64,000 bases of DNA from Phoronis australis (Eukaryota; Animalia; Phoronida): the NCBI GenBank assembly GCA_002633005.1, contig NMRA01000231.1, positions 252,082-316,081 on the forward strand. Reading direction: 5' to 3'. Of this stretch, positions 1 to 64,000 are shown piece after piece; within the stretch, counting starts at the first letter, position 1, and the number at the start of each line of letters is the position of its first letter. A model generated the notes under the pieces. It made no database searches and was not told the DNA's origin. It worked only from the letters and a program-made list of their open reading frames with translations. Position numbers and translations under genes: made by a program.

Positions 1-1849
1 CGGTGCCCCCCAGTCGCCACCATCTTCCCCCTTCCAGTTGCAAACCCATGCCCCCTATTACCACACGCCACCTGTCCAGTGCATTTTTATGCAACTCAGC
101 CCTGGTCTCATAACACAGTGGGAACTCGGATATTTTATTTACTCACATCACTTTCCCTTGCCATGAAGAAATACCCAGAAAAAACGAGATTCGGGTTTGT
201 ACGGTACTTTAGTTGTAATTTACTACGCTAGATGTTGTTAATGGTATTGGAGCTAATGCATTGGAAGATGGCTGCACACTAACGAGAGATTTCTAGCCTA
301 TCACGTATAGTACGTTTGTGGGCAAATTTATGGAAAGTGAAAGTCAAAACAATTTTAGAATAGAATCGATTGAGGCATATATCATCCACGTGTAATCATT
401 TTTGTGGGAGATATGAAGGATTGAATAGGGTCTGAATAGGAACCCGGCAACTAGACTTTTACCCTCCATTTGCTTTCTGTACGCATTTCGTTACATGTAT
501 TTTAAACGGGCAGTTGGCCAAATCCGGCCACCGATTTTGAGTTTTCACCTAGTCAAAAATACATTCCACACTTAAAACTATCATTTAAAAAAGCGCTTAC
601 TTTCATCATTGGTCCTTTCTACCTCTATACATATCTTTGATGAAGTTTAGTTGTAAGAATTAAGGTGACTTTGGCGAAGAATTCCAATTCCACTTTTTGG
701 TTGCCGTTAACTTTTTCACCACGCGCGTCATAACCACAAAGTATGTCAACGGAGTCACGTGAGTTAGGCAAAGGCTAGCGCGAGACTGAGCAAAGCGCGT
801 AGCGGTGGCGAGTGACACTTGCAAAATAGCATGAGAAGGTGTCAGGTGAAATTTGTAATATTTGTGTCCCTTGGACTTTATACGTCAACATGCGTGATTT
901 CACGTAACTTCCTCAAAATGGCACCCGGTAAGAGAAAGTTGAGCAAACTGCAACAGATTTTCATTTATTTGTTCGAATTATTGTGACTGAATCGTCTCCA
1001 GACTTATGGTATAAGTTGTTTATAACTCCATGTACATATACCGGTATGCTTGTTTCATTTGATTTTATTTCCTGTATTTTGAAATGAGTAACTTTTTGTG
1101 GGGATGTACAATTGCCCCTGTATGCCTCCAGAGCGATGTAATTGCCTAGGTTGGATATTGAGGTTTAAGCTAAGTGTCATCATATAATTCTAGACATGAG
1201 AATACATATAAATCCATATAACTAGGCATCACATTCCCAGTTCGCGCCCCATTTATTAAAATTGTGGTGTTTTCCCTCCTGCACATAGCGAAACTCTGCA
1301 GAAAGTGACAGTTGGTTACCTGTGTGAGTTTTGGGAGCTGAAATACTTGTGAGATAAGCATTCACAAAGACTCTGGCACTGATAGACTTATACAGAAGTA
1401 TTTTTGTCTATTGATCACAAAAATTGAGGGTGTGCACTAACTGAAACAATGGCGTTTGAAACTGAAAGTTTTAAATTTCAGATTTAGTCATTAAGCTGAA
1501 CAATTTGGGCATAAACTGAGACAAGTACGGCTTGACTCAATGTTTTTCCTAATATTTTTTTAAGGACAACAGTTAACAAAACTAGTTGACAATGTTTCTT
1601 CTTAATTGTCATATAGTTTACAGAATGTTATATTAAACGTCTCGACTTATTTTCAACTACGTCAGATTTCTTTCTTTGTTCATGCAAATTTTGATGAAAG
1701 TTGTCAAATTTTGTAAGAAATATTGTAGCCTAATCTGTGTCTGTTACCTTGGGGCCCACGGAAATTTTGCCCCGGCAGTGCAGATTGGTCTGTGATTTTA
1801 ACAGCTAAAACATCTATCTAAATTTCTTCCATTCTGATTTCTCTTTCAG

Positions 1850-4800
1850 AGTCAACTGTTCTTTCTATTTTAAGATTGGAGCATGTCGTCATGGAGAGCG
1901 TTGCTCGCGGTTACACAATAAACCTACTTTCAGCCAGGTAGACTGTCAAGAGAAACTTTGCTTTGTTTAAACTTCAGGACAAAGGTGTAATTTGTATTTA
2001 GTTATTCTGCCAATGAGTTTGGCTGTTAAAATTTTGGTGTAACTCTGCTTCAATGTTTTGAATACTGTAGTTAAAAATCTCAAAAATCAAGAAGTTGGTG
2101 ACAGGAAGTGGGCGACAAGAAGTGGGCGACGGGAAGTGGGCGACGGGAATTGGGCAACGGGAAGGGGGCGATGGGAAGTGGGCGATGGGAAGTGGGCGAC
2201 AGGAAGTGGGCGACAGGAAGTTGAGGTTGAGGGCTTAGATGTAATGTTTTTTGAAATGTCTGTAAGGTAATTCACCTGACCTGGCAATTTTGAGTTTTGG
2301 AACTGAGAGCTTTTATGTAAGTCAGTTTATATGGTTCTCTTAAGGAACCAAAGGCAGACCTTCATCTAGAGGTTGTTCCGTGCGTCCAATTGAACACCCT
2401 GATCGGCATTTCGATGCATGTAAACAAGGGTGTAAGTTTCAACTTACTAACAGCAGCTCTAGGAACCCATTGACATGTTGAATAACCACGGATGCTCATT
2501 AGAGTGAAATCCTCTGAAATTATGGGTTGATTTTTTATTTCAAGATATTTAATGACTGATTTTTATGATAGTAACAAACTTGATAAAATCTTGCAATGCT
2601 AAGTGGTTCTTGTGTTGGTTTCTGGCTATGCTTGCTGGCAGACTAGATCTCATGAATGCTTTGCTTTGCAAGCTATGCAGTGCATTTGGCCGGATTCAGT
2701 TCATGAAAGTCATGCACTAGCGTTGCTGCTTAGATCCTATAATCACCTCACTTTCAACACCAATTGTGAGGTAGCTAAGTCTCTCCTGGAGGCTTGTTGG
2801 CAATGGGAATAAAAAAGTTGATGTACCTGTAAAATGCCAAGATGTTTTCTGTAGAACAATGTCTCATATGTAACACAATCACACTGTAACAACAATGATG
2901 AACACTATGTGGTCGTGGATGCCCTGAGCAATCATGACAAGCGATTTAATGGACGCCCTCTGTTTGAAATCCAGGATGAACCTCTGATCAAAGGCATTAA
3001 TGGTTATTAATTAATTTTGGTTATACAACAGAACGTGTTGAAAATTGGAAGAACGACGAGGTGGGCATTCACCCAAGTTGGGTGTTAATCAGGCTTAGTG
3101 CGGATTTCTGTGGCTCCTGCTTTTGCTGAGGTTCACTTTGTGATATTCTACTTATAAGTACAAAGTTGAACATGACTTATCTTTCCCTGCCCCTTGAAAT
3201 TACACGAAAAGGACTGGTTATGACAAGTCTATAAGATAACTAACTTCAGTATAGCGGCGCACTTGACACCTTTTTACCTTCTGTTACACTTTTGTTGTGA
3301 AGAAACTGCAACTCAGTTGTCACGTTCTGACTGTGAACCATGCGAAACGTGAAAGTCCACTCTATTTAATTTTACTTTGTCTCATTTCAGACTATTGTCA
3401 TTCCCAACCTTTACCTAAACCCGCAGAACTCGGCCCAAACTGCTGATGGCTCACACTGTAAGTACTCAGAGAGGCACAAAACCCATTTGATTGAGTGTTG
3501 AATTTACGTGAGCAGTCTCATTTCAATTTCAAGCGGTTGTCGATGAGGACAATTTTGGATGGGTAAGTGATGTCCTCTTGTGCTTATTTTCGTATTTATT
3601 TGTAACCTGTTAACTCAATAAAACTACCCTCTTCATATGCTTAAGTTTCCACTTGCATCTTCACTGGACTTGCTAATTTTTATGTAGGTCTATCAACAAA
3701 GGTCGCAATTATGCTGAAGCCAAAAATTTTTTAAGCACTGTACAAACAAATGCCAACATCCTTCAAGTCTTCCACCCTGGCTTAATGTTTAGCTGGTATT
3801 TCTCCATGTTCCTTAAAAGTTTACACAACAGTCTGCTCGAGAAGCACAGTGAAGTTTAGCTGTGTTGACTCATTCTTTCCAGAATCAAAACTTCTCACTC
3901 TTGACATTGGACCAACTGCAGTAGCGGTCAAATTAAATTAACTTGACTGTTTCACTTCAATTATAATGCCAATCACTGGTTGAGCTATGAAGTTGAATTA
4001 TTGTAAAAATTCAGGGTATCTTTATGTGTAATAAGGTAATAGTTGTTCAATTTTGAATAGTCACTAGTGTAACTTGGGACACGGAAACTCCTACAAAAGT
4101 TGAAAATTCTTGATCATGCTGTTAATAGTCCCGTTAAACGAGATAAGGATAAATTTGGACAAATCTTTTGAATTTCTCCAATTTGATGTGGTCAGCTGGA
4201 CCAGTTCTATCGGCATTCCATTCACATCATACAAGACAAAAAGTGTATAGTTATCAATAGAGTGACTGTATTCACTGGGTCACATAGTGGGTGAAATTAC
4301 TGTCTCTGATCTGACCACATCTAAATAGAAATCTTGAAAGCATCCATACTCTATTTTTTATTTTCTTTTTGGGGACATGAAACCTGACTAAAATCTGAAT
4401 GGAGGAGTAAAAATTAGAGTGTGTGGATTCTTGAATTTTCAAAATTGGTCAAGTAAAAAAAATTTCATCAACAAAAACCCAGGCCTTGACCTTTTCATTC
4501 GAAAGTAATTTCCGGCATGGCGTATAATCTAACTGCATCATTAACTCACAATAGAAGCTGTGCCTAAAAGAATGTGTATAAAACTTGTCCTGGTCTAATA
4601 ATCTTGTTTAAATAAGGGAATGTTCAGAGCATGATTCAGGAATTTGGGACAAAGCTGATTTGGCGTTCTCCACATTTCTCAAATTTCAAACTAAGTGTTT
4701 TCAATCTACACAATGGCACTACTTATATGCCTATTTCTACAATTCGGGACAAGCTCTGACCTTGAGCAAAATAATTAGTTTTTCAATATCACAAATTGGA

Positions 4801-7800
4801 GAATTGCACCCGTAGTCGCTCTTCAGTGCCTGTACATAGATTGCTTGAAATTTGTCATTGGTGCATCGCTTGAAAAAGTGATGTGGGGTTAGCTAATTTC
4901 CCACGAAAGCTGGTTTTTGTGAGTATTTGGAATTATTATAATTGCACAGCTTTAAGACATCATACAAATAAATGTGGGTGCATTGTCTCCGTACGGAGAA
5001 TCCGTTGGATCATCTGTGTGTTGTTATTTGTTCTGTTTTCAAGTGTCTAAATTATATCAGGGCTCTCCAGGACAACAAAACACTGAAGATGAATTCTGGG
5101 GAACAGAGTTTTGTCCAATTTTGAAGGCTGCTGACTGAATTTGTTATCATGATTAGCTTTTGGTGACTAGATGTGTTAGGCCAAACAAACCAATTAGCTT
5201 GTTATGGCGTATGACACCGACTCATGTTAATGCGCTTACTATTAAACCAAATAAAAAATTGTCCAGTAGCATCAATATCAGCCAAAGTCTCATATTTTTT
5301 GAAAAGTTGCACAAAAGCATGCAATAACAACACCGCACCTCTAACCCAATTTTCAAAAAGAAAAAACAGACCATAAGCAACTGATATGCTTTCTTGGCCT
5401 TATCATCATCATCATCATCATCATCATCATCTCCTTAACTTGTCTCACATTAACCTTTGCTTTGGTTGTTGTGTATAACTACATGTATTCTTTACATTAA
5501 CCGTACTGTCATTGCAGTAATAGCTGTCAGTGATGTACAGATGCAGCAACACTATGACGACTTCTTTGAGGAAGTTTTCGTGGAACTTGAGAGCAAGGTC
5601 AGACAGCTGGGGACTGTTTCATGGAAGTGACTTGTTATGAGGGTGTAGAAATTTATGGTTCCACTTCACAATTGCTGAAAAGGCTTTAGCTAAAGAAATC
5701 ATGTGTACATCACTGCATGTCTAGATATAAATTGTGGAAAATATACCAGTAATTAGCTGTTAATGTGTGCATTTTCTCAGAGATCTAATTAGCAGTTTTG
5801 TGAGATTTAATTAGTGCCGAAATGGTTGTGTGGAGTGTAAGACCAAATTTCTGATGTAAGTCTTTTTAAGTCACATGTCATGAAACGGACACTGGTATTG
5901 ATTAAAAACCATATTCACTCACGTCAATGCCCAGGTTATTCAAAGTGCATGAAAAACGCATTAGAAGTCGTGGGCATGGGAGTTGAAAACAAATATTTTT
6001 TAATCAGTGTGGGTGAATGTTTTCCAAACAATGTTTGAAGCTGGCCTAATGGTTGAAAATTCAGTTATAACCAAACTAGAGGTGACATACATGAATTTGT
6101 TTGAAATTCAAGGATGATCATTTACCACAGCCAATACAATTACTAATTTAAAATGAACAGTTTTGTTTCTGAATTGACATAACAATGTTGCTTTTTTGTT
6201 TTTTGAAGTCGTTTCTTTAATTTTAGACACGGTAGGTTTACATTTCTGGGTTTTCATACTCATGCACCTATTTGTCGCCAATAGAATAAAGAAACACGGA
6301 CTTTTGCAATAATCTCATGCCAAGAATTGTACGCTTTGCCTCTTGGATTACCTCAAAATCCAATTGCTACCTGGTGGTTTGGTAACTGGTCCAGTTATGT
6401 TGCACACCCATCAGAATCAATGTGTGACATATTGCAACATTAAACAAATTACCGTTTTAGGTTGTAAAACTCATTTCTTGTCTATAATTTTCAAAATTCA
6501 AAAACCTAATCACATTTGCTTTTCACGAAGTGTTCAAATACGTTAGTCACAAACTTTCAACCCAAAAATTTAGAAATATTATTGTCGCCTCCAATGTGTT
6601 GATGATGGTTACATTATCTAGAGAAAAAACATCAGCAGCCTGTCAGAGGCGATTTAATAAACCACAATGTCATGGTGTCTTTGATCTAAACTAGCAAATT
6701 CTGAGGTGTGCAAACCGGTCGAGTCGTTTGACCGGTCAGGGTGTCAACGTACGCATGTTTTTATGTTCTTAACATTTTACATAATTATTGACCGTACATT
6801 TTAATTTTAGTATGGTGATATTGAAGAGATGAATGTGTGTGACAACCTTGGAGACCACCTGGTGGGCAGTGTCTATGTCAAGGTCAGTACTGTGTTGCTC
6901 AAGTTGCATTTTTTGACAGTCTCTGTGATTGTAAGGTAGAAATACAATATATTATGACAAATATGAATATATAAAGAGCTAAGGAAGCTATTAAATATTT
7001 TAAGAATAAGATTTAATTAATGATCTACCAATTGTCACCGAACGTGTCCAGTTAGTAACAGGATGGGTTGCATGGGTTGCAGGAATTATTGATCCATGAA
7101 GTGCTGGGAGGATGTGTGCCTCTGAGGAGTCATTATTGTGAAACTCATTCATTTGGATTTTTTTTTATCAAATTATCTGTGAATACAGTTGCTGGTTGGT
7201 TATGGAATGCTATTTGAAGTAACACTGTTTAATACAATTCACCTTTAAGCTTTTTAGGACTTTGTCATTTTCTATTCTCTTTATATGAACACGAATTGAC
7301 TGAGGTCCTTCTATAGAATCACCTGCATGTTGATTCTAGTCGTGTGTTGTGTTATCTGTCAACCTCAGAACTATAAGTGGTGGAGTCTCCCTGAGTCAAC
7401 ACAAAACGCCGATGTTTCGATGATCTCTGGATTTGCACTCTACCTTCCAGCAAAAGTTTGATTCTTGAGATCTCTACAATGCCTACAGTGTTGCTTCTCA
7501 GCTGATGTTAAAATGATATATAGTAACTCGTGTCAAGTTGGAGTCTACGCAGCTGCGAGATCGCACTCGTTTCAAATGCCAACTGAAGACTTGAACAATG
7601 GCTGGCACTGCCACGTAACTTTGTCGGTGTTGAGTGAAGAACTGACTTATTAATAAGCGTGGTGTAGTGTATTTTTAGACTTGACAATTTGAACTCATCT
7701 TTGTCTTTCAATGTTTAGTTCCGTTATGAAGAAGATGCTGAAAAGGCTGTCAATGACCTGAATAATCGATGGTTCAATGGTCGCCCAATAACTGCGGAAC

Positions 7801-8204
7801 TTTCTCCGGTCACTGATTTCCGAGAAGCCTGCTGCCGGCAGTATGAAATGGGGTACGTGATCTGTAGCCTTTATGGCCTCACTGTTGATTTCCCAAGTTT
7901 GGATGCTTCTCCAAATTATCATTCAGGTAGCCATAATTTATTAAAATGAAACAAAAACCACCAAATGGTGGCACTGCATGAAGCTTTAACCATGCTTTGA
8001 CGAATATTTTGTTTCCACAGAGAGTGCACAAGAGGTGGTTTCTGCAACTTTATGCATCTCAAGCCAATATCGCGAGAACTTCGCCGCGAATTGTATGGAC
8101 GTAGCAAGCGAAACCGGCGACGGTCTCATTCTCGCTCTCCAGCCCGCAAGAGGTCAAGGTCTAGGAGCCGTGAGCGAAGACGAGACCGTTCTGGCAGGTT
8201 TTAA
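1850..8204 (+). CDS. U2AF1: Splicing factor U2AF 35 kDa subunit (5'-partial; exon 1 upstream of window)
   Basis: Phase-consistent GT-AG exons: 1850-1937 ([29 protein letters not shown], ZnF1), 3391-3457 ([22 protein letters not shown]), 5518-5597 ([25 protein letters not shown]), 6811-6882 ([24 protein letters not shown]), 7719-7852 ([45 protein letters not shown]), 8021-8204 ([29 protein letters not shown] tail ending DRSGRF*). AATAAA at ~8376. Confidence 0.97.
2097..2221 (+). repeat. 14-bp minisatellite (GGAAGTGGGCGACR), ~9 copies
   Basis: Directly visible tandem units in U2AF1 intron 2. Confidence 0.9.
4095..4650. mobile_element. Degenerate palindromic MITE-like element
   Basis: AAATTCTTGATCATGCTG...CCCGTTAAACGAGAT (~4104-4145) is inversely matched by ATCTTGTTTAAATAAGGG...AGCATGATTCAGGAATTT (~4600-4645). 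Boundaries approximate. Confidence 0.5.
5176..5402. mobile_element. Short MITE with GGCCAA termini
   Basis: TTA-GGCCAA at the left end and TTGGCC-TTA at the right end. Confidence 0.4.
5401..5430 (+). repeat. (CAT)n microsatellite, ~10 units
   Basis: Directly visible. Confidence 0.9.
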
Positions 8205-8644
8205 GTTAGGAGTCGTTTCAGTTTTTATTTTTTCCCACAAAATTTTGGTAGACATTCAAGTACTGTTCTTGTTTCTACACTTGTTTCAATTTTGCTATAA
8301 CCAGTTAAAGTTTTTTGTTTTATCAACATTATTTAGTCTTATTTCAATATTTTCATGTTAATTGACTTGAAGGCTAATAAAATATTTGCTGTTTCAATGC
8401 TGTGCTTAATTAATGAATGTGGGAATTCCACTAAAACAAAGCTCTCAATTTTTGTGTCCGAACCATACTTTAGCAAAGTAATTAAAAAAGTGAGTTTGTA
8501 AAAAACGACAAGAATTTTTCAACTCTTAACTTGCACGAGATTACAATAAAAATGATACAAGGTTCTTTTAATTTCTTGAAAGGTAACATTCTAACCATTT
8601 CAATGTGGAAAATATATTTTCGGTGAAGATATGAGGCATTTTGA

Positions 8645-8940
8645 TACTGTGTTCTCCACATTCGGTTTTTACTTGTAATTGCATCGAGTTTTAATTTTGT
8701 TGTGTCTAATTTGGCTTAGTTGTGTAGAATCTGAAAAACTGCAACAGATTTGAGTATTGGGAGATGTGTCGTTTGTTAAACAAATCAAAACATTTTAGAT
8801 GTTTGGTACCAATTCAATGCGTTTACTCTAAGACTTAACATACAGACTCCCCAGAGTGTGAATATGGAATTATGCACGTATTGAACATTTTTTTTGCAAT
8901 TCCAGTAAAAAATGAAATTTCTGCTGTGGAGAACACAGAA
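8645..8940. mobile_element. MITE-like element with inverted termini
   Basis: CTGTGTTCTCCACA (~8647) and its exact reverse complement TGTGGAGAACACAG (~8925). Confidence 0.5.
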
Positions 8941-9090
8941 GTACATAAGAAATGGAACGAGGCCAGATACCGTTTCCTCGGCATGATAACTACTTTTAGT
9001 AACTGCAAAAATGTCTGATAATTAACGTTATGATGACAAAGTTCTAGAAAACGACTTGGTCACCTTAACTTTCTGTTAATTCCCCCATCA

Positions 9091-9197
9091 TTTGGGCATA
9101 TCATGAATTTGGGCATATCATGAATTTGGGCATATCATGAATTTGGGCATATCATGAATTTGGGCATATCATGAATTTGGGCATATCATGAATTTGG
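9091..9197 (+). repeat. Perfect 17-bp minisatellite (TTTGGGCATATCATGAA) x6
   Basis: Six identical units plus a partial unit. Confidence 0.95.
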
Positions 9198-10820
9198 CTT
9201 TCTTCCAGTCGTGAGGAGGAACGATTCAGTGTCATTTTGTGTAATACTTTCAGTTTGTACTGTAGCTAAACGGTGAAGTTCAGATGACATGTGACAAAGC
9301 GTTCAGTTTTCTATCGTTCAGAAGCCAATCGCTGCAAATGCCTGAAATTTTCCAGACTTATTGGATATTAATTACATTAGGTATGATGATACTCGGCAGT
9401 AAAAAGTTTAGAAAAGTCATCTTTGTTGAGAAGTTCAATGAAACTTCACTTTTTTGCCATACTGTGTCCAAAAGTGAAGAAATTGTACAGTTTTTTTTTC
9501 GACAGCGTTTAGATGGGCAATGCCCTTCTAAACCGAAGATCAACGCAAGGGCTCATATCAGTACTAGTAACCGAAAGGGCTGACTCTCAACAGTTATGAG
9601 CAGTTACTAAGTACTAAAATCTAAGATAAAAATGGCTGCCCAAAAAGACGAATATAGACAATGCAAATCACTTGATAAACTTTTAAATATTATTTGTACC
9701 ATCAAGAAATCTGTCAGACTCTGCCAAGCTTAAGATTGTTTTGATATTACTTTTAAGTCATAGTCACATGACAATTGCACATATCTGGCTGAAAACCCAG
9801 ATTTGTTGATAAGGTTTAACATAACCTTTAAAAAAATACCAAATATATAAAAGTTCCCCAACTTAATGGAAACATTTCAACATGAAAATTGCTAGGAAGA
9901 CTGGGCTCTTTACAACATTGCCTGTTCTGATGTGACATGATTTTAGGCTGTGTAACTGCAAAGAGTGACCATTTGCAGTTAAACGGCCTAAAATCATGAA
10001 GGGAACTATTTCCAAACCCCGCACCGTGGGTTATGCTTTCTCATCCAGCTCTTCAAAACAAAGTTAATAATGATTTATTGAAACATACACACATGGGCAT
10101 AGGCCCAATGTATATCATGTACACGACAGAATATTGTCAGGTGCCACGTTAAAGGTTTCTAGTAACAAAGAAAAACAAAGCTTAATATTTCAAATATTTA
10201 AAGACAATAACATCAATTTACATCATATGCTGCAACAACCATAAAGTCCTGACAAATAACTCAAAGAGCTTTCTCTGACAATCAAGACTACAATTATACT
10301 TAGCTTCAAAAGCTACCGGTCAAGATTTACACATTGAGGTACTCCTGTTCACAGGAAAAGAGTAATTCAAAGAAAATTTGACAGATTTTTTCTAAAACTG
10401 AGCTTTTTACTTTTCTTTACAATGGTAAACTAATGTAACAGGTTTGCAGAGAGGGCGAGACTTCAAATGTCACTTGAAATTGCAAAAAATAGCACGTCTG
10501 ATTAATGGAGATGGACTCCTTAACATAAATGGGTGTACATAAAAGTAGTACGCTACTGTAACCCTACATAAAGCTGATGCAGCTATATAATAATGCAAGC
10601 AAAATAAGTCAAAACAAGTGAATTTGCTCTCTGAGAAAGTTTATCACAAACCTTATATTCAAATAGGAACTACTTGTGTAAGGGAGAGGAACAATATGTA
10701 TTATATTGAGACAGTGTACTTGTGAACATGATTTCAGACTGCATTGTCACCCAACCTTGACTACATACTTCTATACTCTATGTCCCGGCTACCTCAACAA
10801 GTAATTAGAGTTTTTTAAAT

Positions 10821-11192
10821 CCCGTCCACACACAGCCTGCCCTAGAACAACTTACACTTAGTGCAACGTACCCCACTTTTAAGTGGAACATCCACACACA
10901 CATATTTTATAACTAGGGTAAGGCAGAAGTTGTCGCTCTGTGAAAACTAATGCTAAAACAGCGTGCAAGAAAAAAACGCCTCTACATAACCGTAGCTGAA
11001 ACTTACTTCTGCCTTACCCCAATTTTGTGGCCACACAGCGATTACAAATGGCGGAAGTTAGCCTACAAGTTACCCCACCTCGATAAAGTTGTCACAAGTG
11101 GGGGAAGTTATGCTAAGTATAAATAGCGTCCAGACAGCAGTCAAACCAAGCGACAACTCGTTCCATTGTAAGTCTGTGTGTGTGGACGGCAC
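10821..11192. mobile_element. Palindromic MITE, termini resembling PIF/Harbinger-derived elements
   Basis: CCGTCCACACACA at left / TGTGTGTGGACGG at right; internal inverted pair GGGTAAGGCAGAAGT / ACTTCTGCCTTACCC. Superfamily is inferred. Confidence 0.65.
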
Positions 11193-11709
11193 TTTGTGAC
11201 TAACGAAACGACTTAACACAACATTCAAAAATAGTTTGTGCCACATTCATATGGTACAGAGATTGGACAGTCTCACAATTAAAAGAGCTATAAACCTACC
11301 TCCTATCATAAAAACTTCTCATCTAGGCTATGAAAAAGGTCTCAAGTTCTTCAGTTGAAATAGACTTGATTTCTGGCCTTGGAAAGAGCTGGCCCTCGTT
11401 GACTGTCAGTGGCAAGTCTTTACAAGCCGACTTGTCACAGTGTGCATAGTGTCCAGCAATAACAAACTGTCAATTATTTATAAGACCAAAAATCATTCCT
11501 CGTTTGAGTAAGGAACAATTCAAGACCAATTTATAGCAGTAGAAGTGGTCTAAATCAAGTCAGTTTCTTTGACGGAATGCGGGTAATTGCTACTTTATAT
11601 GTTCTCCAGCTTTTAAAATTCCTCAATACAGATAACCGTCGTCATGACGCATGCATAAACAACGCAGAACATAGCATGCCCATTAGAGCACCGTTGCACC
11701 ACTCCTTGT

Positions 11710-11780
11710 TTATGCCCTGGTTTCAGCTTCGACATCAGGATCCAATTCTCCATTTTTCAAGTTTGCTGGTATGGCTCGCT
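11710..11780 (-). CDS. ETHE1: Putative alternative terminal exon of ETHE1 (ERAIPANLKNGELDPDVEAETRA*)
   Basis: Minus strand has a CTTAAT branch-point-like motif and TTTTTTACAG acceptor. It is phase 1, matching the exon 6 donor at 15284. Translation aligns with the canonical last exon (AIPANLKNG vs AVPANMKCG). Minus-strand AATAAA at 10074-10079. Confidence 0.75.
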
Positions 11781-11881
11781 CTGTAAAAAAGTGCATAAGA
11801 CATTAAGCCTAACATTTGAACAACAAAATTTTGTCTTCATACAACTGTTATTAGAACACTGCATTTTACATTTTTGTTTAT

Positions 11882-12209
11882 TTAAAGCTGCATTTTGTTG
11901 TTTAGCTGGCTAAAACAGAAATAGAAATAGGCCTTTAACTGCCATAGCTTTCCCTACCCAAATGGGATTCTATTGGTACGTTCCCTATACAGACAATGCA
12001 TGAATGAGTCATTTTCGAAATCACAATTTTAGGGTTGGCCAGCCCCAATAAACTCTGAAGTGTTTTCTTGAATCATAAATGGCTTTGATGTTCTTGTTGG
12101 TAACAGAAATAGAAACATTCCAAGATAATATTATGAGCAATTTACTATGTAAAAGGACTAATTGGATTTTCGTTTTTAGGCAGCTGAGCAGGACAAAATG
12201 CAGCTATAG
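11882..12209. mobile_element. MITE with TIRs, TTAA-like flank (Kolobok-like)
   Basis: TTAA-AGCTGCATTTTG at left / CAAAATGCAGCT-ATAG at right. Confidence 0.55.
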
Positions 12210-13845
12210 TGCACAAAGCCACATACAGTGCCATCTTTTGGTATACAAGTCATTTTAGAGGCTCAGTTAACAGTGAGTTAGTGTTTCAGATTTCGACTTC
12301 GGATCCAATAGAGTGTAGCATCTGCCTCTTCACTTGACCTAGATCTGTCATTGCAAACTTGATCAGGACGTTGGTTTCATTCTGTCAACATTGCATTTAT
12401 GACTGAATTTACTGTATGTTACGTCAATAATATCAAGAATAACGCAAACAGTGCAAAGTGCAACTACTGTGGTTAGAGACAAGTGGCTTGGTGCTTCACC
12501 GTCTACTAAAAGAAATGTCAAACAGTTAGGCGATGAGAAAGTGCCCATAGAACAATAACAGGAGATTAACTTGGAGTCTCTTTCTGTAGAGTCCTGGGGC
12601 GCTTTGTGAAGAATGACTTTAGACAGAAAGTTAGTCTTCCACTCCCACTTCACACAATTGCTGAAAAAAGATTTTGTCAAATAATTGACCATGTACGTCG
12701 AGAAATTCAGTGTAGCTTTGTGCAAACTAAGTGAAGGACAAAGTATTATTTTTGTGCGAAATGTGGTGAGAGGTGTGGGTTTATAGGTCCTTTAAAGAGC
12801 GGTGACGTTCAGTGAAAAGTAAGCAACTGTGGTCAAGACATTGTTACAAAACACATAACGCTCAGACGTTTAACACAACAGAAAGAAAAGACAGCCACGA
12901 GGCACTTTTACAGAAAAGACAACTAAGGAAGTGCACAAGAAAAGAAACAAGTGAAGGTCAAAACCATGATTTTCTCACAGGACTATGACAAGACTACTAT
13001 AGGTAAACTATGGAAATTTCAACAGCAAGTTGAAGGACACATACATGTACATTACTATGAGCATGTACATTAAGATCACACTCATCCATGTGTTCATATT
13101 TTTGGATTAAAATGAAATAGTGACGTCAGTGATAGTGATCATACAACTGCAGAAAAGGAGTACAGGAATTTTTGTGACCACACCATTGGAGGTGACAGGT
13201 ACAAGTCAAACGGTGATGGATAGAGTTGCAGGAATTCTAAGTAATTGTCAAGCGGCCATGGTTTCATAGTCTTTTCGCAGTGTATTCTTTGATAGTCTGT
13301 TAGTCTCATCTAAGCGCAATAGACTTATGTGGGGGCCAACTGTGTAGGAGAGATTGAGAGGTCCCAATGAAAACAAGTATGTCACAATGTTTATAAATGA
13401 AACATGATATTTAAGTTTCGACATATTTTGACGTAATCACAACATCTTATTGAATGCATCCATGGCCAGCAAGAGACAGCAGGAGGGGCTCACAGCAAAT
13501 TGTTGAGGATGTTATTCCTCATTCAACATCAGCATTTCATGGAAGTAAAAATGTTCAATATAACCGATTATAACCAAATTAATAAACAGTTTTTGTCCGC
13601 TCGTAATTGCAAACAGTATATACATGCGTGGTGTGATTGTAGTTTTATGCACATGCAAAGGACACAAAATAAGCCAAAGCCATCGGTGCAGCCACATGGA
13701 GACAGGCATCTAATAAAAAGTAACAGAATATCCAACAACAGTCTTGGATCTGAGCACTTAACAAAACACGAGCAACACTACACTATGAGGCCAAACAGCA
13801 ACACGGCACATGGTTGGGTTTTCCCCGGATGACCTACACAATAGT

Positions 13846-16800
13846 TTATGGTTTGGGTTTTTCCCCGGTGTCACCTGGCTCATACAAACCACACTTCATG
13901 TTGGCGGGCACAGCTACATCTGAAGACAAGATAATAAGGAAGGTGTGGTGTAATACAGTAGAACAGTTAATGATGTAGAATAAAGAGGCCAAAAAATGGG
14001 CAGGTATGAATGGTGTAAAACTAATCACAGTCCGTAGTTCTAAACAGTTGGCAATTTTTCAAGCTGTATTAAAAATACAACAGAAAACAAACAAGAAAAA
14101 AAGTAATGTATAAGCATAAAAAATAGCCAAAAAGTCTTGTTCTGAAATTTCACCCATTACTGCACAGATGAGGGTACCTCGACTTGTTTTTGAAAATTAC
14201 AGAGAATGGCAGGAGCAGATTCATCCAGAACGTCAGTAAATATGGCAAAGTGTCTTTCAATTAGAACACAATATGAAGGTGGAACTGTGAAATTTCAATA
14301 ACTAAAAATTTTCAACAAGAGTACACAAGAACACAATTGACTGTTCTAAGATTTCCCATAGTACGCAATACAGTGAGCATTTGAAAAATCAAAAATGACA
14401 GTTTTGGCCGTTATTTTTGTTTGAATTTAAGGAAACTTTACCATGATCCAAGAGAAGAATGCAGGTGAATTCAACAGTATATATTAAGTTATCAACTTGA
14501 AGTATACATCCAACTCTCAAAACAGCGTGCTAGTTCCATGATGTCACACAAAACAGGAACAACTTTCTCCTTTTTCATTGGGCAAACTTAAGTACATAAG
14601 TGTAATTTGCTTTTTGATCACAGCCAAATATCATTTGAAGAATCAAATCATCATAACAGAAACCTGGGCATGGAAGTAAGAGTATAGACTGGCTATTAAT
14701 GAAAAAGCAATAACTGAGTAAGCCTGTATTCATAACAGCACTTGGGGGTTGGGAAATGCTTAATTAAGCGCAAAAAAGGAAAACTAAATCAAACTGTTTG
14801 AAACAGCTTCATTACATGTGCCATGTGGGTTGAAATCCCCTTATGTCCACAACATGTCAGATTCATCACAACTTTTTGAAAAACTTACGTTGAAAGTTGG
14901 CACAAATGTTATCTCCATAATATACTTAAACTTTCTTGTATGTTTACAACTGAAGAAGTTACCGTGAATAGTGAAACTAGAGATGAGAATACTAAACAAA
15001 ACAGGAATAAAAGATGTCCATTCAGCTTCATGACAAAATGTATTCTGAACTAATAATCAAGGTTGCCAACAGGTGGCGGTATCATACAACAATATTGCCA
15101 AAAGGTGGCAGCATCAATCAGACTCAATTTAAACTAAATTAGATTCTGAGCTTAAAAACACTAAGTTTCAACATTGTAAAATGACGTTTCATACTAACTA
15201 CATTCAGTACATTTGGATGCTGTCACCAATTTTATCTACGAGTCTGGAACCTACTACTGACTGTTCTAATCTTACACACTTACCGATTTGTTTAGGATAT
15301 GGCAGGTTGAGGTTATCCATAATCTTTACAAACTCATCCAGTGGCTTGGTCAGTCTTCCGTTGAACTGTTTTTCTTCAGCAACAGTCGACATTGACTGAC
15401 CTGAAATTACACCAAAGGTGTACTTCACTTGAATGTACTATAAACTTATGTTCATTTAGTTGCTAAAAATCATAATCCATGCCACAAAACCCATCCTAAA
15501 AAGAAAAAAGCTTAAGAGTTTCGACAGTCAGAGTGGTGGAGGTAGAACATGGCAGTGGTTACCAAGCAAATGTGATAATAAAAAATATCTAATGCACCAA
15601 AGGTAAAACGTGCATCGCAAACTCGTTTCCAAAAATGAAAAGGATACTGAGATTCAGTTGGTGAAATAATGTCATTGACAAAATAGAAGTACGAAGAACA
15701 AGAATGAAAATAAAAATATAAAATAATTAGGTAATCTGAGAAAAAAGATGTTCAACAAAAACTGCCACAAGAGATGTTGCATGTAAGCCTTTTTTTACCG
15801 CATGATGGCTAAAAACCATTCAACATCTGGTCATTACAACAATAGAGTGTAAAACTGCTTACCTGTGTAGTCATGGGCAGGGAAAATAAGTGTGTCATCA
15901 GGAAGTGAAAATATTTCGCGGTGCACCGACTCATAAAGAGTCTTAGGGTTACCTGTGAGTACAAAAAGACAAGAAAGAATATTAGTAAGGCAACGATGGA
16001 AACATTTTTGCAAAACCACAATAATAGCAAGAAAGGTGTCCATGTTGTTTTTACGAAAAACAAGCATATGACGTCATTACGTGGAATTACGATTGGAACA
16101 TCTTAGAAACACTTCCTACCAGCATTATGGAACAGCGCATGATGCACTGAACAGTATCTAAAAGCCTCATCAGAATCTCATCAGACAGATATGGTGTTCT
16201 CAAGTTGGGCACATTATAATTTTGTACATTTTTCTAAGATCCTGAACCTTAACAATGGCGGATAATGAGCCGATAAGTAAGCCTTGAGTCAAGGTTCAAA
16301 TTTTAGATTCACAAGACAGGTGACGACTGAATTTGTTTAAATGTAAAGAGATAACAATAACAGGTGCTTAGTTCTGCCACGTCTGACATGTTGCGAGTAC
16401 TTGCAAGAGCACCAGAGTTTAGTTGTTAAAATATCACGATACTGACAGTTAATTGTTCCCGACCTTGCTGGAAATCTGTCCGACCACATCCCCTGATCAA
16501 GAGTGCATCGCCTGTGAATATCATGCCATCTTCTCGCATCAAAAATGACAAGCAACCTGCAATCACATGGATTATTATAATTAGAAAGATGTTCAACCTG
16601 TAAAGCAAAAGATAGCAGGTAGAAGTAATTTTAAAGTATCTTATGTAATTGAAAGTTACAAGCTTACCGAGAAAACAAAATTGTTTTTCAATTGATTTAG
16701 ATTCCAGATGCGTATTTCTCCTCCCAGGCTTAATTCCTCTCCTTTTTAACAAAAATTGACTTTATAAATTTTGCTACGAAGTAAGGTCATAACAAGTTTA

Positions 16801-19800
16801 AACAACAACCTTATTTCACAAGTCGATCACACGTACCATCTGTGTGTCCAGGCGTCGGCCTGGCTTCTATCTTTTTATTCCCAAACTCGATGACGTCACC
16901 TGGCTCCAAAAGAATATCAGCCATGGCTGCAGAAGCTTTAGCGATGACACTCTTGCATGTTGGAACATCCTTCTTCAATTGGCCACTGCTGGTCACATGA
17001 TCAGCATGGCAGTGTGTATTTACTGCAAATAAACATTTCATTTAAAGCCGCTACATGTTCAACTTCTGTCAAAGACATGACCTCTTACTGCAATAAAAAC
17101 TGGTCCCAACTTGATCCTTACTCAGAGGAGAAATAATTTCTGTGCTTGAGACCATGATTGGCCCTTTAAGTGACCCATTAGGGCATTCTCCCTGTTCAGT
17201 GACTTTACTAGACACAGAGCTGTTAATTGTGAGTGTGTGATAACCTCTAGCTCCTTTATTAACTGCTAAGCAGTCTTTTATCTGGTACAGGACAACATGC
17301 AGGTCAATTATTTACCAACTTGAAGGCTTATTACCCAGGACATGTGAACACAGTCAAACCCAGTGCGTTGTTACGTTCGTTCGAACAGAAAAGATGGGCT
17401 TAACTTTGGTTGAAGATGGGCGATTTTGGTGATTCAAAAACTAAGCATGATGCAGTATCAGTATTTGATGAGGAATTCAGATGTTATTGGTTTATGTTAA
17501 AATATTTTATAACTTAAGTTTTATTTTTTAACATTACAACCCAGTCAGGCTACATAATTATGATCTCACAGGAGATTACAGCAATTATCGAACAAAAGAG
17601 AGCTGACCCTCCAACCATAAATACTAGAATGGACTTAATCAGTAGTCAACATATTGCCTACAGTGGTCATCAGCCCAACTTCTTGTTGTGCTTATACAAC
17701 CAAACAAGTTGGACTCAAGAGGAGAACATTGTAATGCAGTCACAGGCACTTTAAGAGCCTGGTCTCAAACAGTGGTGAACAACCAATTTTTCCAAAGCCA
17801 TAAACCCATCTGGCTAATGAATGATATAAACTAAAAGTGATCTTTGACGGAGGACAGGTTAATAATTAGCAGGTTTAACTGATTCACAGTCAAGTTAAGA
17901 ACTGCACTTCCCAGTGCAAAATGAATTTTGAGGATATATCTACAGCAAAAAAGGGGGATCATTAAAAACGTTAATCTGCTAAATGTTGTTAAAGTGTTGT
18001 AACAGTTATTTCCATGAAATTTAGAATTTAAAGTAAAAAAAAAGGAACGTACCCAACTCACCAATTGCCCCGTTAGGCAGTGACGGGGATAACTTGCCGA
18101 AAGGCACGTATACAAGTGAATAAAGTTCTAATCAATCACCTAGTATGTTTTCAAGCTTAAATTCTTTCAACACAGCTGAGTTATTGACATGTTTGCTTAG
18201 GCACTACGTAATGAGAATTACCTTTTGATTATGTAAGATACGTAAATGATATTTCATGTTCAATTTTGTTCAAAGCAGGTGGTGAATATGCAATGTTCAT
18301 GCAGACCTTATTAACACTGTTAAAGAGACGTGTATTACTAGAATGAATGACTAGGCTTTGCAGTGATGGTGGACATGAAAAAAATGCAACTTTTTGAAAA
18401 CGTGATATTTACTACATCTTTCAGATGGACAGATGAAAATGCAAACTTCCGAAAATGCAAACTTCCGAAAATGCTGATAGACATGTAGCCATAATATAAT
18501 ATAGCATATTAGTGCAGACGAAGAAAGCTTTGAAAAAGAACAAATAATTGTCGCATCTTCGGTTGTATTGACGTAATCATGTGGATGGAAAAATTTTGAA
18601 CACGTATGCTTCAAAAACAGAGAGTGAATTGCTTTTAGAAAACGCAAAAAATGTGATTTCAACATGAAAACAGTGTCGTGTGTGGACAGGTCCTTAACAT
18701 ATGAATGATAGCAAACTGTGGGCCACAAAAGCCAGGTTACAGCCGACAGTCATGAGTTTGTGATAAGAGTAGGCAATGAAGTCGGCACAGCACATGAGGT
18801 CTACTGCCAGTTTGCTAAAAATTACCAGACCAGTCAGTTATCTTTGTTACCGGTCACTGACTTGTTTCTGACCAGCCCTACAGAAATTTGTGACCTTTGA
18901 TAATGTCCAGTTTGATTATTTCTGTAGATAAGCAAAATAATGATGAGTTACCACTCCATTACCACCTATAGTGAAACGCGCAACTTCAATACTTGCAACA
19001 GTCAACTTTGTAACCTAATTCGGGTTGTTTTAGCTTTTCCATTCAAAACTGGCAATGACCTTGTTTTTGAGGTTTAACAGTGGGAAAATCGACTTTGTTT
19101 TGACGAGGATTTTGTTTACTTGACTTGAACTACAGCTTTACACACTTTTCGATATTTAACGTTTAAGGCTACTTTGTTACAGCCAAGCGACATGAATCCT
19201 GCGGTGGAGGGGGAAAATTTAGCTCCCTCTTTTGTTCATACCATTTTTATGGCAAAGAGTTCAGTTCTCATGTGATTCTGTTGATATATATGGTTAAGCC
19301 CAGGGTCAAATCAAAGGTCAGAGGTCAAAACTGGATAGCATCCTTGTGGCTAATAACTTTTTCTATAGCTCAACTTTTATTTTCCACAATGATTAGTTGG
19401 TAATATAGGATTACAGTGTGAAACGTACAAAATTCTAGCGAACTGCGACTCACGAGTTTCTTTGCTTGTATCGGGACACAGTAATGAATAGAAGACAACT
19501 GTAAGCGCTCATCAGTTGACCATTTACTGGAATCGCCAGCATAGTTGACAGAAAGGCCTCGACCAGTTCTCTACGGGCATTCCATCTCATTACAACCATG
19601 TGTCTACAGGATTTCTGCACAAATGGGGCAATGACTTATGAAAAACTGAGTGTTACCTGGAGATGGTTATAGAGAGCAACTAACCTTTAGGTTATGGGCT
19701 GAGTGCCTTGTTCAGCCCATTGCTGCTGCCTCTCATGTTTCTACGCGTACCACCTGTCCACCAAAATTTCCAACCCTGCCATTAACCTAATTGAACAATA

Positions 19801-22575
19801 ATTTGGATACATACCCTATGAAAATGTTAAATAGTTTCATTGAAAAACAAAACATTCTCTTGTCGCTTTTATCGGTACTTTAGTAATTCTTTACTTACGC
19901 GCATAAATAAGTTTAAGACCGAGCTGTTCAGCGACTCGTTTGTCTCGTTCCACCGTTTCCAGCACTGGGTCTATCAAGATGGCATCCTTAGTCTCAGGAT
20001 CACCAAGTAGGTATGTGTAGGTGAATGACTTGTGCTCAAATAGCTGCAACAGGAAACAAGTAGAAATGTAATGGAATGTTTTTCTGCAGTTTGCACAAAA
20101 CACCCAAAAAGGAGTCATTGTTTTATGACACTGACTATAGTTCATGAAACATTTCATATTTTTATTTCAAACAGCAAACTTTTTAAATTTGAAACGTTGA
20201 TTTGGCATTGAATTAATTGGTATGCGCATTGAGAGACGTCAAATTTGCCGGATAGGCAAACACAAGTCGGTGCAGATCTTAGATGTTCTGAATTCGTGGC
20301 CAAAAGGAATTTATTTAAGAAACAACTTCTTGTCTAGTATTTACTCAAGTCAACTATACTTCCTTCTGAATCCCAACAAAATAAAGTGAAATGCAACAAG
20401 CCAATTTTGATCTTGAAACAAGCATGCTTTTGAAAAGTCCAATTCCACATTTTTATGAGATGGTATTAGAGCTATAATACTACATAGCTAAAAAACTTGG
20501 TGCTCCCTAATTTTTTTCTCACGTACGATATGAAACATGACAGGGGCTTCAAAATAAAAGAATAAAGAAACTGATTAATGATCTAACTGTTTATGTACAA
20601 ATGAAATGCTGTCCAGATAACGATGGATTAGAATATAAAATAGTAAAAATACCCTTGACAAAGAGCACATCGCTTGAAACGGGGAGAATATTTTAGTACC
20701 GATGCTCGTCGTTTCATTTTTACTCAGTATTTTATATATTTATTTTGAACAGATTAAGTGTAATATTGCATTGGAAACACAGAGGGTAAGGTATTGTGTT
20801 ATCTGTTTGTGATCAGGGATGAGTGAACTGTAATTTGTCACAATTGAGAATGTGTAAGTCATGATAACACTGGTAGAATGTCAAAAGTTAAAAAGAAACT
20901 GACGCCGTGCAACAGAAGTCTGTTTTCAAAATGCTTTATATAACTAATTCAAAATATCTGAGGCAGTTTAATTTTCAACAGTCTAGCCCTCAGGTGCCTG
21001 TTTAGAACGCTTCTAACAGAAAACAAATATTTCCTTATTCAGTGACCACCCACTTGGAAAGAATTCCGCTAGTTCATTATTTTTCAAATGCAGCTCATAA
21101 AGTTTCAGGTCACTACAGCCCCACACCTAGCTGAAATTCAATTGATCAGACGAAAAATAACCAATCTCATGCAAGCTCAGGGGCCAGACTAATCGAAACT
21201 TATATTCAGTACATACATGTCAACCAATATGGTATAACGTATTCGTTACATATTTTCTCCCGCGTAGTGCCAATATGCTACGTATTTTAGGTAACTGATA
21301 CGCATTTTCGCCAATATTCCCAATGAATTAAGTTTTCAAACCTTCACGTTGGCCTTACTGGCAATCTCTTTTTGTCAAAATAATCTCATACCACGAGCCT
21401 TGGTTGATAGCTAGGAACATAAGAGCTATCAGTTACCAAAGGATAATAACAACACTCAGTTACTAGAATGTAAGAGCCTCTAATATAGTAGGTATATACA
21501 CGCAATGTATTTTTTACACTTGACCTTATTTTGAATTGTTTCCATCAGTGCTATGGTTTGCTTTGTTTTTTTTACATAAAACTACTATGGTTAGAGCAAA
21601 AATGGTTGACAAGTATGAAAGTCATGAACAACTTGAAAATGATATAAATCAGAAAGCACGGGTTCAATTTTAAAGCGGTAAAAGTCTTTCGTCACGAAAA
21701 TCGCTATGGATAATTTAGACCATGCACTTGTCATTTCATGACATTTATCTCAAATTGTTGCTCAGACAAATTGGATGTGATTTGCAGGTTTTGAAAGAAC
21801 TGATATATAGCTTTTATATGAAATCAGGGTCCTAAATATGGATTGTCATAGCTAGGGTGTCATACTTAAGTGTAAAATAAGTCTGATTTTGAGAAAGGTA
21901 CTTTCAGTTCTTAGAAAACACCCATGACAGAAATCACTTGTCATCTAAATGAGCTGCAACTAAATTTATAGTGCTAAGTGATGGTGTAAATCAAAAGTTT
22001 GCTTCTTGGACAGAATAAGGTGTAATTACAGTGGCTTTATTTTCCCTTACAAAAATGTTTGGTGGTGCCCCCGAAGGTTGGACAATTTTAACTGCCTTCA
22101 CTTATAGTTGCCTCAAGCCATGTTCAATCTTCTCATGCATCTTTGTCATTATGCACGCACGAGTGTTGATCAGATGTTTATTGTCCTATCTGAATGTTTA
22201 TTCCACGTGCTTATTCCAAATATTACTCATGGAACGCCAAGTAACACATACGCGATCTTGATATCATGGCCACATCAAGGTCAATAAATCGCAACCTATT
22301 TCCGAGTAGGCTATGTCGTATAAAAAATAAGGTTAGAAATCCACGACAATCAGACCGTGCAGACACGACTGTCACGTCCGCCAGATTGTTGTGTGGGGGC
22401 TCTGGGGCCGTAGTCTATTAGTATTAGATTAGCAAATCTTGTTATCGCTCACCTGTCTGAAAATTAAGGGATTTTTACTCCCATTAATGTATCTTCTGTA
22501 CATGGCAGATGGACCAGTTGCAAAACGTCTGAAAGCAGTCCTGAGCAGTTCACTAGACTTAGTTCTCAATGCCAT
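13846..22575 (-). CDS. ETHE1: Mitochondrial persulfide dioxygenase ETHE1 (metallo-beta-lactamase fold), isoform using the Cys-containing terminal exon
   Basis: Exons (minus): 22575-22453 (Arg-rich presequence MALRTKSS...IFRQ), 20043-19899 ([13 protein letters not shown]...[11 protein letters not shown]), 17022-16837 (NTHCHADH...TPGHTDG), 16556-16464 ([19 protein letters not shown]), 15952-15863 (IFPAHDYTG), 15400-15284 (STVAEEK...LNLPYPKQI), 13919-13846 ([24 protein letters not shown]). All junctions GT-AG and in phase. Confidence 0.96.
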
Positions 22576-22986
22576 TGCACTCGAATCCTTTATATATATG
22601 CGACAAACCCAAATAAAGAATGCTAAGCTACAGTCCCTATTATTTACGTCGGAAAGTAGGTCACGGACAGCACGTTGCGTGACCTTCCGGTGAAAACAAG
22701 CCAATGGATGTTGGCGAACTTCGCGCATTTTAAAATGTTTGTTCAAAGATAAAATAAGAATTGAAATCTCGACATCGCCTATAAGTTCTGTTCGTGATAA
22801 TCGTAATATAGAACGGAAATTCATCTGCTCATATAGGTGAAACCTCAAAGGGCAAACGATTCAACCAAAATTTGGCGGGAAATTATTGAACTTCCCTTCC
22901 GGGTTTTGATTGACAAGCGCGGCTGTTGGGTGATAAGTCATCGATTTGTTCGTGATCACCGCGGCACAGTTTATTTAGGTGGAGAA
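22576..22986. promoter_or_regulatory. Bidirectional promoter ETHE1/ANAPC13 with non-coding ANAPC13 first exon
   Basis: ETHE1 ATG at 22575 (-). Donor AA|GTAAGT at 22986 (+) can pair with acceptor TTTCAG at 24816 before the ANAPC13 ATG. TTTGGCGGGAAA (E2F consensus) at 22871-22882, CTTCCGG ETS-like sites at ~22684 and ~22896, CCAAT at 22701. Confidence 0.65.
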
Positions 22987-24827
22987 GTAAGTTGAGAACT
23001 CAAGGTGATGACTTGCAGAATAGTTGCGCCATTTAGTGTAGCGAATTTTTGTTACACATTGGCCCCTCGATCACCCATTTTCTCATTTACCAAAAGGTAA
23101 AACTTGTGTCCGAATCGCGGGATGAATTGGTTGGTGAACAAGATGGCCAACTATAAAAGCTAAAATTTAATATAAGTTGACATGTAATTTGCTCTGCAAA
23201 ATGTTGTGAACGTGATATGAGTGCATGAACTTGTCTTCTAATTAAGTACGTATGTTCCTCGGCTGTTCCAAGTTCATGTACATGTATCCACGATCTTGAA
23301 ATCAAGCGGAATTCCAAGTTCAAGCACAGCAGCATTACCATGTCCATTGTCGAAATACTTTGGCCCTCTAGAGTAGCCACAGGGCCCACGAGCCTCAATC
23401 AGCCCCTACCCCCTTTGAAAAACATTAAAAATCACTTAAAAATTCACACCCAGATTAAAGAAATCTCCGTCAAGGTTAGAATCACTCCTAACGTACTCTC
23501 ACAGACCATCGGTTTCCAAATGTAATTATTAACAGTATTAACTGCATGTGGGTACAATTTGTGATGACTGCATCAGGGGAGATTGGGAATTTGCGCCTAA
23601 CCCGAGCAAAAATTTGATTCCCGTTTGAAAACAGCCATTCAGTGGTTGTTGTAGTTGGACAATGCTTCTCTATATCCACTCCTCTGTCGCTGTCCACCCA
23701 TGATATCTCAAAAGTTGGTCTATTAGCTCCTATTGTGTTGTCCAGAGCAATTATCGCATTAGCCATGTTAATGCAGGGCGATAAAATAATCAATTGAAAT
23801 GTCAAGGACAGACACTGGGAATTTTTTAACGAATTTGCATGACTTCTGAAATTGAAATTCTTGAGAAGAGTTAGTGTAGAATCCTTCTTTCTCAGAAGAA
23901 ATATGATAAAAATTAGTCTAAACGCAGTCACTGTGATGTGTTTTTATTTCTTGACATCAGTTGTGAGTCTATGCATGTTTACATTAATGTATTCATTCAG
24001 CAAGGTAGGTAATTGGCAGTTACCTCTGTGATCATGACATCGGCCAAAAGAATGAGCCTGGCGCTTAACAAAAGAAAGATTGATATCAGGCCTCTGAAAA
24101 CTGGTGTGGGGTGGAATAGGGACTAAACGGGAGTAAGTTCTTCTGTCTCGTGAGAAGGAAAAAAACAGTGCAGGTGGCCTGTTGTCATTTGCAGTTCATC
24201 AGACATGAGCTAAAAGCACGAGAGCCTCACCATGATTCTTTGTGAAGGAACTTTTCAAGTCTGCCTGTCTCCTTTTAGAAAACGGACGCTAGAAACAGAC
24301 CCTTTACCCTCAAATGAGCGAGGGCCGTGAACAGCCAGCACACCTTATTGGGTGGGACACAACTCACAAATTCACCAAAAAATAGTTCCACTAACCAATC
24401 CTAGTTAGCAGACAAAACTCTGTGTCTGTTAATTGCCCACATAGTTGGACATGTTATTCAATTACTAATTAAGTCCTTGAAGTACATTAATGTTACAGTT
24501 AATGATTGACTATGCAATGGTTATTTTACGTCTTTTAACAGAGACATATTCTGTGGAATGTTCGTTATTAGTTACGCTAAACATTTTACCGTCACATGAT
24601 TCCGTGTGCGACAGTTTCAGCACAGATTTGCTATTCTACACAGATGGGTAACTATGCTCAGGTACACGTGACTGATAAAAGCAAATTTTTGTAAACAAAA
24701 GTTCTATCAAATGCTTTGTGCCTTTTAGATAATTCTGATTTCTGAAGACTCTGTCTCTGTCAGGTGGATATGATTGATACAACTTTTACTGTGCAGTGAT
24801 TGCTAATTTATTTCAGTCAAAGTCACC

Positions 24828-25055
24828 ATGGATAGCCAGGTGCAACGTGATGGAAGGCAACTGGAGGTCATTGACAAGAACTGGCAAGAAGACAAACTCC
24901 CCCATGAGGACGTGGTAGTTCCCCAGATAGAATTGCCCGAGTTGGAGCCCGATAATGGACACAGCAATGAAACACTACGAGAACAGGAACAAAAATGGAA
25001 TGACTTGGCTCTCGGAAACCTACTGAGTTCACAGTCTCAGAATCAGCCCAGTTGA
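24828..25055 (+). CDS. ANAPC13: Anaphase-promoting complex subunit 13
   Basis: 75-aa single coding exon MDSQVQRDGR...WQEDKLPHEDV...EQEQKWNDLAL matches the recalled APC13 signature (MDSEVQRDGR...WREDKLPYEDV...EQEMKWTDLAL). Kozak context CACCATGG. Confidence 0.95.
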   Translation: MDSQVQRDGRQLEVIDKNWQEDKLPHEDVVVPQIELPELEPDNGHSNETLREQEQKWNDLALGNLLSSQSQNQPS

Positions 25056-25661
25056 CACACTGCAGGTTGGAAGAGATCCGTTACAAAACAATGTTGATGT
25101 TGCTGTTAGTTTTGATGACTGACATTAAGATTTGTTGCTCTGATGGTCTTGCCTGTGACTGGCCAGGATCTTTGCAACTGGCATACCAATCCCACTCGCT
25201 TCAAGAATTGAATGCAGGCGAGTTCAGTTTTGGCAAGTTCTCTGTATTTGTGTGGTCATATCTCCTCATGCAGTTTTTAGTTGGTTCCCAGTGAATAGTA
25301 ATGGTAAACACAAAACCTCTATAGCTAATTACACATGGGAGAACTTTAATACTTTACTGGATGGTTATTTTGAAGTTGGATTACATCTCATTCACATGGT
25401 GAGAATTAATCTTCTCATGCGTTAGTTTGTGTAAACTTTGCAAATGTGTACAAGTAAGTATGCTTAAAAAGGCGTTACAACCATGCACAACTTTTAAGAA
25501 GATGTGATTTTTGCCAATAGAAGGAGGTCAAGTCTTACCAATGTTGTTTGTTTTAGCATACATATGTGGTGCTTGATAACTTGGTGATAAACCATGAATT
25601 GTTCATAAAGTCTGCTATACATGAAGTTCAGACCTCCCAGAAAACTTTCCAGTTTCCACTG

Positions 25662-25748
25662 AAAGAAGGCTAAACAGGACACACGCACTTCAAAGAAATG
25701 TCATAAAAGAAGGCTAAACAGAACACACGCACTTCAAAGAAATGTCAT
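25662..25748 (+). repeat. 44-bp tandem duplication
   Basis: AAAGAAGGCTAAACAG(G/A)ACACACGCACTTCAAAGAAATGTCAT twice. Confidence 0.85.
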
Positions 25749-26648
25749 TGAAAAGCAGGAATAATGCAAAACAAAGTAAGAAACTCTTAAAGCAGCTATA
25801 GTAGTATGTGAAAGTCTCAAGATACCAGTTTATAGGACACAAACTGATAAATTCTACTCTCATGTATGGACAAGACACGTTTTACCAAATTACGGCTTTG
25901 CCATTTTTGAGTTCAGTGTCATGGGCTTGCTACACTCAGGCCTTAGTTTGAAAAAATGTGAGCACTCACAACTATATTTTCCATTATTGATTAATCCAAA
26001 ACCATTTTTGGATAGAGGCTTGGTTCTCAATTGGTTTTGAGTGTCATCACTGAGTACCAGCAAGGCAGATATCTTCGAACACTTGTCAGACATTCTGAGA
26101 ATACATCAAAACATGGATGTTCCATTTCCCTAGTGAGCAACAGTGGGCGTTTCCCAAAGCTATCACATGAAGATTTACTCGTGGTCAAGGAGCCTTTGCT
26201 AGGACTTGGAAATTCCTCTAAAGAGAATTTCCTTTTTTGGTTTCGATTTCCTCTATAATATATGATTTCCAGATAAATCTTTTTTCGTCTCTTTCTTTCA
26301 TAATTATTTTGACAACTAATATTTCTATCACATGAGCCTATTTGTTTGTGGATTGATATATCACTTGGAAAATTTTCCTCTTTTTTGTCATTGGTCATTC
26401 CAAGCCCTGATTTACCCATTGGTGAGCAGGTTGAATTCTGTTTTAATTAGCGGCAGAGAACCAGTTTCAATATTGCAATTTAGTAATGTTTATCACGTTC
26501 CAGGCCTCTTTTAAAGTTGGTAAAACTCACCTTCTATCATCATCTATGATTTATACCACTTAACATAGTAAAACTGGTATCAAATGATTTGTTTCTTGTT
26601 GATTTTTAGGCTTGTCTAGATCTTGCAGGTTGTTACTGCTTGAGGTCA

Positions 26649-26916
26649 GGGGTCCATTTCATGAAAAGTGACTTCAGACTTAAGACTTAACTTTGTTCTT
26701 ACGCTCCACATTTTTTTATTTCTGAAAAGTAAATAACTCTCAGTTGACCAAAAGTGTCTGAGAATATAACCTTAACTGCTACTTACTAAAATAAATAAAA
26801 TTCTATGAATTATTTCTGGTCTGTGGTGCTAAATCTCCATTCATCAATTGCCAAGAGAGAGCGCAGGACAAAATTTCCGTCTTTGTCCTCAAGTCACTTT
26901 CAGAAAATGAACCCAG
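26649..26916. mobile_element. MITE family A copy
   Basis: TIRs GGGTCCATTTCATGAAAAGTGACTT / AAGTCACTTTCAGAAAATGAACCC; related ends at 58676 and 62173-62447. Confidence 0.6.
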
Positions 26917-27693
26917 GTTAGGAAAAGGTGTCTCAGCATGCTGTCACTGACTGTGTCAAAAGATTTTGCTAGTCCAAAGGAGCTCATTTCTAGACCGAAT
27001 CAAGCACAGTACAACATCTTGCTGATAACACTTTTGAAGCAAAAAAATGATTTGGCATCTTCAAGTAACTCATTGAGCATGGTCTGAAACTAATAAACTG
27101 TCTTTCTCGAGTGTAGAAATCACTTCTAATATTTGATACAACACTGCAACAACGGTTCCTTGAATGAAATATATTATTTCCTTTCACCAATGAACGTCAG
27201 CATGATTTTGCTGCTGTACGAGCAATGTGTTACAAGAGTTAGAGACATGATAGGGCCACTAAACCGTGCATAATTTGGAAAACATAATCTAAAAGGTGAA
27301 TTCTAAACAAAGTAAGAATGGGTAATGAATGACAGGCGCAACGAGATTTCGAAACAAAACTGAGAAGTTACCGAGTGTTTACATGGTGGATTCCTCCAAA
27401 CAACCCCACAAATTGCCCATGTTGCAAAGCACTAATGTGTGAATAGCAATGGTAATCCAAAAGGCATTTGTGATGATGTACATTCAGCAATAATGTACTA
27501 CGCTAATTCGCTGTATCCCTGTCCGTAATAAACGTGTACCTCTGTACATGCCAAGATGTTCAAAAGGCACACAAATTCTCTTAAATCAAGTCTTGTACAT
27601 TTAGTTTAGTGACCAATTGCTCAACAATTGTACCCAGCATTGATTGTTCCTAGTTGAATATTGTTCCTGAAGGCTGCACATACATGTCTTTCG

Positions 27694-30600
27694 TCAGGCC
27701 AGGTCACATGATTGAAGCAGTGTCTGTAGCGCTTTGGCATAAGCTGCAAGAAACCAGTCAAAAGGTCAGACTGTGGTTATACATATTTACAAAAGATACA
27801 TAAGAAATTTGGAGGGTTTGGGTCAATATGCACTCGGTTTATGGACTATGATTCATACATGTAGTTTATGCCGCGCCGAGCTATCATACTCTGGTCACAA
27901 CAGCAGGCTGAATGTGCTCTCCAAAAAGCACTTTCCATTGACCAACATTGGATTGACACAGTAACACAAACCACATGCAATGTACTGTACAGCTAAAAAA
28001 TTATCGAACAAAATGACTTGGAATTCTGCCGTGATGGTTGAGCACAGGGGTAATTGCTTGTCACGGTGGCTGTGCACGAAGTGTTCAGGACAAACGAATA
28101 TAGAATGAGGAGTCGTTATTGCAACCAATTAGGTGGATAGCATTGAAAATAACAACTGTATTAATAACGAATGAACAATACAACAAGAGAAGCAGAACCA
28201 ATCGACTCGTGCAGGAGGATGTAGTACTTTAACATATTTATAACGTACACGTGTTCAAAGAAAACACACGTCAGCAAGGAAAACAGTGCAACCAACCATG
28301 CCACTGAGAATTTCAAAGGTGCTATTTTCAGGTTTTGCTTTTTGCTTCAAATCCAAAACTGTACTTAGATCAGGTATTCTTAATGTCAGATACATCATAA
28401 ATCACCGGGTGTATGCTGAGCCAGACTCCAAATTTGTGCACCCGCCCAAACTGACATGTCAAACCCGCACTGAGACATAACCATATAACGCATTGAACTT
28501 CATTCTGGCTTGTCCGAAGATTTGTTTGTTAATCCTAGTTTGATGAAATTCAAAATATTAATTGCGGCAAATTTTTAAAAGCCATTTTACTACTAGCATT
28601 TTGAGAGGTTTCGAAGATTCATTTCCCTAACTTTTCGTGTTTATTTTCCTGTGAACAACGGAGATTTTGGTATTGTTTGAAAGGCACTTGGATGGTTAAT
28701 GTTGTATTCAGGTAAATTACATGTAGAACTCTGCGCAACACTACTTAGGTCAAGCCAAAATTGCAAACTTCAATCTCGAATAATTTAGTGGCATTGAATC
28801 TTAATACTGAAGCACTTATTGGATTCCACTCGACTAGTGATTTTTTCAAGTATAGTTAGGAATGCTGAGTCACCATATTAAAGAACCAATGAAAACAAAG
28901 TGTTCCGCCTCACTATACGCAATCGTAGTCAATGAAAACTGACATCTATCCTGCAAAAAGTATTATGTAGCACTTACAAAAAGCCATTGTAGTGTATGAT
29001 GTGAGTGACTTACCTTTTGGATTTCTATAAAACTGACAATTGTTAGCACATGTATCGGGGTTGGTGTCCCAGAAGATAGTGGCACAGCAACACAACAGAG
29101 GGAGCTTCACGTGTTTTAGATCTGCCTTGAGTCCGAGGTTTGCTTTGAGAGCTTCGATATAACTGCAGGAGGAAATGTATGAAAAAAAAGTCACCACATT
29201 CTTAAGCAATTTCACTGAGTAGTACAAATTCATTTGAATGTATAGGACATTTGCGACATCATTTCTTAATTCTGCGAATGACACTGACTTTCACAGCTGT
29301 TTATAACCAATAAACTTATAACTGGTTTACGATAACATTTTACCAGACAATTCAAATAGTCCAAGATTACTAGTAGATTTGCTGCAAGTTAAACTACTTC
29401 AACGTTACGTAATGTTATTCATCCCAGGATTATGACGCCCGGGGAGGTATGTCTGGCCCTAAACACGACCACAGTACCCTGGTTCAAAACAACTTTCTCT
29501 CGTTCACCGTCACTTGTTGTATTCAATAGGGTTACAACAAATTATCGCTCCTTACTGTCATCCAAACCCTAAAAAGCCACTGATTAAAGCTGACTTTCAG
29601 CCTGTACACCTGGCCAAAAAACAAAACCAGTCTCGTATTTTCTACCATGCAAAGATTCTATTTTCGTCACCAACAACAAAAAAACCATCACCGACTCAAG
29701 TAAATAATTTGGGGCTTAGTGGAGTTGGTCAACCTTGAGAATTATAGAATCCCAAATGGCGCACGTATGAATTACCTGTGATTTGAGGCTACCAGCTCAT
29801 TTGGCAATAAATCAAAGTTGGATGACCGTGGGTGGTTTAAAAAATAATTCCAGGCAGGCCACTTAGGTGGGCCCATTGCACTGATCACCTGGAGCCATTT
29901 ATATGCTTTACAAACCAAAGTTAAAACTGAGCTGAGGTGCCAGAAACCTGATTCAAGGGTCTAGCAGTGTGTACCAGTGGGATTTGAACCCATGACCACT
30001 AATAAAGGAAGCAGACACTTATGCCGCTGAGCCACACAGCCTTCTCCAAAACAGTTCAAGAACTTGATAATGACAGCTAAACACCGTCAAAATGCAGCTT
30101 TAACTTCACTGTGCCTTCTATGACTACAAATCGCCTTTTGTAGGATAAAAGCCCAAACATTAATAACATGTGACTTGTCTTGACTACGCTTCATTGAGTA
30201 ACTGGTTTTAGGTAAGTCTTTAGAAGCCCACTAAATTATTAGTGTTCATGTTGCGATAGTGGGCAATGACTGCCTGGGACACTTAACAATAGAGAAAGAT
30301 CTTGTCATCCTCTCTAGTGCAGAATGCCGGTGAATGAGAGAAATGTGTAATGGTTTTGGTAAGCAATTGATTAATGAGATTTACATGAAAACAAATGTTA
30401 CTTGCAATGTCTTGCTATCATAAAAATACAGTAATATCCCTCCAGCAAGAGCAATGCAGAGCGTTAAAATGTGCCCACGAATGCAACACAAATGGTGTGC
30501 GTTAACGGTTGTTTATTTATATCATAAAAATGGCCACTAGATGGAGCTAAAACATCCAATTCATTCGAAAACGGGAAATGTCATTGCTTCTTTAATGGAA

Positions 30601-33600
30601 AGCTATTAACCAAATTCCATAAAAATCTGTTAAGGAACTTCTGAGAAACAAAGGAAAACGGAATAAAATGAAATTGCAACTAGGGGGCACAGCGTTCGTT
30701 GGATACACCTGAGAGTCGTTGTTGTCTATTGTAAACTTCATATAAATACACTTACTAAATTTAATGAAGATTCTGTAGTGACCTTAGGAGATGCAGCTAT
30801 GGGTCCAAAACAAAACAAAACTACCACTACGAGATATCACAGTAGTCAAAGTCGTCATCGTCAACTGTCTTCTTAACACTGAGAACGGATACGCCAATTT
30901 TCAAAACTATCCTTAGAATGGTTTGGTTGATGAAGGAGTGAATGCTAAAAACAGAATCGAAAACAGCAAAAATGGCCACTAGGTGGCGCAAAAAACCTTG
31001 ATTCCATCAGAAAACAGGAGGATAGCGTCATCTCATTAACAGATGCCTATATTGAAAATTTTATGAAAATCCGTTGAAGAACTTTGAAGATACAGACTGA
31101 GGTAAACGTAAAAAACTAAAATTGCCACTACAGGGCACACAGATAGTCATATTTGCTTGAAAGTCGTCGCCGTCCGTTGTCAATATCATATAAATAAACT
31201 TGACAAATTTAGTAAAGTTCCTGCGAACGGTTTAGGAGACACAGCCTTAAGCGCAAAATGAACAAAACTGCCACTAGGAGGCACCACAGTAGTCAGAAGT
31301 CGTCGGAAAATCATCTTCAGCAGTCTTCTTCATACTAAGAACATACATGCCAATTTTCACAATCATTCATAGAGCAGTTTGGTTGATAGAGGGGTGGACG
31401 CCAAAAAACATACCCAAAAACCGTAAAAAATGGCCGCTAGGTGGCGCAAACTACGTCGAATCCATCCGAAAAAAAGGGGAGGAAAGCGTTATCTCCCTAA
31501 TAGGTGCCTATATACCAATTTTTATGAAAACACATTGAGGATCGTTGAAGATAGAGGTAAACGTAAAAAAATAAAATTGCCACTAGGGGGCACACCCGTA
31601 GTCGGATCTGTCTGAAAGTTCGCTCATGTCGTCCCATCAATGAAAGCTACACATGTGCCAAATTTCATGAACATACGTCAAGCGGTTTTGGAGATAGCGC
31701 AGCGGACGCCGCACAGACGGAGATGATGGCATGTTGCGTCCACANGTGTGCGTTAGCGGTTGTTTATTTATATCATAAAAATGGCCACTAGATGGAGCTA
31801 AAACATCCAATTCATTCGAAAATGGGACATGTCATTGCTTCTTTAATGGAAAGCTATTAACCAAATTCCATAAAAATCTGTCAAGGAACTTCTGAGAAAC
31901 AAAGGAAAACGGAATAAAATGAAATTGCAACTAGGGGGCACAGCGTTCGTTGGATACACCTGAGAATCGTTCTTGTCTATTGTAAACTTCATATAAATAC
32001 ACTTACCAAAAAGATTCTGTAGTGACCTTAGCAGATGCAGCTATGGGCCCAAAACAAAACAAAACTACCACTACGAGATATCACAGTAGTCAAAGTCGTC
32101 ATCGTCAACTGTCTTCTTAACACTGAGAACGTATACGCCAATTTTCAAAACTATCCTTAGAATGGTTTGGTTGATGAAGGAGTGAATGCTAAAAACAGAA
32201 TCGAAAACAGCAAAAATGGCCACCAGGTGGCGCAAAATACCTTGATTCCATCAGAAAACAGGAGGATAGCGTCATCTCATTAATAGATGTCTATATTGAA
32301 AATTTTATGAAAATCCGTTGAAGAACTTTGAAGATACAGACTGAGGTAAAAGTAAAAAACTAAAATTGCCACTACAGGGCACACAGATAGTCATATCCGC
32401 TTGAAAGTCGTCGCCGTCCGTTGTCAATATCATATAAATAAACTTGATAAATTTAGTAAGGATAATGTGAACAGTTTAGGAGACACAGCCCTAAGCGCAA
32501 AATGAACAAAACTGCCACTAGGAGGCACCACAGTAGTCAGAAGTCGTCGGAAAATCATCTTCAGCAGTCTTCTTCATACTAAGAACACACATGCCAATTT
32601 TCACAATCATCCATAGATCAGTTTGGTTGATAGAGGGGTGGACGCCAAAAAACATACCCGAAAACTGTAAAAAATGGCCGCTAGGTGGCGCAAACTACGT
32701 CGAATCCAACCGAAAAAGGGGAGGAAAGCATTATCTCCCTAATAGGTGCCTATATACCAATTTTTATGAAAACACATTGAGGATCTTTGAAGATACAGAG
32801 GTAAACGTAAAAAACTAAAATTGCCACTAGGGGGCACACTCGTAGTCGGATCTGTCTGAAAGTTCGCTCATGCCGTCCCATCCATGAAAGCTACACATGT
32901 GCCAAATTTCATGAACATACGTCAAGCGGTTTTGGAGATAGAGCAGCGGACGCCAGACAGACGGAGATGATGGCATGTTGCGTCCACATATTTATAAATA
33001 TGTGGGCGCATGAAAATGTAATTGATACAAAAAACATTATCAGCTTAGGGCATAACATTATCGCAACATACACTTATCGCAGGAGTTAAAATACAAACCG
33101 GTCAATTTCCTTGGCTTTTTTATATATGCGTGTATTTTTTTCCACAATTCTCTTCACTTCCATTTCCTCTCGCTTGACTTTTTCTTTAGGTGTCTCCCCA
33201 GTTACCGGGTCGCGTGTTAATGTAAGTTCTCGGGCATTCCTCTCTTGTCTTTGCCTTTCCTCTTCCACCTCCTTTTTGATTCTAATGGATATTGACTGAA
33301 TCATTACTGTCATATTGAGAGAATGAGAGCAAAACCTTAAACTGGAACATATTAGCTACTACAAAGACATAATTATATGCATACTCATCTAAGAAAATTT
33401 AGCAATGATTAATAGAAATTTGTGACACAACAGGATTTTACTTGCTTTGGTCGAATGGAAGTCACATCGCCTGTTCATTGGCAAATTTTACGTTCCTTAT
33501 ACATGATAACGTTTATAAATTCAGCAGACCCCAAACCTGACTGTGGTACCCTTTCAGCACACCCCGTACCTGGCTATTTTCATCCTCTGTTGTTTGATCT

Positions 33601-36600
33601 TCTTGTTCTCCTTCACCTGCTCTCTTTCAATGTCCATGAACAGTCGACGGTACAGCGCCCTCTGGTTACGTGCCTGAGTTCGTATCTCCTCCTCTGACAT
33701 GGCCGCGTGTATGTCTTTGCCACCAGGGACCTCTGGCAGCCTTGCCTCCATCTGCTCCAAGTGGGGATTCAAGGCCTGAGGCTGAGACAGAGGTCGCTCA
33801 AGATCTGTGCCAGAAATCTCAGCAGCTGAAGGACAAATAAAATTCCTCAACACAACTTGTATTCAATCACAATGGGTATAATCTCACAGAATTCACTAAT
33901 TGTCGTTAGCTGGCTAAATGTTTCAGTCATGTTTACAGTTTTAAAGAGAGAATAAACCTGTGCTTAAAGTAAACAACTTTTGATTTAAGCCACTTACTGT
34001 TGTAAAACTGGCCTCATCTCCCTGAATCAAATTAGAAGGCCCATTAAATGCCTCGCATGACAAACCAGTTTCAGTCACCAATGCAGCCTAACTCTCAATT
34101 TATTGATAAGAGTTCAAATCAAACAAAAGGATAAGAATTTGATGAAAATGTTTGAAAAGCAAATGTGCCTAGTTTAAAAGGTTTGCCATTTTAACATTCA
34201 GAAAATGATTCATAGTGTTGCTTTAATAACAATGAGTAAACACAAACATACCAGTCCTCTGTCTAATTCTGTCCAGCCTTGTTTCATCTTCATCGCCTAA
34301 GTCAAATGTGACTGATTTCCGCGATGCAAACGATTTTTGTGAATCCTTTTTCCTCAACCCACTGTCGGCATCAAAATCTGAGCCAGGTGTCACAGCCGGG
34401 ATATTGTCATCTGAATTCATTGTCAGTCCTGCGTCTCTGCCAACATTCTGCAGTTGAAAATTGTCTCATTTACTAAGTTGGCATTCCAGAGATTTATACC
34501 AAATACACACAGCAATTCAAAGCACTTTAAGCAAAACATCAATACAAAATCTCAAATGTACAATTGACCTGGTTCATAAATTCAAAACAGCCGAGACTAA
34601 TGCTTCCATAGAAATTTAATTGAATGACGCTTGAATTCCATTCAGTGTTTGTACAGCAAAAACAAGAGCAACGCAGTGTTGCTATGTGCCACACAGTGCA
34701 TCAGAAAAACTAAATCTCCTGGGGTCATTTATTACATTCTTGCAAGAGGAGGCAACACCACTAAAATAAAAAATGCGTGAAGAGTGCACAATGCTAAATA
34801 ATCCTCCAAAAACAGTAAGGCACCACTCATCTTCTCATTTTAAAGAGAAACAACTGCAGCAAAAGCATCTCATGTACATCAATTATTGACAAGCATTTTC
34901 AACTGCCTTACATCACCCCAGGTGTCCTTCCAGTGACCCCCTGGGAGGTCATCTGCAGTGGTGGCGCTAGTGACAACCTTTCTTGACACCAACTTGTTAC
35001 GTGCTTCTCTCGTCTGCCTCACTTGCTGGTAATTCTGGTCTTCCAGTTGTTTCAGAGGTTCAAACTTGGCTGTTTCTGGCTCTGGGTAGAAGCAAGTCAT
35101 ATTTTTCAAATTCAACATTCATAACAATAGATCAGTTATAACATTTTACTTAGAGTCCCAGAAAGAACTGCTCTCCGTCACTCTCGTCTAGGTCAACGTT
35201 CACCTTCGACTAAACTCCCTCCCAAACATTTCCGAAATATTCACTTTTAGATGACCATGTTTGGCTTAACGCTCAAAATTAGGCATGCATGTTTGTGACT
35301 TTCGCCATGTCCTTGCACTAACGAGAATATCAACTACTGTACAAAAACTCACACAATTTCTTTCCAACAAAAACAACAAACAATGCATTATCTATATCCA
35401 CAAAAAGTATTGTGTGGTTTGTGCATGTAAAGCAGCTGACAACAATGCAACAGTCTTGATAGATCACTTGGGTGAATGCTCACCATCTGATTTTTGAGTT
35501 TCTCAATTTATTTCAAATGTCCTATGGGTATTTGATTTACAGGCCAATTTGTAAATACGTTTTTAGTGTCCACACACAGAAGTTCGCAAATCGATGCACA
35601 ATGGTCCTTTAATATAACTTGCAATTCTAACATGTTGTCTTCAAAACTGCTTCAGGACTTGTAATCAAATGCTGGATTGTACCATTAGCCACAGTGGCAC
35701 ACTTCAAAGTGAACTTGGCAGACTTTAGCTGCCCAATACATACTTTGTAACATTGGCACTACTAAGCGAAGAATATGAAAATTTTGTCATAGAAGGCATC
35801 ATTGTGCCAGTACCTATTAATCAGAGTAGTCAGTTGTCAAATATGTTGCCATAAGTTAGCCACATTCAGCCATTTTTCTAGGGTACAACACAACCTCAGT
35901 TAGCTTTCATGCCCTAACTGGGATTTCAAAATGTAAGCTAGCCACTAGAGCATGAGTAACTATAACTTGAACGTCCAATACAGACAAATTGCCTACCAAG
36001 CTTTGAGGGGGATGGTCCAAGACGAGATTCCACTGCAGCGGTTGCTCCACACTTGACATGTTTTGGAGATGCCCACAAAGCCTTCTTGAGAACGTTCCTC
36101 TCTGCCTGGATCTAGAGAAGGCAACAGGACTTTCAAATTTTTCATTTGGCAACATGGCGATTTTCACTTATTTAGCACAAAATATGACGGACATGTGAAG
36201 TTTATGTTGTCGAAAATTTTCGACAAAAATTAAGATTTTTTAAGAAATGTTGAGCCAATTTTGCTTTGTCCCTGCTGAGTAGATGTTATAACACAACGTG
36301 TGGTTTCTGTTATTTGCAGTAAGGCAACCAGCTTTAGAAAAATCGAAAAATAACAATTTCTGTAATTACTGTTCTGAGAAATAAGTAAAGTATTATCATA
36401 ACGTTGACTGATGTCATATGCCACTACTGACATAAGCTGTCACAAGCCAGTTTAGTGATACACTTTGCAGGTCAATATATGAGAACCAGTGAGTACTCCT
36501 ATCCCCTGTCTGTATCTTGCATCACGCATTAAAAGTCTATTCAACATTGAATTTATGCCACTTAACAACTTGTGTATCTTGCAGATTCTCAAGTCTGAGA

Positions 36601-37686
36601 AAGTTTAATTTTACTCACAGACCACCACTCCCAAGCTACAACTGATTCGACACCAGTCATCATCACACCAAATATCATTCCTTCACCTCCTATTGCACCA
36701 ATCCCAATCCTTGTTGACATATTCAGACTAATTTCACAATTTGTGACAAATTATACATAGACCACAGCGTTCATGATGAGCTAAAAAGTCAGATCTCCTT
36801 GGTATGAAAAAGCCAATTTCACGATCAAGTACTATAAAAATGCCATTTAACTGATCGGAAAAAACTTTGAGCACTCTGATATTACGTGTGACATTTTAAA
36901 ATAATTATTGACAACAGTACTAACAAATCTAGTAGACTTCTGCACTTGCTGGTGTTTTTTTAGCTTTGTCATATGTTTTACTCTTTTCTTGACATCTTCT
37001 TGAAACTTAAGTAATTTTTCCTGTTTTTCAACCATGGCCTGTCTGATTCGTTGTTCCTCAACTGCAGCAGATCGCTGGAATAGATTAAAAATTATCAGTA
37101 CATAATTAGTTTGTTTACACTGTTAACTCTTAAAAATTTTTAAGACTGTGAACAAGTGTAGTGGCATGTGACTTCTCTATGTGACCTACAATCATGTGAT
37201 GCCTCTATTAGTAAATCACTTGCCAAGCGGCGGTTGCCTCTTAGCTGAACAGTTTAGATGATCAGCTAGTCTTATGCGTGCAACCCTGTTGCTAACCTGA
37301 GGAGCAGGTGGCACTCTTGATCCCTATGAAGGAGAGCAGTGTTGTGAAACAAGACTTCAACTTCCCTCAGCTCTCTCTGACAGCCACAGGCACAGGGGAG
37401 GTAACCATGGTTAAGTGTAAGAATAAACAAAAGAACATGCACTGTTGTGGCACATTCGTCTTTGTTTTACCTGAACATCGTTCTGCAGATTAACGCTGTC
37501 CACAACAATACACGGAATTTCTGGTTGGGCCCATGCGCCGACGGGACGAATTTCCGAATTTCTCAAACCCATTTTGGACATTTCTATCCTTTTAGTAGAA
37601 GATTCTGACCACGCACTGACTGGCCGCTTTTCCTTGTTTCTTGTGACATGTAGAGAATGCCGTTCACGCACGTCAGGCCTGGACAT
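27694..37686 (-). CDS. CCDC15: Coiled-coil domain-containing protein 15 (centriolar)
   Basis: Phase-consistent exons (minus): 37686-37471, 37074-36925 (KLLKFQEDVKKRV), 36111-35997, 35081-34912 (DLPGGHW), 34447-34252, 33825-33570 (ALYRRLFMDIEREQVKE), 33281-33099, 29162-29014 (YIEALK...LPLLCCC...WDTNPDTCANNCQFYRNPK), 27743-27694 (AYAKALQTLLQSCDLA*). The YRRLFMDIEREQVKE and PDTCANNC motifs are characteristic of CCDC15. Confidence 0.88.
29974..30041 (-). mobile_element. tRNA-derived SINE head
   Basis: Minus strand GGCTGTGTGGCTCAGCGG (Pol III A box)...GGGTTCAAATCCC (B box); no clean anticodon or acceptor stem. Confidence 0.6.
30470..33012 (+). mobile_element. Internally repetitive non-autonomous element (Helentron/HINE-like), as two ~1.25-kb copies joined at an N
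   Basis: Copy 1 30495-31744, N at 31745, copy 2 31746-32988. ~150-bp subrepeats; 3' GGACG/CAGACGGA-type motif; terminal hairpin TGCGTCCACATATTTATAAATATGTGGGCGCA (32979-33010). Class assignment is inferred. Confidence 0.7.
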
Positions 37687-37985
37687 TTTCACTCAAGGTG
37701 AAGTTTATCAGCGCAGTACGTTTTTGAGTTTACGGAAGTGACAAATTCAAATATGGCCGCGAAATGTAAATGTCGCCTATTCGAGAAATTTCTTTCAACC
37801 AAATTCTTACTCTTATAGAACAATTGCAGTAATTTTGATGAATATTGAGAGTAAAAGTCATTAAAAGGAAATTATATATAACAATTTTGCGTATTTTGTT
37901 TGAAACCAATTTTTGTTTTATTCTGCCCATCATTCCCAGTAATTATGTCCGCCTCCGTAAGTGGTTTTCAACAGTCTTCAATAAA
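37687..37985. promoter_or_regulatory. Bidirectional promoter CCDC15/TBRG1
   Basis: Divergent ATGs 300 bp apart (37686 -, 37986 +). ACGGAAGTG ETS-like site at ~37732-37740, AATATGGCCG YY1-like site at ~37750, CCGCCTCC GC-box-like site at ~37949. Confidence 0.6.
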
Positions 37986-40900
37986 ATGAACAAAACACCC
38001 AACAACACCGAAGAATATGTAGCACAAATCGTCCAACAACAACAGCAGATACTTCTCCAGCAACAGGTACTTTTGTCTACGGTCTGGTTACCTTTCTACC
38101 GTGCATCTGTTGAGTAATCTGTACACTCGTGCATTTTAAACGTTTAGAAGTTGCCGCTAACGCAACGCCAACTGTAGTCAGCAAGCTAGCTGTATGTAGA
38201 GTTAGACTATCGTCAAACTACAGCTAAGAACCACTGTGTGTTAAGCTCCGATAGAGGTATAAGCTCCACCCAGCCTGGGTAGTTCTGCTCGTCACCTCAT
38301 CATGAAACTAATATCAACATGTGACCTTTGTCATTTGATCATTTGTGGGATTATTCTAAAACCCACTAAACCCTCTCGACCCCCATACTCCACGACCCCC
38401 TTGACCCACGACGCTGTCAGCGCTTTTTACACATTTTATAATCACATTACATCACTGAATGTCTTTTCCATAAGACTTGCCTAGAACCGAATCTGCTCTG
38501 CTCAAGTCTTGTGTAAAAACAGAAATTGATGTAAAAACATAATCTGAAATAGCGGATTGTAAACGTGTTGTCGTTGTCATGGAAATAGTTCCATGAGCGC
38601 CTACCAATGGTCACGTTCTACTAAACTTAGGGAGAGAGTATGTTAATGTGAATGCACATAATTTCACATTTTTATTATTTGCTTTCTGTTGTATACTCGT
38701 GTAATGGGGGCGATATCTACGACCAAGGTGCCCCGATTTTACGAGCCCGGTGCGGACTGAGGGTGATATTGAAAACTTATAGTTGGTGAAGAGTACATAG
38801 GTTTATTGGAAGAAGATACAAATACAATGTTTCACACTTACAAGCAATCCAGTAGTTCCATGATCTAGTATCACAGCTTTTTGATTTATACAGTTCTGAT
38901 ACACGTGCAGGCCAGTCGCTGATTAATAGTTGTATGTGTAAGAACGGAGGCAATTTAGTTATTCAGATCCGAAAGGTGAGGGCACTCCTGCTACACTCGT
39001 TTACAATATACTTCGTGTCACTTTGAGATACTCTTTTAGCTTACAGTTTGTCTTTTTAAACTGTATAATTTAGTAATTACATATTCGTCGGATCCTTGCA
39101 CTTTCCCAAAAAGCTTGAATCTGATATTTACTGAAGAGCAGATGAGACGTTTACACTTTGCAGGTAATGACATTTATAACGTTGGTAAGTCTTTGATTTG
39201 ATTTGGTCATGTTGTTTATTTCTGTTTTCGGCTTTCAAACTTGCCAAATTCTTTTAATTGCAAAAAAAACAGGGCAAGGCCAGCCATGCTCGCGGCTGAC
39301 TCGTTGGTCCTGCAAGTCAGCTTGTTCTATGTAATGTTCAAATCGTGTCGAGCTTGTGTAGACTGGGTCGAGAGGGTTGTGACTCATGGGAGTCATGGGT
39401 GTGAAAGTCGAGGGGGTTTTAGAACAATCCCAACATTTGAAGCTAACGTTGACAGTGGACACAAAATCTGGGAGTCAGCCCGAAACTCACCTTGCCCGTT
39501 GCAGTCGTTTAAGTGAAAAACAATCTAACAAACATCACGTTCTTTCACAATTCTCCGTCTTTTGTAGCAAAGAAAAATCCATCGTGGTTTTGAAAACAAA
39601 GTGCTCATGACGCACGCACGGGCCATTTCCAATTTTTTGTGACATTTCTTGGTAGATGTTGGCAGCTTCGTAACAGCAAAATTTGTTCTGAAATCCAGTT
39701 TCCTGTTATTAAAATACTGAAAACCTATAACCAGTTCTGATAGTTTTTTGAGACATGTACCTATTATGTAACTTTGTAGAAGAAGAACAAGTGAAATTGG
39801 CCAATAGGCGATGCTATATTTCATTGTGCCGATGTCCATTGCATAAGATCACCCCACAACACCGGTAAATAATTTAGTTTACTGAAGGAAGAATAGATTT
39901 TTAATTACACCAATTTTGTGTCAGATATTATTTAGCCATTTCCACCCACATCAGCTCAAAGCTGTATACTGTATTCGCCCTAATTGGAATTGGTGGTGAC
40001 TGGCGATAGGAAATTTTTCCTGCAACCAAAAAGTTCACTCACTCAGAAAGCACATGCACTTTTCCCGTCGGGTGAGTTAGGCCCCTGACATGCTTAGTAA
40101 GTCTGAATTATTAATTAAATTTAAATTTCAGTGGAATTTTCTTCCTTATTAGAAGTTCCAGCGCTTTGTATGCAATAACGAGCCATGGGTTAGGATTTTG
40201 ATAATACTGCATCCAAAATGTGTTTCCCAATTTCTCGGGCCGTCCATTTCAGAAGTTGCCAATTTCAGCTAACTGTATCAAACTCAAGCGCAAATCACCT
40301 TAAAAAAAGATACTAACAAGTGCAGGAATTGTACTCGTCTTTGATGTTAGTTCATATGTGATGAGCCTTTATTTTGGCCTAATCTCTAAAGTCTGTCTTG
40401 TTTTCAGGCGTCCAGTGGCCATCCTCCTGTGAGTGACGAGCAGTGGGCAGGTGCTGCCTATGATGTGTTAGTGAAGGAGGGTAAGGCACTTCATGTTAAT
40501 GACATTGCCCGCAAGATCGTTGACTCTGGCTTGGTCAAGGGTGGGTGAGTGGATACCTTCATTCAAGTACTTTATACTTGCGGAATTGCCACAGTGACAT
40601 TATAGGCAATAGGCATTTACAGGGGTCTCTCACTTTGAGAACCAGTTTGATGTAAACCCTGTTATTCACTAGGCTTAGGTAACCAATACTCTCTTTTCAG
40701 TGGAGACAACTGGTTCTTAAAATGGAGGCCTCTCCACGGTAGTGTAAAATCTCACCAACTTGGACTAAATAATTGCCAAGATTGCCATTCTTTCATTTTT
40801 CAAGTGTTCAACTGCAGCTGTTGTGAAAGTCTACAATTTCTCAAAATATCACTAGTGTGATACACAACCTGAATGTGGAAAAGCATTAATCCGACTTGTG

Positions 40901-43900
40901 CTTCATGACTTTCATGGAAGAATGAGGAAGTCACATTGTTTCCTGAATTGTGTGAAAGTTGAAGGTTTTGGATCACAAGTTTGCATCACTCTGTTAGTTA
41001 CTTAGATACCATATTCGATCTTTTTATAGCAACTTAAGTGTGAAAGATTTTTTATAAGTATGATTTGTAATCTAGAGCATGCCTTGTCAGCAACGTGTTC
41101 AATTCGTTAACAAGACTAGACAAGTTTTGCCTATGCAAAAAAGATTTGAAGAGAGCAGATCCAGATCATTGCTTGGTTTACAGACAGGAAGGCTATCTTT
41201 CGAGCAACATAGTATTTTATTGTGTGGTATTCTTGTTTTTCAAAATGGATGTAATGACCGACATTTTACAGAATGAGTGACCTTACCTACAAATTTATTT
41301 CTTTTGCATTTTTAGCGCAAGAAGTGTCCTTGATCAGATATTATTAAAAGAGGTAAGATTAAGTTAAAATCTACAGTTTTTTGCATATCTGGCTCATCAC
41401 TCAGCCTAGTCATTGAGGTCCTACATAACCTTGACAGTCTTGGTGTTCTGCCGGTGTATGGTCAATGCACAATTGGTGACCTGCAGCTCATCAAAGCAAA
41501 CTCAGATTTTGTTTGGCGACCTAATAAAAATTCCTAGTTGCCACGAAGCTGCCGCATTCTTGCTAGTTGCATCCAAATCAGAAGAAGTGGTGACCTTCAT
41601 AGATCTGGTCACATGCTCAAACTTTTTCAAAAAGAAAATAGACAGGATTTGGAGTTGTTCAGCAAAAACAGCAGGAACCACAAAAAATGACGCCAAGGCA
41701 ATTTTGGGTGTCGCAGCAGGCATTTTTCATCATTTCAATTTGTTTGCCTCTCTGTTTGTCTTCTCCACCTTTCATATGTATTCTATTTTGTTTCCTGCTA
41801 GATTAACTCAGGTTCCACCAGATTTAAGAAGCTTGAGAATAACTTCTTCAAAGCAGCCGGTCGGGATGTCACCTCACAGGTACACAATTGTCAGTCAGTG
41901 ATTGTCTTGTTTTTCAGTTCCTGACTACAAACATTAAAAATTCACTCATTTTGATTTTCCTCTGTGTTGGCCTGCCAATGAGACAACCTGAATAATTATT
42001 TAGCTTAGACAAAATTACTGTCGCCTAAGTTATGTTTTTTCTTGTAAAATTTTACAATTTCCATTTTTTTCAACTCCTTCACATTTTACTGCCATCGATA
42101 AGATTTCAGAAATCTTGCAGTCAATGACTGATTAATATAGAAGTTGTTGTCTCTAAACTGTGAGTTTTGACAAGGAATCTCTTTTATTCAGTTTTAGTGT
42201 TTGCAAGTGTTCAATTGTTTCCATGTTTGTCATGAGATTTTATTTTCTTTTTAGCCCAAGCCTTTGCCGGAAACCCCCTCTGCCACAGTTAGGCCACCCG
42301 CAAGTAGTCAGCCATCTGTGTCTGCAAGACACCAGTCTTCTTCCTTGAGTACCACTCAACCTACTCATACTCGACTTCCAACTTCTGTTCAGAAACCTAT
42401 CACTGTCAGCCAGCATTTAGCTGCCGCTGCCAAACAGCAGCAACAGCAACTGCAACAGCAGCAATTACAACAGCAGCAACAGCAGCAGCAGCAGTTACAG
42501 CAACAACAAAAATTACAGCAACAGCAGTTGCAACAACAGCAGCAACAGCTGCAACAGCAGCAGCAACAACAGTTACATCAGCAATTGCAGCAACAACAAT
42601 TGCAGCAGCAGCAGCAGCAACAACAGTTACAGCAACAACAATTGCAGCAACAACAATTACAGCAACAGCTGCAGCAGCAGCAACTAAAAACTAAGCAGCA
42701 AGTTGACCTCCGACCTCGCGGGATCAACCAAAGGCCTGGCGTGCAGCAGAGTATTCCTGGTGCACAGCTAGTAGGAGGAACTGTTCACTTCAGTGTGTCT
42801 GATGCTGCACTTCAGCAGCAGAAGCAGTTGGCCATGCTGCAGCAGCAAATTGCTGGGGCACCTCAGCGGATGTCCAATGTGCGTCAGGTTATACCCATGT
42901 CAGGTGTGACTCAGATGCAAGGTGCCGTGCCAGCGCGAGCCCCTGTCAGTGCCCCTCTTCAACAGGGAAAGAGTGGGCATCCTGTCCGTGGTGTAGTCCC
43001 TTCTCTTCCCCAACAGCAAGTTACATTATCCACTTCTGCTCATCACCAGATTAGAGAAAGTGGCCCAGTTGCTCAACAAGCTTCATTGACATCAACACAG
43101 GTATTGGCCACGCCCTCTCAGGCCAGTCATGTTAAAGCTCCTCCCCCTTACCCTTCGTCTGACAGTCAACAGGAAGCCATGTCATCCAATCAGCCATCTG
43201 TGTCAGCATCCATACCCGTTGGCCAATCAGTAGCCAAGTCTGGTACTAACAACTCCACCTATAGACAGAAGTACAGGAGGCTGAAGAAGGTTGTCAAGTA
43301 CATGTTGTTTGTAAGTTAAAGGATGTGTTAAAGGTCCTGCCAAGGTCTCAATTAAGATGCTTCTGAATTCAAGGTGACTGCAATGCCAAGTTGTAAGATT
43401 GTTAAAGGTGAACACCATAAATCGATAGAACTTCAGTGTTACCGCCTTTTGTAGTTCTCGGTCTTATATTCAGCTTTACAAACAACTTTGTTCAGTAATT
43501 TATCCTTGTACACAACTGCTGGTGACCTTAGCACGTTGCATGAAGTCTTTGAGGAATGACAAGTTTATTGTGATTCACTACACATCTTCTTTTTGTTCCA
43601 CTCAACAGTTGAATTAGTGGCTGATTGATATGATGTTGGACAATGATTGCTGGTATCATAATGAAACAATTGATAATTTGCTGAGATTGTTTTTGTTTGT
43701 AGGTACTTTTTCTTTCTATAAAAGTAGTAGTCTGTTTAGTTCAAACAATTTTCCCTTTCACTCTAGGCTTTGGATGGTATTTATTCTCTAGTTTGCGTGC
43801 TTAAGTTAAAAAACGGAACTAAGCCACATGATACTCAAGTCAATTTCAGCTGACTATAGAGATTATATCTCATTCTGTAAAAGATATTTGCCATGTCCAA

Positions 43901-46900
43901 TGCTTTGGGTGTGGGTGGGTGGGGTGAGGGTATTTAGAGTCTAATGGTTACTGTGGGTGTGGGTGGGGGGGTGAGGGTATTTAGAGTCTAATGGTTACTG
44001 TGGGTGTAGGTGGGGGGAGGGTATTTAGAGTCTAATGGTTACTGTGGGTGCCTTATTCATCATTACACTATTATAGTGGATAGAAATACGGTGCCAAAAA
44101 TTCACAATTTTGTTTTTTAAATGATAGTGACACTAAATCTGTGATTTCTATCAAAAAGTCAAGTTTTGATTTTTGTCATTTAATGTAAGTAATTGTGTTG
44201 TCTTATCCGTTATTCAGTTGAGATCTCTAGACTAGGGAAGAACTCAGAGCTTGATATTTACACACTGCTCATGAAGCACTTATGAGCTTGGTTTGAAGAA
44301 TTTAAGAATTGACAGATCTTTCAACTCAAAGCTCTGAAATCGCCTCCAATTTGTCTGTCTAAGGAACAATTTGAGGCCAGTTTCATGACAGTAAGTGCTG
44401 TAGACTTAAAGTTGGTCTCTGTAGTGGGAGGCAGGTGTATAGCCGATTTGAGCTTCCTCTTGACACACACGCACACTCCACAATGGAATATTGAACTCGA
44501 AATTCACTGGTTGGCGCAAGTGCAGCAATGGCCCTTGCCACTGAAATACTTGCAGTCTGGTAGTCATGTGGGACCCTTGTCTTCAGAATTCCCCAATGCT
44601 AATGAAGTACTTTCAGCTCTCTTTCCCTTCAGGTGTTAAAAAGATTAAATCTAAATTAATACCATCTAGTGATTATCCATTGCCCCCAGTACTATGGAGT
44701 TGAGTCAAATTCTCCGCATTTCAGAATAACGCAGCTCTTTGTGATGAAGCGGCTCAGACCCAAGAGAAACTTGTCCGAGCTATGGACGAGAGGAGGTATG
44801 TCAACTGTTTCCAAGATTTACCGAAAAGTTCCATGGTATATGTAATGGTAATTGGCTATCTTCGTTAAATGTCTGTAATAACTTTTAAGCACTAATCTAT
44901 TAATTGTGGACCTTAGCTACAAGTCCTTGATGGTCACACAATAGTGTATTGTGCAAAAATATTTCTGAATTGTTCACAACCATTTGTCAAAGTTTTTCGA
45001 AAATATCTAATTTTTCACTGAGATCATCTAACAAAACTATCCGTTTCTTTTTTCCTTTACGTACTAAAGCGTGTCTGGGATTTTGGGATTTTCTTTAGTA
45101 GTGAGATTTCTGTGGTCAAAAATGAAGGTGTCAATCCTTAAAAGTGGAATTCTTGAAGTAAAAGGCCTCAATAGAGAAACCCAGACACACTAATCTTTTG
45201 AATCTAATAAAGTAATAAAAAATGAAACATTTAAGTTTTTGGAAAATATAGCAATCTGTGGAAAACTCATGTTTTTTGAGAACTACTGCAGTCACGAGGC
45301 TCCGTACATCGGGGCTATGTTTTCGTACACCGGATAGATTGTGCGATCATCTAGGATTATATCTTGATGGGTTTATTCGTATTGGTTAATTGAGTTCTAT
45401 AGAATGGTAATCATTGATAATTAATAAAGTCTACCTCAAGTTTTGTTAAATTTCCCCACTTAATTCAAAATTTAGAAAATTTTAGCATATAACTGGCACA
45501 GTTTGCTGTTTGTACTGTCACAAAACAATATTTGGTAAGGTTTTCATATTTGGTAGCATGCTGACTAGATTTTGAAAATTGGAAACGTGACAGTTATGTC
45601 AATTACTTTGTGCAAAATAAGTGGAGAATTACTGTACGTCATCGTGTATTTACTTGAAATAAGATTTTTGTAAGTTCTAGAAATGCTTGAAACTTTCACA
45701 ATTTTTTGGTTTGAGGAGACCTTGAAATTAAGTTTCCAAACATTGCGAAAAAGTTGTTTTTGTGTCCAAAACATGGTTTGGGTCAACTTTAATAATAAAT
45801 TGATCTCAGATATGTATGTTTTCAACAATTTGATATTCTTTGATTTGAACGCATAAAAAGAAAAAAATTGTTACTGGTTATTATTTATTCTACTTCTTGT
45901 TCTCTTTGTCGTATATGTTATAAGTATTCTAAATAGTAAGAGCCAAAAGTAATGCGATGATAAAATTTCCTGGAATTGTCTGTTGGAACAGCTGAGTGCA
46001 AGCAAAGTTGCAGTGTTTGTATTTAGAATGATGAGTTCAGATGCGAAATTAAAAAGACTTCTATCGGTTTATTTGTGGCACACACTGTATCTGATTGTTT
46101 TAACCCGACTCCAAGTTAAGCAACGAACATTTTTTCCTGAGCGTAAGTTTACAATTTTGAAAGTTATGAACTGGCATAGTATTTTACATTATAGTATGTT
46201 AAAGCATTACAAGATGTCACTCACTTATCAAGTTGAACATCTCATTCTTGTCATATGATTGGTTACCGTGGCAACTTTACATTCTGATAAGGTACCTACT
46301 GAAGAAGTTGTTCCAGCACCAATCACTATCTGATGCTGCTAGCATTGCTGCTAAGCAACACGTCCGTCTGCTTCAGCAGAATCAGCCAATGAGAACGGAG
46401 GGTGCCCTGGCATTGGACAAGGCTAAAAAGAGGACTGGCAAGAAACGCATCAGTAAAGAGATCATTGGTAATCTTTGATTGGCTACTTTTTGAAATTATT
46501 CATTGCCACACTTGTTATGTACCTATTGGTATCATCTCCATCTGGTGTCCGTTGTCCAGCTATCTATTGGGTGTCAACAACAGTCTCTGCAAAACCCCAT
46601 GTAGGATCTTTGTAAAGTTTGTCAGGTGTATTACTATGAACGTGGCATTGCATGAGCATGATTTTTGGACTAGTGCGGCTACTGTTGTACCACCTAGTGT
46701 CAATTTTAAAGGTTTTTATTGCATTTGCACTGCCAATTATTTCTGCCAAGTCCCTGGATGTATCGTTGCAAAACTTAGCAGATATGTTTGCCTGGTGGAG
46801 GTTGGTTGACGCACTGCTTCTGGTTCTCAGTTATGATGTGCAGTTCTTACTGATAATTTTAGTATTTTGGTTTTTTTTTTTCTTTTGTCTGCCTCACTGT

Positions 46901-49900
46901 CTGTCAAAACAGTTTAAACATTTGTTATTTAAGTTCAAGTATGTGTTTCTGTTGCTCAGGGCCTGACAGTTTTTTGGCATCCTCATTGTTTCCAATGTGA
47001 AGAACTGATTAGTACCCCTTTGTATTTTTGACTCAAATTTTGGACTAAAATAATTGTCAAAATTAACCTTTTTTGATTTTGATTGTCTTCTGAAATTTTT
47101 TGAATTGTTCTCTGATGGTAGCCTTGGTAATGAAATTTGATTACAGCAAAGCATTAGCTTAGTGCTACATGACTTATAAAAAATGAGAAAGATTTTCACA
47201 TGTTACCTTACTGTGTCCTTAATTGGTGAGATTTTGCTGTTACTTATAGGAAGTCTTCCCATATGGTCTGTATGTTACATTTGAATCAGCAATATTTTCT
47301 AGCAAAGATCTCTGTTTCAGTTGATGGCAAAGCCAAGGTTAAAAAATCTCTCAGTAGCATCCCTGGGAGGAAGTTGGTTATGCCCATACCTCTAGATTCT
47401 GCTGGTCGACCAATGTTCCCTGTGGAGTTGGGTGAGCTGACTATATATAGTGTAGGGGAGGTAAGATTTACTTGACTGTCTTTTACAGTGTAGACAATCT
47501 TCCTCCCTCAACAGTTGCTCAGGTTTTCTCATTATTAGGGTTCCGTTCTCACAAGGTGCATTTTTTCTTGTGCACCACCACTGTGTTCTTTTCTCATGTT
47601 GTTGAGAAAAGATTTGCCTTGCGGGAGAAAAGAAATTCAGCTGGAGAGAAAGAATATGAGTTCGCGAGAGAGGTATGCTGTAACTGAGAAGACTGGCTCT
47701 TGTTACCTATGAGGAAGGAAGGTTATCTAGTCAACCTTGTTTTATGAATGTAAATCAAATGCCTAAGATTTCAGTCCAGTTTAATGTGTTGTCTGTTTCG
47801 TGATAAATAACTTAAGGGAGTTTTACGCAGTTCGTATTTTCATTGTTATTTTATATTTTATATTCTTATCTTTGTGTACTACAAGTTTGCCAAAGATTTG
47901 GAGGTTACCAATTGAAATTAGTTTATCTATTATAGCTGCCCAAATAGAGGCGTCTCTGACAAAAAATGTGAACATTATGTGGATTACTGAAAAGCACCTC
48001 TATTTATTAATGGTTGAAATTCATTTGTTTGAACCAATTTCTTTGTATGATCATGTCGTTATTGATTTTCTTATGCCAGTGTCTATAAATTAGTTTTTGT
48101 ATGGATGTTGAATACCTCAAATTTTTGGATTTTGAATTTTACACAAAAAGTTACAATCTATGTTTTATTTTGATGCCAACCACATTTTCTGTGAAATAAT
48201 GAAAAACAAGGGGAACAATTTGACTTGCAATAAGTATAGAAGTGATGTATTTTTAGACAAAAGTCTTGAAGTGCCCCCTCACCCTTGTCCAGTGCCATGT
48301 GTCCAGTCATGAAGGTGCTATTTGAAAGCCTCCAATTATCTATTATGTGTTGCCTAATCACTGGTAGTTTTAATCATGTCATACCTCGTGGTGAATATTT
48401 TTGGAAGTTTTGCCCGTTTTAATAATTCATATTGAAGCCCATAATGCACTCTGATTTGAGCGTAAATTGAAGACCATAATTAATAATAAGTTTTTAATTC
48501 CATAATGTTTTCCAGATTGTAAGTGATGAACCAGCCTTTCATAATACTGATGTCATCTTTCCCGAGGGCTACTGCAGTACACGAGTGTATGCTAGTGTCA
48601 TGTATCCTGACCAAAAGTGTCTGTACACCTGCAAAATTACAGGTGATAGCTCAGAACCTCAGGTGAGTTACCTGTAACAAATGTCTGAGTGTGCAAATAT
48701 TGAGTATACAACAACTACTATGGATTGTATTAATTTTTCTGTGGGCTTGATTACTCTTTCCAACACTTTGTTAAATAGAATTCTTCAGTTGGCCTATAGG
48801 GATCGCCTTTTCAAATACTGGTTTTGTCCTTTGTCTCCAAAAGATCTACCCAGATTCTACTCACAGTGATTTTAGCTGTGTTGTTGCGAAGATTTACCAT
48901 ATTCGCCCTAATAACCAGCCATGCCCCTGTAAGCACCCCAAATGCGTTTTCAGACTTTGCTAAAATAAACGCCCAGCCCATGAACGTGTACGTGCAAAAA
49001 ATGCCTTACCTACAGTTCTAAAATTCTATTAACGTCTTCAATTTATCAATAATATCCGACAGTGCTGAAAAAAATGATTTTGCACAGAATTTGTAAACCA
49101 CGAGCCTCGCTGCTATGTCGGTATTTAGCCGTGACTATACACTTCAAACTTTTGCCGTGCCTCAAAACGAACTCAGAAGCTTTGCTGATCCTGTAAGGAA
49201 TATGTCCCACTATGGGCTGGCCTTTCAGAACGGGATTGTGTTAGATATTTCCCACCCTCAACAGGAATTTCTTTGTACACGTGAAAACCGCGAATCATTC
49301 GAAGACTAATAAAACATATTTGATCAGTGTTAAAAGCACGTGACCAGGAAGTGCGTGCTACATACATGTAGCTGTCATCAAAGACATTAGTGGGAACTAT
49401 CTATTCATGAAACGGGTAGCATAGCATCGGCAAGAAATGAAAATTGGAATTAGTTTCCGACTGTTTCGAATACTAATAAAAATGTTTGGCTTTGCGTTAT
49501 TTTTAAAAGGGATTGTTTGATAAATTGTAATGGGTGTTTTGAAGCCAAATATCTGATAAAATGACCACTGACAGTGAATGCTTACACACCCTTACACCGA
49601 AAAATAACTGTCAGATAGTCAGGTACACGTCCAGCCACACGGCAACTAATATGGGCCTTGCCGAGACAAATGTGGAACGTTTTTAACACAAGACTCACAC
49701 ACGCAGACAAACTTCAAGACAAATGTCATGTGACAACAACATGTGTGTTCGTCCAGAGATTTTTCTCGTGTTGCCAATCATAGATGGCACGATGTAGAAC
49801 AGATTTGTACTTAACCTGCCGTTAATCCTGACTCAACGGGAACTTAAAAGACTTAGAGACGCTATTTGGAAAACTTAAGGAGGATTTCAGGTAATTTGCT

Positions 49901-52900
49901 TGAGTCGAAACTGTATTTTTATTCAAGCATTCAAGTCGCCACATTGATGTTTGCGAGGCAGTCAGTCGGTGAATTTTCGCCCTGGGATTTCAGCACAATT
50001 TTCTGTAAAATGATCTTAATTTAACAGCAAAGTTTGATAGCAATGTAATATAATTTTGTAGAAAGTCTGTCATAGGTTACAGATACGTCACAGAGCGTAA
50101 ATATGATGAATCTTAGCTTCCGATTTCACCCGTTTCGGAGACCAGGTTTCAACCGCCTTCGGTCACCATAAGCGCCCCCCTGGGCGGTTATTAGGGCGAA
50201 TACCTTAACTATCAAAAGTCACTATTCTTTAAATATTTTTCAACTACAGTTCATCTACCCACGAAACCATATATTTTTCAAATCTTATGTGATTAAATAA
50301 CGTAGAAAATAAATCTGAAACTAAATAAGGCGATCCAGATCCTCCCAAGGATACTATTGTTTCACAAAATGTAGAATATAAATAGGTAAATAAAACAACC
50401 AGAATGGATCAACTGAAATTTTCGGATGTAGTAACGTCCTTTGTCAACAGAAACAGAAATATTTCAGTTGATCCATTCTTGTTGTTTTATTTACCTATAA
50501 ATTTATATATGATTAAAGAAATCCTCTGTGCACGAAAACAATGCCTTTCTGTTTATAGTCACATTATTGTGTTTTATTTTTAAATTTGATTCTTCAGCAC
50601 GGAGTAAGTTGCAGCTGCCACACACACGTCACAAATTTTGCTCAAAACTGGAAAATTCTATCTCTCTATTCAATCTGATGTCGGGCAAAATTAGCAAGGC
50701 TTATTTAAACAAAAAACCCAGTGGTCAGAAATCAAGGCCACGATTCAGTCGATTTTGGGTCTAAATAGACCTTGCTAAATTTTTTCAGACACCCGATTGT
50801 ACCTAATAGATTATAGCGATAGAATTTTCAAGTTTCGTTTGAAATTTGCCCCGTATGTGGCAGTGGCGACTTACCCTGCGCTGAACTTGGAAAAATCACT
50901 TTTTAAGAACAAACACATTAATGTGACTACAAACAGTAAAAGCATTATTTTTGTGCAGTGAAAGGTCTTCTTGATCATCAAGGACTTGAAAAAATATGTT
51001 TCCATGGGTGACAAATTGTATTTTAAAAGATATTTTCACTTAAGTGTTCTCTTAACAGTTACTGGATGTTTCACTCTTTTAACTAATTGTGGTGTTGATA
51101 ATTAAATGCGTCTCTCATGATTACAGTTTGAAGTGTCACCAGAGGATGACCCTAGTCTTGTATTCACGGGCAGCTCACCATCCAGTTGTCACAACGAGCT
51201 GTTACATGCCATAAATAAACGCTGGTGAGTTTGACTCAGTCAAGTCTAGCTAATCTTATGGCAGGGACAGATCCAGGATTTTGAGTAAGGGAAGGCCAGG
51301 GCAGAGTATTAGCCAGGATTTTGCACGTTAGAAATTTGCACGCCCGAACTGCCAAATGGAATTTGAGAGAATTTTGGGGGGCATGGCCTCCTCACCCCCA
51401 CCCCATATCCGCCACTCTATGGTGCCAGGCTATTGTAAAGAATGTCTTTGTGTAACCAGTTATTCAGGAACTAAAAATTACAAGTCAATGTAATACAGGA
51501 GTGGGGCGCTTTTAATCTACTAGGTGGCGTAAGTGGTATGAAGATAGTACCCTAGTCTGTTAATGCATATAATAAGTGCATGCATTCAGGTTGTCATGAG
51601 GGACTGTTCTCACTCCCATAAGATAAACAAAAGTGAGCTCACTTTCTGTTTGCACTAGTGAATATCAAGTCTATTTTATTTTTTCAATTTACAGTTACTG
51701 AAATTTTTCTATCTGGTAAATTCGTGATCGTGCTCTTTTCTTGCAAGAAAAAGTTCAATTTGTTTCGTTACGTATACAGTCTTCATTATATTGGTTGACG
51801 TGATTAGCTGCAAACATAGATTGCCCTGGGTAGACTGTACGCTCAGTCTGGATGGTGCAAATTTCTGAGCAAACACACAGTCTTTGTTCCTCATATGTCG
51901 TGCGATTTCATGCCCGTACACATCCATTTTGTTAAGATAACAGTTTCCAAACAAGTCAAGACATTTTTAGTTTTTCAAATTGCTCATAATTGTGTTTAGT
52001 TTATTGTGCTTGGAAGTGCCCAGGATTCATTTTGAGTTTTGAATGCTTTTTGTTGCTAAGTAACATAGTGAGACTTTGGTGTCAGGATCTCTTCTTTTAA
52101 GGTTATATAGAACCTTATTGACAAATCTGGGTATTCAACCAAGTATCTACAGAACCACAGATCTAAGTAGTCAGTAAAAAGTATATCTGAAAATAGAAAG
52201 ATTTAGATTTTTGACTTTTTTCTAACAATCTGCCGTTAACTGGGTCACGTGCCCATGTCTTTTCAGTAAAATAGAAACTTTACGAAATGTTAATAGCAAA
52301 ACAAGGGTATCAGTGATTGAATTTTGTTTAATGTCAATGTTCAAACTCACCACATGTTGATCACATCATGTGGCCTATATTTAAGAATGAAACGATCTGT
52401 CCCAACGGGGGTTCGAACCAGGGACTTCCTGCTAACATGCAGTTATTTCTGATATGACGTTCCGGAGTTGGACAAATTTGAATTCAAACTCTGAATTATT
52501 TTTGACATTTTCTGCTCTGCTTTTGTGTGTTCTTAAGATAGGTATTGTATTATTTTGTGCTCAACTACATAATGGTGTTTGTGAAAATTTCTAATTATCC
52601 TAATTTGCACTTGGTGACCTCAACATTAAGCCTAAAAGTTTCAGTCTGATCATGAAATTTGAGTTTTTACTTGAAATTTCGAATTTTCACTCGAGTTCGT
52701 AGCTCCAATCTAGGGGTCACCAGGTGCAAACTTGGACTGGAACCTCATGCATAAAAACACAATGTTCTTGTGCACAGACCAATAGACACTTATCTTGAGT
52801 TCGCACATAAAGGTAGAATAGATAATTCCAAAAGTAATTGAGAGTTCAATTTGGAGTACAAAGATTAGACCTTATTCTCAAGTATTGAATTCATGTCATG

Positions 52901-55011
52901 TTCTCAAAAGAAATAGAGTTAGTTAGGGGGGCTCAACAACCAGCATGGACAGTCTAGCCAATAAGTAAGTCCCAAATGTATATGGGTCCTACTTCAACAA
53001 TTACGGAAATTAGGACCCAATTATACAACCTTTCAGAATTTCCCTTCAAAAAAGTAATGTTCACCTTTTCCCTCCTCCCCCACTTAATCTGTAATCTGCC
53101 TAATGCCACTGTGCTCGACATGTTTATATAAATGAACGGGGAAAATACTATTTGTTTCCCCTGTCGTCTGCACCACTTTGTTTCACAAGTATTTTGAGAT
53201 TCACTCATCACTATATATTAGAGGTGCTGCCTAGAAATCATCTGCCTGAGACTATTATGTTATGAGTTTGTCTGGAGTTCTATGAACGTGCAGTTAAGAC
53301 ATGTGAATTGACTATTAAATTTTAAGGCTTAAAATATTGTTGGTTCTGATTTGCTGCCGACCCTTTTGGAAACCTTCACCTCAAAATGAACAAGTCCCTA
53401 GTACATATTACAACTAACATCAAATGACCACTGGGAAAAAAGAATGACCCACATCCATTTCAGTGGGATAACTTGTATGCTTCTGCATAATATGTGCATA
53501 TTTGTTGTTGTGTGGTTATCTCAATATCAACTAATGCTCCACTTCAGGGGTTCAGAGATTCTTAAAAGTTCAGGAGACCATGGTCCAGGGTTCTTCGGAC
53601 TCACACATCCAGCGGTGCAGAACTTGATACAGAGCTGTCCTGGTGCCAGGAAGTGTAGCAACTATAAGTGGATCAAGTTTGAGGTGTGTCGATCTAGTGA
53701 AGATGAGGCCAATGTACTCCAGCCAGACAATGACATCACTGTCAGCTACGAGCACCTACAGAAGTCGCCACTGTACCTTAAAGGTTTGTATACTTAAAGG
53801 AACAATATCACAACATGGAGTGATTGGGGTACAAGTTCATCAAACTTTTTGAGGCATGGCTCGAACGTTGGCAAAGAACTTTGCATGTCATTTGAAAGTT
53901 TACTCGAAGTGTGCAGTTTTCCGGGTTAGGTCTGTGTTAAAGTTTGTTGGTCTCAGACCCTGATGGGTAAATTTTGAGTACACATATTTACATGAAAACA
54001 AATCTTCAGCAGTTTAAAGTCTTGGACTGGCTTTGCTGTTCTTGAAACGAGGCTTGAAAAGCCCCCTCAGTTCGCTTTCAGAATCGTTTTGCATGTCTGG
54101 GAAATGTCCAAAATGTTGACAAGGTGTAACATCTCACTTTTTGTCTTTAAATGGACCATCCAAATATTCGCAGTTAAAGGGTTGTCAGTCTTGTGTTTTA
54201 GCAGGCATGTGTTATGGCAGTCATGGTGCTGATGGCCAAGTCTTTCTCTTGCAATAATCCATAAAACCTTGATAATTGCTCTGTGGGCTGCAGTGCAATT
54301 TTCAGAAAGCTGTCGTACCACTCTTTCCGAAAGACCCTCTTGTGGCTCTCATTGGACGCAGTCACTGTGGGGCTTTTTTGGAAATCCAGGTATCACTATT
54401 CCCTTGTGATATCCTGTTTTACATATTGGTGGGTGTTTAGAATTTCCAATGGTCACTAACCGAGTCATGAAGTAAAGCAACTTTACATTTCTTGTTTTCA
54501 ATTGTTTCCTGTGGTTGGAATGTGGCTATTTTTGCCTGAGTAAACTCCTTCATTCTTATTCTATCTTGCTCAGAAGCAGGTCATTATTGACTCTCCAAAA
54601 CAATGCTCAATGTAACTTTAATAAAACACTTCACAAATCGGCTGTGTTCAGATCTCAAACGAAATGTCCTTGACAACTGGATACAGCATGGTCAAGCTCT
54701 GTCATCTCTCAAGCTGCTAACTTTGACAAAAGGATTCCCTAAAAGGGATCTTTGATGGTTCTTGGAATTGTAACGTACCTGTTTGTTGTTGTTCTCTAAC
54801 AATTCATTTGCCTCTAGTAAAGCTTGGTTGTACCCTAGGGTTAATCATTGTCCTTGTAACACTAGGTTGAACCTCGAGTCACTCAATGATATTTTGTTTT
54901 TCAGCCTGCTCTTCCCTGTCCCAGAAGACGCCGTCTAGTTCTCACGACAGCAGTTTGAGGTCTCTTCTCAGTCGGAAACCTAAGACAGCATCCTCGTCAA
55001 AGCCTGAATAG
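37986..55011 (+). CDS. TBRG1: TBRG1/NIAM-like protein (HARE-HTH-like, polyQ, coiled-coil, FYRN/FYRC)
   Basis: Phase-consistent exons: 37986-38066, 40408-40544, 41316-41352, 41802-41879, 42255-43310 (polyQ; YRQKYRRLKKVVKYMLF), 44725-44795 (NNAALCDE...ERR), 46292-46467 (YLLKKL), 47321-47460 (PIPLDSAGRPMFPVELGELTIYSVGE), 48516-48662 (FHNTDVIFPEGYCSTRVYAS...CLYTCKI; FYRN), 51127-51224 (FEVSPEDDP...CHNELLHAI), 53548-53783 (GPGFFGLTHPAVQNLIQSCPGARKC; FYRC), 54905-55011 (stop). AATAAA at ~56488. Confidence 0.88.
42434..42700 (+). repeat. Coding CAG/CAA polyglutamine tract in TBRG1-like exon
   Basis: About 70 Gln codons with regularly spaced Leu interruptions. Confidence 0.9.
43906..44050 (+). repeat. 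~45-bp G-rich minisatellite x3
   Basis: TGGGTGTGGGTGGG..GAGGGTATTTAGAGTCTAATGGTTACTG three times, with variable G-run length. Confidence 0.9.
48895..50204. mobile_element. ~1.3-kb non-autonomous DNA transposon
   Basis: Exact 17-bp inverted match TATTCGCCCTAATAACC (48900-48916) / GGTTATTAGGGCGAATA (50186-50202). No transposase ORF. Related end fragment at ~39968. Confidence 0.7.
50205..51054. mobile_element. Long foldback/palindromic MITE with a nested second palindrome
   Basis: Arms 50528-50670 and 50815-50960 are imperfect inverses; outer arms ~50230-50285 and ~50980-51040. Inner hairpin 50380-50500 (AGAATGGATCAACTGAAAT / ATTTCAGTTGATCCATTCT). TTAA at both ends. Confidence 0.65.
51262..51417. 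mobile_element. hAT-like short MITE
   Basis: CAGGGACAGATCC...ATATCCGCCACT ends with near-duplicated flanks (TTATGG / CTATGG). Confidence 0.5.
52470..52860. mobile_element. Degenerate palindromic MITE
   Basis: TTTGCACTTGGTGACC / GGTCACCAGGTGCAAA and TTAAGATAGGT / ACTTATCTTGA inverted pairs. Confidence 0.55.
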
Positions 55012-57668
55012 TGTAGCTGTGTCAGAAATCAATGAAGAAACTGGCATAATTATGTACTTGTATGCTCACGGTTTGCTATACATCTTGTGCTACAATATGA
55101 GTGGAACTGTGGGTACTTTGTGTGTCTTCTGCAGTAGTGATGTCTTGATTCACTTGGCTGGCTCAATTGACAGAGACATCTGATTGGTCCTCCACGATGA
55201 CTTCCGCCTTGCAAACCAATCAGATATGTTGGCCAGAGTGAGTCAAGTGCAACCATTGTGTCTGGTCATGTGGCAAGCTTATCCCAATGTCCAACAGAGG
55301 GCGTAGTTAGCAATAAAAATTGTCTTAGTAGATCAATGACTTCTTTGAGTTAGTCATTCTCCAACTTTTTAAAACTTATTTTTACAAAACCTAAAGTAGA
55401 TTTTCACAGCTGCCCTTTTGGTAACTGTAAACCATTAAAGGGACGATGAAGTTGCATAGGCTGTGCAAAAGATTGTGAAGTAAAAAGGAAGCGCGCTGTT
55501 CTTAGGGTGTGCAAATGTCAGAAAATCCATGATTACCCGAGAGCCTGACATCACCTGAAAGCTAACATTTTGATTGTCACTCAGTTCTCAAATTTCATGA
55601 AGCAGTAGTGTGCTCATGAGATCAAGATGTCGATTGGTCGTGACAGTTGGTGTTTCATGTCTAGAAATTGTTGGTGCCCATTACACTGCTGCCCCCTGTT
55701 GGCACATAGAGATGCTGATATCTCAAACTGGCTGAGGTCGCAACATTTGTTGAATAAGTAAAACCTGCTAGGCACCAGACAGTAGCTCCATCTAGTGTTC
55801 AGTTATGGAATCTGCCTTTTCCATCCCATGGTGCTTTTTGTGCTTAAATTAGACCCTATGTATTTGTTTGCAGCTACAGTTATTTGCCAGTTTTTCCCAA
55901 AACCAGGGTTGCACTCCATAGACCCAGGATGCCTGCTAAACACTTACTGCATGGAATCTCTATTTATGAAATGGAAACTGTAAATTCTATCCCATAATTC
56001 AAGGTCATCGACCAATTACTTTTACGGCCATCATTTTGCTGGGATACACTAGTGAAGTCTCAAGCACATCCTTTTACTGGCATGATTTCGCTTGATCTTG
56101 TGTTTGGTAGATATCTCATGTCCCTGTAATTCACTCCAGTGATCACAACTGGGTTTTTTGAAGTACATGTACTATTAGAGACCAATCTCATAGAGGTGTC
56201 AGTGGTTTATGTCAGGTAGCAAGGGTATTTGGACTTAAAACATGCCTAACTATTTGTGGTTTGGATCTTGACTGTGCACCATCTGTCTAAAAATTGAAAT
56301 TGTTTGTCAACAATCAATGGCAAAAATATAATTGTAAGAATGACTGCGTTGTCTTTGTTTTTGTTATTGTCAAATCGTTTAAGGTTATGTAACTGTGAAC
56401 CTTGTTTACTTTCTTGTACCTATGTGCAAATATCTTAAATTTGGTTAGCTCTAACCTCTCTACAAAGTATCTATTTTCTGAAAAGTGAATAAATTTCCTA
56501 ACAGAATTTATTTTTCTTATTTACTTGTCTTTATTTTTTCACGAGTTATTTGTATTTTATTAAAAAAATTTTGACTTTAAACAGATATTTTAAAAATGTT
56601 CCTCCAGTGATATTGGTCCTTTGTCAAAATGTTGATACCGGCATTTTCGAGGAAAAGGTGTCTCAGATTTTTTGAAATAGACCCTAGTTTTTTCGGAACA
56701 AAGCCTTCAAAAATCAAGAGACATTTCCATTAACCCTGGTGATTGTTATCTCGGGACTACCGGCGCGCTGGCAAAGGTTTGTGGCAACCACGCGTATGTC
56801 TTGAAAAATACGCAAGATTCTATCTCGGGGCAACGCAGAGTAGCTGATCTAAACTAAACGTTGTCGACCAAAGTAACTGTCTTGGCAATATAGGATCTGT
56901 GACAATACAGATCCCAAGTGTGGATTTTTGTGTTTGGTTAAATTGAAAGACAATTTCAACTGTAAAAACTATTTAGAACAATGCCCCGCAATAGTACTCA
57001 AGTGGCAGACAAAATGGCATCCGTCAAAATGCCCCACCCCCAAAAAAGAAAAATCTGGAATCCATACAGAACAGGACTGATTGGCCAACTAACATGATAA
57101 ATAGGTCCTTCTGGAGCATGGGTGTGATGCCTTATTGGCCAATGGACCATAGTCACGTTTTTCTAAAACTATCCCAGGCATTGCAACTCAGTTTTCTGCA
57201 AATGCACATATGTAATTACTAAGGATCGGAAGAAATGAGACAGTGACAACTTGTTTGACATGTGTCAATGTTTATTGCATTGTGGATATTAGAGTGGTCC
57301 TGTGCTACATCTTAGAAATATTCGATTGAAAATGTCATTGGTTAACAGTGAGCGTTTAAAAAATGTAAACGTAAGACTTTTGTTTTCTGTTGGCCTATTT
57401 CGTGCAGTCATTGTGTATTTTGTGTCATAACTCTGAGGAGCAATGAATTCAAGAAATGCTGGTGATATCAAGAGAATGTTTAATTAACGTGTTTGCAGTT
57501 ACAAATCATACGAACAAGATGTTGTCTTGCTACAGTCGAACTACTTGCAAATGAAAACGGATGGGGGTGGTTCGATTATATGGAGGTCAAGCTTCTTTCC
57601 GACACCTGGTTGTCATGGTGCGTTACTTTAGTGGTAGAGCAGTAGCCAAGCCGAGCGCTACTGAGAGT

Positions 57669-60136
57669 CTAGTCTCGGACGAACAGACCCATTCCGCAGG
57701 CAACGAGAGACCACAGATGAGCCCAGGCCGACTCGTTCAGGTTACCGCCGTTGTTAGATCTGATAACGTTGAAAATAGCATCCCTCATTGGCTGAAAGGA
57801 GAGGGCAAGAATTATTAAGGGCTATGTTTTGCTTCTTTTACTTGATTTGAAAATCTTAAGGAAGCTCTACAGAGGTCTGTCATTGATTTCAATTGTTCAA
57901 CTAATCCAAAGTTGTAGCCGAAGCCATACCCCCGCCACATGTACATCTGACTAATTCCTCCAAATACATGTACAAGCTTGAACATCTCGTTACGAAGTCA
58001 AATTACTTTGCTAGTGCACATTGTATCAAAACCTAATTAACAAACGCCAGAAACGGAGAGAACTGAAAAGGATTAAAAGTAGATATTTTTATCACCAAAA
58101 TGAATTTTTTAGTGAAATCAGCAGAACTTTAGGGTGAAGTGGACACAGTGATGGGACTGTCCCCCATGTGCTACCGGATTATGCATTCTAAGCGCATAAG
58201 TATGGACCCCACACAATTTATTTCCATCACTAATTTTTCACTCCCCCTCCCTTGGCCACGGGCATATACTAATGATTCGGTCTTGGACTGAGAAAGTTTA
58301 ATCCGGCTCTGCCTTTTGTAAAAACCTCAAACTGCAAGATATTCGTTTGATTAGTATGAGTGATTGTCGCTGCTTACTCTTGAGTGGACCTCGGGGTCGA
58401 CACCGTAGCCGGGGTGGCGAGAGCCCAGAGTCTTAAGGTCCTGGGCCATGATCTCCGGCCTGTCAAGCTGGTCAACGATGCAGACACGCAGGTTCCTGAA
58501 GATCTTCTCGCCCAAGTCCGTCAGTTCTTCTTCGTTCATCCTGGCGTACAGAGGCTTCGTCTCGGGGTTATTGGCAAAAAGGCTGAAAAGGAAATAAAAT
58601 GGTTGCAAGGGTTCATGGTGAATGTTGAATTATTTTTCTATGTACAAGCCCTGTGTGAGCTTTTGGTTATGACTGCAGGGGTCTATTTGATGAAAAAAGA
58701 CTTAAATCAGAAGTTTGATAAATGCTGAATAAAGGCTTAGCCAAGTAATTATGAGCGCATGGTTGTCCTTAAATAATTTGTAGAAACTAGCTGAGTAACT
58801 GGCAGCAATATGTAGTCTGAAGAGATTTTGCTTTTTTACTCAAATGAGATATGATTTGGTTATTTTTTTTATAAAATATTTGTGCACAGCGTAAGACCAA
58901 ATTTCCGTTTTACTAGGTCTTACTTAAATTTTCACTTCAAATTAGCTGAATAAAGCTTTAGTCAAACAATTATGAACGCATCACAGTCTAAAGATTATAG
59001 AAATTACACCAATAACTTGCAGCTGTGTGCATATTTCCAGAGTCTGCCATTTGATCAAGTGAGATTTTATTTTTCAGAAATAGTTGTGGCTAGCCTAGGA
59101 CCACATTCCTGTTTAAAAAGGCCTGGAACGCAATGAACAGACTAAATTGCAATATTGAAAGTGGTCCTCTGCCACTGAAACTGAATCCAACCTGCTCACC
59201 AGGTATTCTTACGGTTTGTTTGTAAAGATTTTTAATTTCTGTTGATAACAAAGCATTTTCTTTCAGTTTAGAATTTCAAAAAAAGATCAGTCAACTGCGC
59301 GTTACTTCGTCGATTTTTCTTCCTCAAGGCAAAGCACGTCTCCTTATTTGGTATGGCAAGACTTTAGATGTAGCACATTTCAATTATATGGAAAATGTGA
59401 TCTTTTACCTCAAGCGACTTCAAGCAACCGACTGTGACGGCATGAGCGCATTTATCATGAGTGGGATAAGATTAGAAACTGTGGTAACCATAAAGTTTTT
59501 CCTTCGCGTGTATTTCAAAATTGTGAAATTTGAGATTTTTCTGGAAATTTTCTCACGGGAAAGTGGATTATTCTGTACTAGACGTTGCGAGATGGTAATT
59601 TCGTCAGGAACTGTTTAAAAGATATTTTTGACGAGCTTTCGCATTCCTTGCGTCTTACTTTTAATGAAACAGACCTCTGACAAAGTCAGTGTTATTGAGA
59701 GACTGACGTCGTCAGTAATCCTGAATTAACCTTTCCCAGGCCAAATTTAAGTGGATTATTCTAAAATACATTTTATGTACTACTGTTTTTAAAATTTACC
59801 CTAATTTGACTTTTATTGTAAAAACAGAATATTTTTGCTGTTCAAAAAGTGATCCGAGTGAAACTGAAAAGTGTGTGTGAAGATCTACTTCATCTTTCTG
59901 AGGCGCAATTTAAAATGATTTTTATGCGCCCACACATTTGTTACCTGTGTGGTATTTAAAATTATGAAAGACAGGGGAGGTCGCTCCCGCCCCATTCAGC
60001 TGTTGCCCCCTTAAATATCTAGGCAATGTACAACTCACGTTTTTAACAGCTGGTTACCAAGCGGGCGAATTCCACCGGTGCTGGCACTTGCAAAGTCGGC
60101 CCTGACGGCGGCAATATCTTCTCCTGACATGGGCAT
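57669..60136 (-). CDS. Intracellular single-domain globin, 141 aa
   Basis: Exons 60136-60039, 58582-58378, 57791-57669 with introns at the canonical B12.2 and G7.0 positions. LF..NPET C-helix, proximal His in LGSRH, H-helix SAW. No signal peptide. TATAAATA at 60206-60199; AATAAA at 57276-57271. Confidence 0.9.
58676..59126. mobile_element. MITE family A copy with internal ~220-bp duplication
   Basis: GCTGAATAAAG..TTAG..AA..AATTATGA.CGCAT occurs at ~58723 and ~58944, and again at ~62246. Confidence 0.55.
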
Positions 60137-60198
60137 CTTGGCAATAGGGTTTCTTTGTCTTCCCGAGTGAGTGAGTGCTGTATCAAGGCCACAGACGG

Positions 60199-60206
60199 TA
60201 TTTATA
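60199..60206 (-). promoter_or_regulatory. TATA box of globin gene
   Basis: TATAAATA on the minus strand ~63 nt upstream of the ATG at 60136. Confidence 0.65.
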
Positions 60207-61842
60207 CGCTCCGTGCTGGCGATATATTTAGTCGCGTTTGCAGATGCCAGCGTACGAACTCTGGGAAGCTATCTGCCGCTGCTGAGACGAATTGGGTAAA
60301 TTTGGTAGGCGGTCCATGAAAAGTTTAAAGCATTTACGAGGATTCTCTGTGATAGTTACATATGACATAACGGCTCATCGAAGTCATAATTATTTCCTAG
60401 GCCGTTTTTGGGTGAAATGTTGCCTTGTAGTACTTCCCGGGGGGGGTTAAATTTTTGCTGTTGGAATCTTGAAAACACGAGTGTTGCAAACAAGGCCAAC
60501 GGCTTTACGGCAGTATAATACTGACACAAAAATCATCAGTTGTGCTTCTGAAATAATTTGAAACTCCATGGAGTCGATATCGACTCTTTGTCGGTTCATA
60601 TTTCTTGTCTTTTTAGGGTGCTTGATGAAATTTAGCATAATTAAATACCGTGTACATAATTGAAAAAAATGTAGTCAGTTACTACCAAATACAACCTTTA
60701 GGTAGATATTCTGTCTTAACACATTTGGAAACGTGACCACCAGTGAAAATCTCTAGATCTTTTTCTTGAATATATTGTTTTCGTGTTCGCTAATAAATCC
60801 AAAACCTTATGGTTATGTAGGGCCCTAGAGATAACCAAATTTGTCCAATGAAGAATACCATATATCCAAACTCTGGCTGATCGGATTATGAAAGTCAGAT
60901 ATCCTTCATTTACTGTTTTCCAAAATGCGTTTAGTAATCGTTTTTAAAATATTCCACTTTGCATGAGGAGCTGTCAAAAATAGAACTGTTGAGAATTTCA
61001 TGAAAAAAATAGTTGCATAAAACGACATCGAAATGATACTTTAGAAAACTGTAAACGCGTTTTTGAGATCTCGTCCTGAATTGAAATCGTTGTAACAGTT
61101 TTGCCATGACTACATCTTGCTTTTTTGCTCAATTTTACCACAACGACATGGGTCACGTGGTCCTGACAGAGTTAAAATCTATAGTTTTGTAGATATTTTG
61201 TAAAAATGTAGATAAGATCCCACACAATCTTAAACCTATACATCCGGGTCTTTATTACATTTTATGTGTGCAAGAAGTATGCTAATTTCTACCTCCCGGA
61301 CACCATCCGCCAAAGTATTATGCTTTGGATTTCTTCCAGAGTAGCACAGTGCTAGGTGCTTTGTTAATGTTGGTGCCGTGTTTCGATCGTGCACACAGGT
61401 TGAGAAATGCAGTTAGTTCATGAGTAACGCTTGAGTTATTTTTATAATTAAAATTACTTATTGTTTTGGAATTCATTCAATGAACTGCTTTTAAGAGAAA
61501 TTTAACAGATGTAAGCATTGATTGGTGATTTGATCATTTCGCGTTCGTCTGAGATCATGTTTTGTGAAATAATTGAGTTAGGAATGTGTGTAATCTTTTA
61601 GCATTTCTCGATCTTGAAAAATGGCAAGCAAATAAAGTTTGTGTTGAATAAGTCTTCAATATGAAATGTTCTCTTTATCCCAATTAGTCACTTAACGCGT
61701 CACCCCCCTGCAGCCCTATACGAATGAACATTTTTAGTTGTTCTCCGTGATCACGTAGCTTCATCCTGGCGGCAGCCGTTCTGATATTTGTGTACGGATT
61801 ATTTTGAAAACGGATCATAGGCCAATGACGTAGTAAATTTAT

Positions 61843-61845
<3 letters not shown>

Positions 61846-61885
<40 letters not shown>

Positions 61886-61891
61886 TCTCTC
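61846..61891 (+). repeat. (CT)n microsatellite
   Basis: Directly visible. Confidence 0.9.
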
Positions 61892-62172
61892 CGTTCAAGT
61901 TATTGTACACATACATGTACACGTTGTCTGCAGCACAGTAGTTGCCTAAATATCACAGCAAAATTTTCAACTCCGGATACTCCACCGCCTGTCAGAATTT
62001 GACATACCCTTCCATAGCCTCTCTCGCGGTTGACGCTACTCCTGAGGGACAACTGTGAGACGGACCCCTACTTGTGCGGGATTCTAAGCTGCACTAAATA
62101 CAAGTAGCTCAGTTATCGTAATAGGTAATTTGGCATTGGACTCGGTAGGTTACGTTGTGTTGTAGATCAAGT

Positions 62173-62447
62173 CCTGGGAATTGTTTCATGGAAAGTGAAA
62201 TAAGAATTAAAACAGAAATTGTTCTTACCCTTCCCCTTCGCAATTGCTGAATAAAGGTTTAGCCAAATGATTACGAGCACATTACAGTCTGGCGATTATT
62301 TATAGAAATTGTTTCAGTAACTTTGCAGTTGTGTGCATTTTCTCAGAGACTTTGCCCTTTGATCAAATGATATTTAATTATGTTTTTTTTAAAATAGTTG
62401 TTGGGAGCCCTAAAGTCTAAAGTCACTTTTCATGAAACATGCCCGAG
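62173..62447. mobile_element. MITE family A copy
   Basis: TGTTTCATGGAAAGTGA / TCACTTTTCATGAAACA inverted termini; internal sequence shared with 58723 and 58944. Confidence 0.6.
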
Positions 62448-63468
62448 ACGGTTTGTCCTGACGCCTTGTTCTGATTTACATGTTTTCTTGTATTTGGCAG
62501 AAAAATAAAATAACTAAAATAGTCTACTCCCAAAATGTTCTAGCTGTAGCAGGTGAGTATTGCAAACGGATTGAAAGACTTGAATACACGGATCAGCACG
62601 TCAGCAATAAAAACGATTTATTCTTTCCTTATCACAGACCCAAATAACAATTTCATAACCAGTGCACTTACCTGAACCCAGATCATGCCAGCAATTTCCT
62701 TACTGTCGTGTATTGTAGGTCCTAACTCATACGTTTTTACTCGTTTCATACCATTAGAATTTTCAAATTGACTTTACTTAAACCTGGGATTCAAATTTGG
62801 CTATAACTATTAGGCTTAAATGTTTAGTGTCGAGCAATGGTGGAATACCATGGGACATACATGTATGTACAATTATGTCTCATGGGACATACTCTACAAG
62901 AATGTCCCTTGTAATGCGCTTTATCGACAGCATCCGGGCTTCTAAAAAACATATCAACGGTTCCCTGGAAACGAATCTAATAAATACTCACTACGCGCGA
63001 ATAAAGCAACAACAAACTACAAAATTTAATTCTTTTCTTGTAATGAGTTATTAAGCCATAATTACAGCAGTTACGGCGATTGCAATCCCGTCTTCGATCC
63101 CAAAAAATAAGTTACGATTTCAACCACTTAGCATTACCTCAAATTATTCTTTTGTCAAATTAGAGGTGACTTGAGGGATTGGATGCAAGTGACAGTTCCT
63201 TATTGCTGTGCTCAAGGCCAGGTTTAACAAGTTGGCTGGCCAGGGCATGTCATTTCATGCGCCGAACACAACTGCTATTTCCTCAGTTACAAACTGAAAA
63301 TTCACTTTTAACCTGACTAAGGAGCAACTTCAGACCAACGGTGAATGGAATAAATCAAGCGTTCGCTTCTTGAACAGAAAGCAAGTTATACCCGCTCTAA
63401 AAACAGCAGAACAGTTTGTGTTGTGCCCTAGGCCTACTTTGAAAACGTTTGAATGTAAGAACGTTTTC

Positions 63469-63708
63469 TTATAAAACGCAGTGGACGAGACACAACACGA
63501 TGCTGACAACGGTCATCGATGCGTGAGCAAACATTGTGATCCCGCCGTTGTCTCCAACGCAATGACGACAAGTGAGCACGTGACTGGGATCCCATTTCTT
63601 TTTCAGTGTCAGCAATTTGTCGTAGTTGTCTCCCCAGTAGTATTTTTTCCAATCAGATTTCCTGGCATCTGGTTCATTAATATACCCACTCGACACGTGC
63701 TTGTAGAG
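63469..63708 (-). CDS. Last exon of FAD-linked oxidoreductase with berberine bridge enzyme (BBE)-type C-terminal motif; gene continues beyond window
   Basis: Acceptor TTTTCATTTTAG, then LYKHVSSGYINEPD...WKKYYWGDNYDKLLTLKKKWDPSHVLTCRHCVG, matching the Y-x-N...YWG-x-NY-x-xL-xx-xK-x-KWDP BBE motif. A hydrophobic tail precedes the stop. Confidence 0.85.
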   Translation of the reverse strand, partial: LYKHVSSGYINEPDARKSDWKKYYWGDNYDKLLTLKKKWDPSHVLTCRHCVGDNGGITMFAHASMTVVSIVLCLVHCVL

Positions 63709-64000
63709 CTAAAATGAAAACACCGGACAAGGTACAAAAACGTGCATGAGTCACAATTTCCAAACGAACTTTAAAAAATGTACTACGGCAAAGTGAAGGC
63801 CTACTGGGCTGGCTTTATGAAAATCAGTTTGATGTTCTGGTGATGTTGAAATTGTTACTAGGCCTACTGCATAAATTTCCTACGTTACACCAGGGCAGTA
63901 GAAACGGGTTCGCGGTAATAATTTGAAATGTCAGATGGGGTTGAAACCTTGTGGCGACCGCAAGAGTTGAGAAATTGGCAACGATGGGGAGTGGGTGAAA

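Follow-up and report, generated by a model that had tools for sequence, protein, structure and literature searches.

The window analysed here, a stretch of 64,000 nucleotides of the Phoronis australis genome (contig NMRA01000231.1), carries an ETHE1 gene on its minus strand, with six shared coding exons running from 22575 to 15284 (Table 1). Every internal junction is AG/GT, and RNA joints (from runs X1-X4, see below) cover all junctions of the shared exons. The sequence is closest to ETHE1 among proteins with an MBL (metallo-beta-lactamase) fold, the named hits being ETHE1 proteins, and the shared exons hold the His-His-Asp iron ligands together with the second-shell His, Asp and Tyr (ligand identities from PMC4383860). 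Exon 6 aligns with residues 184-221 of the human 4CHL chain, its best match (E 5e-8), and exon 3 matches Pfam Lactamase_B at E 3e-4, which, for a fragment of this kind, falls below the curated cut-off. Judged by sequence and ligands, the gene product is a Type I persulfide dioxygenase, and the Arg-rich N-terminus encoded by exon 1 is likely to be a mitochondrial targeting peptide. Protein searches brought up no close relative, with at best 68% identity over the core (65-68% to the best animal homologues), and two trees placed the source protein only as far as an open group of animal sequences.

Table 1. Features of the Phoronis ETHE1 gene, in window coordinates
Feature	Position	Strand	Evidence and remarks
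Exon 1 (coding from ATG)	22453..22575	-	Joint 20043-22453 in 4/4 runs; GT donor
Exon 2	19899..20043	-	RNA joints; AG/GT
Exon 3, THCHADH and PGHT motifs (two of three iron ligands)	16837..17022	-	RNA joints
Exon 4, FTGDAL (third iron ligand)	16464..16556	-	RNA joints
Exon 5, HDY motif	15863..15952	-	RNA joints
Exon 6, last constitutive coding exon	15284..15400	-	Phase-1 donor common to both isoforms; RNA joints
Cassette exon, 82 nt, Cys tail PANMKCG	13838..13919	-	Joints 13919-15284 and 11780-13838 in 4/4 runs
UG-rich intron stretch after the cassette, candidate splicing enhancer	13588..13837	-	TGT[GT] count; TGCATG at 13657
5' part of last exon, Asn tail PANLKNG	11710..11780	-	Joint 11780-15284; 27.3-bit profile score
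Shared 3' UTR	10060..11709	-	AATAAA at 10079; end approximate

Inclusion of the cassette gives a 275-aa protein and skipping a 274-aa protein, and the two isoforms differ only in their last 23-24 residues, through a duplicated, stop-containing exon that is either included or skipped. The cassette has its stop, TAA, at 13848-13846, with the donor (TGT/GTAGGT) 8 nt past it, and the stretch 11710..11780 codes for the Asn tail if the cassette is skipped and is 3' UTR if it is included. A first-pass annotation of this DNA had correctly read the phase-1 donor at 15284, both translated tails and, for each of them, an AG acceptor (13919 and 11780); it spoke, however, of two terminal exons, whereas the Cys exon is a cassette upstream of one shared last exon. 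Alternative last exons can be rejected, since the Cys exon splices onto the 11780 exon in 4/4 runs and no poly(A) hexamer follows the cassette (neither AATAAA nor ATTAAA occurs between 13846 and 11883); immediately beyond 13838 the depth is no higher than the intron background. Nor are the exons mutually exclusive in the strict sense, because the inclusion mRNA holds both and only their coding use is exclusive. Both mRNAs have one 3' UTR in common, which extends close to the AATAAA, with stranded depth in X2-X4 reaching the bin 9957-10413 and being zero in 9500-9956. Junction-dependent decay obeys a 50-55 nt rule, and no stop in either form precedes a junction by more than 8 nt; a decay-targeted isoform is thus rejected.

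The four runs bear one species label. X1 consists of assembled contigs and is only guessed to be RNA, but is nonetheless spliced at every intron; X2-X4 are stranded raw reads (18-19% of each run). We observed the junction from the cassette to 11780 in 17, 10 and 23 reads of X2, X3 and X4 (50 in total) and at a depth of 60.8 in X1, and the upstream inclusion junction 15284-13919 in 10, 7 and 12 reads of X2, X3 and X4, including reads shifted by a junction allele. The skip junction 15284-11780 has a depth of 226.8 in X1 and is represented by 2, 1 and 0 reads in X2, X3 and X4. Both inclusion junctions and the skip junction, the set expected of a cassette exon, were observed: RNA uses 15284-13919 as well as 15284-11780, and the 11780 acceptor is transcribed. 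The splicing choice between a Cys and a Cys-less ETHE1 that had been predicted from the letters alone is thus real, and its ratio differs between samples. By contig depth, cassette inclusion is about 21% in X1, where the skip form makes up about 79% of transcripts, as compared with 29/32 junction reads (91%, interval 77-97%) in X2-X4. The inclusion and skip depths of X1 sum to 287.6, against 285.4 for the upstream exons, a match that makes it less likely that the skip junction comes from elsewhere. The shift from 21% to 91% lies between two studies and may track tissue, stage or condition; its Fisher test (6e-15) is only indicative, as word depth was treated as read counts.

One may also consider that the two tails are redundant, and that the shift in ratio reflects a difference of population, species or library rather than regulation. 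The high-skip value does come from a single run of assembled contigs, X1, which belongs to another study than X2-X4 and diverges from the window by about 5% in the UTR, and the layout was not seen in the other animals searched (see below). However, X4 has the last-exon alleles of X1 (10/12 reads at 11680-11690 and 24/24 at 11721) and not its ratio, with no skip read beside 12 and 23 inclusion reads at the upstream and downstream junctions, so that the last-exon haplotype does not explain the shift. X2 and X3 match the window sequence at 11680-11690, which, taken with the alleles of X4, indicates that the runs share one gene pool. The evidence given next, that synonymous divergence and conserved residues imply long retention of both copies, also speaks against redundancy, which we regard as quite improbable.

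For the homology of the two tails we used a profile of 154 distinct homologue tails from which the Cys column and the split codon were omitted. Scanned over 7,436 AG sites on both strands, it scored 31.5 bits at 13919 and 27.3 bits at 11780, the third-best site reaching 2.4 bits and the best of 20 shuffles 13.1 bits. Chance similarity of the 11780 tail can thus be rejected, and the proposed homology of the tails is borne out. The Cys tail also aligns with residues 227-239 of Arabidopsis 2GCU (E 0.41, weak alone). The two tail exons are identical at 19 of their first 35 nt, and 5/6 of the residues identical between the tails differ at the third codon base; a comparison of the exon flanks found no similarity (best E 0.52). 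Since such synonymous differences beside conserved residues indicate long retention, both copies look old and kept under selection, in agreement with the exon duplication suggested by the first-pass annotation. Among the rows listed, reads show two variants in the coding part of the Asn exon, one of them synonymous and the other a Thr/Ala change close to its end, and seven in the 70 nt of UTR next to it; such numbers do not suffice for a selection test. The last exon would have been duplicated long ago, the upstream copy then gaining a donor just after its stop, an arrangement that would give both forms one 3' UTR and, with the stop 8 nt before the last junction, would let the inclusion mRNA escape junction-dependent decay.

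What sets the inclusion level may lie in the intron that follows the cassette. Its first 250 nt contain 13 copies of TGT[GT] against a mean of 3.4, and only 1/510 tiles, a poly-Q repeat, reaches 13; counts of QKI, MBNL and NOVA motifs were unremarkable. Six motifs were tried in this search, so that the enrichment, together with the TGCATG, only suggests CELF/RBFOX-type control of the cassette. The cassette donor deviates from the consensus. A weak donor combined with a UG/GCAUG-rich downstream intron could allow a tissue- or stage-specific factor to set inclusion.

The residue exchanged by this splicing, Cys247 in human numbering, also varies outside the gene at hand. In a homologue search with a query lacking the tail, 93/120 hits had Cys at the site, 9/120 had Asp and 18/120 were without a scorable tail, and when Cys-less tails were searched for specifically, 81 new proteins came up, 29 of them with Asp and one with Asn. 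Carriers of Asp include Necator, Dendronephthya and Nannochloropsis, the latter also having a Cys paralogue (P0083), while a Scenedesmus protein has two tandem domains, first an Asp and then a Cys domain; Asn was found in only one other protein (P0271). The conserved C-terminal Cys, present in the inclusion isoform and replaced by Asn in the skip isoform, is thus not a universal feature, and Cys-less ETHE1s, with Asp and rarely Asn, are by sequence a class that recurs across eukaryotes. When the enzyme body was placed in a tree of 38 rows, the Cys/Asp label needed 7 changes (7-8 in bootstraps), only 2 of them forced by well-supported branches; the protein of the window falls outside the large Asp clade near Urechis. 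The closest Cys/Asp pair of proteins is 76% identical. All three iron ligands, as well as His, Tyr and Arg of the second shell, are kept in 53/53 Asp/Asn rows (among 234 rows, many of them near-copies), which argues against a dead isoform. A protein model of the Asp class superposes on human 4CHL over 231 columns at 1.7 A, its tail being placed with confidence (pLDDT of 86 at residues 281-290); it shows the fold and not activity, and is a model of the Asp class, not of the window's isoform.

The skip tail aligns with a score of 50 to Asp-class tails, 37 to its own Cys exon and 46 to the best Cys-class tails. Its likeness to the Asp tails could stem from convergence or from shared origin, the two being indistinguishable here. 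The residue after the Gly is Leu, Ile or Val in 252/261 Cys-class rows, whereas the skip tail and most Asp-class rows have Glu there, and past the shared core the two Phoronis tails are fully divergent; the isoforms therefore differ beyond the Cys site too, and any effect need not stem from Cys or Asn. One could accordingly imagine that both forms are about equally active and that the rest of the tail matters, through stability, partner binding or oligomer state, the exchange of Cys for Asn being incidental. Yet homologues have almost only Cys, Asp or Asn at the site, as would be expected under a chemical constraint, and no peroxisomal signal can be recognised at the end of either tail. We consider such a tail effect rather improbable.

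We looked for the same layout elsewhere. Among the best 37 of 80 metagenome loci, 19 share the intron; a single tail exon was found in nine of these (7 with Asp, 2 with Cys), and none within the contig in the other ten. In the seven genomic loci of the Asp clade, which have this same intron, the Asp exon is the only tail exon found. A gene with both tail exons was seen in 0/9 genomic loci having a tail exon, a second tail downstream in 0/11 contiguous Cys-type loci whose own tail matched the pattern, and a mixture of Cys and Asp tails in 0/21 multi-member protein clusters (30 looked up). Since close relatives are absent from all these loci and clusters, failure to find the two-exon layout in them is weak evidence. 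A further 47 loci, mostly bacterial-looking, gave 44 Cys, one Ser and two unmatched. A 50%-cluster search yielded mainly short fragments (2 of 150 inspected) and was left out of the evidence. In the annotated ETHE1 isoforms of other animals that we checked, the differences lie at the N-terminus or inside the protein and in no case at the Cys site. The literature searched, mostly open-access journals, described no ETHE1 tail-splicing switch and no Asp class, and PMC12934615 and PMC11507549 held nothing on the Cys247 site.

Chemically, Asp closely mimics Cys-sulfinate, and its neutral isostere is Asn. In the human crystal Cys247 is a sulfinic acid and the Arabidopsis counterpart is doubly oxidised; whether this oxidation serves catalysis, serves regulation or is damage was left open by the authors (PMC4383860), and its role is still called unclear (PMC12926118). 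The first-pass annotation had placed Cys247 near the iron site. One review says the same (PMC12926118), whereas the homologous cysteines of Acidithiobacillus are put at considerable distance from the iron (PMC6060420). A review states that human C247S is without activity and shows less polysulfidation (PMC12926118; primary paper Jung 2016), and Acidithiobacillus C224A keeps 1.3% of activity (PMC6060420). Mutants of C. elegans ethe-1 are hypersensitive to H2S (PMC12646581), an observation that we do not use as evidence on the Asp class.

The loss of activity in C247S and C224A does count against an active Cys-less form, as do the lack of charge on Asn and the finding of a single other Asn protein. 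Ser and Ala, however, mimic neither sulfinate nor Asp, so that these mutants do not show Asp or Asn forms to be dead. For this reason we favour, with about even confidence, the reading that the skip isoform is an active enzyme that would not be oxidisable or persulfidatable at the Cys247 site. Asp in other eukaryotes might then be a genetically fixed stand-in for Cys-sulfinate, and Asn the neutral version of it, with the switch choosing whether the sulfide-oxidising enzyme is made in a form open to redox modification or in a fixed one. Our literature search found no assay of an Asp- or Asn-class enzyme, and Asp-class genes may have Cys paralogues that do the catalysis, as the paralogue in Nannochloropsis illustrates.

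Another explanation is that the skipped form folds and has little or no activity, serving as an off-state or as a damper in mixed dimers, such that persulfides or H2S would accumulate in some tissue or stage. The two mutants fit this, as does the fact that Asn, unlike sulfinate or Asp, carries no charge; the human enzyme occurs mainly as a dimer (PMC4383860), and cell migration is still promoted by human mutants that are inactive (PMC10572406). One would hardly expect, however, that an off-state makes up most of the X1 transcripts, that the active site is intact throughout in natural Asp/Asn proteins, or that a simple off switch has a conserved 12-residue tail, which it does not need. We therefore hold an off-state to be unlikely, and among the inactive, redox-insensitive or neofunctional isoforms that the sequence alone had led one to expect, the inactive one is the least supported.

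The favoured reading, an active and unmodifiable skip form, can be taken further. Asn-Gly deamidates readily. Cys247-sulfinate could be the working state of ETHE1, repeatedly hard-wired as Asp in eukaryotes, with splicing toggling between a maturable, redox-regulable Cys enzyme and a thiol-free Asn enzyme whose Asn-Gly may deamidate to Asp-Gly, as a sulfide- or oxygen-responsive mitochondrial switch; we offer this extension as a doubtful one.

The gene provides a natural pair of proteins identical save for the tail that carries the Cys247 site. Together with an Asp class, found here in enzymes whose Cys has been called strictly conserved in Type I (PMC6060420), the pair makes the question of Cys247 oxidation testable with simple assays, and that question is relevant both to ethylmalonic encephalopathy and to how invertebrates tolerate sulfide. 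For annotation, a second coding tail is easily missed when it lies within what the other isoform uses as 3' UTR.

With the Type I persulfide dioxygenases (ETHE1 of human, 4CHL, and Arabidopsis, 2GCU) the Phoronis protein has in common the metallo-beta-lactamase fold, the iron-ligand motifs and the C-terminal PAN-x-x-C-G, but in this comparison a second, Asn-bearing tail made by splicing is found only in the Phoronis gene. The natural Asp-class ETHE1s (those of Necator, Dendronephthya and Nannochloropsis and the clade near Urechis) resemble the skip form in being without Cys, with an intact active site and often Glu after the Gly; they are, however, separate genes or domains with Asp, whereas Phoronis makes Cys and Asn forms from one gene whose body lies outside the large Asp clade. 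The nearest parallel in splicing is coq-2a/coq-2e of nematodes, flatworms, molluscs and annelids (PMC7434440), where homologous exons are likewise swapped, key residues of an enzyme of mitochondrial metabolism are changed and ratios shift with conditions. In coq-2 the exons are mutually exclusive, internal and equal in length, and the change of substrate is proven (PMC7434440), whereas in Phoronis ETHE1 the second tail is concealed in the 3' UTR by a cassette with a stop, and a change of function is predicted only. Switching between duplicated exons is thus known from coq-2, and the ETHE1 case works in a like manner.

The 3' UTR region of ETHE1 (9500-11780) is high in allelic diversity: in X1, an RNA-like run available as assembled contigs, about 5% of the letters differ from the window, with indels in addition, and the X1 alleles segregate in X4, one of three sets of stranded raw RNA reads (X2-X4). 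A single X1 contig of depth 591 spans 9500-10942, and in X2-X4 the depth below 9957 is zero. The X1 depth below that position may reflect either an extended ETHE1 UTR in X1 or an overlap of 3' ends. An RRM exon, presumably U2AF35-like, lies in convergent orientation to ETHE1.

Three intronic repeats gave numerous partial read matches on both strands. Elsewhere, a long open frame carries a long and irregular poly-Gln tract and ends in a basic, helix-like segment.

Features of the window
Feature	Position	Strand	Match or size
RRM exon	7719-7853	+	Pfam RRM_1
Intronic repeat	about 12010-12114		
Intronic repeat	about 14290-14410		
Intronic repeat	about 17450-17643		
Open frame	42255-43316	+	354 codons
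Exon with berberine-bridge-enzyme domain	63472-63708	-	PF08031, E 1.7e-12

Among homologue sequences, Asp at the Cys247 site (human numbering) with an intact active site forms a recurring class of eukaryotic ETHE1 (proteins P0267, P0275, P0026, P0060/P0253-P0272 and P0002; metagenome loci L010, L011, L018, L019, L024, L026 and L029). Within the IRGCGR motif, Gly is replaced by Lys in 30 of the 52 aligned homologues with this Asp, and in Scenedesmus a single protein has tandem ETHE1 domains, one with Asp and one with Cys.

Follow-up and report, generated by a model that had tools for sequence, protein, structure and literature searches.

The 64,000-nucleotide stretch of Phoronis australis DNA analysed here (the window) contains an expressed TBRG1 gene. 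Profile searches support the assignment of the N-terminal domain of its product to the HARE-HTH family, and structural modelling of the fish orthologue supports a winged-helix fold. The same fusion was found at a second, distant invertebrate locus (L004) and in ray-finned fish, and very likely had a single ancient origin followed by later losses.

Gene structure and RNA support

The gene lies on the + strand and comprises 12 exons with 787 codons, in a single reading frame that runs to the stop at 55011:

37986-38066, + strand: coding exon 1, with 27 codons, rich in Q, from the presumed start ATG at 37986; linked to 40408 by frame and by 44 RNA reads.
40408-40544, + strand: HARE-HTH exon A (137 nt), encoding helix 1 (W..AA..VL, starting at 40444), helix 2 and the GL turn; its 3' end is in phase 2; 28.1 bits on PF05066; reads at the 5' joint.
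41316-41352, + strand: HARE-HTH exon B (37 nt), with helix 3, which would be the recognition helix; phase 2 to 0; supported by frame, a gap-free fish match and a 37-nt exon of equal phases in L004.
41802-41879, + strand: HARE-HTH exon C (78 nt), phase 0-0, with the beta-hairpin wing to about 41849; 17 reads to 42255.
42255-43310, + strand: long low-complexity exon, with a P/S/T linker, poly-Q (about 42435-42690) and, at the 3' end, the first third of the INO80E-type coil; 19 reads to the next exon.
44725-44795, + strand: middle part of the coil, 61% identical to a fish TBRG1 in the alignment; both joints read-supported.
46292-46467, + strand: end of the coil and a basic linker, NLS-like by its composition; frame and reads.
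47321-47460, + strand: start of FYRN; acceptor 47321 fixed by reads; BLAST matches to TBRG1 homologues.
48516-48662, + strand: FYRN (Pfam PF05964, 61 bits); reads.
51127-51224, + strand: FYRC, part 1 (Pfam PF05965, 28.9 bits); reads.
53548-53783, + strand: FYRC, part 2 (Pfam PF05965, 45.7 bits); reads.
54905-55011, + strand: final coding exon, which includes a short LRxLL-type motif; the frame ends 35 codons into the exon, at the stop 55009-55011; reads.

The three domain exons, all with AG/GT ends, splice into one stop-free frame, which gives the peptide quoted in the first-pass annotation of this DNA, and the frame continues through the poly-Q exon, the coil, FYRN and FYRC to the stop. That annotation had proposed that these three exons are fused to TBRG1; they are in frame and part of the TBRG1 transcript, but the coding exon at 37986-38066 had been overlooked. 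For the first intron of the domain, six donor/acceptor pairs were compared: the three with donor 40540 lead to stops, and the other three are open. Acceptor 41316 yields a 59-residue match to fish TBRG1 (41% identity, no gaps) that spans both junctions.

In three runs of raw RNA reads carrying the same species label as the window, nine introns out of 11 showed GT-AG joints, every one of them on the same strand. Among these are the joints between the ATG exon and exon A (38066 to 40408) and between the last domain exon and the TBRG1 body (41879 to 42255), in agreement with the earlier proposal that the domain exons belong to the TBRG1 transcript and not to a separate one. Neither of the domain-internal joints (40544 to 41316 and 41352 to 41802) was among the joints listed (15 of 33); both were accepted because of the frame, the homology and the L004 locus.

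Pfam searches of the exons found FYRN and FYRC and no SET, PHD or JmjC domain, with the reading frame ending in the last exon. All 16 matches in the homologue search were FYR proteins (149-543 aa), called TBRG1 wherever a function was named. The 3' end of exon 42255-43310 alone scored 12.1 bits on the INO80E coil profile, below the cut-off; the alignment of the window model with homologues above the PF24237 (INO80E-type coil) cut-off extends across the coil. Human and mouse TBRG1 (NIAM) are orthologues that share the coil and FYR core, and their FYR structure (PDB 2WZO) matches the fish orthologue with E 5e-70. Rfam gave no matches within the window.

An ASXL gene was considered as well and rejected: Pfam found no DEUBAD or PHD domain in seven exon translations, the 787-codon model is covered by TBRG1 parts, and only one domain is in common with ASXL. 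Here the domain sits on a predicted partner of INO80 instead of being tied to BAP1 as in ASXL.

Identity and predicted fold of the N-terminal domain

Exon 40408-40542 alone passed the Pfam HARE-HTH profile PF05066 (28.1 bits, E 2.6e-6; gathering cut-off 25.9), confirming the domain identity first suggested from a residue pattern. Fish TBRG1 orthologues scored 42 bits on this profile (positions 2-69), and exon A of L004 alone 22.1 bits, below the cut-off. On a profile made from fish domains only, the spliced window domain scored 49.3 bits and shuffled sequences at most 6.7 bits (950 of 1000 shuffles scored); exons B and C together reached 15.0 bits. Four prokaryotic-type matches were obtained with exon A against a 50% library, three of them HARE-HTH restriction-endonuclease fusion proteins and one spurious, with no eukaryote among them because the query has only 45 residues. 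With the same query, a word-indexed search returned nine candidates, none of which was scored, and a search of PDB sequences one irrelevant match. Identity to the prokaryotic fusion proteins and to RNA polymerase delta (RpoE) is 28-38% over the domain. Window TBRG1 differs from prokaryotic HARE-HTH proteins in having a single copy of the domain, no nuclease and a spliced animal gene.

Among animal proteins, ASXL1-3 carry an N-terminal HARE-HTH (ASXN) of the same Pfam family. The only two matches of the fish domain in a PDB sequence search were to the human ASXL1 N-terminus (E 0.09 and 0.47), the better one weak and extending over the whole length; TBRG1 has about 4 residues fewer in the turn leading to helix 3. 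ASXN is patchily distributed too, being reported absent from Drosophila Asx (PMC7660087).

As a proxy for the window domain, that of the fish orthologue was folded. The prediction consists of three helices and a hairpin (H6-17, H23-33, H44-53, E59-61, E68-71; pLDDT 87, pTM 0.78), and in both structure searches the top ranks were all winged helices, as the first-pass annotation had expected, many of them DNA-binding. The domain matched histone H5 (Z 8.4, rmsd 2.4 over 69), histone H1 (Z 8.1), forkhead domains and Bacillus subtilis RNA polymerase delta (2KRC; Z 6.8, rmsd 2.9 over 70), where a Z of about 8 falls inside the background range stated for the tool. Cullin winged helices (cullin/APC2), which do not bind DNA, tied with the histones in the top ranks, and Foldseek gave no matches at E <= 0.001. 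HARE-HTH domains are described as having an additional short helix within the HTH, ahead of helix 3 (PMC11037411); in the fish model no helix was called between residues 34 and 43, a stretch 3-4 residues shorter in TBRG1-type than in prokaryotic and ASXL1 domains. In a model of full-length fish TBRG1, two separate confident islands stand out between low-confidence linkers: the domain, at about 51-128, and a helix of 60 residues, at 176-235. We claim no domain packing, since this model is poor overall (pLDDT 49.9, FYR part unresolved). The domain is basic in the window and in fish (pI 9.1 and 10.0) and acidic in L004 (5.7), where the basic residues of the wing are missing. Helix 3 diverges much among the three (35-37% identity overall).

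Fish TBRG1 and the origin of the fusion

In ray-finned fish, TBRG1 with HARE-HTH, coil, FYRN and FYRC is the rule and is annotated automatically in databases: PF05066 was present in 108 of 120 among the TBRG1 homologues listed, the carriers all being fish, as judged from name or sequence, and some homologues bear the UniRef name 'HTH HARE-type domain-containing protein'. The surprise is therefore limited, and to call the architecture undescribed, as had been done, was an overstatement. The accompanying statement that vertebrate TBRG1 comprises no more than a coil and FYR domains holds for the mouse protein as described (PMC5557939) but fails for ray-finned fish. Among the papers listed in the literature searches, none described a HARE-HTH/TBRG1 fusion, and the one that combines HARE-HTH with FYRN deals with ASXL-MLL4; the founding HARE-HTH paper, which was outside the search, may list it.

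The fish proteins (KAK7883215.1 / UniRef100_A0AAW0MST8, XP_006642297) have the HARE-HTH, the INO80E-type coil, FYRN and FYRC in the same order as the window protein. Their domain is 37-41% identical to that of the window, without gaps, and shares the intron before the wing: the intron between exons B and C falls at the identical residue and phase in fish, as inferred from isoform models. The P/S/T and poly-Q linker is about 340 residues long in the window compared with about 60 in fish. Across 80 full-domain fish proteins, median identity to gar was 100% for the domain, versus 94% for the coil and 86% for FYR. The fish segment matching exon C was absent in 24 isoform models, suggesting that the wing exon is often skipped in fish isoforms. 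What is added here to prior knowledge is the exon and phase match of L004, the fish intron position, the near-invariance in fish and the wing skipping in isoform models.

The L004 locus has the three domain exons as in the window, with phases 2/0/0 and a 37-nt middle exon, and a TBRG1 core only 50% identical to that of the window. The fusion is probably ancient, because these exons and phases are identical and the intron position is in common with fish. HARE-HTH was absent from all 22 other invertebrate-type TBRG1 proteins tested, many of them near-copies or N-terminally short; seven of the eight metagenome loci comprised exons of the FYRC region alone, uninformative on the N-terminus. Judging from these sequences, the domain was probably lost in the sampled arthropods and molluscs. 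Mouse Niam is described as having 406 residues with FYR within 158-406 (PMC5557939), and from this published description we infer that there is no room for the domain and that mammals have probably lost it. When exon fragments were aligned with whole proteins, the domain exons came out in the wrong place, and these alignments were excluded for the domain part. In a tree of the TBRG1 core, the window (on a long branch, in no supported group), L004 and fish were not grouped, which requires three label changes, and a single clade was not rejected (p-AU 0.2).

It is very improbable that the domain was gained independently in fish and these invertebrates, or that its exons come from a separate upstream transcript: the patchy distribution, the three changes in the core tree and the two domain-internal joints missing from the read joints listed would fit, but reads connect the wing exon with the rest of TBRG1 and the ATG exon with exon A, the L004 phases are identical, the fish intron position is equal, the alignment to fish is gap-free, and the domain occupies the same place in the window, L004 and fish proteins. 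The domain appears dispensable in the lineages without it, since it is absent from all 22 proteins and mouse Niam binds chromatin without it.

Possible roles of the domain

Human TBRG1 is reported to co-purify with INO80 substoichiometrically (PMC10954555), and mouse Niam to pull down all INO80 subunits and to bind chromatin through residues 1-164 (PMC5557939), apparently with no HARE-HTH. A long N-terminal TBRG1 helix was predicted to bind INO80, TFPT, NFRKB and INO80E (bioRxiv 10.1101/2024.10.01.615885). The yeast INO80 N-module is described on extranucleosomal DNA with a DNA binder of its own, Nhp10 (PMC13623949). Nhp10 offers a functional analogy only: it places a DNA-binding domain on an N-module subunit on extranucleosomal DNA, but its domain is an HMG box, whereas that of the window is a winged helix.

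We favour a putative DNA tether because of the winged-helix matches to DNA binders, the basic domain in the window and in fish, and the INO80 association of the orthologues. There is an even chance that the winged helix of window TBRG1 binds DNA and so would tether INO80 via the coil. By analogy with human and mouse, the coil would quite probably dock on the INO80 N-terminal module; with somewhat less assurance, the winged helix on its long flexible linker would contact linker or promoter DNA via helix 3 and the basic wing. Such contact would be mostly by shape or backbone and not to a modified base. More tentatively, skipping of the symmetric wing exon might weaken it. Counting against a DNA tether are the acidic L004 domain, the cullin ties, the Z values within background and the dispensability elsewhere.

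Instead of binding DNA, the winged helix could serve as a docking site for proteins, such as histones or a further subunit of INO80 or of a MYST complex. The cullin/APC2 ties, the acidic L004 copy, the near-total conservation in fish, surface included, and the known functions of TBRG1, which are mostly protein contacts, are consistent with a protein interface; however, nucleic acid is favoured by the basic charge in the window and fish and by the settings in which the family occurs (restriction enzymes, RNA polymerase delta, ASXL), and we regard docking alone as unlikely.

Quite unlikely, in our view, is that the domain reads modified DNA (5mC, 5hmC, 6mA) or unmethylated CpG, steering TBRG1 and INO80 by methylation state; a modified-DNA reader had been put forward in the first-pass annotation. 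The window coding sequence is CpG-depleted (observed/expected 0.35), consistent with a methylating genome, the near-invariance in fish suggests a precise ligand, and three of the four exon A matches were restriction-endonuclease fusions. Molluscs and mammals methylate DNA, but the domain is missing in the former and apparently in the latter, and helix 3, as noted, differs much among the window, L004 and fish. HARE-HTH domains have been proposed as modified-base readers (PMC4738411, PMC11037411), and one pull-down study found binding of the ASXL1 domain to 6mA DNA (PMC6591016); however, the other 6mA reader of that study (RAMA) is reported as not confirmed, and the ligand as disputed between adenine and cytosine marks (PMC11037411).

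If the DNA tether is extended to animals at large, the ancestral TBRG1 would have been a DNA-reading arm of the INO80 N-module with an ASXL-type winged helix; mammals, arthropods and molluscs would have lost the reader, and fish would keep the domain nearly unaltered, together with a splice switch that removes the wing. We consider this scenario rather unlikely as a whole. If true, a HARE-HTH would have been part of each of the two UCH deubiquitinase machines, BAP1-ASXL and UCHL5-INO80, and zebrafish tbrg1 would be the cleanest system for finding what HARE-HTH reads. TBRG1, a second animal host that is small, near-invariant in fish and has a predicted wing-less isoform, would be a simple test case for the disputed ligand of HARE-HTH, the family to which the domain of ASXL1, a major gene in myeloid cancer, also belongs. 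Studies of mouse and human TBRG1/NIAM concern a protein that probably lost an ancestral domain.

At the other end of the protein, the LRxLL-type motif of the last exon, not seen in fish TBRG1, is common to the window, L004, bivalve and centipede proteins.

Gene model and expression of a HARE-HTH TBRG1

The N-terminus of TBRG1 in the window is encoded by the following exons, the last three of which make up the HARE-HTH domain:

37986-38066, ATG exon
40408-40544, exon A
41316-41352, exon B (37 nt)
41802-41879, exon C (wing exon)

The positions of the three domain exons proposed in the first-pass annotation were borne out: they have AG/GT ends, splice in frame, and form with the ATG exon and eight downstream exons a stop-free frame of 787 codons. 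In three raw RNA-read runs carrying the same species label as the window, GT-AG joints were found at nine of the 11 introns, on a single strand and with 17 to 44 reads apiece, and the reads fixed the acceptor at 47321. Reads spanning 38066>40408 connect exon A with the gene start, and those spanning 41879>42255 connect the wing exon with the body of TBRG1. Neither joint flanking the 37-nt exon was found among the 15 RNA-read rows listed of 33, and these two joints are therefore inferred. TBRG1 with an N-terminal HARE-HTH is a real, expressed gene.

In the stretch that separates the winged helix from the coil, the window gene encodes a poly-Q tract of ~85 codons (42435-42690; mixed CAG/CAA, interrupted by leucine), unlike the TBRG1 of fish and of L004, a metagenome locus of animal host DNA. 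At its C-terminus (54905-55011) lies an LRxLL-type motif, possibly a short docking motif, which is common to L004 and to TBRG1 of two bivalves, a centipede and unnamed invertebrates, and is missing in all six fish proteins tested. The coding sequence (37986-55011) is CpG-poor (observed/expected 0.35; GpC 1.21), as expected under gene-body methylation.

Domain identity and predicted fold

Exon A by itself scored 28.1 bits against the Pfam HARE-HTH cut-off of 25.9, so the domain call was correct, and Pfam detected FYRN and FYRC in the exons downstream. On a profile built solely from fish domains the spliced window domain reached 49.3 bits, and shuffled controls at most 6.7 bits (950 of 1000 shuffles scored). 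The alignment with goby TBRG1 (59 residues, 41% identity) is gap-free across both exon junctions.

With the fish domain as a proxy, structure prediction gave a winged helix of three helices and a hairpin (pLDDT 87), and winged helices occurred throughout both match lists of the structure searches, whose scores indicate a predicted fold class and say nothing of function. Foldseek returned a best E of 0.04 and zero matches at E 0.001; VIA-align placed histone H5 first (Z 8.4), with H1, cullin, forkhead, Z-alpha and RNA polymerase delta domains near the top. The label "ASXL-type" is fair in that human ASXL1 (residues 10-84) was the sole protein matched in a PDB sequence search with the fish domain, but the relation is distant (E 0.09).

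Occurrence in databases and literature

The architecture, called undescribed in the first-pass annotation, turned out to be auto-annotated already in fish. A search with the FYRC exon gave 16 proteins, two with HARE-HTH (PF05066; hmmscan agrees), and among the best 120 of 401 proteins from a profile search 108 had it; the other 12 were nine invertebrate-type proteins and three shortened or mis-joined fish models retaining part of the domain. Named carriers are teleosts, gar, bowfin and reedfish, several under the database name "HTH HARE-type domain-containing protein". In the ESM Atlas, TBRG1 clusters carry HARE-HTH at a frequency of 80% (180 members) and 95% (328 members), and there are arthropod, chordate and fungal FYR clusters that lack it. 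Of 69 Mucoromycota FYR proteins in the Atlas, 23% match Ino80_Iec3, which hints at a coil-FYR core and an INO80 link older than animals.

A description of the fusion was not found in a literature search whose coverage did not extend to the founding HARE-HTH paper. The available part of a review summarising that paper names "human, fish, plants" as sources of HARE-HTH proteins (PMC8536118), and there is at least an even chance that the paper already included fish HARE-HTH TBRG1. New here are the invertebrate examples with their exon structure kept and, by inference, an old origin with losses and a skippable wing exon.

A second invertebrate locus and the origin of the fusion

One of eight metagenome loci, L004, contains a nearly complete TBRG1 gene:

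2601-8944 of L004, TBRG1 gene, domain at the extreme N-terminus, likely start 2648

Upstream of the coil it has the exon set of the window, with exon A closing in phase 2, an exon B of 37 nt and a phase 0-0 exon C, and the joined domain scored 40.2 bits on the fish-domain profile. The L004 domain differs in being acidic, with a wing closer to that of ASXL1 than to that of fish. Identities among window, L004 and fish (35-37% for the domain, about 50% or less for the core) mark them as three distant lineages. The common intron, the same protein position and the gap-free alignment favour a single origin of the fusion, which would be ancient and followed by losses. The domain was undetected (best score below 0 bits) in all 22 other invertebrate-type proteins, from crabs, a beetle, a centipede, cephalopods, bivalves and unnamed sources, many of them near-copies or N-terminally short. 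Mouse TBRG1 (Niam), according to the available part of its report, has 406 residues with FYR in 158-406 (PMC5557939), which would leave no space for the domain. A tree of the core neither recovered nor rejected a single clade of domain carriers (p-AU 0.2), and it gave the lineage of the window no firm position. Judging by its exon sizes, human ASXL1 presumably has a phase-2 intron equally far from the GL turn; if so, this would hint that the TBRG1 and ASXL domains come from one animal gene.

A putatively skippable wing exon

In the window (41802-41879) as in L004 (3541-3606), both ends of the wing exon lie in phase 0, which makes the exon symmetric. Among 107 fish proteins having helices 1 to 3, the wing motif is missing in 25, of which 24 lack exactly a 21-residue wing segment and one lacks the motif for another cause. 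The 24 models come from many orders (examples are P0036, P0042 and P0045). Two aberrant fish models terminate in Q immediately ahead of the segment, which together with the wing-less models indicates a phase-0 intron at the same residue as in the window and L004. The symmetric exon and the 21 missing residues suggest a conserved splice switch that would keep the three helices and drop the wing; a wing-skipping joint was not found in the window among the RNA-read rows listed.

Possible role of the winged helix

In the available parts of the respective reports, human TBRG1 co-purified with INO80 (PMC10954555), mouse Niam pulled down all INO80 subunits (PMC5557939), and the long N-terminal helix of TBRG1 is a predicted partner of INO80, TFPT, NFRKB and INO80E (bioRxiv 2024.10.01.615885). 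This helix is conserved in the window and, in a fish full-length model, is 60 residues long and separate from the winged helix. The yeast N-module, as far as the source was available, sits on extranucleosomal DNA with its own DNA binder, Nhp10 (PMC13623949). In the simplest reading, to which we give an even chance, the long helix would join TBRG1 to INO80, and the winged helix, basic and flexibly tethered, would provide a putative added DNA contact. Judged by its conservation, the domain is strongly constrained in fish (median identity to gar 100% over 80 proteins; coil 94%, FYR 86%). Counting against a DNA contact are the acidic charge of the L004 domain, the equal rank in the fold search of cullin-type winged helices, which are not DNA binders, and the lack of the domain in several lineages. 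That the domain is instead a protein-docking module seems rather improbable. That it reads modified bases, a role extrapolated from the wider HARE-HTH family and from a single pull-down with ASXL1 (PMC6591016, seen in part), is unlikely; the HARE-HTH ligand is in dispute in the available parts of PMC11037411, PMC4738411 and PMC7660087.

Window neighbourhood

about 16300-20200, minus strand, exons that we take to resemble persulfide dioxygenase ETHE1; the single exon scanned had no Pfam match
30495-32988, repeat pair, two copies 96-98% identical and ~1245 bases apart, one N near 31746
about 33400-37700, minus strand, head-to-head neighbour gene of TBRG1, at ~300 bases from the TBRG1 start codon
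58354-58629, minus strand, globin exon (PF00042, 27.5 bits)

The exons of the head-to-head gene presumably resemble CCDC15; Pfam gave no convincing match for them. Human CCDC15 and TBRG1 both lie on 11q24, and if this location and the CCDC15 identity are true, the adjacency would be an old linkage. Each repeat unit at 30495-32988 consists of three diverged subunits of 350-455 bases.
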